From the NCBI GenBank assembly GCA_031362565.1, contig JANLSU010000103.1, positions 1 to 64,000 on the forward strand: DNA of 64,000 nt. The letters are read 5' to 3'. This stretch comes from a bacterium (GTDB taxonomy: Bacteria > Krumholzibacteriota > Krumholzibacteriia > G020349025). Position 1 is the first letter of the stretch, and each line of letters opens with the position of its first letter. The position numbers and the translations under genes were made by a program. The notes beneath the pieces were generated by a model. The model did not search any database, was not told the origin of the DNA, and worked only from the letters and a program-made list of their open reading frames with translations. Of this stretch, positions 1 to 64,000 are shown piece after piece.

Positions 1-43
1 GGCGGCCCCTCCCCCCCGCGGTCCTGCATCCTTCCACACCCTG

Positions 44-2197
44 TTGTGCCGCCGCGTGGGTGCGCGGCCGCCCTTGGGGGGGGGGGGGGCCGGGTCCACG
101 GCGGGTGTGTCCGCCGCCCGCGCGCCCCGGCGCCCACTTCCGGCCGCCGACGCGCGCGTCGCTGAAATGGCATTGCTCGCCTTCGGTCCGGCGCTCGTCC
201 TCGCGCTCCTTGTCCTCCTCTGTTTGCCGTTCGCATCCGCCTGGCCCGCACTCCTGCCCTTCGTCCTGCCGGCCTTCGCCTGTGCTGGGGCGTTTCAGTC
301 GCTTGCGCTGCGGGCGTACGCGGCAAGCGCCGGGCGTCTCTACGCGGCGGATCTCCTGGGTGGCGCGGCCGGAGCGCTGCTTTCCGTCGTCGCCATCGGT
401 GCCCTCGGTGGTCCCGTCAATACGACGTTGGTATTGGCCATGCTCGCTTCTGCGCTCGCGTGGTTTTGGATCCGCGACACGGGACGTTTGGCGCGCGTCG
501 CCCCGGCGGCGTTCGCTCTCACAATGGTAGCGACACTCGCGCATGCCTTCTTCGGTCTGTTTGCAGTCGACTACGGACGCGCGCCCCACAAGCTCTTGAG
601 TGCATCGCTTCGCCCGTCGCCGCAGGGCACACCGCATTTGTTGCCACAACTCGCGCGCTGGGATGCGTATAGCCGCGTCGATGTTTTGGAACTCGATTCA
701 CCGCGTGGCCTGCAGCGCCTCGTCTTCATCGATGGCGAGACTCCGACACCCATGCTGCAGGTCGATCCCGCATCGCCGAACGCTGCCGGCGTCGGCGTGA
801 CGGATGCATTGGCAGCCTTGCCGTTCCGGCTTGCCGCACCGCGGGACGTACTCTCGATCGGCTCCGGCGGCGGCTATGATGTGGTGGCGGCGCGGCGTTT
901 TGGCGCCACGCGCATCGATGCCGTCGAGTTGAATGCCGGCGTGCTGGCAGTCGTGGATGCGGCACGCGACTTTACGGGCGACGTATACCGGCAACCCGGC
1001 GTCACGCTGCACCACGCGGAAGGCCGCCAGTTCGCGCGCCGGGCGCCTGCGGGGACGTACGACCTGCTCGTCTTGGCCCTGGCACAATCGCTGGCCGGGA
1101 ATCTGCAAGAATACGCGTTGTCGGAAAATTACCTCTATACACGCGAGGCCTTCACGGACTATCTGCGGGTCTTGAAACCCGGCGGCGGAATCGCTTTTCT
1201 GGTCAGCAGCGCAATCGTCCAGGCGAAGCTCGTCGGCACGGCACGCGACGTGTTGCAGGCGCGTGGCGTCGCGGCCGACGATTGCATTCTAGCGCTCGTG
1301 GGGCGCGGGGAAGTGCCCTACGATCACTTGGTCGTGGTGCGTGCCCAGCCGTTCACGGCCGCCGAGTGCGACGCCATCGAGCGCGAGGTCGAAGCGCGGC
1401 GCTATGGCGTCGTCCATGTGCCGGCGGCGTCGCGGGTTCCGGAATCGTTGCTTCTGCCGCCGGTGCGCGCCAGCACCCGGTTGGCTTCCGCGGTCGACAA
1501 CAAGCCGTTTTTCTTCCACCTGGAAGCGGGCACACCCGGTGGCTTGAAACTGCTGCTTTCGGGTGCCTGCATCGCACTGGCTCTGGCGTGCGGCGCGTTC
1601 GGGCTGGCGATCCATCGGCACGCGGCGCCCCGGCCGCGTGCCGCCGGGATGGTGCGCACCACCGCATACTTCGTGCTCCTTGGTCTCGGCTTCTTGATGG
1701 TCGAAGTGCTCGTCCTGCAGCGCACGATCTTGTTCCTCGGATATCCGACCCTCAACCTCGCGGTGGTGTTGGCGTCCTTCTTGGTGGGCGCCGGGTGTGG
1801 AAGCCTGGCAAGCGACCGCCTCGCTGCCGGTGCTGCGCTGCGCGTGTGGCTCGCCGCCCTCGCGGTGGCGCTTGCCGCTCTCATGCCGCTACTTGGTGTG
1901 TTGCACGCGCCGCTCGACGCGCTACCGCTCGGCCTGCGCTGTGTCGTCGTTGTCGCGCTCCTGCTGCCGTTCGCATTCGTGATGGGAATGCCGTTTCCGG
2001 CCGGTGTTCGGCGGCTCGCACCCGAGGTGCAAACCTGGGTGCCGTGGTTTTGGGGGCTGAACGGCATCGCATCCATCACCGGTTCGGCACTGGTCGTCGC
2101 CGTCGTGCTTGAGCGTGGCTTCCAGCTCACGGGTCTCTTGCCCGCCTTGGTCTATCTCGCGGCTGCCGGCGCGATTCCCGCATCGAAGCCACGGTGA
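44..2197 (+). CDS. Membrane-embedded spermidine-synthase-like SAM-dependent transferase (TM - class I SAM fold - TM); 5' end unreliable or truncated
   Basis: Multiple TM helices flank a soluble domain with WDAYSRVDV, VLSIGSGGGYDV (SAM-binding), AVELN, AEGRQF and LSENYLYTREAF. The first ~165 nt look corrupted, so the true start is uncertain. Confidence 0.75.
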   Translation: MCRRVGARPPLGGGGAGSTAGVSAARAPRRPLPAADARVAEMALLAFGPALVLALLVLLCLPFASAWPALLPFVLPAFACAGAFQSLALRAYAASAGRLYAADLLGGAAGALLSVVAIGALGGPVNTTLVLAMLASALAWFWIRDTGRLARVAPAAFALTMVATLAHAFFGLFAVDYGRAPHKLLSASLRPSPQGTPHLLPQLARWDAYSRVDVLELDSPRGLQRLVFIDGETPTPMLQVDPASPNAAGVGVTDALAALPFRLAAPRDVLSIGSGGGYDVVAARRFGATRIDAVELNAGVLAVVDAARDFTGDVYRQPGVTLHHAEGRQFARRAPAGTYDLLVLALAQSLAGNLQEYALSENYLYTREAFTDYLRVLKPGGGIAFLVSSAIVQAKLVGTARDVLQARGVAADDCILALVGRGEVPYDHLVVVRAQPFTAAECDAIEREVEARRYGVVHVPAASRVPESLLLPPVRASTRLASAVDNKPFFFHLEAGTPGGLKLLLSGACIALALACGAFGLAIHRHAAPRPRAAGMVRTTAYFVLLGLGFLMVEVLVLQRTILFLGYPTLNLAVVLASFLVGAGCGSLASDRLAAGAALRVWLAALAVALAALMPLLGVLHAPLDALPLGLRCVVVVALLLPFAFVMGMPFPAGVRRLAPEVQTWVPWFWGLNGIASITGSALVVAVVLERGFQLTGLLPALVYLAAAGAIPASKPR

Positions 2198-2309
2198 TCG
2201 CCGCAGCCCGTTTGACGTTGCGATGCCGGCGCGGGCCTGTCATAATTGACCAACGCGCCCTGCCGAAATCCTGCCCAATCAGTCCAGCGCCCGCTCGTCG
2301 AGGAGCCTC

Positions 2310-4463
2310 GTGCGGTGCATCGAACTGCATTTGTTGCGTGCCGTGCGGTGCTGGATGGCGCCGTTCGTCCTCATTGTTTCCGCCGGTGTCTTGGACGCGA
2401 GTCCGGCACTCGCGGCGCACAAGGAGGAGCCGGCCGGCTATGCCATCGGCCCGTGCAAGGGCACCGACAGCAAGCCGCAGTCGAAGCTTTGGTATCAGGA
2501 TGGCAGTTGGTGGGGCGTTCTCGACAGCCCGGACGGCAACCGGATTTTCGAGCTCGACGGCAAGGCCTGGAAGCCGGCGCCGAATCCCGGCGCGATCTTG
2601 GGCAGCCACGACGGCCGCGCCGACGTCCTGTGGAATGGCAAACGCCTGATCGTGCTCTTGTATCACGAGCATGACCCGGCGCAACTCTTCGAGTTCCACT
2701 ACGAGCGTTCGGCGCGCGTCTACGAGCGTGAATCCGGCTATCCGGTGGCGTTAGCGATCGCGCCCGGCAGCGAGACGATGGTCCTCGACCAGGATTCCCG
2801 CGGCCGGCTGTGGGCGAGTTACGTGGCGCACAAGACCGTCTACGTGACGCATTCCGAAACCGATCATCACGTCTGGGACCTGCCGGGCCAGGTGCTGCAA
2901 AAGGGCATCGACAAGGACGACATCAGTTCCATTGTCGCCTTCGGTGGCCACTCGATGGGTGTCCTGTGGTCCGATCAGCAGCGCACCGAGTTCGGATTCC
3001 GGATGCGGCGCGACGGCGACCCCGTCGATAAATGGCACGCCGTGGAGAGTATCGATCGCGGGGCCGGCAATGCCGACGATCATATCCATCTGACCGCCGA
3101 TCGCCGCGGCTACGTGTATGCAGCAACGAAGGACGCATTGCAGCACCTGAGCGCGCAGATGCGCTCTCCCAATGGAAAATGGACCAGCCACAACGACATC
3201 ATGAACGGCGCCGATGCGACCCGGCCGATTCTCTTGACGGCCGAGCACGACGGCCTGCTCGTGTTGCTCTACACCCGCTGGCACGAAGGCACCGAAGATA
3301 TCGCCTACCGGGTGTCGCGTTTGGGCGAGCTGGAATTCGGCGCCGCGATGCCGTTCCTCTCGGTTCCCAATATCAACCTGAACGATGTCACGAGCACCAA
3401 GCAACCGCTGCCGCCCGGTTGCCTCGTGGCAGTCGCCGATGGCGACGGCAAGGCGTGGTGGAATGGCTGGGGCGACTTGCTCGGATCGCAGCATCCGCAC
3501 TCCGGCGCTTTGGAGTTGGTCGCGGAGCCGCTCCGGCCGGTCGCGGATGCGGCGTTAGCGCTCGATTTCGATGCCGCGCGCGGCCACGAGGTTCTGGATG
3601 CATCGGAGCACCGAGCGCATGGCGCGCTCGGCGGGCCGTGGGCCGACGACATCTGCGAGCCGCAGTGGACGGCCGGCGTCGCGGGCAGCGCCTTGCATTT
3701 TGGCGGTAAGCGCAACTTCGTACAGTTTGCCGCCGCGCCGCAGTTCGATTTCGCCGCCAGCATGACGCTCGAAGCGTGGCTGCGGCGCGCCAGCCGCGAC
3801 ACCAAGGACGCGGTGCTGTGTAAGGGCGCGCCCGGCGAGCGCAACTACCAGATCCGGGTTCTCAAGAACGATCGCATCGAGTTTCTGCGCGAAGTGGGCT
3901 CGGGCAAGAACCATGTGCTCGTGGGACAACAGGCGCTCACCGACTCCTTGTGGCACCACGTGGCTTGCGTGTACGACATGGAGGGGCGGCAAGCGCGCCT
4001 CTACGTCGATGGCAAGCTCGATGCCGCGGCGCCGGATAGCGGCGCGGCGATCGTCAACACCGGGCCGCTGGTTCTCGGGGCGCGCTTGTTCGAAGGCGAA
4101 CTGCACGATTGGTTCCATGGCGACATCGATCAAGTGCGCCTTGCGCCACGGGTGCTCTATGCGGCGGATTTTGTCCCGGCAACTCGCTTCGAGTCGGCCG
4201 GCGACCCGGTTCTAGGCTTGAGTTGGGTGCCGCGGTATCGGGGCGGCGAGCAATGCGCCGGATACGATGTTCTGCGGAGCGTGGGCCATGACACGCCGGC
4301 GAAGCTCAACCCCGCACCGCTTTGCGAACCGGTCTTCTTCGACGCGACAATTCCCGCCGGCCACAGCGTGTATCGCATTCGCACCGCGAATCCCGCCGCG
4401 GTTTCGCCGCCGGTCGCCGTCGAGTGGCCGCCGCACGCAGAGGCGAACACTCCCGCACCGTAG
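2310..4463 (+). CDS. Secreted protein: N-terminal propeller-like (KPQSKLW-type) domain plus LamG/concanavalin-A-like domain
   Basis: Signal-like N-terminus (start may be ATG 2355). KPQSKLWYQDGSWW begins the first domain. LamG motifs: MTLEAW, WHHVACVYD, RLYVDGKL, FHGDIDQVR. Confidence 0.7.
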   Translation: MRCIELHLLRAVRCWMAPFVLIVSAGVLDASPALAAHKEEPAGYAIGPCKGTDSKPQSKLWYQDGSWWGVLDSPDGNRIFELDGKAWKPAPNPGAILGSHDGRADVLWNGKRLIVLLYHEHDPAQLFEFHYERSARVYERESGYPVALAIAPGSETMVLDQDSRGRLWASYVAHKTVYVTHSETDHHVWDLPGQVLQKGIDKDDISSIVAFGGHSMGVLWSDQQRTEFGFRMRRDGDPVDKWHAVESIDRGAGNADDHIHLTADRRGYVYAATKDALQHLSAQMRSPNGKWTSHNDIMNGADATRPILLTAEHDGLLVLLYTRWHEGTEDIAYRVSRLGELEFGAAMPFLSVPNINLNDVTSTKQPLPPGCLVAVADGDGKAWWNGWGDLLGSQHPHSGALELVAEPLRPVADAALALDFDAARGHEVLDASEHRAHGALGGPWADDICEPQWTAGVAGSALHFGGKRNFVQFAAAPQFDFAASMTLEAWLRRASRDTKDAVLCKGAPGERNYQIRVLKNDRIEFLREVGSGKNHVLVGQQALTDSLWHHVACVYDMEGRQARLYVDGKLDAAAPDSGAAIVNTGPLVLGARLFEGELHDWFHGDIDQVRLAPRVLYAADFVPATRFESAGDPVLGLSWVPRYRGGEQCAGYDVLRSVGHDTPAKLNPAPLCEPVFFDATIPAGHSVYRIRTANPAAVSPPVAVEWPPHAEANTPAP

Positions 4464-4511
4464 TCCGGTGCGCGCCTGCCTTTCCCCAAAGGCCGGACGA
4501 CGATCTCGTTC

Positions 4512-7352
4512 TCAGTAGTCTTGCAGCAACACGACATCCTCGGTCGTGACACCGCGGCTGACGATGAATCCCGACCCGTCGTGGAGCGGCGCGAAGGCGT
4601 AGATCCGCATGCCGGTGGGGAACTGCGAAACCGGTTGCGGCGTGCCGCCCGCGACCGGGTAGTTGATGAGGTTCGACGCACCACCTTCACGCACGACGCT
4701 GGTGACGAACTTCCCGTCCGGCGTCCACGCCAACATGAGTTCGTTGGCGTCGAGTGGAACCGGCAACGGAGTTGGCGCGCCGCCGGCAACTGGAACCGTC
4801 ATCACGATCGATTTTCCGCCGACGGGCTTGTCGAACCCGAAGCACAGGACCCGCGAGCCGTCCGGTGACCAGCGTGGAAACGACGCCACGACATCGGTCA
4901 TCGGCACTGGTGTGCCGCCTTCCGCCGCGATCTTCCAGATCCGTGTTTCCGACACGTCGCGCGAACCGTTGAAGGCGATCCATTTGGAATCGGGGCTCCA
5001 GGTCGCGAGACTGCACTGCATGCCGCGCACCATCTGGTGCGGGTTCGTGCCATCGGCATTCGCGACCCAAATGCGCACGCTGTCGGCGACGACCGCGGTG
5101 TAGGCGATGGAGCGGCCGTCGGGCGACCACTCCGGATAGAGGTCGAGGCCGGTGCCCGAGGTGATCTGGTGGGCATTCGAGCCGTCGACGTTCATCACCC
5201 ACAGGTGCGTGCCGCGTCCGGCATCGGACACATAGACGATCGACTTACCATCGGGGGAGAGACCCGGCGTGTCGGTGCGCGCCGTGCCGAAGTCGATTTG
5301 CGTGGCCGCGGCGGTATTTGCCGCCGCCGTACCGCGTGCGGGCAGGCGCCAGAAGTTGGCGGCGGTCGTACTGCGCAGGCAGGTGATCGCCTTGCCATCG
5401 GCGCTCGTCGTGACACTCGTGTAGTCGTTCAGGTCGGAGGTGATTTGGCGTGGCGTCGTGCCGTCGAGCGGCACCGCGAAGACTTGTTCCGCGGTGGCGT
5501 GCGTCTCGATCTTGCCGGCGGCGTAGAAGCCGTTGCGATTCGGCTGCCAGACAAAGGAATTGACCGACGTCCACGCCGTCCCCGGCACCGTGACCGGGGC
5601 GCCGCCCGCCGCTGGGACCAGGATGAAACGGGCGTGAATGTAGTCATTGGTTTCGCGACTCAGCATGGCGATCTGCTGGCCGTCCGGCGACCACTGAGGG
5701 AAAAGGAGAACGGCGCTGCCTTGTCCAACCAAGAGCTGCGGCGGCACGGAGCCGTCGGCCGCGGCGCGATAGATCTCGCACTTCACCGGCGGGATGAGGC
5801 GCATGAACGCGAACTGTTTGCCGTCGGGTGAAAAAGACACCGGGGTCGCCAGGTCGTCATAGAGCTTTTGCGGCGTGCCACCCAAAGTCGCCACCCGGTA
5901 CACGCTCACCGCGCGCGTGCTGTGGACGACCACCAAGTACGTGAGCCAGTTGCCGTCGGGCGAGAACACCAGACCGCCGACTCCCTCGGCCATCGGCGGA
6001 ACGAGCTGGACGGTGCTGCCGGTGGCGAGCTGGTGCAGCATGACGCGGGTTTGACCGGCATTCGCTTCTGCATACGCGACGAACTTGCCGTCTGGTGACA
6101 GGGCCGGCCAGCGCGCCTTGCCGGTCGAAGTGACGCGGGTAATGTGCAACGTGCCGCCGGCGGCCGGTGCCGGCGCCGCCTTGCGATGGCGCATGAACCA
6201 CGGCACGAGTCCAAATGCCAGCACGATGAGCGCCCATGCCGCCACCGCAAGCGGCGACGACGCGGCCCGCCGGCGCGGTGCGGATGCTGCCGGCGTGCCG
6301 GCGTGCACACCGGATGCAACGGACTCAACGGCAGGCGCATGGGCGCCGGAAGGCCAACTCGGCGCGGGCGTCGCGCCGGACGGCCACTGGACGGCAGGTG
6401 CCACACCCGAAGGCGCAGCATACGCCGCCGAAGCCGTGCCCGATTCCACTTCGCGCCTGAGCGCCCGCAGATCGATCGCCAGCTCCTTGGCGCTTTGGTA
6501 ACGCTCGTTCGGGTCCTTGGCCATCGCCTTGCGTAAGATGCGCGTCAGTTCCACCGGCGCATCGGGCCGCGCGACGTGCAGCGGCCGCGGCCACTCCTTC
6601 AGGATGGCATGCATGACTTCGATGGGCGATCCGGTCCCGAAGGCGCGTTCGGCGGTTGCAGTCTCGTAGAGGACTGCGCCAAGCGCGAAGATGTCGGCGC
6701 GTGCATCGACAGCCTCGCCGCGCACTTGTTCGGGCGCCATGTAACCGACGGTGCCCATGACCAGGCCGGGCATTGTCGGCGACGACCCGGACATCACACC
6801 CAAAGCACCGCTTGGCTGAATGACGGTCTCGGCGTTGGCGCCACCCGTGCCCGCCAAAGCCGCCGGGCCGCGATCCGCTTGCAGAAGTTTGGCCAGGCCA
6901 AAGTCCAGAATCTTGACGTTGCCGTCGGCACGGAACATTAGATTCTCGGGCTTCAGGTCCCGATGCACGACGCCGGCGGCGTGCGCTGCGGCCAGTCCGT
7001 CCGCCACCTGAACCCCGAGATCGAGCAACGGGCGCAGGTCGAGCGGGCCGCGCCGCAACCGCTCGCGCACCGTCTCGCCCTCGACGTACTCCATGACGAT
7101 ATAGTGATGGCCTTCGTGCTCGCCCAACTGATGGATCGTCGTGATGCTCGGGTGGTTGAGCGCCGATGTCGTCTTGGCTTCCTGGACGAAGCGTTGCAGG
7201 CGTTCGGGATCGGCGAGGGCGGCGGCGTTCAACAGTTTGATGGCGACCCAGCGGTCGAGCTTGGTGTCCTCGGCTTTGAACACGACACCCATGCCGCCGG
7301 CGCCGAGCTGGTCGCCCAAACGGTAGTGTGAGATGTTCTCAGGAGTGGCCAC
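4512..7352 (-). CDS. Hanks-type Ser/Thr protein kinase with TM helix and extracytoplasmic TolB-like (PD40) beta-propeller
   Basis: LGAGGMGVV, VAIK, HRDLKPEN, DFGLAK, GTVGYMAPE; TM LAVAAWALIVLAFGLV; many (W/F)SPDG repeats. Start placed at GTG 7352. Confidence 0.92.
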   Translation of the reverse strand: MATPENISHYRLGDQLGAGGMGVVFKAEDTKLDRWVAIKLLNAAALADPERLQRFVQEAKTTSALNHPSITTIHQLGEHEGHHYIVMEYVEGETVRERLRRGPLDLRPLLDLGVQVADGLAAAHAAGVVHRDLKPENLMFRADGNVKILDFGLAKLLQADRGPAALAGTGGANAETVIQPSGALGVMSGSSPTMPGLVMGTVGYMAPEQVRGEAVDARADIFALGAVLYETATAERAFGTGSPIEVMHAILKEWPRPLHVARPDAPVELTRILRKAMAKDPNERYQSAKELAIDLRALRREVESGTASAAYAAPSGVAPAVQWPSGATPAPSWPSGAHAPAVESVASGVHAGTPAASAPRRRAASSPLAVAAWALIVLAFGLVPWFMRHRKAAPAPAAGGTLHITRVTSTGKARWPALSPDGKFVAYAEANAGQTRVMLHQLATGSTVQLVPPMAEGVGGLVFSPDGNWLTYLVVVHSTRAVSVYRVATLGGTPQKLYDDLATPVSFSPDGKQFAFMRLIPPVKCEIYRAAADGSVPPQLLVGQGSAVLLFPQWSPDGQQIAMLSRETNDYIHARFILVPAAGGAPVTVPGTAWTSVNSFVWQPNRNGFYAAGKIETHATAEQVFAVPLDGTTPRQITSDLNDYTSVTTSADGKAITCLRSTTAANFWRLPARGTAAANTAAATQIDFGTARTDTPGLSPDGKSIVYVSDAGRGTHLWVMNVDGSNAHQITSGTGLDLYPEWSPDGRSIAYTAVVADSVRIWVANADGTNPHQMVRGMQCSLATWSPDSKWIAFNGSRDVSETRIWKIAAEGGTPVPMTDVVASFPRWSPDGSRVLCFGFDKPVGGKSIVMTVPVAGGAPTPLPVPLDANELMLAWTPDGKFVTSVVREGGASNLINYPVAGGTPQPVSQFPTGMRIYAFAPLHDGSGFIVSRGVTTEDVVLLQDY

Positions 7353-7445
7353 GGTGCGGCTCCCACGCGGCTGGAAAACCGCGCTAAGCAGACTCGATCC
7401 GGCGTTTGGCGTCAAGGTCTGGGCCCCTGGTGCCGGGCCCGGGCG

Positions 7446-7461
7446 TGGTCCTCTTCTTGCA
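7446..7461 (+). promoter_or_regulatory. Possible sigma54 (-24/-12) promoter for the FAD-oxidoreductase / glutamate-synthase-like operon
   Basis: TGGTCC-TCTTC-TTGCA has the correct GG-N10-GC spacing with 2 mismatches to TGGCAC-N5-TTGCW, about 60 nt upstream of ATG 7523. Confidence 0.35.
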
Positions 7462-7522
7462 GCACGCCGTTGCCCTTGGTTTTCGTGTTGTAACGTTCGA
7501 CTTCGCGAAGGGCTCGAGCACG

Positions 7523-10093
7523 ATGAGCGTCGGATCGTTTTTTACCGCGACCCTGGGCACTTCGCTGCAGGAATTCTTGACGTTACCGCGCGATCGGGCC
7601 GCGGCTCTCGTCCGCGGTCGAATTCCGGACTTGCTGCACCTGCTGCGCGCCGGCGCGCCACCAGCGGACGCACTGGAGCCACGCCGCACCGTCCAATGGG
7701 GCAAGAGCCTGGAAGGCGCGCTCCTCGAGGCGCTGAAGCCGCAAGGGCTCGAACTCCAGAATCTGCGCGATCGCATCATCACCGATGGCTTCATGCGGTC
7801 CGAGCTCGACCGCGATCAGAACGTCTACTTGACCGAATTCTTCACCCGGGTGCTGACGCGCGCCGTTCCGGACCTCGTTTTCCAGCCGGCCCACGCGCGC
7901 GAAGTCGAAGTGGCACTCGAATGGGCGCGGCGCCACCGGATCGGCATCGCCACCCGTGGTGCCGGCAGCACCGCCATGGGCGGCGCGGTTCCAAACGACG
8001 GCGGCCTGCTGCTCGAGATGTCGCGCTTCGACCAAATTCATATCGATGTTGCGGACCAGGTCGCGGTGATCGGCGCCGGGGCGCGCCTGAAAACGATTCA
8101 CGGCCGTTTGGCGGCGGAAGGCCTCGAACTCACCACGTATCCATCGAACTTGGGTGGCACATTGGCCGGCTGGTTCAGCGCCGGTGGATTGGGACTCAAC
8201 TCGTTCACCCATGGTGCCGTACAAAACCAAGTGCGAGCGCTGTCGATGGTGTTGCCGCGCGGCGAACAGGTGCATTTCCATGCCGACGGGCGGTTGGATG
8301 TGCTTGCCCCGGAAGCTCAACGGCTCCCGAAGGCGGCGACCGCCAAATGGTTCGAGGCGCACGGCTATCCGGCGTTGACGCTCGCCGACCTGCCGCAGAC
8401 CGAGGGCCAGGTGGGTGTCATCCTGACGCTCACGATGGCAGTTCACAAGCTGCCGGAGCGCACTCCCTTCTATCTCGAAGTCGAAACCGACGGCCAAGCC
8501 ATCGAACTCGCGGCGCACGTCGCCCAAGCGGCCCAGAAGAATGGCGCCAAACCGGCGAACTTGAAGTTCTTGTCGGCCGCTCATGTCGCCGGGGTACGGG
8601 CGATTCGTGGCGACGCTAAACGGGCTTCGAAACCCGCCGTGTACGTCGACTTCGAAGGCGCCGACGAAGCGCAAAAATTCGCGCGCGGTCTCGACACCGC
8701 GCCGCACAAACCACAGAGCGACGAAGCCGAAGCCCGCCGCTGGTTCGCGGATCGCTTCCGCCCGCAACAGACGAAACGCTTGGGCCCCGGCTATCTCGCG
8801 GCCGAGATCCTCATGCCGGCCGAGCATCTGGCGGCATTTCAGGAGGCCGCGGTCAAGCTGGCGCACCGCGTCGGGGTGCATCTCGAAACCGAGGCCTACT
8901 ACTTTGGCGACGGCCGGGTGCTGGCGCTGCCGGGCTACCTGACGCGGGGGCCGCGCTCGGGTTTCCTGTGGGAGCTCGTGCTCGCGCCGATCTTGCTCGA
9001 CCTTGCCATGCAACGCTTTGCGGCGATGCCCTATGTGCTCGGACGCTGGCAGTCGCCGTACTTCGGATGGCGTTACGACAAGGACACACGCCGCCGCTTG
9101 CGCGACAACAAACGGCGCACCGATGATCGCCGGGTCTTGAATCCTGGCGTGTTCTTTGGACCGGCGTTCCGCGTTCCCGGCGTGCAGGGCGTGTTTCGCA
9201 CCACCTTCCCGCGCGGCATTCGCACCCTGCGCGGTTTTTATGGCTCACCGCTCACGGCGTGGTTCTTCCGCGCCGCCATCGGTGCCCGGCATGATCATGC
9301 GGACGGGGCGCGTGTTTCGGCGCGCTGGAACGCCACTGCCGAGGTTGCCGACGCCGAGGCGCGGCGCATGGCGGCCGACTTGGAGAAGTGGCGGCTCGAA
9401 GACTTGGCGCACGCGGCGCGCGGCTGCGTGAACTGCGGCGAGTGCAACAGCGTTTGCCCGATCTTCCACGATGCGCGCATCCGGCTGCCGCAAATGTTGA
9501 CCCACATCGGTGAAGGACTGCGCGCCGGCGCGACGCTCGGCGGGACCGAGCAACTGCTGCTCGATATGTGCATGCGCTGCGGCAATTGCCAGGAAGTCTG
9601 CCAGGCCGACATCCCGCACCTGCCGTTGTATGACGCCATGGACAAGCACGCCGGTGCCGCCGACGAAGTGCGGCGCGAGCGCCATGCGGGAGTTTTGTCG
9701 CATCTACGCTACTCGGAGCGCTACACGCGCGAATTCCTGAATGTGCGTCCGGGCGGCTACTTGCAGCGGACGCCGGCATCGCTTCCCGGCGAGATTCGTT
9801 TCGTGCTCTTCCGGGCCGAGGCCGATGCCGGGCCGGTCGATACCTGCATCCATTGCGGCGCCTGTGTGCCGGTCTGTCCGACGAGCGCCAACCTCGAATT
9901 CCAAGATAAGGCCGATGTGCGCCGGATTTCCACCGACCTGACGCGCTGCATCGGCTGTGGAACGTGTGTCGAAGTGTGCCCGGCGAATCAAAAGAACGGC
10001 AGCCGCACCTTGCGCGTCATGGAAGCGCCGAATCGCGAATTCTTCGAGTTGTTTGCGGCGTTCGAGGCCGGGACCGACGGGAGCCCACGATGA
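7523..10093 (+). CDS. FAD-linked oxidoreductase (VAO/GlcD-type FAD-binding domain) with four [4Fe-4S] motifs
   Basis: PDLVFQP...RGAGSTAMGGAVPNDGGLLLEMSRFDQI...GTLAGW, and LNPG at the end of the cap domain. Fe-S motifs: CVNCGECNSVCP, CMRCGNCQEVC, CIHCGACVPVCP, CIGCGTCVEVCP. Stop overlaps the next ATG (ATGA 10090-10093). Confidence 0.88.
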   Translation: MSVGSFFTATLGTSLQEFLTLPRDRAAALVRGRIPDLLHLLRAGAPPADALEPRRTVQWGKSLEGALLEALKPQGLELQNLRDRIITDGFMRSELDRDQNVYLTEFFTRVLTRAVPDLVFQPAHAREVEVALEWARRHRIGIATRGAGSTAMGGAVPNDGGLLLEMSRFDQIHIDVADQVAVIGAGARLKTIHGRLAAEGLELTTYPSNLGGTLAGWFSAGGLGLNSFTHGAVQNQVRALSMVLPRGEQVHFHADGRLDVLAPEAQRLPKAATAKWFEAHGYPALTLADLPQTEGQVGVILTLTMAVHKLPERTPFYLEVETDGQAIELAAHVAQAAQKNGAKPANLKFLSAAHVAGVRAIRGDAKRASKPAVYVDFEGADEAQKFARGLDTAPHKPQSDEAEARRWFADRFRPQQTKRLGPGYLAAEILMPAEHLAAFQEAAVKLAHRVGVHLETEAYYFGDGRVLALPGYLTRGPRSGFLWELVLAPILLDLAMQRFAAMPYVLGRWQSPYFGWRYDKDTRRRLRDNKRRTDDRRVLNPGVFFGPAFRVPGVQGVFRTTFPRGIRTLRGFYGSPLTAWFFRAAIGARHDHADGARVSARWNATAEVADAEARRMAADLEKWRLEDLAHAARGCVNCGECNSVCPIFHDARIRLPQMLTHIGEGLRAGATLGGTEQLLLDMCMRCGNCQEVCQADIPHLPLYDAMDKHAGAADEVRRERHAGVLSHLRYSERYTREFLNVRPGGYLQRTPASLPGEIRFVLFRAEADAGPVDTCIHCGACVPVCPTSANLEFQDKADVRRISTDLTRCIGCGTCVEVCPANQKNGSRTLRVMEAPNREFFELFAAFEAGTDGSPR

Positions 10094-13000
10094 GCACGAC
10101 CACCGGCCGCACCCACTCCCGGCACCAAGCGCCGCATGCCCCAGCGACGGCGCCCGACGCCAATTCGGTGCTCATGCAGCGGCTGCGCGTTTGGGAAGAC
10201 TTGCTGACCCTGGTCGTCGACCGCGACTCGCACCAGGTCGCCGAGCGTGAGAATCGCCTCCTCCTGCTCGATCAATTGCTGGTGCGCGGCGGCCTCGAGC
10301 CACGCGAATTCTGGACCCTGCCGACGGCGCGGCGTAGCCGCACGTTCCTGGCGCACTATTCGCGCTTGCAGCGTTCGGTGCCGCAACTCGAGATCGCCAG
10401 TTTCGACGTCGACAAAGCGGCAAAGGAGCGCTTCCGGAGTGAACCACTGACGCTCGGCGCATCGTGGCACTACGGGTTTTGGCGCAGCTATTTCTCGCAC
10501 GCGGCGATCACGCACCCGGCCAATGACGGCCTGCGCGAGGAATTTTCGACAGCCTGGGATATCCTGCGCAAGGATCCCGCCGTGTTGCTGCTCGATGCCA
10601 ATGGCCGCCACGTTCTGACCCGGCCGTTCGTCCACCTGGATCTGCCGATTCTCGTCGGGCCCTTTCCACACTCGGACGGCACGACAGTCGAGCGCGCCTA
10701 CTTGGAAGCCGTGCGGCGTGCCGATCCGGCGCGCGATCTCAAGATCGCGACGCGGGTCATCGTCGACAGCGACACGTACCGGACGCATGCAACGTTTTAC
10801 GCCTCGTACCGCCAGAACCTCATCGTCCGCATTCCGCTCGAGGAATTGGCCGCCAATGCCGCGACGCGGCAGCCGGGTGGTTGGGACGTGGTGCGCGAAC
10901 TCGCGGATACGGCGCGCCTCGTCGAGGTCGCAGTGCCCGAGGCCTGCGACGCCGCTCGCCTGCAAGCGGTGCTCGAGCGCTTGAACCGCGAGTACCCGGA
11001 GCTTCTGATTTCGGTCTACTTGCGGTACGGCGAGGAATTCTGGACGTTGCTCTACGCCGCGGCGCGCGCCGAGGGGGTGGCCATGGTGCACGTGCACGCG
11101 GGACCGGAGAAATCCTACCGATTGGTGCCGTGCGTCGACGAATTCCTGAAGCAAGCGCATCTGCGATCGCGGGTGCAATTGGTTTCGGCGGGTGGCGATA
11201 CCGACACACTGCCGTCGGCGGCCGCGGTGTACGAAGCGGTGCTCCTGGGCGCCAACGGCGGCTCGGTGACGCACCTGGCAGAACTGGCGCTGGCGCCGGA
11301 TTTCACGGACGTGGGGCGCGAGGTCCTGGACGCGGCGACGGTCTTCGCCGGGCTGCGCGACCGCGACGCCAAGGAACTCGTGGAACTCGCGGCCTCGTCG
11401 CTCACTTGCTGGCAGCATTCGATTCTGGATTTCCTGTCATGCATGGGCATCGACGACGTGCAGAAGACCTCCGGCAACACCATGGCCATTACCATGACGG
11501 AAGAGTGGATTCGCGACGTCGATGCACTCGCCACGTCGGCCTTCGGCCAAGTGAACAAATCGCTGAATGCGCGGCGCGTCGCCGCCGAGCCGATTCCCGC
11601 CGAGGTGCGCGACCGGTTCCGGGTATCGCGGCTGCTGCAAGAAGTCACGCCCGATGTGCCGCTCGTGGCGGCAGCCAATGTCCTGGCGCACCGCAACGCC
11701 AACTACCACTTGATGAACACCAACCGCAGCCTGACGGCCGATCACTTGAATGTGATTTACCGGATGGCGGCGGGCCGGATGCCCGAGGCGGATGACTTCT
11801 TCCTCGACAGCGATCTGGGTCCTTGGTCCATCGACCGGGTGGGCGTCAAGCTCGAGCGGCGCGACGTGCAGGCGTCGCTCGATGCCTTGCGCCGCGATTC
11901 GCGCGCTCTCGATTACATCAGCTTGGCGGTGCCACGCGGTTTCGACCGGCCTGGTGCCGTGCCGTCGCAGGCGGCGTGCGTGCTCACCGCCGATCGCGCC
12001 GGCAAGACGGTCCTCGTGCGGTTCACCGCCGACGCGACCGGCGCATTCAATGTCGCCGTCCCGAGCGACGGCGGCACGGCAAGTTTGTACCTGCATGTGA
12101 CCGCGCCTGGCGAGACCGCGGCGCGGGTCGTGGAGTTGAAAGCAGCGCCGGCGCCCGAAAGCACCAATGGCATCGACCGGCGCCCGGCGCCGAGCGCGCC
12201 GCCCGGGCTCTCGGTACGCAAGGCGAGCAGCGATCAACGCGTGCTCCTCAAGGCGCAAGCGCCAGGTGGCTTCCGGCTCGAAGGCGACGGCACACGCGAA
12301 CCGGTGTACACGGGCCCCGTGAACCATGCCAGCATCAGCTTGGGTGCGGCGAGTGAAGACTTCCTCTTGGCGCGCGTCGAAGGCAATGCCGGTTTGTCGA
12401 TGACGTCGTCCGGTGAAGGCGGTCCACTGCGTTTGCCCAAGGACGTCATGGCGTGGGAGTCGATGCAGGCTGCGTCGGGGCACTTCGGAATCACCGGCGC
12501 CGACTTGCGGCTCGTGCGCGACGTCGAGATCAAAATCAATCAGGGCGCGAAGCCCGGCAAGGGCGGCCGGTTGTCCGGTCCCAAAGTGACGCCGACGGTG
12601 AGCCGCGCGCGTCATATCCCGGTCGGGGTCGATGCCCTGTCGCCGGATCCCAAGCACGACATCTATTCCATCGAAGACATGCCGGCCGAAGTGTGGCTGT
12701 GGCTGCAGTACGGCGTGCACTGTGGCATCAAAATCACCGGCTCGACCTACACGCGCTTCGTGGCCGCCGGCATGTGGTCCAACTTCGTCGTCGACTATCT
12801 GCTCATCGATTCGGGGATGGGTGGTTCCGGGAACTACCACGCGGATTCGTCGCGGGTCGGCTGGCCGGACATCTTCCGGACGATCTTGCACACCCATCAT
12901 GCGCTCGTGCAGGAACCGCTGTACGACGATGCGACCGGTGAGACGCATCCGATTCGCGATCTGAACGGCGCGGCGTTCGGCGCCGGCGGCGGCACGCGGC

Positions 13001-16000
13001 TTCTGGCCTCGGGCGGCCTGCGAAGCGAAATGGACATGCTGAAGGTGCTCTGCGCCGGCGCCGATGGATTGCTCGAGGCGTCCATCGGCAAAGCGGTGGC
13101 GTTCGGTTGCAACCAGTGCGGCAATTGCCACCTGGATTGCCCGCGCGGCGGCATCACGACCAAGCTCGAACTCATGCTGCAAAACGATCGCGCCACGATG
13201 CGGCAGCGTTTCCGCAACTGGACGGCACTCGACATGGCCAAACTGGCAGTGCTCATCGATGCCATCAACCGCCGTTCGGGAGCGGTCGACGCGGAGGGCA
13301 ATGTCACCAACCGCGCCGAGGTCATCGACGACATCCGCAAACTGCGCGGCCGTACGGATCTCTTGGTGATGCCGCAGCATCCGGCGCCACCGGTCCCGAT
13401 CGTGGTTCCCACTGTCGCGGACGTCGAGCGCGCCCTGGATGTCGATGCAAAGTCAGCGGCGGCGCGGCGCGCTGCCGACGGTGCGACGGGACCGCAGGCG
13501 ACGGCTGCCGGTGCCGAGACGAGTGCGCCGCCCCCCATCGAACACGACTCGTGCCGCGTCGGCAGCTTGCTCGTCTCCGAGCGCGTCGACGTCAGTGCGA
13601 TCTGGGAATCGGCGCGTCTGTCGCACAATGGCGGCAACAACCGCGGCGGCGGCATCGGCTTCGCGGGCTTCGCCCCCGACGCCGTGCGGCAGCGCACCGC
13701 GCTCTTCTTCAACACCATCGGACCCGACCGCGGCGAAACCATGGAGCGCATGCTCGGGCATCTGGATGGACTGCGGTTTTACGACGCGCAAGGCCGCGAG
13801 CTGGGCGCCGATGAAGTGCGCCTCCGCTTGCCGGAATTCCGAGTGCCGGTGCGCGCCGAGTGGGCCGGCGACGACGGTTGGCGCAAAGTGGGCCTGCGCG
13901 AAAACCCGGGTGACATGACGCTCCTCTTCACGGAGCTGCGCGGCGATGCGCTCTGGCGCTACGGACAGCGGTTGGTGGAAAGCCCGCGCTGGGTGCAGCG
14001 TTCGACCAAGTACGGCGACATCGCCACCGCCGAGCTGCAGGGCGCTCTAGAGCGCGCCGTACGCCGCGATGAGCCGTTTGTCGCCGCCGACGAAGATGCG
14101 CGCCTGATGGCTTTCTTGCGCGACGTCAAAGAAGAATACTTCACGACTCTGGCGCATGTCCTCGACACACGCTACTACCGCACCGGCGGCGCGATCCCAA
14201 AGTACGCCGACCGGCGGCGTGGTTTCGTGGTCGCGATGGGCGAGGACATGGGTGCACTCAAGGTGAGTGGCTGGACGCATCTCATCCCGGCCTATTTCGA
14301 TCTCGACAACTTCTGGGCATCGTATCCGGGGGCGCGTGAACAGGGCGGGGTGCGTTTCCTGATTCGCGGCGAGGATACCTGGACGACACGTCTGGTCGCC
14401 TATGCCTGGGGGATGCACCACCGCTATCCGACGAATTCACCCGCCATGGACGCCGAAGGCCGCGGCAACCCGGCCGGTGCACATCCGTTCAAGGCTTACA
14501 ACGTGCTGCTCATGCACAACGGCGAGCAGGTGGGCGTCGATTCGACCGCGCCGATGCTCACCGAACACGCTTGGGTCCACATCGATGATTCGATGGGCGA
14601 GGGTGCCGCTGAGTACGAAGGCGATTCGCTGTACGCGCGGAAGGCGCTCACCGACACCGAGTACGCCGCCTATCTCGTCGACTTCACACGTCGCGTGCTG
14701 GGCTTGGCGACCGACGAAGCGACCCAGGTCATCTCGCCGGTCACCGGCATCGACCTCGAGGCCGTCGAGCCCGAGGAACGCCGCGAACGCTACCGGGTGC
14801 TGGGCCGCAACTTCGTGCACCTGACGCCGACCGGTCCCTACAAGTTCACGATTCTCGAAACCCGCCATACCGCGGCCGGAACCCAAGTCGGGTTCCGCGA
14901 GAACATGGATATCAAGTTCTTGCGCCCGCACGAAATTGCCATCAACTGGGACACGGCGCCGGGCGGCGTCAAGGCGATCGCCAACGGCAGCGAAGCCAAG
15001 ATTGCCGACGCCATGTTGGTGACGCTACGCCAGCAGGCCATGCTGTGTGATGCGGGCAGCGACCTGCGCTTCAACATGCGGCCGGGCGGCCGGCCGGGTA
15101 CGGGGGAAATGGGCGGCGTCTTCGAGGCATTCGTGGGCGTCGAAAGCGGCACCGTGACTCTCAACAATCGGTTCGGTGAGGCGGTGCCGGTGCGCCGCGC
15201 CGGGACCAAGTCGGAAGCGCTGCGCGTTCTCAAGACCGCAGTCAACGGCGCCCGCAAGAAAATTGGCGACGAGGCGCGGGCGCGGTTGCAAGCCGCCGAC
15301 GCGGCAGCGTTCAGCGGCCCGGCGCGCGAGGAATTCGTCGCCTGGACACTCGACAAGGTCCGTGAGTGGAGCTTCGACGAGTACCGCATGGTGGCCGAGT
15401 GGCTCTTGCCGCAAGCCGGCCAAAAGTCGCCGGCGCACTTCGATGCCGCACTCGGCATGCTAACGGAACTCCGCAAACGCCTGCACTTGGCCGACACGGG
15501 CGGCAAGTCGCTCGCGGCACTGCAATACATGACGGACGGCGGCTTCGAGTATGACGGTGAGCCCGAGGGCGGCATCTACCGCTTGCTGCATGCGGTGCCG
15601 CGGCTCTGGGACACCAAGGGTGTGGCGCCGTACGGGCGCATCGACGTAGCGACGCGCGCCGATCTCATGCCGCCTGGGGATCCATCACAAGCGCTGGTCG
15701 TCAACTTCGACGGCTTCGAGAGCGAACAGTTTGGCACCATTGAAGCGGCGCGCTTTGTCTCCGACGCCGTGGCGCGAGGTTGGCGGCGCTTCATCGGTTA
15801 CAACATGCGGGGCGGGCCGCGCTACGTGGGCACGAATACCGCCGACAGTGACGGCCGTCCAGCCGATGGCGTGCGCATCGATCTCTACGGCCGCCAGTTC
15901 GGCGACTTCATGGGTGCGCTCCTGGAAGGCGCCGACATCCGGTGCTACGGCCAAGGCCAAAGTCATGTTGGCATGAAGGCCGACCGCGGTTCGATCTTCG

Positions 16001-16620
16001 TGCTGCAGGACATCCTGAACACCGGGCTGTATGCCGCCCACGGCGGCACGCTCTCGATGTGGGATTCGGGCAGCCGCTTCGCGGTGGCGGGCCAGAACCG
16101 GGTGCATTTGGAAGATGGCACGACGCTCGCGCCGGGCCTGAAATCGATTCACTTTGGTTCGCCCAACGAGTACGCCTTCGAGTACTTGATGTCGGGTGGC
16201 GAGAACTCGCTGCACGTGGTGATGGGGCTCGAAAAACCGGATGCCAAGGGCCAACTGAACGGGCGCTTGCGGCCCTACGCCGGCAAGTTCTTCATGTCGG
16301 GCGCTGCCGCCGGCCGCGTCTATGTCTTCGATCCCACCCGCGCCCTCGAAGCCGGCCAGGTGCACGGCAATGCCGGCGAGCCGGTGACGGTGGAGGAGTG
16401 GGACGCGGAAGTCGGCCCGTTCATCGCCGCCGAAGCCGCCAAACGCAGCCTGCCGATGCAAGTCGTGCCCGGCGGTTTCCGGATCCAATTGGGCGGCGAG
16501 TGGCGCGACTACGCCTGCGGTGATGCCTTCATGCGCTACACGCCCATCCGGGTGCCGAAATCCATCCAACGCCAGGGCGTCGCACCGCCGGCACTCGTCG
16601 GCATGCTGGACGAGCTCTGA
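10090..16620 (+). CDS. Domain-permuted glutamate synthase large-subunit-like protein (2176 aa): degenerate FMN barrel + FMN/Fe-S synthase domain + internal class II glutamine amidotransferase + GXGXG domain
   Basis: GltB FMN motifs SSGEGG, QAASGHFGI, EIKINQGAKPGKGGRLSGPKVT, SPDPKHDIYSIED, ASGGLR, CNQCGNCHLDCP. GATase-II motifs EHDSCRVG, HHRYPTNS, AHPF, MHNGE, TDTE. Beta-helix motifs GDFMGALLEG, AFEYLMSGG, FMSGAAAGRVYV. Start set by the ATGA overlap. Confidence 0.85.
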   Translation: MSTTTGRTHSRHQAPHAPATAPDANSVLMQRLRVWEDLLTLVVDRDSHQVAERENRLLLLDQLLVRGGLEPREFWTLPTARRSRTFLAHYSRLQRSVPQLEIASFDVDKAAKERFRSEPLTLGASWHYGFWRSYFSHAAITHPANDGLREEFSTAWDILRKDPAVLLLDANGRHVLTRPFVHLDLPILVGPFPHSDGTTVERAYLEAVRRADPARDLKIATRVIVDSDTYRTHATFYASYRQNLIVRIPLEELAANAATRQPGGWDVVRELADTARLVEVAVPEACDAARLQAVLERLNREYPELLISVYLRYGEEFWTLLYAAARAEGVAMVHVHAGPEKSYRLVPCVDEFLKQAHLRSRVQLVSAGGDTDTLPSAAAVYEAVLLGANGGSVTHLAELALAPDFTDVGREVLDAATVFAGLRDRDAKELVELAASSLTCWQHSILDFLSCMGIDDVQKTSGNTMAITMTEEWIRDVDALATSAFGQVNKSLNARRVAAEPIPAEVRDRFRVSRLLQEVTPDVPLVAAANVLAHRNANYHLMNTNRSLTADHLNVIYRMAAGRMPEADDFFLDSDLGPWSIDRVGVKLERRDVQASLDALRRDSRALDYISLAVPRGFDRPGAVPSQAACVLTADRAGKTVLVRFTADATGAFNVAVPSDGGTASLYLHVTAPGETAARVVELKAAPAPESTNGIDRRPAPSAPPGLSVRKASSDQRVLLKAQAPGGFRLEGDGTREPVYTGPVNHASISLGAASEDFLLARVEGNAGLSMTSSGEGGPLRLPKDVMAWESMQAASGHFGITGADLRLVRDVEIKINQGAKPGKGGRLSGPKVTPTVSRARHIPVGVDALSPDPKHDIYSIEDMPAEVWLWLQYGVHCGIKITGSTYTRFVAAGMWSNFVVDYLLIDSGMGGSGNYHADSSRVGWPDIFRTILHTHHALVQEPLYDDATGETHPIRDLNGAAFGAGGGTRLLASGGLRSEMDMLKVLCAGADGLLEASIGKAVAFGCNQCGNCHLDCPRGGITTKLELMLQNDRATMRQRFRNWTALDMAKLAVLIDAINRRSGAVDAEGNVTNRAEVIDDIRKLRGRTDLLVMPQHPAPPVPIVVPTVADVERALDVDAKSAAARRAADGATGPQATAAGAETSAPPPIEHDSCRVGSLLVSERVDVSAIWESARLSHNGGNNRGGGIGFAGFAPDAVRQRTALFFNTIGPDRGETMERMLGHLDGLRFYDAQGRELGADEVRLRLPEFRVPVRAEWAGDDGWRKVGLRENPGDMTLLFTELRGDALWRYGQRLVESPRWVQRSTKYGDIATAELQGALERAVRRDEPFVAADEDARLMAFLRDVKEEYFTTLAHVLDTRYYRTGGAIPKYADRRRGFVVAMGEDMGALKVSGWTHLIPAYFDLDNFWASYPGAREQGGVRFLIRGEDTWTTRLVAYAWGMHHRYPTNSPAMDAEGRGNPAGAHPFKAYNVLLMHNGEQVGVDSTAPMLTEHAWVHIDDSMGEGAAEYEGDSLYARKALTDTEYAAYLVDFTRRVLGLATDEATQVISPVTGIDLEAVEPEERRERYRVLGRNFVHLTPTGPYKFTILETRHTAAGTQVGFRENMDIKFLRPHEIAINWDTAPGGVKAIANGSEAKIADAMLVTLRQQAMLCDAGSDLRFNMRPGGRPGTGEMGGVFEAFVGVESGTVTLNNRFGEAVPVRRAGTKSEALRVLKTAVNGARKKIGDEARARLQAADAAAFSGPAREEFVAWTLDKVREWSFDEYRMVAEWLLPQAGQKSPAHFDAALGMLTELRKRLHLADTGGKSLAALQYMTDGGFEYDGEPEGGIYRLLHAVPRLWDTKGVAPYGRIDVATRADLMPPGDPSQALVVNFDGFESEQFGTIEAARFVSDAVARGWRRFIGYNMRGGPRYVGTNTADSDGRPADGVRIDLYGRQFGDFMGALLEGADIRCYGQGQSHVGMKADRGSIFVLQDILNTGLYAAHGGTLSMWDSGSRFAVAGQNRVHLEDGTTLAPGLKSIHFGSPNEYAFEYLMSGGENSLHVVMGLEKPDAKGQLNGRLRPYAGKFFMSGAAAGRVYVFDPTRALEAGQVHGNAGEPVTVEEWDAEVGPFIAAEAAKRSLPMQVVPGGFRIQLGGEWRDYACGDAFMRYTPIRVPKSIQRQGVAPPALVGMLDEL

Positions 16621-16645
16621 GGCGTGAACGAACCTTGGCCTGCGC

Positions 16646-17557
16646 TCAGCGAAACAGATCGCCGCTCAGGTACTTGAGCCCCGAGTCGCAAATGACCGTG
16701 ACGATGCGATGCCCGGGGCCCAACTCGCGGGCGCGTTGCAGCGCTACGAACACGTTGGCGCCCGACGAGATGCCGCCGAAGATGCCTTCGACACGCGCCA
16801 GTTGGCGGGCTGTTGCGTAGGCGTCGGCATCCGTGACCGCGACGATCGCATCCGCCAAATCGAGCCGGCAGATGGACGGCACGAAGCCCGGCCCCATGCC
16901 TTCCAATCGGTGGCCGCCCTCGATCGGCAAACCCGACAGCGCCCGCGAGGCGGCCGGCTCGATGGCGATGCAACGAACGCCCGGCACGCGCTCCTTGTAG
17001 ATCTCGGCGTTGCCCGAAAAACAACCGCCGGTGCCGACTCCCATGATGAATTCGTCGAAACGTTCGTCGAGGTCGCGTATGACCTCCTCGGCCATCGCGT
17101 GGTAACCGGACCGGTTGTCGGGGTTGTTGAACTGATCGGTCCAATAGGTGTTCGGGGCCTTGGCCAGCTCGCCGACGCGGACGATGAGTCTTTGGATCAG
17201 TTCGGCGGTCACGCGGTGGTCGACGCTCGGGAGCACGTCCAGAGTGGCCCCAAAGGCGCGCATCGTCTGCAGCTTCTCTTCGGCAAAGCAATCGGCGGTC
17301 GCGAAATGCGCCCGGTAGCCGCGCGTCGCGCAAACCATGGCGAGCGAACTGCCGGTGCTGCCGCCGGTGTAATCGATGATCGTGGCGCCGGGGCGAATCT
17401 GGCCGCGGCGTTCTGCGCCGTCCACCATGGCGTGCGCCATGCGGTCCTTCATGCTGCCGGTGGGATTGGCCCCCTCCCATTTGACATAGATCTCGGCGCA
17501 TTCCGGCCCGGCGAAGTGCCGGAGGCGCAAGAGCGGTGTGTTTCCGATTCCGGTCAT
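16646..17557 (-). CDS. PLP-dependent cysteine synthase family protein (CysK/CysM-like, divergent)
   Basis: IGNTPLLRL, KWEGANPTGSMKDR (PLP Lys), GVGTGG, EGIFGGISSGAN, DSGLKYLS. AAAGGAG RBS precedes ATG 17557. Confidence 0.88.
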   Translation of the reverse strand: MTGIGNTPLLRLRHFAGPECAEIYVKWEGANPTGSMKDRMAHAMVDGAERRGQIRPGATIIDYTGGSTGSSLAMVCATRGYRAHFATADCFAEEKLQTMRAFGATLDVLPSVDHRVTAELIQRLIVRVGELAKAPNTYWTDQFNNPDNRSGYHAMAEEVIRDLDERFDEFIMGVGTGGCFSGNAEIYKERVPGVRCIAIEPAASRALSGLPIEGGHRLEGMGPGFVPSICRLDLADAIVAVTDADAYATARQLARVEGIFGGISSGANVFVALQRARELGPGHRIVTVICDSGLKYLSGDLFR

Positions 17558-17592
17558 GACACTCCTTTGCGCGCCTCTCGTACGGCGCTCAC

Positions 17593-19002
17593 TTACTTCG
17601 ATTCGGTGCACGCGCCCCAGAACTCGTCGCCGCTGACGATACTCTTGGTGCCGTAGCCGTCGAGCGGCCAAGTCGCGTAGAACGCCGTGACATCAAGTCC
17701 GAGCGTCTTCACCGTGTCGCAAAGCTGCTTCGACCGTCCGGTGAGCGGTTTACCCGGCCGGTAAAAAAGCAGGTCACCGGTGGTCAGCACCTTCTGGCGC
17801 GGAAAATAGAAGATCAAGTACTCGTCGGTATGTCCCGAAGCGACGTTGAACACTTGGACCGTGTTGGTGCTGTCCGCGAAGGTGCGGCGGTCTTTGATGG
17901 TCTCGGTACGGAGCGGCTTCGGATCGCGCGCCAGGGCGTCGGGCCGCAGCTCGAACCGCGCCTGCACCACCGCTTCGATGAGCTGCACGGTCGTCGGCGG
18001 CGCGAGCACCGTCGCGCCTTCGTGCACCCAGGCGCGCGTGCCGCCGATGTATTGGCCGTGCAGGTGGCTGAAGGCGAAATAGCGCACCGGCTTGTGAAAA
18101 TGCGCCTGCACCTTGGCCGCGATGCGCTCGCAAGCGCCCGAATTGTAGGCGCCCTCCAACACCATGAGGTGATCGCTGAACTCGGCGATGAAGACCCGCG
18201 TGTTCATCGACGCGACATCGATCGTGAACAAGTGGGGCGCGGCTTCGTGCAGTTCGATCTCGGCGGTTGCGACGACGCGCTGGCGGTCGGCATCCTTGTC
18301 ACCGGCCGGAACGTCCATCTGGACGTTGCGTGTCACCGGGCCAAAGTCGAACCGCGCCACTTCACGCCCGCGCAGTGTGACCACCGCCCGGCCGGGTATG
18401 GCACTCGCATCACCGGCCGGCCAGGCTTCGAAGCGCACTTTTTCGATGCCGTCTCCCAAGACGTCGTTGTACACCGCGCGCTGCAGCGAGCGGATGCGGC
18501 CGTGCTGCGTGTCGAGATCCACGGTCCAGAGTTCGTCGTTCCATGCGAAGAGTGCTGCTTGGCCGGCGGTGTGGGGGCGCAGGTTTTGGCGGTGCTCGCG
18601 GATGGCGTTGGCGATGATCGATGGGTGAAGCGCCGCCACTGTCGCCGCCGCCAGATCGCCGAAGGGCGACGGACGCTTCTCGACGCCCTTGTCATCCACC
18701 TGAAAGAGGCGGCCGCGCCGGACGTTGTAACGGTCGATGTCCTTGGTGCCGGCGGTCTCCCCCTCGGATTCCAGTTCGACGACCGACTCGCCGACATCGG
18801 GATTCACCAGGATGCGAATCGTGATGTCATACCGGTGAAAATCACCTGGATGCATCGGATGGCCTGCATCGGTGACGAAGCCGGTGCCCGAGATCTGGTA
18901 CGGGGCCGTTTCGATATCCGCGACCCGGTCGAAAAGATCGGCGGCCGCCGCGGCGTGCGTCGAAATCACTCCCGCGACAACTGCCAAGCCGAGCCAACGC
19001 AT
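17593..19002 (-). CDS. Secreted protein with C-terminal metallo-beta-lactamase-fold domain (degenerate metal motif)
   Basis: Signal peptide MRWLGLAVVAGVISTHAAAA. KPVRYFAFSHLHGQYIGG sits at the HxHxDH position; GHTDEYLIFYFP and TGDL follow. Confidence 0.72.
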   Translation of the reverse strand: MRWLGLAVVAGVISTHAAAAADLFDRVADIETAPYQISGTGFVTDAGHPMHPGDFHRYDITIRILVNPDVGESVVELESEGETAGTKDIDRYNVRRGRLFQVDDKGVEKRPSPFGDLAAATVAALHPSIIANAIREHRQNLRPHTAGQAALFAWNDELWTVDLDTQHGRIRSLQRAVYNDVLGDGIEKVRFEAWPAGDASAIPGRAVVTLRGREVARFDFGPVTRNVQMDVPAGDKDADRQRVVATAEIELHEAAPHLFTIDVASMNTRVFIAEFSDHLMVLEGAYNSGACERIAAKVQAHFHKPVRYFAFSHLHGQYIGGTRAWVHEGATVLAPPTTVQLIEAVVQARFELRPDALARDPKPLRTETIKDRRTFADSTNTVQVFNVASGHTDEYLIFYFPRQKVLTTGDLLFYRPGKPLTGRSKQLCDTVKTLGLDVTAFYATWPLDGYGTKSIVSGDEFWGACTESK

Positions 19003-19026
19003 TCGAGTCTCCAAGGAGAGTGTGCC

Positions 19027-19371
19027 TTAGGGCTGCGCCGGACCGAGCCACGTGCGCACCGTCTCGAGGTCGGCGCCCTTCAGACGGCGCAGGACCCCGT
19101 CGCGGTGGGCGCGAATCATCTCGGCACGGTCGAACGGCAGGCGGTCGTACAACTTGCCGCCGGGATTGTGGCAGGGCGCACAAGTACGCGCGAGCAGCGG
19201 CCGCACGGTTGCATCGAAGGCCGCGTCGTCCGGAGCTGGTGCGGTCACGAGCGCTGCGGCCGGTGCGGGAACCGGTGCGGATGCGGGTGCCGCTGCCGGT
19301 CCCGCCGAACCCGCACATGCAATGCAGACGACGGCGCCGAAGAGTGCTGCAACGGACGAGATCAGGCGCAT
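19027..19371 (-). CDS. Small exported, possibly lipid-anchored protein with one CxxCH (c-type heme) motif
   Basis: Hydrophobic N-terminus with Cys (VVCIAC), Ala/Pro linker, then FDATVRPLLARTCAPCHNPGG. GGGAG RBS and TATCCT -10 upstream. Confidence 0.6.
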   Translation of the reverse strand: MRLISSVAALFGAVVCIACAGSAGPAAAPASAPVPAPAAALVTAPAPDDAAFDATVRPLLARTCAPCHNPGGKLYDRLPFDRAEMIRAHRDGVLRRLKGADLETVRTWLGPAQP

Positions 19372-19631
19372 GCGGGGCTCCCGGGATCGACGCCGCCCCA
19401 AGGATAGCGCGCCGGAGCATGGAAAAGCGCCCCCGGCGTCGCGGCGCCGGCCCGGTGGCCAACATCGATTCAGGGCCTTCCCGCATCGCCTGGAGTTTTT
19501 CCACGCCAGGCCTCCATCGGCGCACCTGCACTATTTGGATGATCCGTCGCACCTCCAGGCTCATCAACTCTCCGGCGCTTGGGCGGTGTATACGGACGCG
19601 TTCGGCCTGGGCAGTCGCGGTTGTTCCTTCC

Positions 19632-19646
19632 TGGCACATGCCTTGC
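19632..19646 (+). promoter_or_regulatory. Sigma54 (RpoN) -24/-12 promoter
   Basis: Exact TGGCAC-ATGCC-TTGC consensus about 50 nt upstream of the aminotransferase start. Confidence 0.72.
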
Positions 19647-19694
19647 CTTTAGGTATCCGATGCGACCTTCGGACGCCCTCGGACTTGGAGCCTC

Positions 19695-20954
19695 GTGCCG
19701 ATGACGATGACTCTCCGCGCCCAGAACGCCGGTGATCTCGCCTTCTTTGGCGGCCCGCCGGCGTTCGACGTCAAACTGCACGTCGGCCGGCCGAATATCG
19801 GTGCCCGCGACCGGTTGCTCGAGCGCCTGAACGACATCATCGACCGGCGCTGGTTGACCAATAACGGGGTGTATGTGCGCGAGTTCGAAACGCGCGTCGC
19901 GTCACTGCTCGGCGTCAAACATTGCATCGCGATGTGCAACGGCACCGTAGCGCTCGAGATCACCATCCGGGCACTTGGCCTCACGGGCGAAGTCCTCGTG
20001 CCGTCGATGACGTTTGTTGCCACGGCGCATGCCCTCGAATGGCAGGCGATCACCCCGGTTTTTTGCGACATCGATCCCGAGACTCTGACGCTCGATCCGG
20101 CCGACGTCGAACGGCGCGTGACACCGCGCACGAGCGGCATCATCGGTGTGCATCTCTTTGGCCGCGCCTGCGACGTCGGCGCGCTCGAAGACATTGCCGC
20201 CCGGCGCGGCTTGCAATTGATGTTCGATGCATCACACGCCTTCGGAGCCTCGCACCAGGGCGCATTGATTGGGCGGTTTGGCGCTGCAGAGGTCTTCAGC
20301 TTTCACGCCACCAAGTTCGTGAATACGCTGGAAGGCGGCGCCGTAACCACCAACGACGACGACCTTGCCGCCAAGATCCGGCTTATGAAGAACTTCGGAT
20401 TCGCAGGCTACGACGACGTGCGGCACGTGGGCACGAACGGCAAGATGAACGAATTCTCGGCCGCCATGGGGCTCACCTCGCTCGAGGACATGGATGCGGT
20501 CATCGCCGTGAATCGCGCCAATCACGCCTTGTACCGGCAACAACTGGCGGGGCTTCCCGGCGTGACGCTCCGCACCTACAACGAGGCCGAGCGCAACAAC
20601 TACCAGTACATCGTCCTGCAGATCGATGCCGATGCCACCGGCATCCATCGCGACGACATCGTGCGGCTCTTGCACGCCGAGAACATCATCGCGCGGCGCT
20701 ATTTTCATCCCGGCTGTCATCGCATGGAGCCGTATCGAAGCCGCGACGCCTCCGGCATGGATCTGCCCGTCACCGAGCGGGTCACCGAACAGGTGCTCTC
20801 GCTGCCGACCGGAACCGCAGTGGACAGCGACGACATCGGCAAAGTCTGCGACCGGCTTCGGCACATCGCCTTGAATGGACCCGCGTTGAGCCGCCGCATG
20901 CGAAGCGGCACCGAAGGGGGAACGGCATGGATCGCAGCAGGGAGCCAGGCGTGA
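19695..20954 (+). CDS. DegT/DnrJ/EryC1/StrS NDP-aminosugar transaminase (DesI/VioA-like dTDP-4-keto-6-deoxyglucose 4-aminotransferase)
   Basis: LHVGRPNIG, WLTNNG, CNGTVAL, PSMTFVATAHA, FDASHAFG, SFHATKF (PLP Lys), EGGA, GTNGKMNE, RRYFHPGCH, LSLPTG. Confidence 0.9.
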   Translation: MPMTMTLRAQNAGDLAFFGGPPAFDVKLHVGRPNIGARDRLLERLNDIIDRRWLTNNGVYVREFETRVASLLGVKHCIAMCNGTVALEITIRALGLTGEVLVPSMTFVATAHALEWQAITPVFCDIDPETLTLDPADVERRVTPRTSGIIGVHLFGRACDVGALEDIAARRGLQLMFDASHAFGASHQGALIGRFGAAEVFSFHATKFVNTLEGGAVTTNDDDLAAKIRLMKNFGFAGYDDVRHVGTNGKMNEFSAAMGLTSLEDMDAVIAVNRANHALYRQQLAGLPGVTLRTYNEAERNNYQYIVLQIDADATGIHRDDIVRLLHAENIIARRYFHPGCHRMEPYRSRDASGMDLPVTERVTEQVLSLPTGTAVDSDDIGKVCDRLRHIALNGPALSRRMRSGTEGGTAWIAAGSQA

Positions 20955-23900
20955 ATCGCCTCCAGTCACAAGCCAACGACCCGGTGACGGCGGGCGAAAC
21001 CGCGGGTCACATCCGGCTCAATATTGGCTGCGGTACGGCGCCGATTGCCGGCTTTGTGAACCTCGATCGCGAGCCCGGCGGCGACCTGCAAGTCGATGTC
21101 GCCAATGGTCTGCCGTTCGCCGACGCCAGCGTGCAGACGATCTTCAGTGAGCAGTTCATCGAGCAGTTGTCGCAGGGTGATGGCGTGGCGTTTCTGCGCG
21201 AGTGCCGTCGCGTTCTCGTTCCCAATGGCGTGGTGCGCATTGCGACCGTGGATTTCGACGCTCTCATGAGCAAGTATGCGAGCGACTGGCGCGATCAACC
21301 GTGGCTCACGGAGCGCGACTATGGCTTCCTTGCCAACCGGTGCGAGATGCTCAACACGGCGATGCGAGCTGCCGGCCACCACTGGCTCTACAATGAAGAT
21401 GAACTGGTGCGGCTGGCGGCGGAGGCAGGCCTCGCGGTCGGAGTGCGGCGCGCATTCGGCGTCAGCGATGCGACGCAACTTCGCGGCCTTGAACGCCGGG
21501 TCGACTCGAGTCTGATCGTCGAATTCACCAAGGTCGAAGTCCGCGACACGCGCGACGCCCTCGTCAGCATCGTGATCCCGGCCTGCCACCCTGAGTACTT
21601 CCGCGCCAGTCTCGAGAGTGCCCTGCAACAGACTTATTCCAACCTCGAGATCCTCATTGGCGACGACTGCTCGACGGGCGCGATTCAAGCAATCGTGGCA
21701 GAACGTGCGGCGGCCGACCCACGCATTCGTTACATCCGAAATCAACCCACATTGGGTGCCAGCGACAACTTTCGGCACTTGTTCGACCTGGCGCAGGGCA
21801 CCTATATCAAGTTTTTGAACGACGACGATGTATTGCTGCCGGCGTGCGTCGAACGCCTGGTGCGCTGCCTGGAAGAGAATCCCGCTGTGACGCTCGTGAC
21901 ATCGCACCGGCAGCCGGTCGATGCCGCGGGCGCACCGCTCCCGGACGATCCAACAACCGAGCGCCCCGTCACCCAGGACAGCCGGATCGACGGCGTTTCG
22001 CTGGCAAGTGTGATGTTGGAATCGGGCGTGAATCTGGTCGGCGAGCCAACTACGGTCTTGTTTCGCAAGCGCGACCTAGCGAACGTCCAGCCTCACATGC
22101 TGTCCTTCGGCAACCGGCCGGTTGATTGGAACATCGACCTGGCAATGTGGCTGACGCTGCTCGGCCGCGGCGACGCCATCTATCTCATCGATACACTGAG
22201 TTTGTTTCGCCGCCACGAGGACGTGGAACCGTCCAACGCCAAATGGCACGACCGGGCAGTGGCAGCGTGGGAGCAGTTGCGTTTCGACGCGCGGCGCCTG
22301 GGCTTGTGGAATCCGGACCAGCCGCGCACGTTGCGCGCCACGGCCATCGATGCGGGGCCCGAGTGGCGGGACGACGTTGCGGCGTGCGTCCTGAGTGCGG
22401 AAGCCTGTCTCGATGCGGGCGAGTTGGATGCGGCACAAGCGGCGCTCGAGCAAGCGGTCACGCTCTGTTCCAACGATCCGCGCCTGCGGGTCGCGCTTGG
22501 CAACGTGCATTTGCGCCGTGGCGATCAGGAAGCCGCCGCACGCGAACTCCTGGCTGCAACAACCGTCGATCCCTATTACGCGCCGGCGCACGCCGACCTT
22601 GCGGCAGTGCTGTTGTACGCAGATCAGCCCGATCTCGCCGAATCGACCGCGCAACGCGCCCTCGTTCTCGACCCGCACAATCTCACCGCCATGCAGATCT
22701 TGGGTGGCGCGCACCGGGCGCGTGGGCGCTATGTGGAGGCTATCGAAGCCTATGCAGCGATTCTCCGCGTCCGGCCCGAGGACGCCGATACGCTGGTCGA
22801 CGTCGGCAACTGTTGTGCGGAGAGCGGCCACCTACAAGACGCCAAGAGCTTCTACGCGCAAGCGCTGCGCATCGCGCCGGAACACCCGGCCGGGATCGCC
22901 AACCTGCAGGCCGTCGAGGCCGAATTGGCCGGGCGTCCGATGGTGGATGTTTCGATCCTCATCCCGCTCTTCAACCGGCTCGATCTGACGCGCCAATGTC
23001 TCGAGAGCCTCTGGAAGAACACTCCCGAGGGGCGCTACGAAATCGTCATTGTCGACAACGCCTCGTCCGACGGCACGGCGGAATTCTTGCGGCCGTTGCA
23101 GGCGGCGGGGCGCATTCGCGCCCTCATCAACAGCGAGAACGTCGGCTTTGCAGGCGCCAGCAATCAAGCGGCCGCCGCCGCAACCGGCCGGCACTTGCTG
23201 TTCCTGAACAACGATACGGAAGTGAAACCCGGCTGGTTCGAGCCGCTGGTGCGCATTCTGGATACGGATCCGAGCGTGGCGGCTGTCGGCAGCAAGCTTC
23301 TCTTTGCTGATGGCACGCTGCAGCACGCGGGCGTTGTCGTGATCAACGACCGCACCAACAGCCGCGGCTTGTCGCCGTATCATGTTTACTCGCGCGAACC
23401 CGCCGACCTGCCGGTGGCCAACGAAGCGCGCACGTATCAGGTGCTGACCGCCGCCTGTCTGCTCGTTCGCCGCGCCGCCTTCGAATCGGTGGGCGGCTTC
23501 GACACCGGCTATTGGAATGGTTACGAAGACGTCGACCTGTGCTTCAAGCTCCAAGAGCGTGGCTGGCGCCTGGTGTACGAACCGCAGAGCGTCATCATTC
23601 ACTACGAATCGCAGAGTGGGCCAGAACGCTTCCGTCGGGAATCCGCCAACCTCGATCGTCTGCGCGCGACGTGGGCCGGCAAGGTCGCGCCCGACGCCAT
23701 CCTGCAAAGCGACGGCACGTGCGCGCCCGCGAACTCGGGCCGGGTGCGGGAGTATCAGCGGCTCGCGGCCGCGTCCACGGTGGTCGAGCCACCGGCGGGC
23801 AAGCCGGTCGCGTCCGTCGTCATCGTCACGTACAACTCGGCGCGGACGATTCGCGAGTGCTTGGAGAGTGTTCTGCGCCATGCCTCGGTGCCCGTCGAAG

Positions 23901-26176
23901 TCATTGTCGTCGACAACGCATCGCGTGACGCGACCCCGGCAGTGTTGGCGGAGTACGGCAGCCGGATTCAGACTGTTTTGAACACGACGAACGCCGGGTT
24001 CTCCGGCGGCACCAACCAAGGAATTCGTGCGGCAACCGGCGAGCACCTCGTCCTTCTCAACCCGGACACGGTCGTGACGCAGGGTTGGCTCGAAGGGCTC
24101 ATCGGGCAAGTGACGCCCGGGGTCGGTGCGGTTGGGCCGGTCTCGGATTATGTCGCTGCCCTGCAGAAGTACGAACTCTACATGCCGCCGGGCGGACCGG
24201 TGGCGGCGCGCACGGCAGAGTGTGCACGCACCCTCCGTATCGCCAACGCTGGGAAAGGCGTCGAAACCAAGCTGCTCATTGGCTTTTGCATGCTCGTGCC
24301 GCGCGCGGTGTTCGACGACGTGGGCCTCTTGGACGAAGAACTCTTTTTGGGGAACGACGACTTGGATCTCTCCTGGCGGCTTCGCCAGCGCGGCTACCGT
24401 TTGATCGTCGCGACCGACACGTTCGTGCACCACGAGGGCCAGGCCAGTTTCGCGTCCGAGCCGAAGCCCGCGACCGCGCGGCTCGTGCAAGAGAGCACCG
24501 ACGCACTCTTCCGCAAACTCGAGGCACACTACGGCACCGGCAACGTGCCGCTGCCCGCCGACCTCTGGGACATCGACTGGTTTGCGCCTACGGGTGCCGT
24601 ATTCCGGTCCCGCGCCTTGAAGGTGCGTCCCGGGCTCACGAGCATCATCGTGCTCGCCTACAACGGCCTCGAACACACCCAGAAGTGCCTCGAGAGCCTG
24701 GCGGCGCACACCCGCGAGCCGCACGAACTGATCCTGGTCGACAATGGCTCGACCGACGGCACGGTCGAGTACTTGCGCCGCTACGCCAAAGCGCACGAGC
24801 AGGTGCGCGTCGTGTTCAATCGCACCAACCGCGGCTTTGCAGCGGGCAACAATCAGGGGCTCGCCGTCGCGCGCGGCGAGTTCGCGCTCCTTCTCAACAA
24901 CGATACGGTCGTGACCGCCGGTTGGCTGGGCCGGATGCTCCACGTATTGCGGGCCGAGCCACGCACGGGAATCGTCGGTCCGGTTTCGAACTACGTCTCC
25001 GGCCCGCAGCTCGTTCAAGATGCGGCGTACTCCGGACTCGACGCAATGCACGCCTTTGCGGCCACGTGGGCCGCCGAACACGCCGGACAGACCCTGGCCG
25101 TGAATCGCGTCGTCGGCTTCTGCCTGCTGGCGCGGCGCGACGTCATCGAGCAGATCGGCGGCCTCGACGAGCAGTACGGCAGCGGCAACTTCGAGGACGA
25201 TGATTTCTGCATTCGTGCCGCGCTCGCCGGTTATGGGTCGCGGATCGCGCAGGATGTCTTCATTCATCACACCGGCAGCCAGACCTTCAAGGCCGCCAAG
25301 ATCGACTACCGCCAAAGCCTCGAACGCAATTGGGCGTTGTTCAAGAGCAAGTGGGGGATGGCCGCCGATGCACCGATCGAACGCGGCTATCGTTTCCCGA
25401 CCCGCAACGAGCACGGCACCGGGACGTATGTGCGCTTGCCGGTGCTGCGAAACGAACACACATCGGAACTCGACGGCCGCGTTTGGGTGGAGCGCGCGAC
25501 CGCGGTCGCGACCGCCGTCGTCGATGACGGCGCATCGCAACCAGCGGGTGCGGGCTCGCGCCTACCCGTCGTGGTCTTCGGAGCGATCGATCGCACTGAA
25601 GTCACGGCGCAGCTGGAATTGCAGGCCCCGGGCGGGCTCGAAGTCGTTGTCGCGCCGCCGATGCCCGAAGGCACCGTGGCCAAGATGTTGAACGAGAAAC
25701 TGGCCGCAGCGGGCGACAGCCCCGTGCTGCTCTTGAGCGACGGGGTCGTGTTGCCGCCCGGTGTTCTCAAACGCTTGCAAGCGGCGCTCGCACGCGATGC
25801 CAAGCAGGCGGTGGTTGGACCGGTTGCCAATCGCGGCCAGTCGGCCCAGAAGGTCAAGATCGACTACACGGGAACCGGCAAATCCATGCGCCAATTCGCC
25901 GTCCGCCGCGGGCAGCGATTCGCGAAGCAAACGACGAACACCGTCCAACTCGATTCGTTCTGTCTGCTCTTCGACCGCGCCGCGTTCCGGACCATCGGTT
26001 CGCTCCAGGACGACCGGCCCCTGGAGATCGCCCTGGTCGACTATTTCGAACGCGCCGCAGCCGCCGGCAATTCGGTCACGGTCGCCCTCGACGCATACGT
26101 GCACACTGAACCCGTCGCGCCGGGGCATCTGGTGCTTGCCGCGGCAACACACGCTGACGCGGCCCTCGAAGTGTGA
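20927..26176 (+). CDS. Multidomain glycosyltransferase (1749 aa): methyltransferase + GT2 + TPR + 3x GT2 + degenerate GT2
   Basis: RLNIGCG...LPFADASV...ECRRVLVPNG (methyltransferase). Four GT-A domains start VSIVIP / VSILIP / ASVVIV / TSIIVL and carry DD/DN and LNDDD/LNNDT/LNPDT motifs. TPR helices at about 22370-22920. GAAGGGGG RBS precedes ATG 20927 (alternative GTG 20951). Confidence 0.88.
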   Translation: MDRSREPGVNRLQSQANDPVTAGETAGHIRLNIGCGTAPIAGFVNLDREPGGDLQVDVANGLPFADASVQTIFSEQFIEQLSQGDGVAFLRECRRVLVPNGVVRIATVDFDALMSKYASDWRDQPWLTERDYGFLANRCEMLNTAMRAAGHHWLYNEDELVRLAAEAGLAVGVRRAFGVSDATQLRGLERRVDSSLIVEFTKVEVRDTRDALVSIVIPACHPEYFRASLESALQQTYSNLEILIGDDCSTGAIQAIVAERAAADPRIRYIRNQPTLGASDNFRHLFDLAQGTYIKFLNDDDVLLPACVERLVRCLEENPAVTLVTSHRQPVDAAGAPLPDDPTTERPVTQDSRIDGVSLASVMLESGVNLVGEPTTVLFRKRDLANVQPHMLSFGNRPVDWNIDLAMWLTLLGRGDAIYLIDTLSLFRRHEDVEPSNAKWHDRAVAAWEQLRFDARRLGLWNPDQPRTLRATAIDAGPEWRDDVAACVLSAEACLDAGELDAAQAALEQAVTLCSNDPRLRVALGNVHLRRGDQEAAARELLAATTVDPYYAPAHADLAAVLLYADQPDLAESTAQRALVLDPHNLTAMQILGGAHRARGRYVEAIEAYAAILRVRPEDADTLVDVGNCCAESGHLQDAKSFYAQALRIAPEHPAGIANLQAVEAELAGRPMVDVSILIPLFNRLDLTRQCLESLWKNTPEGRYEIVIVDNASSDGTAEFLRPLQAAGRIRALINSENVGFAGASNQAAAAATGRHLLFLNNDTEVKPGWFEPLVRILDTDPSVAAVGSKLLFADGTLQHAGVVVINDRTNSRGLSPYHVYSREPADLPVANEARTYQVLTAACLLVRRAAFESVGGFDTGYWNGYEDVDLCFKLQERGWRLVYEPQSVIIHYESQSGPERFRRESANLDRLRATWAGKVAPDAILQSDGTCAPANSGRVREYQRLAAASTVVEPPAGKPVASVVIVTYNSARTIRECLESVLRHASVPVEVIVVDNASRDATPAVLAEYGSRIQTVLNTTNAGFSGGTNQGIRAATGEHLVLLNPDTVVTQGWLEGLIGQVTPGVGAVGPVSDYVAALQKYELYMPPGGPVAARTAECARTLRIANAGKGVETKLLIGFCMLVPRAVFDDVGLLDEELFLGNDDLDLSWRLRQRGYRLIVATDTFVHHEGQASFASEPKPATARLVQESTDALFRKLEAHYGTGNVPLPADLWDIDWFAPTGAVFRSRALKVRPGLTSIIVLAYNGLEHTQKCLESLAAHTREPHELILVDNGSTDGTVEYLRRYAKAHEQVRVVFNRTNRGFAAGNNQGLAVARGEFALLLNNDTVVTAGWLGRMLHVLRAEPRTGIVGPVSNYVSGPQLVQDAAYSGLDAMHAFAATWAAEHAGQTLAVNRVVGFCLLARRDVIEQIGGLDEQYGSGNFEDDDFCIRAALAGYGSRIAQDVFIHHTGSQTFKAAKIDYRQSLERNWALFKSKWGMAADAPIERGYRFPTRNEHGTGTYVRLPVLRNEHTSELDGRVWVERATAVATAVVDDGASQPAGAGSRLPVVVFGAIDRTEVTAQLELQAPGGLEVVVAPPMPEGTVAKMLNEKLAAAGDSPVLLLSDGVVLPPGVLKRLQAALARDAKQAVVGPVANRGQSAQKVKIDYTGTGKSMRQFAVRRGQRFAKQTTNTVQLDSFCLLFDRAAFRTIGSLQDDRPLEIALVDYFERAAAAGNSVTVALDAYVHTEPVAPGHLVLAAATHADAALEV

Positions 26177-26224
26177 TGGCAAGCGCTCACGGTTGGATAC
26201 CGCGGGTCCTCTCGGCGCTGCGTT

Positions 26225-27742
26225 TCAGAAATCCGCGAGGCTGTCATACAGCCGCCCGAGCAGACGCATACCGTCGGCAATCACCACGAGTTTGACGTTC
26301 TCGTTGCCGACGTGCTGGTTGTTGTCGAAATTGACCAGCGGCAGTCCGACGTAGTGAAAGCCGGCCGCGGCGAAGGAATGCAAGAGCGGCAATGTGCCGC
26401 CGAGGGTCGGATACACGAGGAGCGGTGTTTGAGCCGCTTGCTCGACGGCGTGGATGCCGCGTGCCACGGCGGCGTCGGTCGTATGCATGCGGCCGGCGGC
26501 CACGCCCTCCACATACTCGAGTTCGGCGGCGGGCTCCCATCCCTGGGCTGCTTCGAAGCCCGCCACGTGCCGGCGCAGGGCCTCAAAAACGCGCCGCGGA
26601 TCTTGCGCCGTCACGAGCCGCACTTCGAGAGTCGCCTCGGCCGTATTGGGAACTTGATTTCCCGGCCGCCCGGCGCTCATTTCATTGACCACCAGACCTG
26701 GATGGAAGAGGAGCCGCTCGTAATAGGAGAGAGCCGGATCACCATCGAAGTGGCGGACTCCGAAATGGCGCGCCATGGTTTCTTCTGCCTCGCTGGCGCG
26801 GACCAGCGTCGCACGCTCGGCAGCCGTCGGCGGCTCGACGTCATCCATCAGCCCCTGGATGGTGGGGTTGCCCTTCGCGTCCTTCATGCTCGCGAGCAAC
26901 GCCGCGAGCCGGAATGCGGCGTTGGGCAAGAGTCCATAGTTGCCGCTATGGCCCGAGAGCGTCGCAGTTCGAACGCGGAGCCGCATATGCATGTCACCGC
27001 GCGTGCCGAGGTACACCGACGGGCGCCCGAGCGCATCCATGGGTCCATCGCAAAGCACCAGCAGATCAGCCTGTAAGAGGGCGCGCGAACGCGCCAGTGT
27101 CGCCTCGATATGCGGGCTGCCGGCCTCCTCTTCGCCATCGAGAATGAACTTCAAATTGAGGCGGGCCGCCGCCGGCGTCTTGAGCCACGGCGCGAGTGCC
27201 ATCAAGTGCATCACGATGGGCGCTTTGTCGTCGGCGACGCCGCGCCCGTACAAGCGAGCCGCGGCGATCGCTGCGGCATCGAGGGTTGCCGCGTGGAGGG
27301 TGGTCGCAGTCGCGCCATCGAACGCTCCGGAAACGAGCCGTGGCGCGAAGGGTTCACCGCCGGTTGACTGCCAGTCGCCCTTGCCACCCGTGGGCTGCGT
27401 ATCGTAGTGCAGGTAGAAAAGCACCGTCGGGTGCGATCCAGGCACGCGGCGCTCGGCGAAGACGATCGGGTTCGCGCCGGGCGCGGTGAGAGAATCCTCG
27501 AGCAGCTGGGTTGCGAACCCGAGCGCCGTGAACCGTTCTTGCAACCACGCGGCGGCGGTGCGAACCGCCGCGTGATCGGCACTCGCGCTCGGAATCGCCG
27601 CAAACTGCTCCAACATCCGAACCGCGGTGCGCATGGCGTCGACGTCGACAGGCGGCGCGGCGCGGGCAACCGGCACGGCGGCCGCCCACACCGCAACAAC
27701 CATCGGCAATACGAGCCCGGACGACCGGCGCCGGTTCTGCAT
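26225..27742 (-). CDS. M20/M25/M40 family metallo-dipeptidase, exported
   Basis: LFYLHYDTQP, GRGVADDKAP, DGEEEAGS, GHSGNYG, DNNQHVGNEN. Signal-like N-terminus; TGATG overlap with sod. Confidence 0.88.
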   Translation of the reverse strand: MQNRRRSSGLVLPMVVAVWAAAVPVARAAPPVDVDAMRTAVRMLEQFAAIPSASADHAAVRTAAAWLQERFTALGFATQLLEDSLTAPGANPIVFAERRVPGSHPTVLFYLHYDTQPTGGKGDWQSTGGEPFAPRLVSGAFDGATATTLHAATLDAAAIAAARLYGRGVADDKAPIVMHLMALAPWLKTPAAARLNLKFILDGEEEAGSPHIEATLARSRALLQADLLVLCDGPMDALGRPSVYLGTRGDMHMRLRVRTATLSGHSGNYGLLPNAAFRLAALLASMKDAKGNPTIQGLMDDVEPPTAAERATLVRASEAEETMARHFGVRHFDGDPALSYYERLLFHPGLVVNEMSAGRPGNQVPNTAEATLEVRLVTAQDPRRVFEALRRHVAGFEAAQGWEPAAELEYVEGVAAGRMHTTDAAVARGIHAVEQAAQTPLLVYPTLGGTLPLLHSFAAAGFHYVGLPLVNFDNNQHVGNENVKLVVIADGMRLLGRLYDSLADF

Positions 27743-28389
27743 CACTCGACCTTGCCTGCCACGCGCGCCGCGCCTTCGAGCGCGATGCGCGTGCCGCGAA
27801 TCGCGGTGAAGCGCGCGGCGATGTCGGTCCAATTCCATAGATTCCAGACCGCGTCGAAGAATTCGCCTTTGCGATTCTCGTATTGCAGGTAGTACGCATG
27901 CTCCCACGCGTCGATGACCATGAGCGGCAGGCCGCCCTGCGCCAGGTTCGACTGGTGGTCGTAGATCTGCGTCAGCAACAGGCGCTGGCCGATCGGCTCC
28001 CACACGAGCGCCGCCCAGCCCGAACCCATAACTGTCGTCGCCACTGCGATCATCTGCTGCTTGAAGCGGTCGAAGGTACCGAAGTCCCGGTCGATGGTCT
28101 TGGCAAGGTCGCCGTCGGGGCGGCCGCCGCTGCGCGGCGCCAAGTTTTGCCAAAAGATCGAATGCAAAACGTGTCCCGAGAGATGAAACGCGAGCGCGCG
28201 CTCGAACGCGGCAATGCGGTCGAAGTCGCCCTTCGTGCGCGCTTCTTCCAAGCGCTCGAGCATTTGGTTGGCGTTCTGCACGTAGCCCGCGTGGTGCTTG
28301 CTGTGATGAAGCTCGAGGATGCGGCCCGAGATGTGCGGCTCGAGCGCTCCGTAGTCGTAGCGAAGGTCCGGCAGCGTGTACTGCATCAT
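27742..28389 (-). CDS. sodA: Superoxide dismutase, Fe/Mn family
   Basis: YTLPDLRYDYGALEPHIS, LHHSKHHAGYV, GHVLHSIFW, GSGWA, DAWEHAYYLQY. Metal specificity cannot be determined. Confidence 0.93.
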   Translation of the reverse strand: MMQYTLPDLRYDYGALEPHISGRILELHHSKHHAGYVQNANQMLERLEEARTKGDFDRIAAFERALAFHLSGHVLHSIFWQNLAPRSGGRPDGDLAKTIDRDFGTFDRFKQQMIAVATTVMGSGWAALVWEPIGQRLLLTQIYDHQSNLAQGGLPLMVIDAWEHAYYLQYENRKGEFFDAVWNLWNWTDIAARFTAIRGTRIALEGAARVAGKVE

Positions 28390-28613
28390 GACGATGTCCT
28401 TCCGAACGGTGGTGGTGCGGCGGTCCGCATCGCGATGATCCTATTCTGGCGCCTTCCGGCTCACGAGCGGGGTAACTATTTTGCAACGGCCGGCGCGACA
28501 CGCTGCAGTGCCACCTCGCGGGACACGGGAATGAAGCTTCCGTCATATGGTGCTGGCGCGAAGCGAAACCAACGCGTCTTCGCGCCGTGCGAGCGCTTGT
28601 TCGAGCCACCCGG

Positions 28614-28642
28614 TTGACCTTGCCCGGCGGCGGTCCTAGCCT
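28614..28642 (+). promoter_or_regulatory. Sigma70-type promoter for egtB-cydAB
   Basis: TTGACC-17 nt-TAGCCT; GGGAGG RBS precedes ATG 28698. Confidence 0.6.
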
Positions 28643-28697
28643 GCTTGGGGAACCGGTGGCGGTCTGAGCGCCGGCTGCGGGAAAAGGGAGGCGCCGC

Positions 28698-30011
<1,314 letters not shown>

Positions 30012-30022
30012 AGAAGGACGGC

Positions 30023-31363
30023 ATGGGCGACGCGCTCTTTTGGCACCGGCTGCAGTTCGGCTTCACGGCGGTCTATCATTACATTTTTCCGCAGCTCACC
30101 ATGGGGTTGGCGCTGCTCATCGTTGTCATGAAATGGATGGGACTGCGCCCCGGACACGACGCGTGGAACGACGCGGCGCGCTTTTGGATCCGCATCTTCG
30201 GTCTCAACTTCGCGGTTGGCGTCGTCACCGGCGTGCCGATGGAATTCCAATTCGGGACCAACTGGGCGGCATTCTCCGCACGCACCGGTGGCATCATCGG
30301 CCAAACGCTCGCCATGGAAGGTATCTTCGCCTTCTTCTTGGAGTCGAGCTTCTTGGCGCTCTTGGTTTGGGACGAGCGCCGGCTGACGCCGCGCCAGCAC
30401 TTCATGGCAGCCGTCGCACTCTTCGCGGGCAGTTGGCTGTCGGGTTATTTCATCATCGCCACGAACGCCTTCATGCAACGCCCGGTTGGCCACGAGGTGG
30501 CGGCCGACGGCAGCCTGCAAGTCGCGGATCTGACAGCGTACCTGTTCAATCCGTGGGCGCCGGTCCAGTACCTGCACAACCAAATCGCCGCGGTCGTGAC
30601 CGCCAGTTTCGTGCTGTGTGCCGTCGGAGCGTTCTGGATGCTGCGGCGCGAGCACCATGCGGTCGCGCGCGTGACGCTTCGCACCGGCGTCCTGGCGGCC
30701 TTCGCATCCTCCATGCTGGTCGCGTTCCCGACCGGCCACGCGCAGGGGCGCCTCGTAGCGCAGTCGCAGCCGGTGACTCTCGCCGCCATGGAAGGCCGCT
30801 TCGAGAGCGGCCCGCACGCTCCCATGACGATGATCGGCCAGCCGAACGTCGAAGCACGCAAACTCGACAATCCAATCCACTTGCCGGGCATTCTGTCCTG
30901 GATCGCCTACGGCGATTTTTCGGCGAACGTCCGCGGCCTGAATGATTTTCCAGAAGCCGATTGGCCGACCAACATTCCGTTCCTGTACTACGCGTTCCAC
31001 ATCATGGTCGGACTCGGCACGATCTTCATCGGTTTGAGCGCCTTGGCGGTGCTGCAGCTCGTGCGCCACCGGCTCGACACGAGCCGGCCCCTCTTGTGGG
31101 TCCTGGTGCTGGCATTTCCATTCCCGTACATCGCCAACAGCGCCGGCTGGATGACCGCCGAGCTCGGCCGGCAGCCGTGGCTCGTCTATGGCGTCATGCG
31201 CACTTCGGAAGGTGCCTCACCGCTCGTGCACGGCGGCACGGCACTCTTCACGACGCTCGGTTTCGCAGGTCTCTACTTCGTACTCGGGCTCTTGTACTTG
31301 GCATTGGTGGGGCGCGAAATCAAGCACGGACCGCCGCATGCGGCCCCCGGTTCGCACGCCTAG
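30023..31363 (+). CDS. cydA: Cytochrome bd ubiquinol oxidase subunit I
   Basis: RLQFGFTAVYHYIFP, GVVTGVPMEFQFGTNW, EGIFAFFLES, QPVTLAAMEG, FHIMVGLG, GWMTAELGRQPW. Confidence 0.95.
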   Translation: MGDALFWHRLQFGFTAVYHYIFPQLTMGLALLIVVMKWMGLRPGHDAWNDAARFWIRIFGLNFAVGVVTGVPMEFQFGTNWAAFSARTGGIIGQTLAMEGIFAFFLESSFLALLVWDERRLTPRQHFMAAVALFAGSWLSGYFIIATNAFMQRPVGHEVAADGSLQVADLTAYLFNPWAPVQYLHNQIAAVVTASFVLCAVGAFWMLRREHHAVARVTLRTGVLAAFASSMLVAFPTGHAQGRLVAQSQPVTLAAMEGRFESGPHAPMTMIGQPNVEARKLDNPIHLPGILSWIAYGDFSANVRGLNDFPEADWPTNIPFLYYAFHIMVGLGTIFIGLSALAVLQLVRHRLDTSRPLLWVLVLAFPFPYIANSAGWMTAELGRQPWLVYGVMRTSEGASPLVHGGTALFTTLGFAGLYFVLGLLYLALVGREIKHGPPHAAPGSHA

Positions 31364-31373
31364 AAGGAATGTC

Positions 31374-32420
31374 ATGCACGCGATCTGGTTCGCACTCGCC
31401 GCCACCATGCTCGCCATCTACGTCGTGATGGACGGATTCGACTTTGGCGCCGGAGCGTTGCACTTGAGCGTTGCCAAGGACGATCGCGAACGCCGTCAGG
31501 TGCTGGCCGCCATCGGTCCGTTCTGGGACGGCAACGAGGTATGGCTTCTCGCCGCCGGCGGCGTGCTCTTCTTGGCTTTTCCAAAAGTCCTTGCATCGAG
31601 CTTTTCAGGCTTCTACTTGGCGATTTTTCTCGTGCTCTGGGTCCTCTTATTGAGGGGGATCGCGATCGAGTTTCGCTCCCATCTCGCCGACCGGATGTGG
31701 CGGTCGTTTTGGGACACGACGCTCGCCGGCGCCTCGATCCTTGCCCCCGTGCTCTTGGGCACGGCGCTCGGCAACGTCCTCCGCGGCGTGCCGCTCGACG
31801 CTCGAGGCTGGTTCGCGCTGCCGCTCTTCGACAGTTTTTCGCCGACCGGCGGACTCGGGATTCTCGACTGGTACACGGTGCTCGCCGGCGTCTTTGCGCT
31901 CGTCGCAATCTTGCACCACGGTGCACTGTTTCTCGCCTGGCGAACGGACGGCGCGGTGCAGGCGCGGAGCACGCGCCGCGCCGCCCGGCTCTTTCCGGTC
32001 CTGATCGCCCTCTGGGTTCTCGCCACCATTGCGACCGCCTATGTGTCGCCCGAAATCTTCCAGGGGCTCGCCGCCCACCCGCTCGCCTGGCTCGCCACGG
32101 CGCTGTTTCTGGGCGGCCTCGCGGTCAGCTTTCGCGCCCGCCACCGGGGGAAGGACCTCGCCGCCTTCGTCGGCTCGGGGGCTTTCTTGCTCGGCCTGCT
32201 GGCGGCGACCGTCGCCTCGGTTTATCCAACCCTGCTCAAGTCGAGCCTCGATCCATCGGCGTCGCTGACTGCCCACAACGCGGCCGCCAGCCCGCACTCG
32301 CTCGCCGTCGGCCTCGTGTGGTGGCCGCTCGGCTTCGTCCTCGCCGTCTTCTATACGGCGGTGATTTTCCGCGTTCACCGCGGCAAGGCGCAAAGTGCCG
32401 CCGACGGCGAGGGGTACTGA
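31374..32420 (+). CDS. cydB: Cytochrome bd ubiquinol oxidase subunit II
   Basis: YVVMDGFDFGAG, IGPFWDGNEVWL, LLRGIAIEFR, GNVLRGVP; AGAAGGA RBS. Confidence 0.95.
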   Translation: MHAIWFALAATMLAIYVVMDGFDFGAGALHLSVAKDDRERRQVLAAIGPFWDGNEVWLLAAGGVLFLAFPKVLASSFSGFYLAIFLVLWVLLLRGIAIEFRSHLADRMWRSFWDTTLAGASILAPVLLGTALGNVLRGVPLDARGWFALPLFDSFSPTGGLGILDWYTVLAGVFALVAILHHGALFLAWRTDGAVQARSTRRAARLFPVLIALWVLATIATAYVSPEIFQGLAAHPLAWLATALFLGGLAVSFRARHRGKDLAAFVGSGAFLLGLLAATVASVYPTLLKSSLDPSASLTAHNAAASPHSLAVGLVWWPLGFVLAVFYTAVIFRVHRGKAQSAADGEGY

Positions 32421-32484
32421 CGCTGCGGCCGCTGCCCGCCAACACACCGCGGTCCCGTGATACATTGAAAGGCACAAATTCCTC

Positions 32485-33057
32485 GTGCCGGAGGACACCT
32501 TGCATCTCGCGCTCGAACATTGCGTCGTTCGGAGTTGGGAACGTTCCGACGTCCCGGCGTTGGTGCGCAATGCCGACCATCATATTGTGTGGCGCAACCT
32601 GCGCGACCGTTTTCCGTATCCGTACACGCGCGCTGCCGGCGAGGCCTGGGTGCGGGCGGCGCGCACCGAACACCCGGAAAGCTCCTTCGCGATCGAGTTT
32701 GAGGGCGAAGCCGTCGGCGGCATCGGCCTCCTCTTGCAGGAGGACGTGGCGCGGCGTTCGGCGGAAGTCGGCTACTGGCTGGGCCCGGAGTCCTGGGGCC
32801 GCGGTCTCGCCACCGAAGCGCTGATCGGTTTTACCGATTGGGCCTTTGCGAATCTCGACATCTGCCGTCTGTTCGCCAACGTATTCGAGTGGAACCCGGC
32901 GTCCTGCCGGGTGCTCGAGAAGGCGGGCTACGAGTTCGAAGGGCGTTTGCGCAAGAGCGTGACCAAAGAAGGCCAGACCATCGATCAATTGCTGTATGCG
33001 GTCGTGCGTGAGCGCCCGGATGGCGCCCGCGTCGAACGCCGCGGGCTGGGGCGCTGA
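32485..33057 (+). CDS. GNAT acetyltransferase, RimJ/RimL family
   Basis: LRDRFPYPYT, SAEVGYWLG...WGRGLATEA, NPASCRVLEKAGYEFEG. Confidence 0.9.
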   Translation: MPEDTLHLALEHCVVRSWERSDVPALVRNADHHIVWRNLRDRFPYPYTRAAGEAWVRAARTEHPESSFAIEFEGEAVGGIGLLLQEDVARRSAEVGYWLGPESWGRGLATEALIGFTDWAFANLDICRLFANVFEWNPASCRVLEKAGYEFEGRLRKSVTKEGQTIDQLLYAVVRERPDGARVERRGLGR

Positions 33058-33058
33058 C

Positions 33059-33742
33059 GTGACGACGGTGCGCGGCCAGGTCGCCGTGCCGGTGCCATTG
33101 CACTGGCGTTTGGAGGGTGCCGGCGACGACCCGACAGAGCCACTCGTCGTCGCGCTCCACGGCCAAGGGATGGACGAAGACGCCTTCGCACTGCTCTTGC
33201 AGCGGCTCGTGGCGCTGCCGTGCCGGCTTCTCGTACCGCGCGCCCCGTGGCCGTTCGATGTGCGCAGTGAAAACCGCATCGGCTGGAGTTGGTATCCGTA
33301 CGACGGCGATCCGGAGCGTTTCCGCGCCGATCTCGCCCGTACCGAATCAATGCTGCTCGAAGTCCTCGGTGCCGCCGAACGGCAGGCCGGATTGCGCCCG
33401 CGGCGGCGTTTCCTGCTGGGCTTTTCGCAAGGTGGCTACTGCGGCGCGGTGATCGCGCTCCGGCATCCGGAACTCTTCGCCGGCCTCATCGTGTCCGGGG
33501 CCCGGGTCAAAACGGAAATCCTCGGCGCCGAAATGCGCCGGGCGGCGGCAGAGCGCTTCGAGGTGCTGCTCGTGCATGGCATGCGGGATGTGCATGTCCT
33601 GCCGGAAGCAGCGGAACGCGGCCGCGATGCGCTTGCGGCCGCCGGCGTGCGCGTCGAATTGCACAGCGTCGACGGTGGCCATTCGTTGGGACGCACCCAG
33701 ATGGATCTCGTCACCCCGTGGCTTGCAGCCCGGCTCGCATGA
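33059..33742 (+). CDS. Alpha/beta hydrolase (phospholipase/carboxylesterase family)
   Basis: LVVALHGQG, GFSQGG nucleophile elbow, HGMRD, GGH. Start uncertain (GTG 33059 or ATG 33020). Confidence 0.85.
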   Translation: MTTVRGQVAVPVPLHWRLEGAGDDPTEPLVVALHGQGMDEDAFALLLQRLVALPCRLLVPRAPWPFDVRSENRIGWSWYPYDGDPERFRADLARTESMLLEVLGAAERQAGLRPRRRFLLGFSQGGYCGAVIALRHPELFAGLIVSGARVKTEILGAEMRRAAAERFEVLLVHGMRDVHVLPEAAERGRDALAAAGVRVELHSVDGGHSLGRTQMDLVTPWLAARLA

Positions 33743-33779
33743 TCTGAGCCGCGACGCGCATCCGATCGGACGGAATCCC

Positions 33780-35432
33780 GTGAGCCGAACCCCACGCCAG
33801 GACGATCTCGTGCGCCTCGCGGCGCGGCTCCGGCCGGGCGCCGCTGTGGCGGCGGCAGCGATCACCGGCAACTCGACCCTTCCAGACGACTTGCTCGTCG
33901 AATCGTGCCGCCGGGTGCGCATCGTCGCCTTGATCACCGCCGGGCTCTGGGCGTTCGCGTTACTGATGAACGAACTACTGTACCCGCTCGTTTCGCACAC
34001 CAAGGAGTATTGGCGCGCCGCCTGGGAGGGCGTCGGACCACCCGTCTGCTACGCCGGAATTGTCGCCTCTGCCGCCATGTTCTGGGCGACGAGACATTTT
34101 GCCGCCCGCCCGAGCCGCGTTATGACACTCGGCCTCGTATTCGAGGTCGTGACCGCCGCCCTGATCGCCGTCATGCAGTGGTGGCACCCGCTCGTCATGC
34201 ATGGCGGGCGAGTGTCGTGGGTTGGGGTTTTTATCTTGGTGTATCCCAGCATTGCGCCGAGCACCGAGCGCGCGACTCTCGTTGCGTCGCTCGCGGCCGC
34301 GACGACCGAGGTCGTGTGCGTGGCGCTCGCTGCAGCGCGCGGCGTCCTGCCACCGGATGCGACGCCGATCACCATTGGGTGGATGCTTGTCGGCGGTTAC
34401 ATCTGTGCGTTTCTGGCGATCGTCCCGGTGCGCGTCATTCGCGGCTTGAGCCGGCAGGTGGCGTCGGCGCGTGAGCTGGGGAGCTACCGGCTCGAGCGCC
34501 GGCTTGGCAAAGGTGCAATGGGCGAGGTGCATTTGGCGACGCACCGGCTCTTGGCCCGCCCCGCGGCAATCAAGCTCATGCGCCCCGAAGTGTTGGGCGC
34601 CGCACCGCCCGAACGCGTCCGCGCCTTTGCCGAGCGCTTTCGACGCGAGGCGAACGCCGCCGCGAGCCTGCGTTCGCCGCACACGATTCAGTTGTATGAC
34701 TTCGGCGTCGCCGACGACGGCACGTTCTACTACGTGATGGAATTGCTCGACGGGCTCGATCTGGACGCCCTCGTCCGCCGCTTCGGACCGCAGCCACCCG
34801 AACGGGTGGTGCATTTTCTGGTGCAGGCGTGTGCGTCGCTCGCCGAAGCCCATGCCCGCGGGCTCGTGCACCGCGACGTCAAGCCCTCCAACCTGTACAC
34901 GGCCTGTGTCGGCCTCGAGACCGACGTGCTCAAGGTCTTGGACTTCGGATTGGTGCGCGTCGATGCCGATCGCGACGCGGAGGATGGGTCTTTGGCGCAG
35001 GGCACGCCGGCGTACATGGCGCCGGAAGCCATTTTGCGGCCGGAGACTGTGGATGCGCGCACCGATCTCTATGCGCTTGGTTGTGTCGGCTGGTGGCTGC
35101 TGACGGGACGGCCCGTATTCACGGCCACGGTGCCGGCGGACGTCATGCTGCAGCACGCGCACGCGGCACCTGAGCCGCCGTCGCGCTATGCGACTCAGGC
35201 GGTGCCGGCCGAACTCGATGCCGTGCTGTTGGCGTGCCTCGCGAAGAATCCCGACGAGCGCCCGCAGAGCGCCTTGGATCTCAGCTCGTGGCTCGCGGTG
35301 CTGACGCCGGCGGCACGGTGGACGCCGGAGCGCGCGGCGGCCTGGTGGCAGGCGCACCGGGACGCGATCACCGCCGCCGTGGGTGAGCCGGAAACGTCGG
35401 CAACACTACTACCGACGCGCTTGCTCGACTGA
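33780..35432 (+). CDS. Ser/Thr protein kinase with N-terminal multi-TM sensor region
   Basis: About 6 TM segments, then ARELGSYRL, LGKGAMGEV, AAIK, HRDVKPSN, DFGLV, GTPAYMAPE. Confidence 0.9.
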   Translation: MSRTPRQDDLVRLAARLRPGAAVAAAAITGNSTLPDDLLVESCRRVRIVALITAGLWAFALLMNELLYPLVSHTKEYWRAAWEGVGPPVCYAGIVASAAMFWATRHFAARPSRVMTLGLVFEVVTAALIAVMQWWHPLVMHGGRVSWVGVFILVYPSIAPSTERATLVASLAAATTEVVCVALAAARGVLPPDATPITIGWMLVGGYICAFLAIVPVRVIRGLSRQVASARELGSYRLERRLGKGAMGEVHLATHRLLARPAAIKLMRPEVLGAAPPERVRAFAERFRREANAAASLRSPHTIQLYDFGVADDGTFYYVMELLDGLDLDALVRRFGPQPPERVVHFLVQACASLAEAHARGLVHRDVKPSNLYTACVGLETDVLKVLDFGLVRVDADRDAEDGSLAQGTPAYMAPEAILRPETVDARTDLYALGCVGWWLLTGRPVFTATVPADVMLQHAHAAPEPPSRYATQAVPAELDAVLLACLAKNPDERPQSALDLSSWLAVLTPAARWTPERAAAWWQAHRDAITAAVGEPETSATLLPTRLLD

Positions 35433-37628
<2,196 letters not shown>

Positions 37629-37757
37629 GCTCGAGCGCCTCCTTGGGACGCAAAAGGACTCCTGTTCCGAGGCATCAACGAACCACGCGTGCCGCACCCG
37701 AAGAACGAGCGAGATCGAGGGAGTGCGTGGCCGCATCGGACCCAAGGAACTGGGCGC

Positions 37758-37786
37758 ATTCTCTCGACCGTCCAGGCGAGCGTCAA
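37758..37786 (-). promoter_or_regulatory. Sigma70-type promoter of glutamine synthetase III
   Basis: Minus strand TTGACG-17 nt-GAGAAT, implying a leader of about 120 nt. Confidence 0.55.
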
Positions 37787-37829
37787 TCCCCCCAATTTAC
37801 GCTTCCCACGGGGAGGCCAAGCAAGGCGG

Positions 37830-38381
37830 TCAACCGGTGGTCTGCCGCGGCCGGTAGAAGGTCGGACCGGGAGGCTCCGGCACTCGCGCCGCGGTCCCGG
37901 ATGCGTCATGCGCTCGCCGTTGCAGCTCGAGGCGCAGACTCTCCTCGCCGCGCGCCATGGCCCAGCGATGATTGGCCGCGAAGACCGGCTTGAAGACGAA
38001 GGAAAGCGACCGCAGCAGGCCTTTTTCGGCGCGAATGCGCCAATCGAAAGTCACGTCGACATCGGCACCGTTGGGGATGAGGGTCCACACGCCCGTGCCG
38101 TCGAAATCGCCCTCGGCGGCGATCGTAAACCCGTACGGCGACTTGGATTCGACGACCCGGAACTGCCACTGCAACGTGTATGGCAGCCAGCCTTTGGTGT
38201 GCAGTGCGACGCGTTTGCCGACGCCGCCGGGGTCGCCGGGTTCGAGCACCCGCACATCCAAGTACACGGACGGCCACCAGCGCCCGAGCGCCGCGGTGTC
38301 TTCGAGGACCGCAGCCACCGTCCGGACGTCGCCCGGCACCCGCCAGTGCGTTACGAACACATAGTCGTTGCTGCGGGACAT
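37830..38381 (-). CDS. SRPBCC/polyketide-cyclase-like protein
   Basis: YVFVTHWRV...RWWPSVY...KGWLPYTL...GDFDGTGVW...KPVFAANHRWAM. Confidence 0.78.
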   Translation of the reverse strand: MSRSNDYVFVTHWRVPGDVRTVAAVLEDTAALGRWWPSVYLDVRVLEPGDPGGVGKRVALHTKGWLPYTLQWQFRVVESKSPYGFTIAAEGDFDGTGVWTLIPNGADVDVTFDWRIRAEKGLLRSLSFVFKPVFAANHRWAMARGEESLRLELQRRAHDASGTAARVPEPPGPTFYRPRQTTG

Positions 38382-38413
38382 GGCAGCCCCTCGAAACGGA
38401 CGCGGGCCGCGTT

Positions 38414-39706
38414 TCAGCCCACCGAGACTTTGTCGCCCGGGACTTCGGTGGGCGTCGCGCCGGAAGGTGTCACGCCAGGGGATCCGGTTGCAACATCGGG
38501 CGTTGCCGTTGCCGCGTGCGGCTTTTCGCCGCGCAGATGCTCGCGGACCCACCACGCGGCGGCGCGCAGGTGCAGCGCATGCGGGCGCGGGTCACTCCAG
38601 GAGATGTCGCTCTGCGTATCGGGCCGCAGCGTCGAAAGCGCCGCAAGCGCGAAACGGCCCGGCGCCTCGAAGGCTTGGGTGACGTTCTTGGACAAAAGCC
38701 ACCGGTACTTGAGTCCAGCGCGATACGGTGCCGGTACATCCACCGGCAGGCCGGCGGCCATTTGCACATAGAGCCACGGCAAATCCACGCCGGCCGCGAT
38801 CGCCAAGTCCAAGCTGCCGACGAAGCGCGGATTGATTTCCATCAGGTAGAAATGTCCGTCGCGATCGCTGCGGCGGAATTCCACCATGGCGACGCCGTCC
38901 CAGCGCAACGCTCGCAAGAGCGCCAGACCGGCCTCACGGAGTTCCGGTTCGTCGACGCTCTCGGCGCCGGCGGCGGCATGCGCGAGTCCGGTGCCGCGCG
39001 CCACATCGTGTTCTTCGAGGCGCCGGTGCATGAAGACCGCCAGCGGTTCGCCCTGGCGGCAGAGCGCCGAGAGTCCGTAGCCGCGCCCCGGAATGAACTC
39101 CTGCACGACCGGCAACGGCAGCGATGCTTCTTGACGCAGAGCCGCGATTCGATCGACCGTCGGCCGCAAGTCCTCGGGCCGCCGGGCGACCGCGACCTGA
39201 TGGCCGCACGAACCCCACACACCCTTGACGATTGCCGGGAAAGCGCACTCTCCGGCCAGATGTTCCGCGTCGGCGGCCGATTGCAACTCGTAGGTGCGCG
39301 GCGCACGCACGCCGATACGGTGCGCGAGGCGCATGACCTGATCCTTGCGGTCGGCGACCATGAACGTTTCGAGATCCGGAATCGGGAAACCGGTGCGGGC
39401 TTGCACCGCGGCGCGATGCGGCAGGATGACGTTGGCGCTCGTCTCGCCAAAAAACAGGGTCGCATCGAAATGCTGTGCGCCGAGGGTTTCCAAAAGCCAG
39501 GCGATATAGGCCTCGGGAGCATCGGCGGGCGAGGGTGCGATCAGCCGCTCGGCGGCGTAGCGCGATGCAAACGACATGGCGTCGCGCTTGTGCGAGGCCA
39601 CCGTGACGCGCACGCCGCGGCGACCGAGGCTGCGCGTCGCCGCCAGCGCGTGACATTCCTGGCCGTCGAGAACGAGCGCGGCGAGAGCCTGCGGATTTGA
39701 AGTCAT
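38414..39706 (-). CDS. ATP-grasp carboxylate-amine ligase (paralog 2)
   Basis: ALAATRSLGRRG, SRYA, ADRKD, FPAIVKG, VQEFIPG, WDGVAMVEF, LMEINPRF, AGVDLP. Confidence 0.88.
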   Translation of the reverse strand: MTSNPQALAALVLDGQECHALAATRSLGRRGVRVTVASHKRDAMSFASRYAAERLIAPSPADAPEAYIAWLLETLGAQHFDATLFFGETSANVILPHRAAVQARTGFPIPDLETFMVADRKDQVMRLAHRIGVRAPRTYELQSAADAEHLAGECAFPAIVKGVWGSCGHQVAVARRPEDLRPTVDRIAALRQEASLPLPVVQEFIPGRGYGLSALCRQGEPLAVFMHRRLEEHDVARGTGLAHAAAGAESVDEPELREAGLALLRALRWDGVAMVEFRRSDRDGHFYLMEINPRFVGSLDLAIAAGVDLPWLYVQMAAGLPVDVPAPYRAGLKYRWLLSKNVTQAFEAPGRFALAALSTLRPDTQSDISWSDPRPHALHLRAAAWWVREHLRGEKPHAATATPDVATGSPGVTPSGATPTEVPGDKVSVG

Positions 39707-41061
39707 CGTGTCATCACCACCTTCCGCTCGTGTGCAACCCCAAGCTCCACGGGTTCCGGGCGCGCGGACTCGATCCGCCGTTCGGAGTACAGCCCGGCGG
39801 GCGGTGGCGGCGCCGGCAGGGACTCAGGCGTCGACGTCGGAATGTCCAGTTCGTGTCCGGAGTCGCCGCTCCACACCGCGGCGTCGCGGAGCTGTTGCCA
39901 ATGCGGCCGCAGATCGCCGAGCGCGATGTCGGTGCGCGTTCCCGGCAGCAGCGCCGCCGCCGTTCCGAGCGCGAAGCGCAACGGATTGGCACGCGCCGGC
40001 GCCAGTGACTTGGAAAGAATCCAGCGATACCGCAGTCCAACTCGATAGCGGTTCGGCCCCAGGATTGGACGGCCGGCACCCCACTGCGCGTAGAGCCACG
40101 GGAAGTCGATGCCGGCGGCGATTGCCAGGTCGAGACTGCCGGCGAAGCGCGGATTGACGTCCATCAAGTAGAAGCGTCCATCGCGGCTGCTGCGGCGGAA
40201 TTCCACCATCGCGATGCCATCCCAGCAGAGCGCCTGCAGGATCGCGAGGCCCGAGTGGCGCAACTCCGGTTCCTCGACGCTCTGCGCGCCGACTGCATCG
40301 TGCGCCCATCGGGTGCCACGCCGGACATCGTGTTCGGCGAGACGTTTGTGCATGAACACCGCAATGGGCTCACCGCGGCGCACCAATGCGCTCAAACCAT
40401 AGCCGCGGCCTTCGATGTACTCCTGCACGATGGGGAGCGGTTCGTGGACATCACGGCGCAAGGCGGCGATGCGGCGCACCGATTCGACGAGGTCCGCGGG
40501 CTTGCGAACGATCTCGACCTGCCGGCCATGCGAGCCGCGAACGCCTTTGACAACGACGGGAAACTCCATCGCACGGGCGATGCCGGCCGCATCCTCGATG
40601 CGTTCGAGTTCCTGCGTGAACGGCACCGGCAGGCCGATCTGACGGGCAAGCCGGGTGACGCGATCCTTGCGGTCGGCGGCGAGGAAAATGTCGCGCGGCG
40701 GCATGGGACAGCCGGTGAGTTTTTGAACCCGGTCGCGATGCTGGTTCAAGAGGTCGGCGGTGCGGGCTGCGAAGCACAACGTGGCGTCGTAACGCCCGCG
40801 GCGCAGCGTCTCCAGGATCCAGTCCACCACCGCACGCGAGTCGTGCGCCGGTGCCGGCACGTGCAACGCCTCGGCGCAGAATCGCGACGCGAAACCCATG
40901 GCATTCGGCCGGTGCGATGCGACGGCGACGAACGCTCCGCGGCGTCCGAGACTCCGGATCGCAGCAAGTGCGTGGCTGTGATGCCCGTCGAGGACCAACA
41001 CCCGGAGCCGGGGTGTCGCACCCGTGATGACGGAGAGCGGTCCTGGGTCGAGATTCCGCAC
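39703..41061 (-). CDS. ATP-grasp carboxylate-amine ligase (paralog 1)
   Basis: Same motifs as paralog 2 (FPVVVKG, VQEYIEG, WDGIAMVEF, LMDVNPRF). GGAGG RBS precedes GTG 41061; ATGA overlap with paralog 2. Confidence 0.85.
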   Translation of the reverse strand: MRNLDPGPLSVITGATPRLRVLVLDGHHSHALAAIRSLGRRGAFVAVASHRPNAMGFASRFCAEALHVPAPAHDSRAVVDWILETLRRGRYDATLCFAARTADLLNQHRDRVQKLTGCPMPPRDIFLAADRKDRVTRLARQIGLPVPFTQELERIEDAAGIARAMEFPVVVKGVRGSHGRQVEIVRKPADLVESVRRIAALRRDVHEPLPIVQEYIEGRGYGLSALVRRGEPIAVFMHKRLAEHDVRRGTRWAHDAVGAQSVEEPELRHSGLAILQALCWDGIAMVEFRRSSRDGRFYLMDVNPRFAGSLDLAIAAGIDFPWLYAQWGAGRPILGPNRYRVGLRYRWILSKSLAPARANPLRFALGTAAALLPGTRTDIALGDLRPHWQQLRDAAVWSGDSGHELDIPTSTPESLPAPPPPAGLYSERRIESARPEPVELGVAHERKVVMTR

Positions 41062-41413
41062 GATCCCTCCAGCGGTGATTACCGGTTGGGGTGTGCAACC
41101 CACGGTCCAAAAGGGGGACCGCGCCGCCCATCCCGGGCAGCGTTGGCCGCGTGGGGGCGGGCGCCGCATGGGCTCCGGCCGGCCCGATCCGCCGCGCCGG
41201 GAATCTGCGGTCTACGGGTCCATTCAAGCAAGGCGCAGCGTGCGGAAAAAGCTTGCCCCGCTGTTCGGAAGGAGTATGCTTTCGCGCTAGTAACACACCT
41301 TGAACCGCAACCCGTGTCCGAAGCGTGACCCGTCGGTCGACGTCCCCTCCTCTGCGCCGGACGACGCTGGAACCGCTCGCCGAAAAAATCATCCGCCCCG
41401 AATGGGGGAAGCC

Positions 41414-41599
41414 ATGATTCGCTCCCTTGGCCTTCCTGCTGCTTGGCTTTGTGGCGCGGCGCGCATTCATCGCGCGCTGGCGATCGTGGCTCGTTCTTTG
41501 GCCTCACTCCCGCTGCCTTGGTCTCCGGCGCTTGGGGCGCCGGATCCCGCGACGTTGGCGCTCGACGCTCCGCGCGCGCGTCGCCCGCGGCTCGAGTGA
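41414..41599 (+). CDS. Possible small protein (61 aa)
   Basis: GGGGGAA precedes ATG 41414 in an otherwise empty 730 nt gap. No recognisable motif. Confidence 0.25.
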   Translation: MIRSLGLPAAWLCGAARIHRALAIVARSLASLPLPWSPALGAPDPATLALDAPRARRPRLE

Positions 41600-41791
41600 G
41601 GCCTCTCGTTGCGGCGTTGTGGAGCGCCGCTCCGTGCGCGCGATCGTCGGGAGGGGTGGTTGCTGCGCACGACGGATTAGAGCGGACTCCACGACGCCGT
41701 TGCATGCCCCGTCCAGGACGGCCCGTCCGAGCGCGCGGTTTCGCGCCGCGTGGTGTAGGATGCCGGGCCGGCCCCTGGACGAAGGACGTGG

Positions 41792-42112
41792 ATGGCAACG
41801 AACGCACCGGTTGGCATCGAAGCGCGCGGCGAGCGCGAGGTTGCCATTGCCTGGGCCGACGGACACCACAGCCTGTATGCCAGTTCCGACCTGCGCTTCG
41901 CCTGCAGTTGCGCGCGCTGCGTCGACGAATGGTCCGGCCAACGCACTTTGAATCGGCAGGACGTCGCCGCCGATATTCACCCGGTGGAAATGCAACTCGT
42001 GGGCAACTACGCGCTCCAAATTACCTGGAGCGATGGCCACTCCACCGGACTCTATACTTGGGATGCATTACGACAACTGTGCCCGTGCGCGGAGTGCGCC
42101 GGCCGCGGATGA
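41792..42112 (+). CDS. DUF971 / gamma-butyrobetaine-hydroxylase-like N-terminal domain protein
   Basis: IAWADGH, LRFACSCARC, VGNYALQITWSDGHSTGLYTW, C-terminal CPCAEC. Confidence 0.88.
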   Translation: MATNAPVGIEARGEREVAIAWADGHHSLYASSDLRFACSCARCVDEWSGQRTLNRQDVAADIHPVEMQLVGNYALQITWSDGHSTGLYTWDALRQLCPCAECAGRG

Positions 42113-42127
42113 AAATGGAGGCAGAAG

Positions 42128-42577
42128 ATGGACAAGAATGTCGCCGGGGGACTTTCGCACGCGGCTGACACGCTGGGACTCACCGGACTCGTGCCGTTCG
42201 AGGTCGTGATCGCGTCGCAGGTGACGCTCAGGGCCGCGCCCGGCATCGTCCGCATCATGGTGGAGCTGCCAGCGGGACGGTCCCTCGTCCCCGGCAAGCC
42301 GGTGACCTATCGCGTCCACGGCGGCGAGGCCGGCTTCGACTTCGAACGCGGTGGCCAGATTATCAATCTGCAGGGCGTGAGTTTCCCGCTCGTACTGCGC
42401 TATGAGCCGCGCCTCTTCCCGTCGGCGCCGGCGCGCGGCGAGCTCTCGATCGATCTGGCGTTTTGGCACACCGACGGAACGCACACCGCCGGCCAAGACC
42501 TGCAGTGGCGCCAGCCCATCGCGTGGGACCCCAAGGGTGGCACCACGGTCGATCTGCGCCACACCCTCGGCGCCTGA
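42128..42577 (+). CDS. Hypothetical protein (beta-rich)
   Basis: GGAGG RBS, GC3-biased codons, fills the gap between the DUF971 gene and citrate synthase. Confidence 0.6.
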   Translation: MDKNVAGGLSHAADTLGLTGLVPFEVVIASQVTLRAAPGIVRIMVELPAGRSLVPGKPVTYRVHGGEAGFDFERGGQIINLQGVSFPLVLRYEPRLFPSAPARGELSIDLAFWHTDGTHTAGQDLQWRQPIAWDPKGGTTVDLRHTLGA

Positions 42578-42592
42578 AATCAGCGGCCTGCT

Positions 42593-43717
42593 TCAGCGAT
42601 CTTCGCGCAGCACGTACGGCACACCGCGTTTGCCGACGTAATCGGAGCGCGGCCGAATGAGCCGGTTGTCGAGCAACTGCTCCATGATGTGCGCCGTCCA
42701 ACCCGAGACCCGGCTCATGGCGAAGAGCGCCGTGTACAGCTCGAGCGGGATGCCCATCATGTAGTACGTCGATGCCGAGTAGAAGTCGACGTTCGGCGCC
42801 AGGCCCTTCTCTTCGCGCACCACGCGTTCGATGGCTTGCGACATGTGGAACCACTTCGAATCGCCTTGCGCTTCGCCGACCGCCTGGCAGGCGCGGCGCA
42901 AGTGCGCGGCGCGCGGGTCCTCGACTTTGTAGACCCGGTGGCCGAAGCCCATGATGCGTTCCTTGGCGGCGATTTGGGTCCGGACCCAGGTATCCGCGGT
43001 CGAACCGCTGGCATCGATTTGCAGCAGCATTTGCATGACGCGAATGTTGGCGCCGCCGTGCAGCGGGCCCTTGAGCGTGCCGATGGCCGAGACGACGGCG
43101 CTGTGCATGTCGGCTTGCGTCGAGGTCGTAACCCGCGCCGCGAACGTCGAAGCGTTGAACCCATGGTCGGCATGCAGAACGAGCGCTTGGTCGAACGTAC
43201 GCTCGACGACCGGATCGGGATTCGTACCCGTGAACATGTAGAGGAAATTGCCGGCGTACGACCGTTCGGTCGACGGCGGCACGAACGGGAGCCCGGCGCG
43301 CGCCCGGCCGATGGCTGCGACGATGGTGCCCATCGACGCCGTCAGGCGGCGCGCTTTGCGATGCGAGGCCTCGACACTCATGTCCTCGGCTTCGGGATCG
43401 AACGCCGAGAGCGCCGACACCGCGGTACGCAGCGTCGCCATCGCGTCGTCTTTGGCGGCGATTCGCGCCACGATTTCCAGAACCGGCGCCGGCACCTGGC
43501 GATCGGCGGCCAGTTCCTTGGAAAACGTCGCGAGTTGGCCTTGGGTCGGCAGGACGCCGTTCCACAGCAGATAAACGGTTTCTTCGAAGGTCGAATGCTT
43601 GGCGAGATCGTGAATGTCGATCCCTTGATAAATCAGGGCGCCCTTTTCCCCATCGACCTTGCTGATCGAGGTTGGGGCGACAACGACCCCTTCGAGGCCG
43701 CGCGCGACTTCCGGCAT
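42593..43717 (-). CDS. Citrate synthase (short type; citrate or 2-methylcitrate)
   Basis: GLEGVV, LHADHGFNAST, LKGPLHGGAN, IMGFGHRVYK, DPRA, PNVDFYS, LIRP. Confidence 0.93.
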   Translation of the reverse strand: MPEVARGLEGVVVAPTSISKVDGEKGALIYQGIDIHDLAKHSTFEETVYLLWNGVLPTQGQLATFSKELAADRQVPAPVLEIVARIAAKDDAMATLRTAVSALSAFDPEAEDMSVEASHRKARRLTASMGTIVAAIGRARAGLPFVPPSTERSYAGNFLYMFTGTNPDPVVERTFDQALVLHADHGFNASTFAARVTTSTQADMHSAVVSAIGTLKGPLHGGANIRVMQMLLQIDASGSTADTWVRTQIAAKERIMGFGHRVYKVEDPRAAHLRRACQAVGEAQGDSKWFHMSQAIERVVREEKGLAPNVDFYSASTYYMMGIPLELYTALFAMSRVSGWTAHIMEQLLDNRLIRPRSDYVGKRGVPYVLREDR

Positions 43718-43882
43718 GTGTCAATCCTCCGGGACAGCCCTGTTCAAGGGCTACGATCGTGGGTCGTTCGGTGATTCGGGACCGCTGGACGAGCCGCGGG
43801 GCCAAACCAAGACTGTCCTGAGTATAGGAACGCCGCGCGCCGGTCGCAAGGGTCGTGCAGCCCCGCACGGGGCGCCCTTTTT

Positions 43883-45886
43883 CTAGAGCTTGCGCTGGTA
43901 CCAGCCGAGGGTCCGTCGCAGGTGCTCGGCACGCGCGCGCGGCCGCCCGCTGCGCGTCAAGGCGTGCGATTCGCCAGGAAAACGCACGAATTCAACCTCG
44001 CGGCCCAGGACCCGGAGCGCCGTGAACAGCTCTTCGGACTGGCCAATCGGACAACGGTGATCCTGTTCCCCATGCAGCAAGAGGAGCGGGGTGCGGATCG
44101 CCCCGGCGCGCGCCAGGGGCGAAACCCGCCACCAGCGGTCGAACGAGTGCCATGGGAGCTGGCCCTCGAACTCAGGGAGGAGTTCGGGCCCGATGTCACA
44201 CGTCCCGAACATGGAGAACAGATTCGTGACCCCGCGCATCGAGACGGCGCACTTGAAGCGCTGCGTGTTGGCGATCGCCCAAGCGGTCAAGTAGCCGCCG
44301 TAGGAACCGCCCGCGACGGCGATCCGGGCGGCGTCGACGAACGGCAGCCGCTCGATGGTGTCGGTGACGCGCATCAAATCCTCATGATCCGAGTGGCCCC
44401 AGTTGCCGACCAGGGCGCGCATGAAATTGCGGCCGTAGCCGGCGCTGCCGCGCAGGTTGGTGAATACGACGTGATAGCCTTGGCTCGCGAGCATTTGAAA
44501 TTCGAAGAAAAAGCTCCAGCCGTACATCAGGTACGGACCGCCGTGAATCGCCACCACGGTAGGGCGGCGCTCCGGCGCTCCCGTTGCACGCAGGATCCAA
44601 CCGTGGACTTCGTGACCGGGCACACACTTGACGCGAATCTCTTCGGGCACGGGCAGGCGATAGCGGCGCAGCCAAGTGTTGAGCTTGGTGAGTTGCTTGA
44701 CACCGGCACCCGGGACCATGCGGCTTCGGCGCCCCGTTCCGCCGGCTGTAGCAACGAAGACGTCGCCGGGTTCGGTCGGCGTGCGCCGCACGAATGCCCA
44801 CCGGCTTGCCCCACGGCTCTGCGACAGTTGGCAAATGCCGTGGCGGCCGGCGGTGCGCGGCCGCGCGGCGCCGTTCGCGACCGTGACTTCCCACACCTGA
44901 GTTTCGCCACGCTGGCTCGCCAACACGAACAACCGGTCACCGCGCGGCGACCAGAGCGGTGCCGGCGGCGGTCCATCGACGTCGTCGACATCGGTGAGCA
45001 GCGAATCGCCGCACATGAGATCGGACGCCGCCATCAAGTCGCGTGGTTTGCCGCCGCTCGCGTCGACGATCCACACGTGCAGGTTCTCGACCGCATCGGG
45101 AAAGCCGCGGTGCCCCATGTAAGCGATGCGGCGCCCGTCGGGTGACCACGCCGGCGCATGCTTGGGACCCATAGCCGAGGTCAGGGCGCGGATCCGGCCG
45201 CCTGCGGCACCGACCACGTAGACGTCGGCGTGCGGCCGTTGCACATCGGCGCGCGCGCTGCGATTCGACACGAACGCCAGCTGGCGGCTGTCCGGCGACC
45301 ACGCCGGATCGGCGACATCGGCATCGCCTGAGGTGAGAGACCGTTTGCGGCCGGTCGCGAGATCGAGAACCATGAGTTGGCTGAACGCGCCATCGCGGAA
45401 ACCGCGGCCATCCTGTTTGTCATCGATGCGGGTCATGACGCGCGCGACGGGCACTTCGTCGGCGGTTCCGAGTTCGTCCATGCCGGGCAATGGCGTATGC
45501 AAGAACGCCACGCGGCGTCCATCGGGCGAGACGGAGACGGCGCGCGCGTTGCCGTCGACGATCGTGAGTTGTTCCACCTTGCCGGTCTCTATACGCAAGC
45601 GCCAGAGCCCAGTCGCGTCCACGAGCCGGGTGGCGAAGACGAGGGTTCGCGAATCCGGCGCCCAGGCCGGCGCACCCTCCGCATCGAGTTTCGGCACCGC
45701 GACGCGGACCGCGCCGGTCACGGCATCGACAACCCGTAACTCCTCGCGGTACGTGTGGCGCGACGCGGCAGTGGTCCGCTCCACGTAGGCGACCCAACGT
45801 CCATCCGGCGACAAGCGCGTGCCGTAGGGCACTCGCAACTGCAGGACATGACTCGGGGTGAGTTGGGATTGGCCGGAACGCGGCAT
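43883..45886 (-). CDS. S9 family peptidase (dipeptidyl aminopeptidase/acylaminoacyl peptidase)
   Basis: WSPD propeller repeats, IHGGP, RGSAGYG, GGSYGG, HGEQDHRC, FPGESH; AAGGAG RBS. Confidence 0.93.
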   Translation of the reverse strand: MPRSGQSQLTPSHVLQLRVPYGTRLSPDGRWVAYVERTTAASRHTYREELRVVDAVTGAVRVAVPKLDAEGAPAWAPDSRTLVFATRLVDATGLWRLRIETGKVEQLTIVDGNARAVSVSPDGRRVAFLHTPLPGMDELGTADEVPVARVMTRIDDKQDGRGFRDGAFSQLMVLDLATGRKRSLTSGDADVADPAWSPDSRQLAFVSNRSARADVQRPHADVYVVGAAGGRIRALTSAMGPKHAPAWSPDGRRIAYMGHRGFPDAVENLHVWIVDASGGKPRDLMAASDLMCGDSLLTDVDDVDGPPPAPLWSPRGDRLFVLASQRGETQVWEVTVANGAARPRTAGRHGICQLSQSRGASRWAFVRRTPTEPGDVFVATAGGTGRRSRMVPGAGVKQLTKLNTWLRRYRLPVPEEIRVKCVPGHEVHGWILRATGAPERRPTVVAIHGGPYLMYGWSFFFEFQMLASQGYHVVFTNLRGSAGYGRNFMRALVGNWGHSDHEDLMRVTDTIERLPFVDAARIAVAGGSYGGYLTAWAIANTQRFKCAVSMRGVTNLFSMFGTCDIGPELLPEFEGQLPWHSFDRWWRVSPLARAGAIRTPLLLLHGEQDHRCPIGQSEELFTALRVLGREVEFVRFPGESHALTRSGRPRARAEHLRRTLGWYQRKL

Positions 45887-45976
45887 GCGGGGAGCTCCTT
45901 CGAACAAGTTCGGGGGCGCGGGCGCGACAGCGCACGGTACCCGAGCCTGCAACTCGCACACAAGCCCGCGTTCGCT

Positions 45977-47221
45977 TTAGCGCGTTCCGATGACCGGCAG
46001 TGGCGTGGAGACCAGATGTTCGAGCACCGGCGTTGCGAGACTTCGCGCCGCGATGGCGTGCCCACGCATGTTCCAGTGGTTGTCGCTGCTGAGATACGGA
46101 TGGTCGCCGTGCGCGATGCGGGCGGCGAATTCGGGGGTCAGATCGAAGAACGGCAGGCCGGCGGCATCGGCGAGCCCCGCCAAGGTGCGGTTGGGGCGCT
46201 CGAAATCGAGTTTGGACGCATCGAGCCCGAAACGTGCGATCCAACGTTGGCGTGCGGCGGGGTCGACTTGCTGTTCGGCGGGAATCGCCACCACGAGTGC
46301 CGTTGCATGCTGGATGTCGCACCACAGTCGCAGCGCGCGGAGGGCGCTGCCGGTCGAATCGATTGCGGCCCGGAGATCGGCGCTCGGTTCGTCTTGCAAA
46401 GCGTCCGCGAAACCCTTGTCGTAGACGTAGTAGTCGAACGGCTTCGGCTCCGCCGATTCGCCCGGCTCGGCGGGGGTACGGGCGCGCCGCACCGGATGCA
46501 CGAGCCGCGCCTTCAGCAACAAGTACAACTCGGAGTGCGAGTGCAGCCAGAGACGCACTTGCCGGTGCCACGGACGAAACTCTTGCCGGAAGCCGGCGGC
46601 GGACGCTTCCAACATTTGATAGCCGTCCACGACCGTCATCCGCGTGCGGCCGGAGTTGTCGGTGAAGTCGTTGCCGAGATAGAACGCCAGCAGCACACCA
46701 TCCGGTCCGATCTCGCGTCCGAGCCGCCGGAGCATGCCGATCTCTTGCTCCGTTCCGTAACCATCCACACCGGCATTGACGACTTCGGCGTCGTGCCACG
46801 CCGGCCGTCCGGGTGCCGTGGGCAACGCGGCGAGTTGCCCGCGCAGTTCGACTTCGAGGCGCTTCACGAAGCAACTGTCGAGCGGGCCGGCGTGAATTCC
46901 GAGCGTGAACGAATCACCGAGAGCCAAAAGACGCAGGCGACCGGGCACCCGCGGTCCGATCTCGCGGTCGCGAATTCCGAGACTGTTGGTGCGCACGTCG
47001 CAGGTGAACTCCGCGGTGTGCACGTGCTTGGCGAACCTGGGCACCATGACGTAGCCGAGTTCAGCGTTCGGTTGGTGCAGGCCACGCAGCGCGACGGCGA
47101 GCGGGAAGTGCTGTGGCGCGATGCGCCGCACACACAGTTCGCAGACGACAAGCGCAACGGCCGTACCGGCTGCGGCCAGCAGAATGTTGGAGACGACGCG
47201 CAGGAGGACGTGGGAGCGCAT
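45977..47221 (-). CDS. Membrane-anchored SGNH/GDSL hydrolase (AlgX/AlgJ-like)
   Basis: N-terminal TM, TNSLGIRD, LGDSFTLG, NAGVDGYGT, FYLGNDF, DNHWNMRGH. Confidence 0.85.
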   Translation of the reverse strand: MRSHVLLRVVSNILLAAAGTAVALVVCELCVRRIAPQHFPLAVALRGLHQPNAELGYVMVPRFAKHVHTAEFTCDVRTNSLGIRDREIGPRVPGRLRLLALGDSFTLGIHAGPLDSCFVKRLEVELRGQLAALPTAPGRPAWHDAEVVNAGVDGYGTEQEIGMLRRLGREIGPDGVLLAFYLGNDFTDNSGRTRMTVVDGYQMLEASAAGFRQEFRPWHRQVRLWLHSHSELYLLLKARLVHPVRRARTPAEPGESAEPKPFDYYVYDKGFADALQDEPSADLRAAIDSTGSALRALRLWCDIQHATALVVAIPAEQQVDPAARQRWIARFGLDASKLDFERPNRTLAGLADAAGLPFFDLTPEFAARIAHGDHPYLSSDNHWNMRGHAIAARSLATPVLEHLVSTPLPVIGTR

Positions 47222-47384
47222 GTCAGCGACCGCCGTCGGAGGGCGTGAACCTGAAACGCGATGAACGAGGCGAGCATACTCCGCTCTCCGAACGCCGTCG
47301 AGCCTCGCTCCCTTGACGCTCGGCAGGTCTTGCCCCTATACCCTTGGTCTACAAAGACGAGCCGGCCGTAAGGCAAGGCTCGAT

Positions 47385-47459
47385 CCGTTAGGGGTGGCCG
47401 AAAGGCCTGAGACCAAACCCTTCGAACCTGACCTGGGTCATACCAGCGTAGGGAAACGG
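47385..47459 (+). ncRNA. TPP (thiamine pyrophosphate) riboswitch aptamer
   Basis: AGGGGTG...CTGAGA...ACCCTTCGAACCTGA-CCTGGGTCATACCAGCGTAGGGAA, closed by P1 CCGTT/AACGG; lies upstream of a TonB receptor. Confidence 0.93.
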
Positions 47460-47482
47460 GCCAAGATCCTCAGGTACCCACA

Positions 47483-47506
47483 GCTGCCTCTCGGGTGGCG
47501 TTTTTT
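47483..47506 (+). terminator. Intrinsic terminator, probable riboswitch expression platform
   Basis: GCTGCC-TCTCG-GGTGGC hairpin (two G.U pairs) followed by G and T6, between the aptamer and the RBS. Confidence 0.6.
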
Positions 47507-47555
47507 CAAGCCAACGTCCGGCGCCAATCGGCCGGTCGAACCGAGGGGGATCGCG

Positions 47556-49967
47556 TTGTCGCGTCATGCCGTTTTGTTCATGCTCGTTGCTGCGGCGCTC
47601 GCTGGTCGAGCCCGCGCCGACACACTCCAGGGCCGGGTTGTGGACCGCGTCACCGGCGCCCCGGTGGCGGCGGTGGAAGTGCGTGTGATCGGCGCGCCGC
47701 GCGTCGTGCTCACGAACCAGGCCGGCGAATTCACGGTTGCCGATGTCTCGGACAGTGATCTCGAAATCGAACTGCTGCGCTTCGGCTACCTGCCGGCGCA
47801 CCAGCGGGTGTCCCGCGCCGGCGTCGCGAGCAGTGGCGGAACACTCGAAGTGCGCCTCGAACCGCTCGCGTTCCAGGAGGATCCCGTCATCGTCAGCGCG
47901 GCGCGCGTGCAGCGGCGCGAAAGTCCGATTCCGCACTCGGAGTTGACGCACGCCGAACTTCAGGAGCGCTATACGACGCAGGATCTGCCGGTGCTCTTGG
48001 CGGCGCTGCCGTCCTCGATCTACTACTCGGAAAGCGGCAATGGCATCGGTTACAACTACCTGACGTTGCGCGGCTTTGACCAGCGGCGCATCTCGGTGCT
48101 GGTGAATGGTGTGCCGCAGAACGACCCCGAGGACCAAAACGTCTACTGGCTCGATTTCCCGGACCTCGCCGCCAACTTGCAGGACGTGCAGGTGCAACGC
48201 GGTGCGGGCAGTGGCTTCTACGGACCACCGGCCATTGGCGGCGCGGTCAATCTCGCAACGGCGGCCTTCGATCCGCAGCCGGGCGTCCGCGTGCAAACCG
48301 GTGCAGGGAGTTTCGGCACCCGCAAGTCGTCGTTGCAGTTGAATTCCGGGCTGGTGAACGGCGTCTATGCTTTTTCGGGCCGTTATTCGCGGCTTCTCTC
48401 GGACGGCTACCGGCAAGACTCCTGGACCGACTTCACGTCATTCTTCTTTGGCGCGGCGCGCTACGACGCCCACCTGACGACGCGCATCCACGTCTACGGC
48501 GGGCCGCTGTCGGATGGCTTGGCCTACTACGGCGTGCCGGGCACCGCGGTGCACGATCGCGTCGCGCGCCGCCAGAATGCCCTCGCAGGCGGCGCCCAGA
48601 TCGAGAATTTCTCTCAACCACACTACGAATTGCTGAGCGAATGGCGGCCGAATGCCAAGGTGCGGGTCGTGAACACGCTCTTCTACGTGCAAGGTGACGG
48701 CTTCTTCGACTTCGACGGTTCGTTCGCCGACACGACGTACTATCGCCTGACCGGCGCGTACGGATTCCGCCCGGCGACGAATCCCGGGCGGTCGCTCATT
48801 CGGGCTTCGGTTGCCAACAAGCAGGCCGGCTGGCTGCCGCGAGTCGAATGGCAGCATGCGAACGGCGAACTGACGGTTGGTGCCGAACTGCGCCGGCACC
48901 GCTCCGATCACTGGGGCCAGATCCGCTGGGCCGAAGCCCTGCCGGCGGGCCTCGATCCCGAGCGCAAGTACTATCGCTATCGCGGCGGCAAGGACATTCT
49001 GGGCGCCTATGCGCACGAAGTGCTGCACGCGACCGAACGCTTGCAAGTGACCGGCGATCTGCAGCTCGTCTACGACCGCTATCGGATTTTCGACGAGGAT
49101 TTCGCCGCCACGACGTTCGCCCAGCCGTATGTGTTCGCGAATCCACGCTTCGGCGTCAACTACAACGCCAACCAGTCGCTGCACGGCTACGCGAGTTACG
49201 GCTACGTGCAGCGCGAGCCGCGGCTAAAGAATCTCTATGACGCCGCCGAATCGAGCGGCGGCGCCACACCGCAATACGACACCTTGTCCGGCGGCGGGGT
49301 CGATTTCGATCAGCCATTGGTGCATCCCGAAAAGTTGCACGACTTCGAATTAGGCGCCGGCTGGCGCCAAGGCACCCGCGCCACTGCGGCGGTGAATCTG
49401 TTCTGGATGGATTTTCACGACGAGATCGTCTCCAACGGCCAGCTCGACCGTTTCGGGCAACCGGTCACCGGCAACGCCGCGCGCTCGGTGCATCGCGGCA
49501 TCGAGTTGGAAGCCCGTGTCCGGCCGGTTGCGGCGTTCGAAGTCGAGGGCAATCTGTCTTGGAGCCAAAACCGGTTCCGCGACCACCGTGTCTTCGTGGA
49601 CGCCGGCGGCAGTGCGATTCCGGCCGGCGTGCAACTGGGCGGCAACGAGATTGCAGGCTTCCCGAGTTTGGTTTCCAACTTGCGCGGCACGCTCCGTGGG
49701 CACGGCGCGACTGTGGCACTCGCCGCCCGTGGCGTCGGTGAGTTCTTCACGACCAACTTCGAAAACGCCAGTGAACGCGTCCCCGGGCACTTCGTATTGG
49801 ATGCCGAGGCCGCGTACGAACTGCCGTTCGCGACCCTGCGCCGCACGCGGCTCCAATTGCAGGTGCGCAACGTGCTCGACCAGTTGTACGTGCTGCACGG
49901 TGAGGGCGATCAGTTCTTCCCGGCCGCAACTCGCAATTTCTTTGCCAGCGTCGAGTTCGGCCTGTAA
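47556..49967 (+). CDS. TonB-dependent receptor, probable thiamine uptake
   Basis: Signal peptide, carboxypeptidase-regulatory-like N-domain, plug LRGFDQRRISVLVNGVPQND...VQVQRGAG, C-terminal RNFFASVEFGL. Downstream of a TPP riboswitch; GAGGGGG precedes TTG 47556. Confidence 0.92.
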   Translation: MSRHAVLFMLVAAALAGRARADTLQGRVVDRVTGAPVAAVEVRVIGAPRVVLTNQAGEFTVADVSDSDLEIELLRFGYLPAHQRVSRAGVASSGGTLEVRLEPLAFQEDPVIVSAARVQRRESPIPHSELTHAELQERYTTQDLPVLLAALPSSIYYSESGNGIGYNYLTLRGFDQRRISVLVNGVPQNDPEDQNVYWLDFPDLAANLQDVQVQRGAGSGFYGPPAIGGAVNLATAAFDPQPGVRVQTGAGSFGTRKSSLQLNSGLVNGVYAFSGRYSRLLSDGYRQDSWTDFTSFFFGAARYDAHLTTRIHVYGGPLSDGLAYYGVPGTAVHDRVARRQNALAGGAQIENFSQPHYELLSEWRPNAKVRVVNTLFYVQGDGFFDFDGSFADTTYYRLTGAYGFRPATNPGRSLIRASVANKQAGWLPRVEWQHANGELTVGAELRRHRSDHWGQIRWAEALPAGLDPERKYYRYRGGKDILGAYAHEVLHATERLQVTGDLQLVYDRYRIFDEDFAATTFAQPYVFANPRFGVNYNANQSLHGYASYGYVQREPRLKNLYDAAESSGGATPQYDTLSGGGVDFDQPLVHPEKLHDFELGAGWRQGTRATAAVNLFWMDFHDEIVSNGQLDRFGQPVTGNAARSVHRGIELEARVRPVAAFEVEGNLSWSQNRFRDHRVFVDAGGSAIPAGVQLGGNEIAGFPSLVSNLRGTLRGHGATVALAARGVGEFFTTNFENASERVPGHFVLDAEAAYELPFATLRRTRLQLQVRNVLDQLYVLHGEGDQFFPAATRNFFASVEFGL

Positions 49968-49971
49968 GGCG

Positions 49972-51054
49972 TCACGCCGAGCCGGCCTCGAAGGCATTGA
50001 ATGCGTCGCGGTAGAGCCCGCCCAGCCGCTCCCACGAATAGTCGTGGGCGGCGGTGTGGGTGGCTTGCCGCATGCGGTCGCGCTCCGCGGCCGGCATTTC
50101 GACAAACCGCCGCATAGCGTCGCCGACTTCGTTCGCATCGCGCAGGAAGATGCCGATGGCCTGTTTCTCGAAGTCCACGACGTTGCCCTCGGACTTGATG
50201 ATGATCGGCAACTCGAAAGCCAACGCCAAGTAGATGGCCGAACAGGTCTCGATGTACTTGTACGGCGCGACGAAGCAATCGGCGGCGCGCAGATAGACCT
50301 GGATGTCGTCGTCCGGCACATAGCCGAGCGCCAGGTGCACGTGCGGAGTGTCGCGGGCTTGGGTTTCGAGCCCGGCTTGGAATTCGGGCGAATAGGGTTT
50401 GCCGGCGATGAGCAGCCACGTGTCCGGCGCCGTGCGCTGCACGGTCGCGAAGGCGTCCAGCAGAATGTCGACGCCTTTGTACGGCCGCACGTTGCCGAAG
50501 AAGACGAAGACCGTCGCCGCTGCCGGAATCCCGAGCCGGGCCCGGGCGTCGGCGCGCGACACGCGATCCTCATAGGCGCCCGCGTAGCTGCCGATCGGAA
50601 TCGTGTAGGCATGCCGCTTACGCCCCCAGCGCCGCTCGGCTTCGGCGCGCACGTCCGGGGTGTGAAAGAAGACGATCGATGCGAGGTTCCACAACATGCG
50701 TCGCGATGCCATGTGCAGCCAATTGAGCTGCTCGGCATCGTGGACGTGCACCTCGTGCACGGTCCAAATGATCTTGTAGCCGCGCGCCACGAGCGCCAGC
50801 CACACGAGATGGGTCACGATGTAGTGTTTGAGCCCGAACAATCGCGTCCAGGCCCGGGGCCGCAGAGTAAAGAACACTTCCGGCCAATGGAAATGCACGT
50901 AGTGGAACCGGTCGCGCCGCCGGTGGGTGAGCACCCAGCGGAGCGAAAACGGAAACTGCTCGTAATGCAGCCCGATCGTCGCCAAGGCGCGGTACAGGAG
51001 CACGGTATAGACGTTGCCCGATTCCTGGCTGGGCAGCATCGTGATCCGGCTCAA
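49972..51054 (-). CDS. GT4 family glycosyltransferase
   Basis: HFHWPE, IWTVHE, FFGNVRPYKGVD, AADCFVAPY. Start is TTG 51054 (TTGA overlap) or ATG 51039. Confidence 0.85.
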   Translation of the reverse strand: MSRITMLPSQESGNVYTVLLYRALATIGLHYEQFPFSLRWVLTHRRRDRFHYVHFHWPEVFFTLRPRAWTRLFGLKHYIVTHLVWLALVARGYKIIWTVHEVHVHDAEQLNWLHMASRRMLWNLASIVFFHTPDVRAEAERRWGRKRHAYTIPIGSYAGAYEDRVSRADARARLGIPAAATVFVFFGNVRPYKGVDILLDAFATVQRTAPDTWLLIAGKPYSPEFQAGLETQARDTPHVHLALGYVPDDDIQVYLRAADCFVAPYKYIETCSAIYLALAFELPIIIKSEGNVVDFEKQAIGIFLRDANEVGDAMRRFVEMPAAERDRMRQATHTAAHDYSWERLGGLYRDAFNAFEAGSA

Positions 51055-51998
51055 GTCGTAGCCTCCGCCGCAATCCGCGCCCGCCAATCGGCCATGATGT
51101 CGTCGAGCGTCGTGTCGATCGCGTACTCGGGCTGCCAGCCGGTGCGGGCATGCAGGCGTGCCGGGTCGCCGGCCAGCACCGGCAGATCGCTCGGCCGCCA
51201 GCGTTCGGGATCGACTTCGGAGCGCAGTGGCACGCGGGCGCGACGTATGAGACCGTCCAGCAGATCGCCAATGCGCGCCGCTTCACCGCGGCAGACGTTG
51301 TAGACCGTGGCTGGTTCGCCGTGTTCGGCGAGCAGCGCATACGCCCGCACGACGTCACGCACGTCGAGGAAATCACGCCACACGTCCAGGTTGCCGACCC
51401 GCAGGAGTGGTGGTTGCCCGCCGCGTTCGATCGCCGCAATCTGGCGCGCGAAACCCGGTAACACGAATCGATCGCTTTGGCCGGGGCCGCTATGGTTGAA
51501 ACTGCGGACGAGCACGACGTTGAGTCCGTGGCTGGCCGCATACTGCAGCGCCAACATCCCTTGGGCGGCTTTGCTGACGGCGTAGGGACTTTGCGGCCGC
51601 AACGGTGCGGTCTCGGCGATGGGCTGGTGTTCGCGGTCGACGGCGCCGTACTCCTCCGCCGATCCCACCACCACGATCCGCGCCTGCGGCGCCTTGGCGC
51701 GCATCGCCTCGAGCACGTTGCACGTGCCGGTCAGGTTGACGTGCAGCACCTCTTGCGGATGGGCGAATGAATAGGCGACCGAAGAGAGGCCAGCCAGATG
51801 GAAGATCCAGTCCGGCCGCGCCGCATCGACCAGCGCCACGACGGCCGCAACGTCCAAAAGATCGGCGCGGATATGGCGTTCGCCGCCCATGCCGTCGGCG
51901 CGATCCGTCGTCCACACCTCGTGACCCGCGCCCGTGAGCCGCGCCACGAGGTGCGGCCCCACGAAGCCCGAGGCTCCGGTCACGAGACAGCGCCGCAC
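51051..51998 (-). CDS. rmd: GDP-4-keto-6-deoxy-D-mannose reductase (Rmd-like SDR)
   Basis: VTGASGFVG, FHLAGLSSV, GSAEEYG, SPYAVSK, RSFNHSGPGQ, GNLDVWRDFLDVRDVVRAY; immediately downstream of gmd. Confidence 0.8.
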   Translation of the reverse strand: MRRCLVTGASGFVGPHLVARLTGAGHEVWTTDRADGMGGERHIRADLLDVAAVVALVDAARPDWIFHLAGLSSVAYSFAHPQEVLHVNLTGTCNVLEAMRAKAPQARIVVVGSAEEYGAVDREHQPIAETAPLRPQSPYAVSKAAQGMLALQYAASHGLNVVLVRSFNHSGPGQSDRFVLPGFARQIAAIERGGQPPLLRVGNLDVWRDFLDVRDVVRAYALLAEHGEPATVYNVCRGEAARIGDLLDGLIRRARVPLRSEVDPERWRPSDLPVLAGDPARLHARTGWQPEYAIDTTLDDIMADWRARIAAEATT

Positions 51999-51999
51999 G

Positions 52000-52959
52000 T
52001 CAGCGCCTCAAGCGATCGAGGTCGGCGCGGACCATCATCTCGACGAGTTGCGGCAGATCCACCTCGGCGCGCCATCCGAAGGCCTTCTTGGCGCTCGAAC
52101 AGTCGCCGATGAGCTGGTTGACTTCCGCCGGCCGTACGAAGCGCGGATCGACGACCACATGTTTTTCCCAATCGAGTCCGGCGGCTTCGAACGCCAGGCG
52201 CGCGAACTCGCGCACGGTGTGCGTTGCGCCGGTCGCGATGACGAAATCCTGCGGTGTGTCGAGCTGCAGCATCTGCCACATGCCGCGCACGTAGTCGCCG
52301 GCAAAACCCCAGTCGCGTTCGGCGTCCAGGTTGCCGAGCGCCAGTTCCTTGGCGAGGCCGGCCTTGATGCGCGCCGCGCCGTCGGTGATCTTGCGGGTCA
52401 CGAACTCGAGGCCGCGGCGCGGCGATTCGTGATTGAACAAGATCCCCGAACTGACATACATGTTGTAGCTCTCGCGATAGTTCACGGCGATGTAATGGCC
52501 GTACACCTTGGCGACGCCATAGGGGCTCCGCGGCGCGAACGGTGTCGTTTCACGCTGTGGCGATTCGCCGGCATTGCCGAACATCTCGCTGGACGATGCT
52601 TGATAGAAGCGTGCCTCGGGCGCCATCATGCGCGCCGCTTCGAGCAGGCGCGTGACACCCAGCGCCGTGAACTCGCCGGTCAGGACCGGCTGGTTCCAGG
52701 ACGTCTGCACGAACGACTGTGCCGCCAGGTTGTAGATCTCGTGCGGCCGAGCGGCCCGCACTGCTTCCAGCAACGAATTTTGATCCAAGAGATCGCCTTG
52801 CAAGAGTTGCAGGCGATCTTGGATATGCTCGATGCGCTCGAAGTTGAGGGTGCTGCTCCGGCGTACGAGGCCATACACCTCGTAGCCCTTGTCGAGCAGG
52901 AACTCGGCGAGGTACGAACCGTCCTGTCCGGTGATGCCGGTGACCAGGGCCCGTTTCAC
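52000..52959 (-). CDS. gmd: GDP-mannose 4,6-dehydratase
   Basis: [73 protein letters not shown]. Confidence 0.96.
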
Positions 52960-53077
52960 GGGGACCTCCGCTCGGGAAAAAACGTCATCGGGAAAGCGCG
53001 GACGGCGGCAAGCTCCGCGCAACCGCACGCGAACACGCCAGCATAGCACACAGGCCGCGATACGGCCGCGGTCGTGG

Positions 53078-54928
53078 TCATTTCTTCGGGGCGCCGAGCG
53101 TTGCCTGCAGATCCTTGAGAGCGCCGGCTCGCAACACCGTGATCTTGAGCGTTTCGCCCGGTTGGTGCGTCTTCAGCACATGCGTGTAGTCGTAGATGTT
53201 GCCGATCGTCATCGCGTCGATCTTGACGATGAGGTCGCCACCCTGCAAGCCGGCTTTGTCCGCCGGACCGCCGGCACGCACGCCGGAAAGCAACACGCCC
53301 TTCAGGTTCTCGTCTTGGCTGTAGTCGGGAATGGTGCCGAGGTAACTGCCGAAGGAACTGCCGCCGCCGTCGCCACTCGATGGCGCCGGTCCGGTCGCTG
53401 CCGCGAACGTCAGCGGCTTGTCCTGCACCGCACGAGCGACCTCGGTCACGAACGCCGCTACTTCCGAGAGGCCGTCGTAGTTCACCAGCGCCGCATCATC
53501 GGTCGGCTTGTGGTAGTCGGTGTGTGCGCCGGTGAAGAAGTGCAGCACCGGGACGTTTTTCTCGAAGAACGACATGTGGTCGGACGGCCCGTAACCGTCG
53601 CCTTTCATGGTCAATTGGAACTTAGGTCCGGCGGTGTTGGCGGCGTCCACCAGGGCGTTGAACTCCTTCGCCGTGTCCGTGCCGTACACCATGAGCTTGC
53701 GATCGCGCAGCCGTCCCACCATGTCCATATTGAGCATCGCGGTCGTGAACTCGAGCGGCACGCTTGGCTGCTTGACGTAATGCCCCGAGCCCACGAGCCC
53801 GAGTTCTTCACCGGAAAATGCCGCGAACAGGATCGACTGCGCCGGCTTGGGTCCGGCCGCGAAATCGCGCGCGATGGCCAGGAGTGCCGCGGTGCCGGAC
53901 GCGTTGTCATCCGCACCGTTGTGGATCTCATGCGCATCCGGCGCCAGCGAGTTCTCGCCGCCCATCCCGAGATGGTCGTAGTGCGCGCCGATGACCAGCA
54001 CATGATGCGGGTCGAGCCCTGGCAACAGCGCCAGCACATTGCGCAATCGGGTGCGTTGCTTCGCGAGTCCCACGGCCCAGTCGGCATCGCCGACCACGAT
54101 GGCTTCACCGAGCGGCTTGCCGCCTTGGTCGATGCGCTTCTGCAAGGCGGCGATGTCGATTCCTGGGGCGGCCTTCGCGAGCGCGTCGCGCCCGATCTGG
54201 CCGCAGGGGATGCCGGTGGAGTAGTAGCCGGTGTCGGCGCGTAGTTTGCCGAGCCGGTCGGGTTCGCCGCTCGCGGGCCCGGTCACAACCAGCATGCCGA
54301 CGGCGCCCGCTTCGCGCGCCTCGATGGCCTTGCGACGCAAGTCGGCGGCGGGCACGAGTTGGGCTTGCAATGCATTCGCCGAATCGGCGTGACCAGGCTC
54401 GAAGCGCAGCACGAGGACGATCTTGCCTTTGACGTCGAGCCCCGCGTAATCGTCGTAGTGCGTCTTGGGAGCGCGAATGCCATAGCCGGCAAACACCACC
54501 GGCGCCTCGACCGCGCTGCTTTCCGCGAATCCGTACGCCATCCAGTCGCGATTGAGCTCGAGATCGTGGCCGGCGATGCGGAGCGCGTTGCGGCCCTCGG
54601 GCCGCACGCCGATCGTCACCTCGAAGCCCTGGAAATAAGTGTCGCCGTCGCCTGCAGGTTCGAGTCCGGCGGCTTTGAAGCGCGCCGCGATGTATTCCGC
54701 TGCCGCATCCAAACCCGGCGTGCCGGGGCCACGTCCTTGCAGCCGGTCGGCGGCGAGATACCCCACCATGGCGCGCAGTGAGTCGGGCGCAAAGGCGTTC
54801 GGTACGGCGATCGTCGCACCGGCCATGGACCCGAACCCCCAAACCCCGGCGCCAAAGAGTGCGCCGGCAAGGACGGCGGCAGCATGTCGCGGGGCCACGA
54901 AATCACGGCGCCTGGGGACGGCTTGCAT
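53078..54928 (-). CDS. M28 family peptidase with PA and C-terminal PDZ domains
   Basis: [47 protein letters not shown] motif [19 protein letters not shown]. Confidence 0.93.
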
Positions 54929-55010
54929 CGTTTCTCCTTTGGGGACCGGCACGGCGGAAAAGAGCGCGCCAGTATAACACTGGGTGGCGCGTCCCGCGTA
55001 CAATGCGCCG

Positions 55011-57014
55011 ATGGCCGAACGTCCCACATTCGATCCCGTGACGCGCGCCGCACATCGCGACCAACTGCGCGGCGCGCGCCAGCAAGAGGCGGCGGCTGCC
55101 GCCGTGCGTGAACGCCGTGGCCGGCGGCTGTCGAGCGGCATCGGGCTCGTGCGCTTCGCAGTGTTCGTGGTGTTCGTGATTCTCGCGGTGCGTGTCGTCG
55201 GGCACAGTACGATGTCGTCGGCGTGGCCGGCGGCGGCTGGTTTGGTTTTCGCTGCCGTCGTCGCGGTGCATGCACGCGTCCGTAGCGCAGCCGATCATGC
55301 GGCCCGCGAGCGCCAACTCAGTGCGGAGAGCGCGGCGCGCCTCGGCGGTGCGTTTGGCCCTGGCGCCGGGGCGAGCAGCAGTGGGCAGCTCCCCGCCCAT
55401 CCGGCGTCGGATCTCGATGCCGGCGAAGCGGTGTTTCGCGCCACGGATGCCGGCGAGGCGCTCGACCCGGAAGCGCTCGCCGACTTGGGCGTCGACGGTG
55501 CGGCGCCGTCGCTCTACCGCCGGCTCGACAGCACCCAAACTCTGTTGGGCGCGCGGCGCTTGCGGCGCATGTTGCACACGCCACTGCTCGACGCTGCCGC
55601 GATTCGTGCCCGCCAAGACGCCGTGCGGGAACTTGCGGCCGAGCGCATCATGCGCGACCAGTTGCTCGAAGCCTTTGCCGTGGCGCGCGGCGCGCCCATG
55701 ACGCGCGCGCCGCTATTTCTCGCCGCACCGCGTCGCCTGTTCGGCACTTCGACCCCGGTTGTCATGGGTGCCGCAGCGTTGGCCGTGATCGCCGGTGCGG
55801 CGGCGGTGGCGTTTTGGGCCCAGTACCATCTGGCGCCGATCGTGTTCCGTACCGGCAGCGTCCTAGCCGGCGTCGGACTTCTGTTATCGATCGCCGTGCA
55901 CGCGCGGTTGCAGGGGGCGACCGCGGGGCTCCGCGATTCGTACCTGGAGCTCGAGCCCATCGTCCGGCTCGCCGCCGATGTCGCGCGCGTGCTGCTGGCG
56001 CATTCGCCCCAAAGCAGCCGCCTCGTCGAACTGCGCGCCGAATTCACCGCCCTCGTCGCCGGACGCGGTGCGGCGCGTCTCACTTCCGTGCGCCGGGCGC
56101 TGCGTCTCTTGCACGTGCACGAGTTTGGTGCCGCGTATCCGGTCGTTGAACTCTGCACTGGTTCCGAGGTGCAGGCACTCTTCGCCCTCGAAGGCAGCAT
56201 GAAGCCGCCGCACGCCAACTGGGAACGCGTCGCCGGCGCGCTCGGTGAGTTGGAAGCACTGGCGGCGCTGGCGGTCGACGCCGACGAGTGTGGTCCGTGG
56301 CCGTATGCGGAGTTTGTCGATGGCGCGCCCGAACTCGAGATCGAAGCCGGCGCCCATCCGCTGCTCGATGCGCTGCATGTCGTGCCGAACGACTGCCGGC
56401 TGGCAGGAGCGACACGCTTGGCGCTCGTGACCGGCAGCAACATGGCGGGTAAGTCGACGTTCTTGCGCATGGTGGCGTTGAATGTCGTGCTGGCGCAGGC
56501 TGGAGGCGTGGTGCGCGCCCAACGCGTGCGGCTCACACCATTGCGTTTGCGGGCGCTCATCCATGTGCGCGATTCGCTGGCCGACGGCAAGAGTTACTTC
56601 AAGGTCGAGGTCGAACGCGTCCGCGAGGTGATCGAAACCGTTGGGCGGGAAGCACATGTGCTGGCGGTGTTCGACGAGTTGTTTCGCGGCACCAACTCGA
56701 TCGAACGCATCGCGGCCGGCCGCGCGATCGCGCGCCACTTGGCGGCGTCCGGCGGACTCTTCCTGCTCGCGACCCACGACCATGAACTGGCGCGGTTGGC
56801 CGAACAGGCCGCCGACGGTGTCGTGGCATGGCACTTTGGCGACGAGGTCGTCGACGGCGCGTTGCACTTTTCATACGCGCTCGAGCCGGGTGTGAGCCGG
56901 GCCCACAACGCGATTCGCTTGCTGGAAGAGGCGGGCTACCCGACAGCGATCGTCACTGAGGCGCGCGCCGAGGCGGCGCAGCGGACCGCCGGTTTGCCGT
57001 TGGATGAGGGCTAG
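55011..57014 (+). CDS. Membrane-associated MutS-related ATPase (MutS domain V with TM helices)
   Basis: TM pairs, RQDAVREL, HPLL, TGSNMAGKSTFLR, DSLADGKSYF, DELFRGTNS, ATHD. No mismatch-recognition domain. Confidence 0.88.
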   Translation: MAERPTFDPVTRAAHRDQLRGARQQEAAAAAVRERRGRRLSSGIGLVRFAVFVVFVILAVRVVGHSTMSSAWPAAAGLVFAAVVAVHARVRSAADHAARERQLSAESAARLGGAFGPGAGASSSGQLPAHPASDLDAGEAVFRATDAGEALDPEALADLGVDGAAPSLYRRLDSTQTLLGARRLRRMLHTPLLDAAAIRARQDAVRELAAERIMRDQLLEAFAVARGAPMTRAPLFLAAPRRLFGTSTPVVMGAAALAVIAGAAAVAFWAQYHLAPIVFRTGSVLAGVGLLLSIAVHARLQGATAGLRDSYLELEPIVRLAADVARVLLAHSPQSSRLVELRAEFTALVAGRGAARLTSVRRALRLLHVHEFGAAYPVVELCTGSEVQALFALEGSMKPPHANWERVAGALGELEALAALAVDADECGPWPYAEFVDGAPELEIEAGAHPLLDALHVVPNDCRLAGATRLALVTGSNMAGKSTFLRMVALNVVLAQAGGVVRAQRVRLTPLRLRALIHVRDSLADGKSYFKVEVERVREVIETVGREAHVLAVFDELFRGTNSIERIAAGRAIARHLAASGGLFLLATHDHELARLAEQAADGVVAWHFGDEVVDGALHFSYALEPGVSRAHNAIRLLEEAGYPTAIVTEARAEAAQRTAGLPLDEG

Positions 57015-57135
57015 GAAGTAGGTCGACCCGGGTCGCAGGAACACCGACTAAGTTGAAGCCGGACCCGCGACCCGGGATCTACCTGCAAAATGTACCCGCG
57101 AGCGGCACTGAAAGTGCCCGGCCTTGAGCCAAATC

Positions 57136-59463
57136 TCAGTGCAGAACGACGATTCCGGCCGTCCCGTGCGCCCCGCGCCACGCGGCGCGCGCCGCCCAGT
57201 CCAATGCACCCAACCGCCGCCAGGTGTCGATGCCGGGTGTGGTGGCCAGAGCTCGGAAACGCGCCTCGGCGGCGGCGGAATTCCCGGCCGCAAAATCCGC
57301 CCGCGCCCGCAGTTCCTCGGCGGTGCGCCGCGCCAACGGGCCGAGCGTGGCGCTCGCGAGCGCCGCGTCCAATTCCACCGCCGCGGCTTCCGGCTGGCCC
57401 GCGAAATAGAGCCGCCTGCCGAAGAGATACCGAGGGAGTGCATCCGCCGGCACCGCGAGCCGCGCCCGGACCAAGAGTCCCAGTGCCGCGGCGTCGGTGG
57501 GGGTGACATCGGTGAGGTAGTCGCGCAGGAGCGTTGCGACGCCAGTGTCGCCGAGCGCGGCGCGCAACACTTCGTAGGCGCGTGCATCGTCGGACGAGGT
57601 ACTCGCGGTCAAGCCTTGCAAATAGAAACTGTCGGCGGCCGCGACGCGGCCCAAGTGCCACGCCGCGTCGCCGGAGAGTCGCAGCGCGCGGTCGCGCACG
57701 CTCGGTCCCGCATGCGCGTCGGTCAAAGCGCTGCCGGCGAGTTCGAGCGCGCCGCGCGCGTCGCCGCCCGCCAGTTTGGCGCGCCCCCAGTCGACGAGCC
57801 GCGCCGGATCGTCGGGGTCGATCGCCAGCAAACGCGACAGCGTCGATTCGGCGCGCGTGCCGTCGCCGACGGCGCGTGCCGCCGTGGCTTGCGATTCGAG
57901 TTGAGCCGTTTCGTGGGCGCACGGCGCCGCGAAGATCGACCGCGATCCGAACAACCGGTCGGCGCGCCGCAGTTGCGGGGCCGTGGGTGGGGTGCGATGG
58001 ATGATGGCGCGCCACTCGCCGGTCAGCGCCGACAAATGCTTGCCATACGCCGCCTCGAAGTCGCCGCGGCGCCAGAGCGCGTTGAAACGCGCCATGCCAT
58101 ATGTGTCGACGAGATAGCGCACGAATGAACCCGCTGCCGTGTAGGCACGCGAACCGGAAAGCGTCCAAAAGCCCCAGGCGGAGAGCGCCCGTTCGATGTC
58201 GGGCAAGAGATGCAGCGAATCCATCGCCGCGCAGGCCTCGTGCGGCGTCATCTCGAGGCGGGCGCTTTCGTCGGCCCATTCGGCGGCGACAGCGATGCCT
58301 TCGTGAATGCCGATCTTCCAGCACACCGGCACCCAAGGATCGATTTGCGCCGCGAAGATGTGCGCCATCTCGTGGGTCAGCACCGGATGCGGGTCGTCGT
58401 TGGCGGAGTTGATGTGGAACTCGTCGGCGACGGCATCTTCGAAGCTCGTGCCGCCGGCCCCCATGAGGCGTTTCTTTTGTTCGGCGGATGCGTACACGTA
58501 GCTGCCGATGCGCCGTCCCGGGGAGCGCCCGAAAAACGCGCTCAATTGCGCATAGCGAGTCTCGTGCTCGACGGCGAGTGCCCGGGCGCGGGCTTCGGTC
58601 AGCGCACTGCGCGCGAAGTACAAGTGCACATGCGGCGTCTCGATCTCGCCACCGAGAGTGCGTTGAATGAAGGCGCGGTCGATGCGCAGTCCGAGCGGTG
58701 CGCTGAACAGCGTCGTGAGACCGAGTCCTGCGAGCACCGTGCCGAGGAGCGCCGCCACGACCGCGCGCTCGCTCTGCCAGGCGCGAACCACGTACGAGAG
58801 CCGGCCACGCCGCCCATCCCAGGCCAGCCATCCTACGAGCAGTGCCGCGATCGCTTGCGCGACGACGATCGCCCGCGCCAGCACCAGCGTTGCGGACAGG
58901 GGAATCTCGGTGTCATAGAGCGGTCCGGCGAAGAAACCGATGAAGGCGTTGTAGGCGAACTTCTGCGGCTCGGCGAGCACGAAGATGAGCGTTGAAACGT
59001 ACGTCGCCACGCTCCACAGGATGAATGTGGCGCGCGGCCGCCGGGCGCCCAACCCGAAGGTGAATCCGAAGGCGCTGCCATAGAGCACCGCGGGCAGAAC
59101 GAGTACGGCGTAAAAGCCGAGGCCCTCCACCGCGTTGCAGGCCGGCACCCAGAAGGAGCGCAGGCCCATGAGCAAGAGCGGGGTGACTGCGAGGGTCAGG
59201 TTCTCGAAGCCGGTGCGCGCCCAGACCGTGCCTGGAAAAGGCGCCGCTTCGGCATCCGGGTGGCGCCTCGCCGCACGTGCCACCCCCGCCGCGCGCCAGC
59301 CCGAGACGTAGGCGAGGACGCAGCCGAGGACGACCGCAAATTCGAAGCCCAAGGTGTTGTAGAGCGGCACCGCCCACAGAACCAGGGTCGCCACGGCCAC
59401 CACGCCGTGGGCGCGCCAGATCGCTGCAACGCGCGGAACTCCAAACGCCACCGGCGGTTTCAT
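57136..59463 (-). CDS. Membrane protein with gluzincin (peptidase MA-like) domain and C-terminal TPRs
   Basis: About 7 TM helices, VLTHEMAH...IHEGIAVA, AYTAAGSFVRYLVDTYG, helical repeats at the C-terminus. Confidence 0.75.
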   Translation of the reverse strand: MKPPVAFGVPRVAAIWRAHGVVAVATLVLWAVPLYNTLGFEFAVVLGCVLAYVSGWRAAGVARAARRHPDAEAAPFPGTVWARTGFENLTLAVTPLLLMGLRSFWVPACNAVEGLGFYAVLVLPAVLYGSAFGFTFGLGARRPRATFILWSVATYVSTLIFVLAEPQKFAYNAFIGFFAGPLYDTEIPLSATLVLARAIVVAQAIAALLVGWLAWDGRRGRLSYVVRAWQSERAVVAALLGTVLAGLGLTTLFSAPLGLRIDRAFIQRTLGGEIETPHVHLYFARSALTEARARALAVEHETRYAQLSAFFGRSPGRRIGSYVYASAEQKKRLMGAGGTSFEDAVADEFHINSANDDPHPVLTHEMAHIFAAQIDPWVPVCWKIGIHEGIAVAAEWADESARLEMTPHEACAAMDSLHLLPDIERALSAWGFWTLSGSRAYTAAGSFVRYLVDTYGMARFNALWRRGDFEAAYGKHLSALTGEWRAIIHRTPPTAPQLRRADRLFGSRSIFAAPCAHETAQLESQATAARAVGDGTRAESTLSRLLAIDPDDPARLVDWGRAKLAGGDARGALELAGSALTDAHAGPSVRDRALRLSGDAAWHLGRVAAADSFYLQGLTASTSSDDARAYEVLRAALGDTGVATLLRDYLTDVTPTDAAALGLLVRARLAVPADALPRYLFGRRLYFAGQPEAAAVELDAALASATLGPLARRTAEELRARADFAAGNSAAAEARFRALATTPGIDTWRRLGALDWAARAAWRGAHGTAGIVVLH

Positions 59464-59515
59464 AGGGCCATGCTAGACTGAGGCCCACCCCGGAAGGAAG
59501 CAAGAGGAGGAAACG

Positions 59516-59881
59516 ATGCGATTTGGAACGAGAGCGCTCGTTGTGACCGCAGCCGTGGTCCTGGGGGCTGGGTTCGGGCTCGGACGGGCTTCGGCGCGGG
59601 TTCGCGGCGACACCGTGACCGGCGTCTTTGGAGTCGGCGGCGTGATCGTGCAACACGGTACTGACGCAGTCCTCTGGCAGTATCTGCCGGACGACAAGAA
59701 ATGGCAGACGATCGACGCAGCCTTCAAGCGCGACGGACGCGAGACGCACGTGCTGCCACTGCCCGTTCCGGCCGCCAAGATCCGCGCGATGGAGAGTTGG
59801 GGATTCCTGGTCACGACCGATGGCCAGATCTGGCACTACGACATCGACGACAACAAATGGCACGATATCGGAATGCCTTGA
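59516..59881 (+). CDS. Small secreted hypothetical protein with two WxYxxDDxKW repeats
   Basis: GAGGAGG RBS, signal peptide, LWQYLPDDKKW and IWHYDIDDNKW. Confidence 0.7.
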   Translation: MRFGTRALVVTAAVVLGAGFGLGRASARVRGDTVTGVFGVGGVIVQHGTDAVLWQYLPDDKKWQTIDAAFKRDGRETHVLPLPVPAAKIRAMESWGFLVTTDGQIWHYDIDDNKWHDIGMP

Positions 59882-60055
59882 GGCCTATTGGGGCTTTGGT
59901 TGGCCCCGCGGCGCCCGCGCGCCGGAGCGCCTCCAGCCGCGGGCATCGCAACCCGGGACTTTCAGCGCCGGGGAGCGTATCTTTAGATAGAGCGCGGTGA
60001 GCAGAGCCCCATTCCCCTGTGGGCTGAGTTCCCTAAAGGGAGAGGGTTGGTTGTC

Positions 60056-61120
60056 ATGAAATGCCGCAGTTTCGTCTTCGCTTGCGCCCTCGTCGCGACG
60101 ATGGTTGCGCCGGTCTTCGCGGATCGTGCCGCCAACGGCGATGACGAGATTGGCGCTGTCCTACGCCTCGTCGCGGCCGGTGTTTCCGATGAAGTCATCG
60201 TGAAGCACATTCGTGCCGCCGGTTACGTCTTCGATCTCACGACCGACGACATCGTCGATTTGCGCCACCAGGGTGTGAGCGACACGCTGCTCGCGGCGAT
60301 GATCGACACATCGATCGACAACGGCGATGCGCCGCGGTCGACTCCGAACCGTGAGAGTGACGTCGATGACGATTCGGGTGACACGACGACACAGGTGACG
60401 CTGAGTGCCGGGTGGTTCTCGCCTTGGTACCAGTATCCGTACGCTTGGGGCTCGTACTACGATCCGTTCCCGACGTGCTACTCGTACTACTACTATCCAT
60501 TCCGCTTCTGCCATTCGTGGGGTTACTACGGCTCCAACCGTGGTTACTACTACTGCGATACATGGGCAGGATATCGCTGGTGGGACAACGTCGGCTGGTA
60601 CAACCAGTGCGCGTCGCGGCCGGGCTGCCGCATCCCGATTCATCGCACCGACGGTTTGTCGTGGCAAGCGGGCCGGGCGTTGCCGGCGAACCATGGCGTC
60701 GGCAGGGTGCGCACGCGCAACGCCAGCGAGATCGCCCGTCCGCGGCGTGAACATTGGAGTTCAGCGTCGCGTCTCGACAATCGTTTCGATCGCACCCGCA
60801 CGCGGGTGAGCGCGCCCGTCAACTCCAGCGAACCGGCGCATGCACCGCGCGGCCGCGGCTCGGAATCGGTACAAGCGCCACGCAGCCGTGCATCCGAACC
60901 GACGCGGGCACCGCGCGAGTACTCGCCGCCGGCGGCGGCGCCACGCGAGTTCTCACCGCCGGCCGCGGCGCCACGTGGGCACGAATCGGCACCCGCGCCG
61001 TCGCCGCGTGGATCCATGTCGCCACCGCCATCCAGCGCACCGCCTGCAGCTGCACGTGGTGCCGGCGTTTCAATGCCGGCGCGTGGCGAAAGCGGCGGAC
61101 GGTCACGAGTGCGTCCGTAA
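60056..61120 (+). CDS. Secreted hypothetical protein: helical N-domain, Tyr/Trp-rich segment, disordered Pro/Arg/Ser tail
   Basis: Signal peptide, GVSD repeat (AGVSDEVIV / QGVSDTLL), YYYYP-rich block; followed by a terminator. Confidence 0.75.
   Translation: MKCRSFVFACALVATMVAPVFADRAANGDDEIGAVLRLVAAGVSDEVIVKHIRAAGYVFDLTTDDIVDLRHQGVSDTLLAAMIDTSIDNGDAPRSTPNRESDVDDDSGDTTTQVTLSAGWFSPWYQYPYAWGSYYDPFPTCYSYYYYPFRFCHSWGYYGSNRGYYYCDTWAGYRWWDNVGWYNQCASRPGCRIPIHRTDGLSWQAGRALPANHGVGRVRTRNASEIARPRREHWSSASRLDNRFDRTRTRVSAPVNSSEPAHAPRGRGSESVQAPRSRASEPTRAPREYSPPAAAPREFSPPAAAPRGHESAPAPSPRGSMSPPPSSAPPAAARGAGVSMPARGESGGRSRVRP
60911..60976 (+). repeat. 30-nt coding tandem repeat (PRE[Y/F]SPPAAA x2)
   Basis: ccgcgcgagtactcgccgccggcggcggcg followed by ccacgcgagttctcaccgccggccgcggcg. 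Confidence 0.8.
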
Positions 61121-61164
61121 AGCAACGCGAGCGCGGCAAGCTCCCGAGCGCGACTCAAGACAAG

Positions 61165-61200
61165 AACCGGCCGCGAACCTCTCGCGGCCGGTTTCTCTTT
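61165..61200 (+). terminator. Intrinsic terminator
   Basis: 12 bp perfect stem AACCGGCCGCGA/TCGCGGCCGGTT, 5 nt loop, followed by TCTCTTT. Confidence 0.8.
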
Positions 61201-61678
61201 GTTGAGCCTCCCCCGAGAGCACGGCGGCGCGGAAGGCGGGCGCGAGGCGCATCGCGCCGCGGAATCAAATTTGGCGCCTGATCCAAGTCGTTGACCGGTA
61301 TGGCGCGGGTGCGGTATCGCTCCCCGGCGCGGTTCATCGCCCCCTGAATGAAGGGGGGCACGGGGTCCGCAGGGGTGAGGGGTCGAGGGGCAAGGGGCGC
61401 GGGCGGATCGTCGCGGCGTTTCCCACAGTAGGATTCGACACGCGGCATGGCCGGGCATCGCGAGATGCTCTCGGTTGTGCATCGGGGTCGTCGCCTTGGG
61501 TCAGTCTGGCCGAGATATTGCCCCCGGTAGTCTCCGGGGGCAGGCTCGCGCCGCTCGTGACCGGCCTCCAATCCTGTAACTCCTTGTGTGTATGAGCATT
61601 GGCCCGATCGGCCCGAATCTCCCTGGGGGGCGTTCGGCGGGCACGGTGCAAGCGCGGGATTGCAGAGGGGGAAACCAC

Positions 61679-62422
61679 GTGCGGCGAGAGAAGCTCTTTG
61701 GCTTCATTGGCTTGGGGCTCTTCTTCCTTTTTCCACTCATCAGCGTCTTGCAGGTGAGCGACGTCGACGGGGCGTGGCGCCAGGTCGTTGCCAACACGCA
61801 GCCGAGCGTGGTGCGCATTACGAGCCTCGACGACGGCGTGGCTGCGGTCTCGGGCGTGGTTGTCGAACGCACCCCGCTCCGCGTCGCGATTGCCGGGCGC
61901 TCGGAGAGCGCCGTGCTGCGAACGGCCTCGGGCGACGGTTGGCTCGAATGGCAGCCGGTTTACGCCGATCCGCATGGCGATTTCACGATTCTCGAAGCCC
62001 GCACGGCGACTGCCGCGGCGGCGAGCGTCCCGGCTCCGACCGCGGTCGACCCAGCGGTCATCGGTGACATGACTGCGGCCCCGGAAGACGACCGGGGCGT
62101 GGTGGCAGTCCTCGTCGCACCCTCGGCGCGCCCCGAACTGCCGATGTGGGTGGGCAAGCTGACGGCGCAACGTGGCGCCGACGGCCGCCCGTCCTACCAA
62201 GGGGATGGCCTGCGGCCGTTGCGCGCCGATGTCGTCGGCACGGCGGAAGCCGAAGCCGCGGCGCCGCCCGTCGATCCGGCGCTGTGTGGCGCGCCGTTCG
62301 TGACCCGCGACGGGGTGGTGCTGGCGCTCTATGCCGGCCGTACCGCCGACGGCATTCGGGCGGTCCCCATGGCACTCGTCCGCGACGCGATGGCAGTACT
62401 CGATCGTCACGCTCGGCACTGA
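61679..62422 (+). CDS. Membrane-anchored degenerate trypsin-like (HtrA/S1C-like) protein
   Basis: N-terminal TM, PSVVRI...SGVVV, ADPHGDFTIL, VDPALCGAPFVTRDGVVLAL, AVPM follow the S1C pattern without the catalytic His/Ser. GAGGGGG RBS. Confidence 0.55.
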   Translation: MRREKLFGFIGLGLFFLFPLISVLQVSDVDGAWRQVVANTQPSVVRITSLDDGVAAVSGVVVERTPLRVAIAGRSESAVLRTASGDGWLEWQPVYADPHGDFTILEARTATAAAASVPAPTAVDPAVIGDMTAAPEDDRGVVAVLVAPSARPELPMWVGKLTAQRGADGRPSYQGDGLRPLRADVVGTAEAEAAAPPVDPALCGAPFVTRDGVVLALYAGRTADGIRAVPMALVRDAMAVLDRHARH

Positions 62423-62464
62423 ACGCGCCGCCGGCGCGACTCGATCCGGCATAGAATCCGGCCC

Positions 62465-64000
62465 ATGAAGGCCCGATTCGAATTCGTTCTCGCTCCACTC
62501 CATCCCGACCTGCAAGCCGCGCTCTTCGCGGCGTGGCCCGCCGCATCCTTCGATGCCGTGCCGCGCACCGTCGTCGTGCCGACGCGTGCCCTCGGACGGT
62601 TTCTGTTGCGTGAGCGGGCCCGGCTCGGCACCGCGACGTGCGGCGTGCGCACCCTGACCTGGCTCGAACTCGGTCTCGAACTCAGCGCGTCGGAACGCGA
62701 CGCCGAAGCGCGGCGCTTTCTGGGATCCGAAGCCCAGGCCTGGCTCGTGCGCCAATTGCGCGAGACAACGTCACGCGCCCCGACGCCGTTCGATGCGGCG
62801 CTCGACGTGCGCGGGTTTCGCGCCGTCTTGCAGCGCGCGTTCGACGCCCTGTCGCGCGCCGGACTTACGAGCCGCCGTGACGTCGAACGCTTTCTCGTGC
62901 ACCACGGGTTCGATCTGCCGCTCGCCGCGCGGCATGTTCTCGAATTGGGCCTCGCCTATCGCACCAGCTTCGAAGCCACCCACGATGATGCCGCAGCCGT
63001 CCTAGCGCGCGCCGCCCGGGTGCCGGCCGGGCGCTGGCGCGAGGTGCTCGGCACGGCGCATTTGGAGGTGTACGGCTTCGACGCTCTCGATGCGGTCGAG
63101 TTGCAACTGCTGGGGCGTCTTACAACGGAGCCCGGGCTCGATCTCGCGCTCTACATTCCGTACCAGGAAGGCGCCGAGCCGGTCCTGGCACGGCGCGTCC
63201 GTGAACTCGGCGCTCTCGAACGCGCGGTTCCGGCGGCCGTGCCCTACGCGCCCGAGACGCGCTTCGTGGCTGCACCGAGCGATGAGTCCGAGGCCGAAGA
63301 GATTGTCCGGCACTTGCTGCGTGCCGCCGCCGGCGGGATTCGCTTCGATGCCATGGCGGTCGTGGCGCGCAACTCGCGCCGATTGGACCTCGTGCGCTCG
63401 ACGCTCGGGCGATGCGGCGTGCCGTACACGCTGCAGCCGGGTGCGTCGCTGCAAGGCACGCGTTCCGGGCGCGCCTTGGTGGCGTTTTTCGAGGTGCTGG
63501 ATGCAGGCATTCGTCTCGATCCGGTGTTGGCGTTTCTGGCGCTCGCGCCGGTTCGCTGGCACGATTGGGCTGGGCTCGAGACTGACGCCGTGGTGTCGGC
63601 GTGGGAGCGCGCGGCACATGCGGCGGGCGTTGGCCGCGGCCTTGCCGAATGGACCGCGCAACTCGAACGGTACGCAACCGATTTGGAAGCCGAGGCGGCG
63701 CGCCGCGAGGCGGACTCGGAACCGGCGCAGCGGGCCCGCGACGCGGCGCGCGCGGCGCGTGAACTGTTGCAGGTCGTGACCGTGCTCGACGCCGAGGCCG
63801 GGCGCTTTCCGGTCCGCGCGCGCTGGCGCGAATGGGTCGACGCGACGGCCGCGTGGCTCGTGCGCACGTTGGCGCCAAGCGTCGAACTCGACGCTGTGGG
63901 AAGTGCCGTCGGCCGATTGCAGAGCCTGGAAGGTCTCGGCCGTTCGTTGCCATCGCGCGCCGATTTTCGCGATGCGGTTCGCAGTGTGCTCGCCGACGCG
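62465..64000 (+). CDS. AddB/RexB-like helicase-nuclease subunit B, N-terminal part; runs off the window and is not in the ORF track
   Basis: Open frame from ATG 62465: MKARFEFVLAPLHPDL...TVVVPTRALGRFL...GVRTLTWLEL...EVYGFDALDAVELQLL...APSDESEAEEIVRHL...MAVVARNS...LGRCGVPY. This matches the pattern of the inactive helicase-like region of AddB. Confidence 0.65.
   Translation, partial: MKARFEFVLAPLHPDLQAALFAAWPAASFDAVPRTVVVPTRALGRFLLRERARLGTATCGVRTLTWLELGLELSASERDAEARRFLGSEAQAWLVRQLRETTSRAPTPFDAALDVRGFRAVLQRAFDALSRAGLTSRRDVERFLVHHGFDLPLAARHVLELGLAYRTSFEATHDDAAAVLARAARVPAGRWREVLGTAHLEVYGFDALDAVELQLLGRLTTEPGLDLALYIPYQEGAEPVLARRVRELGALERAVPAAVPYAPETRFVAAPSDESEAEEIVRHLLRAAAGGIRFDAMAVVARNSRRLDLVRSTLGRCGVPYTLQPGASLQGTRSGRALVAFFEVLDAGIRLDPVLAFLALAPVRWHDWAGLETDAVVSAWERAAHAAGVGRGLAEWTAQLERYATDLEAEAARREADSEPAQRARDAARAARELLQVVTVLDAEAGRFPVRARWREWVDATAAWLVRTLAPSVELDAVGSAVGRLQSLEGLGRSLPSRADFRDAVRSVLADA

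Follow-up and report, generated by a model that had tools for sequence, protein, structure and literature searches.

Characterised glutamate synthases (GOGAT) use only NADH, NADPH or ferredoxin, according to excerpts of a report on methanogens (PMC3448663). The same excerpts present FGltS, a GOGAT unit paired by genomic context with an electron-input subunit other than GltD; the input is an archaeal F420H2 dehydrogenase of the FrhB/FpoF type, FGltS itself is only predicted, and in these excerpts it has neither a permuted megaprotein nor a VAO-type flavoprotein such as those described below (PMC3448663). For the bacterial NADPH-GOGAT, GltB/GltD, we used as references the structures from Azospirillum brasilense (1ea0, 2vdc, 6s6s) and Bacillus subtilis (7mfm). 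In GltB the amidotransferase comes first, with its nucleophile Cys behind a short propeptide, followed by the central domain, the FMN domain, and the β-helix, and the partner GltD is of the Rossmann type. Fd-GOGAT (references from Synechocystis: 1ofd, 1ofe, 1llw) is a single large chain without GltD; it keeps the canonical order and takes its electrons from free ferredoxin.

Two other systems share parts with the proteins studied here. N-methylglutamate synthase, MgsABC, has class II amidotransferase-like, GXGXG, and FMN Glu_synthase parts on three separate small subunits, and it works without net redox change and is not known to have a dedicated reductase. The GlcD/LctD/LDHD group of flavoproteins (references: LctD 7qh2_C, LDHD 8jdc, glycolate oxidase 9qgz) has an FAD_binding_4 domain, and Fer4_8/Fer4_17-type dicluster domains also occur in GlcF-like partners.

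We analyzed a DNA stretch of 64 kb, here called the window, that carries two adjacent genes, A and B (Table 1). The open frames extend over 7406-10093 (A) and 9964-16620 (B), both on the forward strand; with ATG starts at 7523 and 10090, they translate without stops into 856 and 2176 aa. The stop of gene A and the start of gene B share the ATGA at 10090-10093, and the closest full-length homologous locus also has an estimated 4-base overlap. The frames and Pfam matches agree with the sequence-only reading, which had described a closed two-gene unit flanked by a divergent kinase and a convergent CysK-like gene. The convergent PALP gene is CysK-like in fold class, and the kinase was not a conserved neighbor in the survey of other A-B loci. 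No GltD-like gene was found in the window, as the same reading had stated. A type III glutamine synthetase gene (GSIII) lies 18.8 kb past the end of gene B, close to the 19 kb given before.

Table 1. Features of the A-B locus and its surroundings, in window positions
Feature	Positions	Strand	Basis
Divergent Ser/Thr kinase with PD40 repeats, unit boundary	4512..7415	-	Pkinase 2.4e-44
Gene A (P0001), 856 aa, FAD / 4x[4Fe-4S] flavoprotein, proposed electron-input subunit	7523..10093	+	
A: FAD_binding_4 (VAO/PCMH-type) domain, aa 116-252	7868..8278	+	PF01565 1.1e-25, profile positions 1-138 of 139
A: cap / substrate-domain region, aa 253-600, diverged from FAD-oxidase_C	8279..9322	+	PF02913 below cut-off
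A: first dicluster domain, aa 632-697, Fer4_8/Fer4_17 type, Cys motifs from 635 and 683	9416..9613	+	
A: second dicluster domain (bacterial ferredoxin type), aa 773-822, Cys motifs from 775 and 809	9839..9988	+	
Gene B (P0002), 2176 aa, permuted GltB-like protein	10090..16620	+	
B: N-terminal (beta/alpha)8-type barrel, aa 99-457	10384..11460	+	AF2 model
B: beta-rich, poorly conserved insertion, aa about 610-735	11917..12294	+	model strands E614-E746, variable consensus
B: FMN-binding Glu_synthase barrel, aa 742-1090, QGAKPGKGG and SPDPKHDIYSIED blocks	12313..13359	+	Pfam 3.9e-44
B: Fe-S cluster motif C1007-x2-C1010-x2-C1013-x3-C1017-P	13108..13140	+	
B: variable Pro/Ala-rich linker, aa 1095-1150	13372..13539	+	no alignment consensus
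B: E-H-D-S-C1155, predicted autoproteolytic site S1154/C1155	13540..13554	+	alignments and model superposition
B: class II (Ntn) glutamine amidotransferase, predicted, aa 1155 to about 1700	13552..15189	+	predicted fold, motifs
B: helical domain between amidotransferase and beta-helix, aa about 1714-1842	15229..15615	+	model helices H614-H742
B: GXGXG-type beta-helix, aa about 1868-2152	15691..16545	+	structural alignment to GltB
Convergent PALP enzyme, unit boundary	16646..17671	-	PALP 1.4e-64
Type III glutamine synthetase (GSIII)	35433..37745	-	Pfam GSIII_N 1.1e-75

The FMN domain ties B to the glutamate synthases. Glu_synthase was the only Pfam domain of gene B at the cut-off (aa 742-945, 3.9e-44; cut-off 20.4 bits), and the genome search placed the match at 12313-12927 and 12997-13221. 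This domain matched GltB in the PDB profile search (8.3e-25) and was 39% identical to canonical GltB over 204 columns (hhalign, E 5e-19), and the QGAKPG.GG and SP.P.HDIYSIED blocks of both proteins align; in the AF2 model the barrel is poorly resolved, with pLDDT below 50 for residues 816-926. The cluster positions are shared as well: the C-x5-C-x4-C-P of canonical GltB, whose three Cys bind its cluster, falls on C1007, C1013, and C1017. C1010 is a fourth Cys added relative to GltB, and all four are invariant in the B family. The cluster of B is probably a 4Fe-4S instead of the 3Fe-4S of GltB.

The N-terminal half is more difficult to assign. Its best Foldseek match was Fd-GOGAT (7.6e-08), and the N-terminal barrel aligned with GltB 1ea0_A at VIA Z 18.3 (285 aligned, rmsd 3.5) and with glycolate or mandelate oxidase and IMPDH at VIA Z about 16. 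No Pfam family matched this barrel, even at E <= 10, PF04898 included; in one fused relative a Glu_syn_central match below the threshold occurred at the equivalent place. On the model, the barrel could correspond to the GltB central domain; alternatively, it could be a second barrel without an assigned role. The most conserved segment of B falls within its N-terminal 735 residues, and about 30 consecutive residues (aa 126-156) are invariant in the family alignments.

For the C-terminal half, the AF2 model (pLDDT 77.6, pTM 0.83) gave its best structural match with Fd-GOGAT (Z 20.7, 570 aligned, rmsd 3.6). This alignment places model residue 55 on residue 1 of the matched chain and continues as far as its residue 1498, so that in the model the amidotransferase and the β-helix are arranged as in GltB. 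The same mutual arrangement was indicated by superposition of the model on the GltB structures (Z 19-20.6), and Foldseek matched this half with GltB at E 7.5e-10. The amidotransferase resembled PurF and GlmS (VIA Z 14-16, 17-18% identity). Its motifs HHRYPTNS (1443), HNGE (1476), and TDTE (1521) were compared side by side with canonical GltB. At the sequence level the half is distant: PF00310 (GATase_2), which together with PF04898 is a domain of GltB, did not match the amidotransferase of B, sub-segments included, at E <= 10, and hhalign gave no match between this half and canonical GltB. Pfam GATase_6 was significant in distant relatives of B. The class II assignment comes from the predicted fold, the short motifs, and the transitive Pfam matches in relatives. 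GXGXG (PF01493) scored E 0.013 on gene B, below the cut-off, and reached 3.9e-15 in relatives. The helical domain between amidotransferase and β-helix found generic helical matches only (Z <= 7.5), and B differs from GltB in such extra helical and β-rich inserts.

These results bear out that B is a permuted GltB-like protein, with a GltB-type FMN domain and with an amidotransferase and β-helix that superpose on known GOGAT. Its order is barrel, FMN, amidotransferase, β-helix, whereas that of GltB starts with the amidotransferase. The nucleophile Cys is consequently residue 1155 of 2176, preceded by both barrels and the linker. Going by the description of MgsABC given above, B differs from it in having the modules fused, large extra domains, and a coupled flavin/Fe-S chain.

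The internal position of Cys1155 is the main consequence of the permutation, and it had not been noticed in the sequence-only reading. The alignments with GltB, PurF, GlmS, and EgtC all begin at Cys1155 (model residue 55), which pairs with Cys1 or residue 2 of these proteins. Since it superposes on Cys1 of GltB, PurF, and GlmS, the model implies that the glutaminase would need a free N-terminus in mid-chain. The linker before it appears disordered (pLDDT < 50 at model residues 1-9 and 12-52 in the AF2 model of the C-terminal half). In the B-family alignments, the EHDSC site shows no variation at D, S, and C and hardly any at E and H; Cys1155 and the residues around it are the same in 20/20 and 34/34 sequences. 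The propeptide junction of one canonical GltB reads REHAAC-GVGF. Ntn enzymes cut themselves, and we predict that B does so at the invariant EHDS/C site. Glycosylasparaginase and gamma-glutamyltranspeptidase likewise turn an internal nucleophile into a new N-terminus by autoproteolysis and retain both chains; these self-cleaving Ntn hydrolases use Thr or Ser as nucleophile and belong to other subfamilies. To our knowledge, class II glutamine amidotransferases have short propeptides only, with no case of a functional N-terminal part of 1154 residues.

Like GltD, A is a second subunit with flavin and Fe-S clusters. It is, however, an FAD protein of the VAO fold that carries four [4Fe-4S] motifs, and GltD is of the Rossmann type. 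The best PDB match of the A-family profile was LctD (7qh2_C, 1.3e-20), in three aligned segments that included the C-terminal LDP..LLN motif, with the cap segments weak; the nearest solved relatives in this search were the substrate dehydrogenases LctD, LDHD, and glycolate oxidase. A shares with this group FAD_binding_4 and probably the overall cap topology. FAD-oxidase_C (PF02913) stayed below the cut-off on gene A (E 0.0069, 16.6 bits; cut-off 21.2) and reached 3.3e-07 in the relatives that fuse A and B. Many Fer4 families matched gene A, and four CxxCxxCxxxC motifs start at residues 635, 683, 775, and 809. The 8 Cys of the first dicluster, which follows the FAD part, are all invariant in 32 A-family sequences, as are those of the second in the family alignment. 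In contrast to the 2-hydroxyacid dehydrogenases and their Fe-S partners, A has no CCG domains and has an additional ferredoxin domain. The electron acceptor of A would evidently be B, and not a quinone or an electron-transfer flavoprotein.

The donor side is different. Neither A nor any of four relatives, fused ones included, matched the regular expressions for the H.GDGN.H and GEHG-type motifs, which we take to be the His/His/Glu metal site of D-2-hydroxyacid dehydrogenases. The GHAGDGN..H and GEHG of LctD align to non-matching or insert positions of the A profile, and cap residues 294-542 have no invariant His in the alignment of 32 sequences; A differs from the GlcD/LctD/LDHD group in these respects. 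With these motifs absent, the organic substrate proposed earlier is only a candidate for the electron donor of A.

The search for homologs of B revealed 152 at E <= 0.001 among 8000 scored candidates; among the 120 matches listed, identity was 54-81%, mostly over 98-100% of the length. With homologs so plentiful and near full-length, the gene pair is not a product of chance. We considered a locus informative if it included the 5' end of B together with 300 nt or more of the DNA upstream. An A homolog lay upstream of B on the same strand in all 50 informative loci, which come from several phyla; it was directly adjacent in 42, and in four a GSIII gene lay between A and B. Three relatives of 2829-3016 aa fuse A and B in a single chain, in the Pfam order FAD_binding_4, FAD-oxidase_C, Fer4, Glu_synthase, GATase_6, GXGXG; they align colinearly to both A (E 3e-34) and B (E 1e-28). 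A and B thus form one unit, as had been proposed: the two are co-located in other genomes and naturally fused. Fd-GOGAT depends on free ferredoxin, whereas the dedicated cluster-chain flavoprotein of B is always encoded upstream of it. In other relatives, the amidotransferase and β-helix half is encoded as a separate protein: six such split sequences (718-898 aa) have a short leader followed by GGCGV, and GATase_6 and GXGXG were found in the two that were scanned with Pfam. By their record labels, the carriers belong to Eisenbacteria, Krumholzibacteriia, Latescibacterota, Planctomycetota, Thermoleophilia, and others. The A-B pair has been found so far only in uncultured bacteria. No description of this two-gene architecture was found in the literature searched.

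We also examined the nitrogen genes of this genome, which is 100% complete, and of other carriers. The GltB amidotransferase domain PF00310 had no match in the genome, and the sole PF01645 match other than B was IMPDH. TIGR01317 matched on three contigs only (C30, C11, and C31), always below the curated cut-off; the best match, on C30, is a stand-alone GltD-family protein of 467 aa (Fer4_20 and Pyr_redox_2) with 174 bits against the 447.7 required for a true GltD. The genome thus does carry a gene of the GltD family outside the window. In a sample of 81 genomes from one phylum, no PF01645 match besides the megaprotein was found in any of the 12 carriers. Canonical GltB gave 2 weak matches in 151 genomes and none in 81 (two phyla sampled), and most genomes of both phyla lacked any GOGAT-like gene; because nearly all of them are without GltB, its absence in carriers says little.

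GSIII is the only glutamine synthetase (GS) family gene (sole PF00120 match) of this genome, in agreement with the suggestion that it could supply the glutamine. This does not extend to the family. Nine of the 12 carriers in the 81-genome sample had no PF00120 match, compared with one of the 69 non-carriers; the GS-less carriers include a single-record chromosome of 4.16 Mb, and three of 10 further carriers examined also lacked GS. Since most carriers in this other phylum are without GS, a plain GS/GOGAT cycle cannot be the general role. A glutamine-consuming enzyme in cells unable to make glutamine argues against a simple GS/GOGAT role there.

We consider it fairly probable that A and B constitute a glutamate synthase (glutamine:2-oxoglutarate amidotransferase) of a new architectural class, with A in the place of GltD. 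B would hold all four GltB modules in the order barrel, FMN/Fe-S barrel, amidotransferase, β-helix, so that the amidotransferase would start mid-chain at Cys1155. B would cut itself, Ntn-style, between Ser1154 and Cys1155, giving chains of about 127 kDa and about 112 kDa that would stay together. Hydrolysis of glutamine at Cys1155 would release ammonia for the FMN site, where reduction of 2-iminoglutarate would yield glutamate. We infer that A makes physical contact with B and supplies the two electrons in the place of GltD, by a path from the donor to FAD, through the four [4Fe-4S] clusters to the Cys1007-1017 cluster of B and on to FMN. The donor at the FAD of A may be a nucleotide, or else an organic substrate that binds in a remodelled pocket of the GlcD/LctD type.

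The same chemistry could operate with A fed by NAD(P)H or by a low-potential protein carrier; A would then be a non-homologous replacement of GltD that oxidises no small organic acid. We regard this as rather unlikely, even though the missing metal-site motifs in A and in the fused relatives would fit it. Several Arg and Lys residues invariant in the A family (R406, R411, K418, R419, and R508) would suit a phosphorylated or nucleotide ligand, the second Fe-S domain of A has an ordinary 2x[4Fe-4S] ferredoxin fold, and MurB, with the same fold as the FAD domain of A, uses NADPH. Pfam, however, detected no Rossmann or other nucleotide-binding domain in gene A, and its nearest solved relatives are dehydrogenases of substrates. 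It is also conceivable, with little probability, that the GltD-family protein on C30 reduces B and that A is an accessory, regulatory, or assembly protein; indeed we hold this to be very improbable. The genome does encode such a protein with the Fer4_20 and Pyr_redox_2 domains, but it lies on another contig and far below the score of a true GltD; it is A, not GltD, that adjoins B in 50/50 loci and is fused to it in relatives, and the full flavin-to-cluster chain is contained within A.

A change of substrates or of direction is a further option, which we judge quite improbable. B could be an amine or amide transferase similar to N-methylglutamate synthase, or use another amide donor, or the system could run in reverse, with glutamate oxidised at FMN and the electrons leaving through A; in GS-less bacteria, glutamate oxidation could even have an unusual part in the metabolism of glutamine or ammonia. 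The lack of GS in 9/12 and 3/10 carriers is in line with this, as is the presence of the most conserved segment of B in a part of the protein with no assigned role, and among VAO-family flavoproteins, oxidases or dehydrogenases that pass electrons outward are common. Yet the 2-oxoglutarate/FMN blocks are nearly identical to those of GltB, neither the nucleophile Cys nor the amidotransferase motifs vary, and GSIII is embedded in the operon at 4 loci. A redox-neutral transferase would need neither a five-cluster wire nor a second flavin, and amide synthesis by a reversed glutaminase would have to proceed without an activation step.

The preferred reading, a glutamate synthase in which A replaces GltD, can be carried further only tentatively. 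Possibly, A and B represent a fourth glutamate synthase class, one that is widespread among uncultured bacteria of soils and sediments and that is activated by its own cut at an internal Cys and draws on substrate electrons through a VAO flavin and a five-cluster wire and not on NAD(P)H or free ferredoxin. A GOGAT core coupled to a lactate dehydrogenase-like flavoprotein would add a new link between carbon oxidation and nitrogen assimilation. The permuted order predicts a class II amidotransferase that is activated by cutting off a long, functional N-terminal part, a mode of activation of which we know no description in these enzymes. The absence of GS is almost exclusive to the carriers in one phylum, and in lineages without glutamine synthetase the A-B system may have a different physiological role in glutamine and glutamate metabolism.

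The search for open frames revealed two long ones on the forward strand (7406-10093 and 9964-16620), in which ATG starts at 7523 and 10090 give stop-free products of 856 residues (A, the flavoprotein) and 2176 residues (B, the GltB-like megaprotein). An ATGA at 10090-10093, common to both genes, holds the stop of A and the start of B. The window has a G+C content of 63-71% and is contig C3 of a 5.4 Mb assembly with a completeness rating of 100%. The ORFs, translations, and Pfam matches showed that the sequence-only reading had described the locus correctly throughout, as an ATGA-joined pair with a divergent kinase, a convergent gene, and a type III glutamine synthetase (GSIII). The other features are collected in the table; the DinB_2 and FGE-sulfatase architecture is one known from EgtB/OvoA-type sulfoxide synthases.

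Coordinates of genes in the window and in other loci and genomes discussed in the text
Feature	Location	Strand	Context
Ser/Thr kinase with PD40 repeats	window 4512-7415	-	upstream, divergent from A
PALP-fold enzyme	window 16646-17671	-	downstream, convergent to B
ORF with DinB_2 and FGE-sulfatase domains	window 28698-30011		
Cytochrome bd oxidase subunits I and II	window 29789-32420		after the DinB_2/FGE-sulfatase ORF
Second Ser/Thr protein kinase	window 33576-35432		adjoins the GSIII gene
GSIII	window 35433-37745	-	
Two neighbouring ATP-grasp genes (ATPgrasp_Ter type) and a Polyketide_cyc2 gene	window 38414-41169		beside the GSIII gene, same strand
GSIII insert	L016 3618-5948		between A and B (Pfam)
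GSIII insert	L028 2226-4559		between A and B (Pfam)
Stand-alone GltD/NfnB-like protein, 467 aa	G000 (genome of the window) contig C30, 5615-6958 (L004 1477-2880)		Fer4_20 + Pyr_redox_2
Canonical gltB and type I GS genes	G005 contig C4, ~1,913,454-1,916,455 (L074)		directly adjoining each other

Pfam assigned residues 116-252 of A to FAD_binding_4 (1.1e-25), together with several 4Fe-4S families and a sub-threshold match to FAD-oxidase_C. Four CxxCxxCxxxC motifs start at residues 635, 683, 775, and 809, and none of their Cys varies among 32 aligned homologs. With the profile of this alignment, the nearest solved relative was LctD (7qh2_C, 1.3e-20), from the lactate dehydrogenase/Etf complex, followed by D-lactate dehydrogenase and other VAO-family enzymes; weak segments extended as far as the C-terminus of the cap domain. 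The GHAGDGN..H and GEHG stretches of LctD, which we take to be the metal site of D-2-hydroxyacid dehydrogenases, fell at non-matching or insert positions. A simple pattern search found none of these metal-site motifs in A or four relatives. Between residues 294 and 542 no His was invariant among the 32 homologs, and several Arg and Lys were. Since LctD is the nearest solved relative and both the motifs and an invariant His are missing, A is a descendant of the GlcD/LctD group with a remodelled substrate pocket. In the ESM Atlas, A retrieved the cluster to which it belongs, plus generic FAD/Fer4 clusters.

The FMN domain was the sole part of the N-terminal half of B recognised from sequence by Pfam (Glu_synthase, residues 742-945, 3.9e-44, with a tail to ~1044). 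Residues 792-1028 aligned with the canonical GltB of another carrier genome (L074) at 39% identity (hhalign, E 5e-19), and the blocks QGAKPG.GG and SP.P.HDIYSIED are common to both proteins. C1007, C1013, and C1017 align with the cluster-binding C-x5-C-x4-C-P of GltB, C1010 is an additional Cys, and the Cys1007-1017 site probably holds a 4Fe-4S cluster instead of the 3Fe-4S cluster of GltB. The AF2 model of residues 1-1100 was middling overall (pLDDT 70.9, pTM 0.60) and poor over the most conserved FMN-barrel part; Foldseek placed GltB and Fd-GOGAT at the top (7.6e-08 over ~900 columns). Residues 99-457 formed a confident (beta/alpha)8-type barrel that VIA matched to GltB (Z 18.3, 285 aligned, rmsd 3.5) and to FMN oxidases and IMPDH (Z ~16), and residues 126-156 are invariant across phyla. 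This barrel may be equivalent to the central domain of GltB. In sub-segment scans, residues 1-700 and 1501-1900 had no Pfam match even at E <= 10, and residues 1001-1600 gave weak Fer4 and Glu_synthase tails alone at that threshold. An NCBIfam search gave far-sub-threshold matches only.

In the C-terminal half, direct Pfam search found no amidotransferase family and a weak GXGXG match (E 0.013), and hhalign gave no significant alignment with canonical GltB. The AF2 model of residues 1101-2176 was good (pLDDT 77.6, pTM 0.83), and Foldseek matched it to GltB (7.5e-10) and, lower, to the GlmS and PurF glutaminase domains. VIA aligned the model with Fd-GOGAT (1ofe_A; Z 20.7, 570 aligned, rmsd 3.6) over model residues 55-1054 and chain residues 1-1498, a span that takes in both the amidotransferase at the N-terminus of GltB and its C-terminal beta-helix. 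PurF, GlmS, GFAT, EgtC, and asparagine synthetase reached Z 9-16 (VIA), all with alignments that begin at model residue 55 against chain residue 1 or 2. Model residue 55 is Cys1155; this Cys, D1153, S1154, and R1156-S1159 are all invariant. HHRYPTNS of B corresponds to HRRFSTNT of canonical GltB, and LLMHNGEQ to LLAHNGEI. At the equivalent junction canonical GltB starts MTSPFDREHAAC-GVGF, whereas B reads AEHDSC-RVGS; the 55 residues preceding the Cys motif are variable, and disordered in the model. We consider the module identities established.

As is established for the Ntn family, class II amidotransferases rely on an N-terminal Cys with a free alpha-amino group. In B, Cys1155 is preceded by 1154 residues, with no start codon at the site. 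Since an N-terminal Cys is needed and Cys1155 lies mid-chain, we predict that B self-cleaves between Ser1154 and Cys1155. Searching 1.84 billion representatives with a profile gave 261 matches (E <= 0.001). Six relatives of 718-898 aa (P0307, P0320, P0325, P0326, P0339, and P0357) each have a short leader and then GGCGV, and the two of them scanned with Pfam both had GATase_6 and GXGXG. These proteins are the C-terminal half of B encoded on its own, with the break exactly at the Cys, and such natural stand-alone variants lend support to the predicted cleavage.

A one-genome-per-species scan yielded 65 B loci, all MAG-labelled, among whose labels are Eisenbacteria, Krumholzibacteriia, Latescibacterota, Planctomycetota, Thermoleophilia, other Actinomycetota, Limnocylindria, and Udaeobacter. 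Fifteen were set aside because they start inside B or less than 300 nt upstream. An A homolog lay upstream of B on the same strand in all 50 remaining loci, so that the co-location of A and B homologs expected by the sequence-only reading was borne out by every informative locus and by natural fusions. The two genes were directly adjacent or overlapping in an estimated 42 of the 50, and a GSIII gene lay between them in four (L016, L028, L032, and L057), with ~50% identity to the GSIII of the window in L032 and L057 (tblastn). One locus had a ClpP-like/NfeD-like ORF between A and B, and three were irregular, in assemblies with frameshifts. ORF clustering across loci revealed no other conserved neighbours beyond GSIII and sporadic genes; the clustering used greedy calls, which put A and B in a single cluster and gave antisense shadow ORFs, and it serves for neighbour search only. 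We also observed A and B homologs broken over two or three frames in L035, L042, L043, L044, L058, and L061, which looks like assembly indel errors and not real gene fission. The records and clusters examined included no cultured carrier; those with a label are all MAGs or metagenome contigs.

Three distant relatives of 2829-3016 aa (P0285, P0396, and P0397) are single chains with FAD_binding_4, FAD-oxidase_C, Fer4, Glu_synthase, GATase_6, and GXGXG in this order. All three align colinearly with A (P0396 residues 87-806, E 3e-34) and after it with B (890-2804, E 1e-28). We regard these fusions as decisive sequence evidence that A and B form one unit, and their linkage as established. In the fused relatives Pfam recognised the amidotransferase, with E values down to 1.1e-08, and the beta-helix, down to 3.9e-15, which ties the fold assignment of B to sequence families by transitivity. 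A further long form, P0321 (2204 aa, Brocadiia label), has an N-terminal ferredoxin domain; together, the fusions, this form, and the stand-alone proteins make up a wider superfamily. Of the four long forms (P0285, P0396, P0397, and P0321), three have C-x5-C-x3-C as the cluster motif of the FMN domain, unlike the four Cys of B. A complex prediction with A 600-856 and B 700-1100 scored 0.00, which gives no verdict.

Among known systems, NADPH-GOGAT and Fd-GOGAT come closest; A and B differ from them in domain order, the internal nucleophile, the cluster motif, and the partner protein. According to one paper, characterised glutamate synthases rely on NADH, NADPH, or ferredoxin, and an F420-dependent GOGAT of methanogens, predicted only, is a precedent for a swapped electron-input module (PMC3448663). 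A full-text literature search found no description of the A and B architecture; the source names of homologs are the database labels "glutamate synthase-related protein", "FAD-binding protein", and an automatic "glycolate oxidase".

We infer the contact between A and B, the donor, the direction of electron flow, and the cleavage of B in the following scheme. A donor would reduce the FAD of A, and electrons would pass through the four clusters of A and the Cys1007-1017 cluster of B to FMN, in direct parallel to the GltD route (FAD, two 4Fe-4S clusters, 3Fe-4S, FMN). Glutamine would be hydrolysed at Cys1155 in the cleaved C-terminal chain, and the ammonia would move to the FMN site, where 2-iminoglutarate would be reduced. 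That A and B run the reverse reaction at the FMN site is improbable: by our own rough estimate it would be favourable only with acceptors above ~-70 mV, and it would proceed without an activation step for amide formation.

Glutamine synthetase (GS; PF00120) was present in 71 of the 81 genomes sampled from the phylum of G001 (a carrier with a single-record chromosome of 4.16 Mb). It was not found in nine of the 12 carriers (G001, G166, G173, G175, G181, G194, G203, G227, and G230) versus one of the 69 non-carriers, a pattern and not a test, the carriers being interrelated and of unstated completeness. The three remaining carriers had weak GSIII-like matches only (~71-74 bits); in two carriers the match shares a contig with the system and lies ~3 kb before it. 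GS was present in seven of 10 other carriers examined; the genome of the window has exactly one, its GSIII, and four family relatives have one each. Every GS linked to the system is a GSIII. Since GS is absent from most carriers in the 81-genome sample, a plain GS/GOGAT cycle cannot be the general role of the system.

The genome of the window has GDH and, by profile search, no PF00310. Its second PF01645 match, on contig C111, was considered as a further GOGAT-like gene and ruled out, as it is IMPDH. Its stand-alone GltD-family gene on C30 reached 174 bits against a cut-off of 447.7, and the neighbouring ORFs that were scanned had no Pfam match. PF00310 was absent from 13 of 15 other carrier genomes, and the two that have it are Thermoleophilia-labelled. 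In Thermoleophilia-labelled G005, the canonical gltB and type I GS genes lie ~55 kb from the system copy on the same contig. Complementarity with canonical GltB is uninformative as proof of replacement, as PF00310 is nearly absent from both phyla regardless (two weak matches among the 151 genomes sampled from the phylum of the window; 0 of 81 in that of G001).

The system occurred in four of the 151 genomes, all of its own family, and in 12 of the 81. Any PF01645 gene was found in 17 of the 81 genomes: the megaprotein in the 12 carriers and a small stand-alone type in five. Thus, for the genome of the window and the 81-genome sample, the PF00310 and PF01645 counts indicate that the system is the only GOGAT-like enzyme where it is present, among relatives most of which are without any.

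Follow-up and report, generated by a model that had tools for sequence, protein, structure and literature searches.

A permuted glutamate synthase-like protein of 2176 residues with a putative internal Ntn nucleophile and a candidate self-cleavage site

We found a giant glutamate synthase-like gene in the stretch of 64,000 nucleotides analysed here (the window). Its predicted glutaminase domain follows the central and FMN domains and starts at an internal cysteine, Cys1155. The best explanation, and in our view probably the right one, is a rearranged glutamate synthase that uses Cys1155 as its nucleophile and cleaves itself between Ser1154 and Cys1155. Cleavage, self-catalysis, the use of glutamine and the electron route are all steps that we infer from comparative analysis. 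In the alignments, cleavage is suggested by the position of Cys1155, opposite the N-terminal Cys1 of class II amidotransferases, and by the conservation of the residues just before it despite a variable linker. The locus comprises the following elements.

7406 to 10093 (+), GlcD-like FAD-binding protein (PCMH type) with two 4Fe-4S dicluster domains (Pfam, NCBIfam), start uncertain
10090 to 16620 (+), giant permuted glutamate synthase-like gene, 2176 aa, from the ORF (protein P0002 is identical at 2176 aa)
10369 to 11649 (+), central-domain-like region, about residues 94-520, approximate limits from the N-half model compared with GltS
11650 to 13374 (+), FMN/synthase TIM-barrel domain, about residues 521-1095 (Pfam Glu_synthase, E 4.1e-44)
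13108 to 13143 (+), four-Cys ferredoxin-type motif CNQCGNCHLDCP within the FMN domain (C1007, C1010, C1013 and C1017, each 103/103)
13375 to 13539 (+), variable Ala/Pro/Glu-rich linker, residues 1096-1150, from length and composition in 103 homologs
13540 to 13551 (+), pre-site E-H-D-S, P4-P1 of the proposed cleavage site, from conservation in 103 homologs
13552 to 13554 (+), Cys1155 codon TGC, proposed Ntn nucleophile, preceded by GAC TCG (D, S), 103/103
13552 to 15174 (+), class II (PurF-type, Ntn) glutamine amidotransferase domain with insertions, residue 1155 to about 1695, from fold alignments
14416 to 14439 (+), HHRYPTNS motif (residues 1443-1449, each 103/103)
14479 to 14490 (+), AHPF motif (every residue 103/103)
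14512 to 14526 (+), MHNGE motif with Asn-Gly (H, N, G and E, each 103/103)
14650 to 14661 (+), TDTE motif (every residue 103/103; shared by stand-alone relatives)
15229 to 15615 (+), helical insert of about 130 residues at the glutaminase/beta-helix junction, approximate (helices 567-695 of the C-half model)
15688 to 16554 (+), C-terminal beta-helix (GXGXG) domain (FwdC 5t61_O, Z 12.2 over model residues 720-1008)

The reading frame is open throughout from 9964 to 16620 (+). ATG 10090 is the likely start of the giant gene, favoured by its ATGA overlap with the stop of the upstream ORF. We retrieved 140 homologs of the 2176-aa protein, and the family is spread over many phyla. The conservation counts given here refer to the 103 full-length homologs, all of which run continuously across the linker and the Cys junction.

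The initial annotation, made from the letters of the window, placed the Cys codon at 13552-13554 (residue 1155) and described the linker text and the HHRYPTNS, AHPF, MHNGE and TDTE motifs; we find all of them in the places it gave, with the Cys as residue 1155 from ATG 10090, IEHDS at 13537-13551 and CRVGS at 13552-13566, an agreement well beyond chance. Its assignment of the domain to the class II amidotransferases was based on motifs and needed confirmation by structure, because sequence profiles are blind to this domain. Pfam, NCBIfam and phmmer searches against PDB sequences did not detect an amidotransferase domain in the 2176-aa protein, and GATase_2/6/7 (Pfam) and purF/glmS (NCBIfam) did not match it even at E 10; the domain is hence very divergent. 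Relatives matched GATase_6 at up to 32 bits (cut-off 27).

The fold of this half bore the assignment out. The AlphaFold model of residues 1148-2176 (pLDDT 87.2, pTM 0.90) aligned with glutamate synthase, PurF and GlmS at Z 18.9-23.7, i.e., with GltS 1ofe_A (Z 23.7, rmsd 3.1, 589 aligned residues), PurF 6ott_A (Z 19.8, rmsd 2.7, 240 aligned) and GlmS 1xff_A (Z 18.9); EgtC 4zfk_C matched model residues 8 to 548 in VIA-align with Z 15.9. The best Foldseek matches were GltS, PurF and GFAT, which are all class II amidotransferases. In each of the GltS, PurF and GlmS alignments, the first aligned position of the model is residue 8 (Cys1155), placed against residue 1 of the known chain; VIA-align gives residue ranges and not residue pairs. 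When trimmed to the C half, the homolog profile aligned with E. coli GltB in hhalign in the same glutaminase register, with a weak score (probability 18.5%, E 0.0013); the full-length profile aligned the FMN region alone. The model and the alignments thus support Cys1155 as equivalent, in structure as in sequence, to Cys1, the Ntn nucleophile.

In the alignment with E. coli GltB, HHRYPTNS falls opposite FHQRFSTNT and MHNGE opposite AHNGE. We take R-x-x-T, H-N-G and the acidic D of S/T-D-S/T-E to be the motifs with roles at the glutamine site. In the 103 homologs, C1155, R1156, R1185-G1186, HHRYPTN, AHPF, HNGE and TDTE are all invariant. The alignment of homologs at the cysteine and the residue after it, which had been proposed as a check, thus found both fixed. 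It had also been suggested that CR in place of CG might mark a dead site and an ammonia-dependent enzyme. The invariance of the full glutaminase motif set argues against this, and a dead glutaminase site seems unlikely from the alignment. The Arg at position 1156 has no counterpart seen in E. coli GltB or in the stand-alone relatives described below.

The canonical order of domains in GltB is glutaminase, central, FMN and beta-helix. All four were found in the giant protein, in the order central, FMN, linker, glutaminase, helical insert and beta-helix; the non-canonical order proposed at the outset was thus upheld by structure alignments of both halves. The N-half model (residues 94-1098) aligned with GltS residues from about 444 to 1193 (7mfm_G, Z 22.3; 1ea0_A, Z 21.8), and FMN-barrel enzymes aligned with it from about residue 520-550 through 1095. 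A beta-rich insert lies within the FMN domain at about residues 600-750, and the four-Cys motif aligns where E. coli GltB has its C-x5-C-x4-C stretch. The FMN domain terminates in LRGRTDLLVMP, and GRTDLL likewise closes both the E. coli GltB FMN domain and that of the split FMN subunits. In the C half, GltS aligned up to its residue 1498. The helical insert gave weak and unrelated fold matches (Z around 5), and Pfam GXGXG scored below its cut-off on the 2176-aa protein (E 0.023). Since the N half consists of central and FMN domains and the C half of glutaminase and beta-helix, the giant protein is, according to these models, a permuted GltB, a circularly rearranged enzyme of the glutamate synthase type. 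The GltS domain limits used here are those in a figure legend of PMC8097209.

The linker between the two halves varies strongly. In the 103 homologs, 16-96 residues (median 21) separate the MP anchor and the Cys, and the linker is rich in Ala (fraction 0.25), Pro (0.16) and Glu (0.10) with no conserved sequence. Model confidence is low at residues 1130-1154 (pLDDT <50), and both structure models have low confidence at the EHDS pre-site. The pre-site itself is conserved: E or D is found in 103 of the 103 homologs, H in 96, D1153 in 103 and S1154 in 102, with His1152 replaced by R or L in the remaining seven. E. coli GltB has LERDN|CGFG, with ERDN aligned opposite EHDS. The suggested likeness to a GltB-type site thus holds for the pattern E-x-D-x|C-x-hydrophobic-G; the exact form 'EHD(A/S)' was compared with E. 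coli GltB alone.

In class II amidotransferases, the free alpha-amino group of Cys1 serves as the base, and blocking or extending their N-terminus abolishes glutaminase activity. Because the Cys needs this free group, the bond between Ser1154 and Cys1155 would have to be broken in the single chain. The likeliest route would be PurF-like self-cleavage in cis, in which attack of the Cys thiol on the peptide bond before it forms a thioester that is subsequently hydrolysed. The products would be a central/FMN subunit of 1154 residues and a glutaminase/beta-helix subunit of 1022 residues, and the two would remain associated. The FMN site would receive the ammonia for transfer to 2-oxoglutarate, and the co-translated GlcD-like FAD/Fe-S partner, not GltD or ferredoxin, would supply the electrons. 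The initial annotation had described the FMN half as a propeptide. The FMN domain is there, but the 1154 N-terminal residues align structurally with central plus FMN/synthase domains and are no disposable propeptide. As these are working domains, cleavage would yield two working subunits.

The chain might also stay uncleaved, which we regard as possible but rather unlikely. The internal Cys would then act with a substitute base (e.g., Arg1156 or His1152), or the domain would be a silent structural or regulatory one in an enzyme that uses free ammonia. Arg1156, found in 103/103 homologs where E. coli GltB and 30/30 stand-alone relatives have Gly, hints at altered chemistry. The conservation of EHDS could equally be that of a fixed structural element in an uncleaved protein, and the two GDH-family genes of the source genome show that routes of ammonia assimilation are present. 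However, invariance of the motifs shared with glutaminases in 103/103 homologs across many phyla is unexpected in a silent domain. The replacement of His1152 in 7/103 homologs rules it out as an essential base, and the loss of activity upon N-terminal block or extension in class II enzymes also speaks against an uncleaved glutaminase.

If the chain is instead cut as we propose, a separate host protease acting at or near S1154|C1155 is an improbable agent. The conserved P4-P1 residues could serve as its recognition site, but apart from the FAD/Fe-S partner the genes around the operon change from locus to locus, with no conserved protease gene among them, and a family present in many phyla would need a protease that is universal. 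Moreover, the part of PMC3207474 that we used classes the homologous PurF precursor as self-processing.

An artefact, i.e., an assembly error, missed stop codon or frameshift in the GC-rich linker that joined two genes, is a negligible prospect: at least 1000 residues precede the Cys in 106 of the 136 retrieved site-containing proteins, positions 13135-14200 are identical in an independent contig, which comes from run X1 and possibly from the same sample, the contig of a relative (X2/X3) runs through the Cys site free of gaps, with 43 substitutions, and the few entries that start just before the Cys lend it no support. These observations, with the continuity of the 103 full-length homologs, settle the earlier concern about a join in the linker in favour of a single gene. 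We rejected a natural gene split inside the close family, since the 15 database entries whose Cys lies no more than 200 residues from the start are, as judged from the entries themselves, either short fragments or translations with frameshifts; a rare true split may occur.

The gene directly upstream encodes the GlcD-like FAD/Fe-S protein in 8/8 testable close loci. In the window it matched Pfam FAD_binding_4 (E 1.1e-25), Fer4_8 and Fer4_10, and NCBIfam glcD at residues 160-506 (E 2.1e-18, below the glcD cut-off). Within the source genome, the only strong Glu_synthase domain is that of the giant gene (there is also a weak 24-bit match on contig C111), and PF00310 has no match. An argument from the giant being the sole GOGAT of the genome is nonetheless weak, given that PF00310 was found in 0/41 genomes of the class and the giant in 6/41, and that the genome has two GDH-family genes. 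The giant was absent from 34/34 genomes outside the family.

Stand-alone relatives of about 875 aa combine Pfam GATase_6 and GXGXG. Their Cys follows a leader ending in EGG in 30/30 loci and never adjoins the start codon; the site reads EGG|CGV, with Gly after Cys in all 30. This leader has a conserved Arg and, counted from the first possible start, is 31-41 residues long in most loci. As every one of these loci has it, the clade as a whole would need leader removal. A Glu_synthase gene lies directly upstream of the stand-alone glutaminase gene in 16/25 loci. In one locus (L016) the upstream gene is a 1029-aa fusion of central and FMN domains, and the gene order matches the domain order of the giant. 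A local alignment of the leader with the fused LRGRTDLL segment was discarded as a sign of homology, since GRTDLL is the C-terminal end of FMN subunits and of the FMN domain of E. coli GltB. Four other giants also carry an internal Cys after an FMN domain (P0174, Cys1896; P0205, Cys1258; P0204; P0215).

Among known systems, GltB/GlsF proteins (Azospirillum brasilense 1EA0/6S6S, Synechocystis 1OFD/1OFE, Bacillus subtilis 7MFM) share four matching domain folds with the giant. The C half aligned at Z 21.9-23.7 with an equal mutual arrangement of glutaminase and beta-helix, and the N half at Z 19.2-22.3 with central plus synthase domains. The FMN domain also matches by sequence, and the E-x-D-x|C site and the GRTDLL end are common to both. 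The giant differs from GltB in the place of its glutaminase (between FMN domain and beta-helix), in the position of the Cys (residue 1155, versus an 11-residue leader in annotated E. coli GltB), and in having CR where E. coli GltB has CG. It also has CxxCxxCxxxCP with four invariant Cys instead of C-x5-C-x4-C, extra inserts, and a GlcD-like FAD/Fe-S partner instead of GltD. The equivalog NF008730 scored 79 bits on the giant, in the FMN region only, versus a cut-off of 1047 bits.

Split GOGAT-like operons (L013-L071, in Desulfobacterota, Bathyarchaeia, Chloroflexota and others) have the same order of parts in separate genes: a central-like gene, an FMN gene, then the glutaminase plus GXGXG gene of about 875 aa. 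They share NRGNG.GGG, HQRYPT, AHPF, HNG and TDTE with the giant, but at 23-30% identity, and their context comprises MTHFR, FlpD and Hdr-like genes, whereas that of the giant is the GlcD-like partner. PurF precursors (MEROPS C44, e.g., B. subtilis PurF) share with the giant the Ntn fold and the position of the Cys (Z 16.3-19.8), but have short known leaders, where the giant has 1154 residues of functional domains. In the part of PMC3207474 that we used, the residues before the Cys of the PurF precursor need to be removed, and this is classed as a cis cleavage of family C44. If cleaved, the giant would work like gamma-glutamyltranspeptidase, penicillin G acylase and acid ceramidase. These two-chain Ntn hydrolases derive from one precursor with an internal nucleophile after a spacer, and their chains stay together, according to excerpts of PMC9140057 and PMC3207474. 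They belong to different Ntn subfamilies, whereas the fold search with the giant is topped by class II amidotransferases and gives the proteasome Z 4.5.

Our literature search on propeptides, Ntn enzymes and glutamate synthase, on permuted architectures and on the giant family, with subscription journals mostly outside its coverage, found no description of the family, and no two-chain maturation of a class II amidotransferase. We hold it about evenly balanced whether this is the first PurF-type amidotransferase to gain its catalytic N-terminus from a self-cleaved polyprotein, here of 2176 residues, that gives two large working subunits. The same evaluation extends to self-processing freeing the placement of the glutaminase, to its recurrence in unrelated giant fusions, and to a new glutamate synthase driven by a GlcD-like flavoprotein of the 2-hydroxyacid type.

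Class II amidotransferases are taught as having an N-terminal glutaminase domain, because Cys1 needs a free amino group. The Cys1155 family, together with the giants with a Cys at about 1258-1933, suggests that this rule of placement can be bypassed, likely via self-cleavage. Such self-cleavage would explain the shuffling of domain order in class II amidotransferases. The glutaminase domain escapes the curated profiles. The labels of these proteins therefore go no further than 'glutamate synthase-related', and it is overlooked that they probably depend on glutamine. The enzyme and its flavoprotein partner are found in many uncultured soil and sediment lineages, where they may provide a way of assimilating nitrogen that has gone unrecognised and draws on an unusual electron donor.

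An uninterrupted frame on the forward strand (9964-16620, +) holds the giant gene. Its likely start is the ATG at 10090, in an ATGA overlap with the stop of the upstream ORF, and the 2176-residue product from this ATG is identical to the database entry P0002. The initial annotation had proposed a glutaminase nucleophile, Cys1155, buried in this chain and followed by four glutaminase motifs, and all of these were borne out in the single open frame:

13552-13554, +: TGC codon of Cys1155, numbered from the ATG at 10090 and preceded by D and S
14416-14439, +: HHRYPTNS, glutaminase motif
14479-14490, +: AHPF, glutaminase motif
14512-14526, +: MHNGE, glutaminase motif
14650-14661, +: TDTE, glutaminase motif

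Curated profiles recognised only the FMN domain of the giant (Pfam Glu_synthase, E = 4.1e-44). The NCBIfam model for the glutamate synthase large subunit, whose cut-off is 1047 bits, gave only 79. In the C half we found no Pfam amidotransferase match even at E = 10, and the GXGXG match was sub-threshold (E = 0.023). A sequence search of PDB chains with the giant gave no match.

Searching with residues 1100-1750 (7999 candidates scored), we recovered 140 homologous proteins at E ≤ 0.001, the majority with 2000-2250 residues and 58-85% identity. Where named, their sources were Eisenbacteria, Krumholzibacteriia, Planctomycetota, Udaeobacter, Limnocylindria, Sulfotelmatobacter, and others. We aligned the 103 homologs with at least 2000 residues. 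The proposed nucleophile and its surroundings are conserved: Cys1155 is invariant (103/103), the residue after it is always Arg (R1156, 103/103), and the four preceding positions are E/D (103/103), H (96/103), D (103/103), and S (102/103). R1185-G1186, HHRYPTN, AHPF, HNGE, and TDTE were each found in 103/103. The linker from the conserved ...GRTDLLxMP to the Cys spans 16-96 residues (median 21 in the 103 homologs); it is rich in A, P, and E, and its sequence is unconserved except for the final four residues. At least 1000 residues lie ahead of the site in 106 of the 136 site-containing proteins retrieved. The 15 with fewer than 200 residues before it are short fragments or frameshifted translations.

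An assembly join or a hidden stop in the giant is excluded, since an independently assembled contig from sequencing run X1 (possibly the source sample) matched 13135-14200 with 0 differences, and a relative's 552-base contig (runs X2/X3) spans the Cys site without a gap, differing by 43 substitutions. At 13225-13543 of the window, relatives' contigs (X2, X3) omit 301-317 linker bases, which is consistent with the variation in linker length among homologs.

The AlphaFold model of the C half (residues 1148-2176, 57-sequence alignment) had a mean pLDDT of 87.2 and a pTM of 0.90. Foldseek ranked glutamate synthases at the top, followed by PurF and GlmS/GFAT. With VIA-align the model matched glutamate synthase 1ofe_A (Z 23.7, rmsd 3.1, 589 aligned), PurF 6ott_A (Z 19.8), and GlmS 1xff_A (Z 18.9), and its residues 720-1008 matched FwdC (Z 12.2). 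The first three alignments begin at model residue 8 (Cys1155), opposite chain residue 1, a pairing read from the range starts of an output that lists aligned ranges and no residue pairs. A weak profile alignment with E. coli GltB (E = 0.0013, probability 18.5%) has the same register as the structural one, with IEHDSCRVGS, HHRYPTNS, and LMHNGEQ of the giant facing LERDNCGFGL, FHQRFSTNT, and LAHNGEI, respectively.

In the N-half model (pLDDT 77.6), residues 94-1098 match approximately 444-1193 of GltS (7mfm_G, Z 22.3; 1ea0_A, Z 21.8). For A. brasilense GltS, a published figure legend gives the limits as glutaminase 1-422, central 423-780, synthase 781-1202, and beta-helix 1203-1472 (PMC8097209). 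The N half corresponds to the central and synthase domains because the aligned range falls within these limits. Together, the two sets of alignments show that the giant is a permuted GltB, with the modelled order central, FMN, linker, glutaminase, helical insert (~130 residues), and beta-helix. The buried Cys noticed initially is confirmed and the interpretation partly supported: Cys1155 occupies the Cys1 position, whereas the N half is more than the FMN domain that had been proposed. The giant is predicted to work like glutamate synthase, but its domains are arranged in another order than in GltB, its profile score falls short of the cut-off, and its cluster motif differs.

GRTDLL closes the FMN domain, just as it does in E. 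coli GltB; the giant's FMN domain also contains a four-Cys motif:

13108-13143, +: CxxCxxCxxxCP, all four Cys in 103/103

E. coli GltB has C-x5-C-x4-C at this place. Since the invariant motif replaces it, the sequence suggests a 4Fe-4S cluster instead of 3Fe-4S.

The genes around the giant include:

4512-7415, -: Ser/Thr protein kinase with PD40/WD40-like beta-propeller repeats, 967 aa, just upstream of the partner on the opposite strand
7406-10093, +: partner gene, directly upstream of the giant, FAD_binding_4 and two 4Fe-4S dicluster domains
19695-20954: DegT-type aminotransferase gene, preceding the 2084-aa GT2 protein
19922-26176, +: 2084-aa protein combining four GT2 glycosyltransferase domains and TPR repeats with a methyltransferase domain

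The partner resembles GlcD over residues 160-506, with a score below the profile cut-off. All 8 close loci that include upstream sequence have a homolog of the partner immediately ahead of the giant's counterpart, in the same orientation (the other four of the 12 close loci lack such sequence), and four other giants carry a partner-type module in the same polypeptide. The partner is likely the electron donor, replacing GltD or ferredoxin.

Other giant relatives also bury the Cys:

P0174, 3016 aa: Cys1896 in KELDA-CGV (Cys after A), FMN domain precedes the Cys
P0205, 2204 aa: Cys1258, FMN domain precedes the Cys

It likewise follows the FMN domain in P0204 and P0215 (2526 aa). FAD_binding_4 is fused into the chains of P0174, P0204, and P0215, and also into P0184, but there the glutaminase (with the beta-helix) comes first, behind a 78-residue leader whose hydrophobic start resembles a signal peptide. 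These four proteins (2526-3152 aa) join a GlcD-like FAD (and Fe-S) module and GOGAT-like domains in a single chain. Several fusions, distinct in sequence, have thus come to carry a buried Cys.

Used as the query of an exhaustive search, the C half gave 214 representatives at E ≤ 0.001, and a genome scan found a relative encoded in 497 stretches, of which 71 loci were kept. A distant stand-alone family (~875 residues, 23-30% identity) has Pfam GATase_6 and GXGXG matches. Its Cys follows E-G-G, never the start codon, in 30/30 loci where the match reaches the N-terminal part. The leader has 31-41 residues in most loci, counted from the first possible start. R18, E36, G37, and G38 are invariant among 15 aligned members (alignment A4; L036:9899-12526, residues 1-39); such conservation is unexpected in a disposable propeptide. 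The stand-alone leaders indicate that a removable leader is general in the clade.

Pfam matches gave the gene order central-like barrel, FMN domain, glutaminase plus GXGXG protein in four of the seven loci examined, and by BLASTP the FMN-domain gene is immediately upstream of the glutaminase gene in 16/25 loci. One pair is the natural two-gene counterpart of the giant's halves:

L016:272-5979, Planctomycetota MAG: 1029-aa central plus FMN protein, its stop abutting the start of the glutaminase plus GXGXG gene

Split GOGAT-like operons of Desulfobacterota (L013, L024, L036, ~5500-9900; L014, L019, 12700-18700) adjoin genes for MTHFR, MTHFR-C-terminal, FlpD/MvhD, CCG-domain, and 1496-aa HdrA-like proteins, a neighbourhood that may reflect a link with an electron module of the heterodisulfide-reductase type.

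The giant's genome is 100% complete by markers and has no PF00310 match. Its only strong Glu_synthase domain is that of the giant, besides one weak 24-bit match on another contig (C111). Yet the argument that the giant is the organism's sole GOGAT is weak, because PF00310 is found in 0/41 genomes of the class, the giant in 5/6 other genomes of the family and 0/34 from other families, and the genome has two GDH-family genes. The only glutamine-synthetase-family match in the whole genome (Pfam Gln-synt_C, E = 3.4e-21; 36528-36977, -) lies ~20 kb downstream of the giant, within a 787-aa frame whose length is suggestive of a type III (GlnN-like) enzyme.

PurF-type amidotransferases rely on Cys1 together with the free alpha-amino group of that same residue. 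Their precursors belong to MEROPS family C44, classed as processing itself in cis (PMC3207474; family overview PMC9140057). We predict that the giant's chain is cut at S1154/C1155, most likely by Cys1155 itself. The linker varies freely apart from P4-P1, whose conservation is consistent with processing there. Against cleavage, Arg1156 is without counterpart, the position being Gly in E. coli GltB and in the stand-alone relatives, and the pre-site is of low confidence in both the N-half and C-half models. Neither this giant family nor a two-chain maturation of class II amidotransferases was found described in the literature searched, which includes few subscription journals. The predicted cut would leave two subunits, one central/FMN and one glutaminase/beta-helix, which would stay assembled as in GltS. 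Maturation of the giant would then resemble that of gamma-glutamyltranspeptidase and penicillin acylase, in the class II amidotransferase branch.
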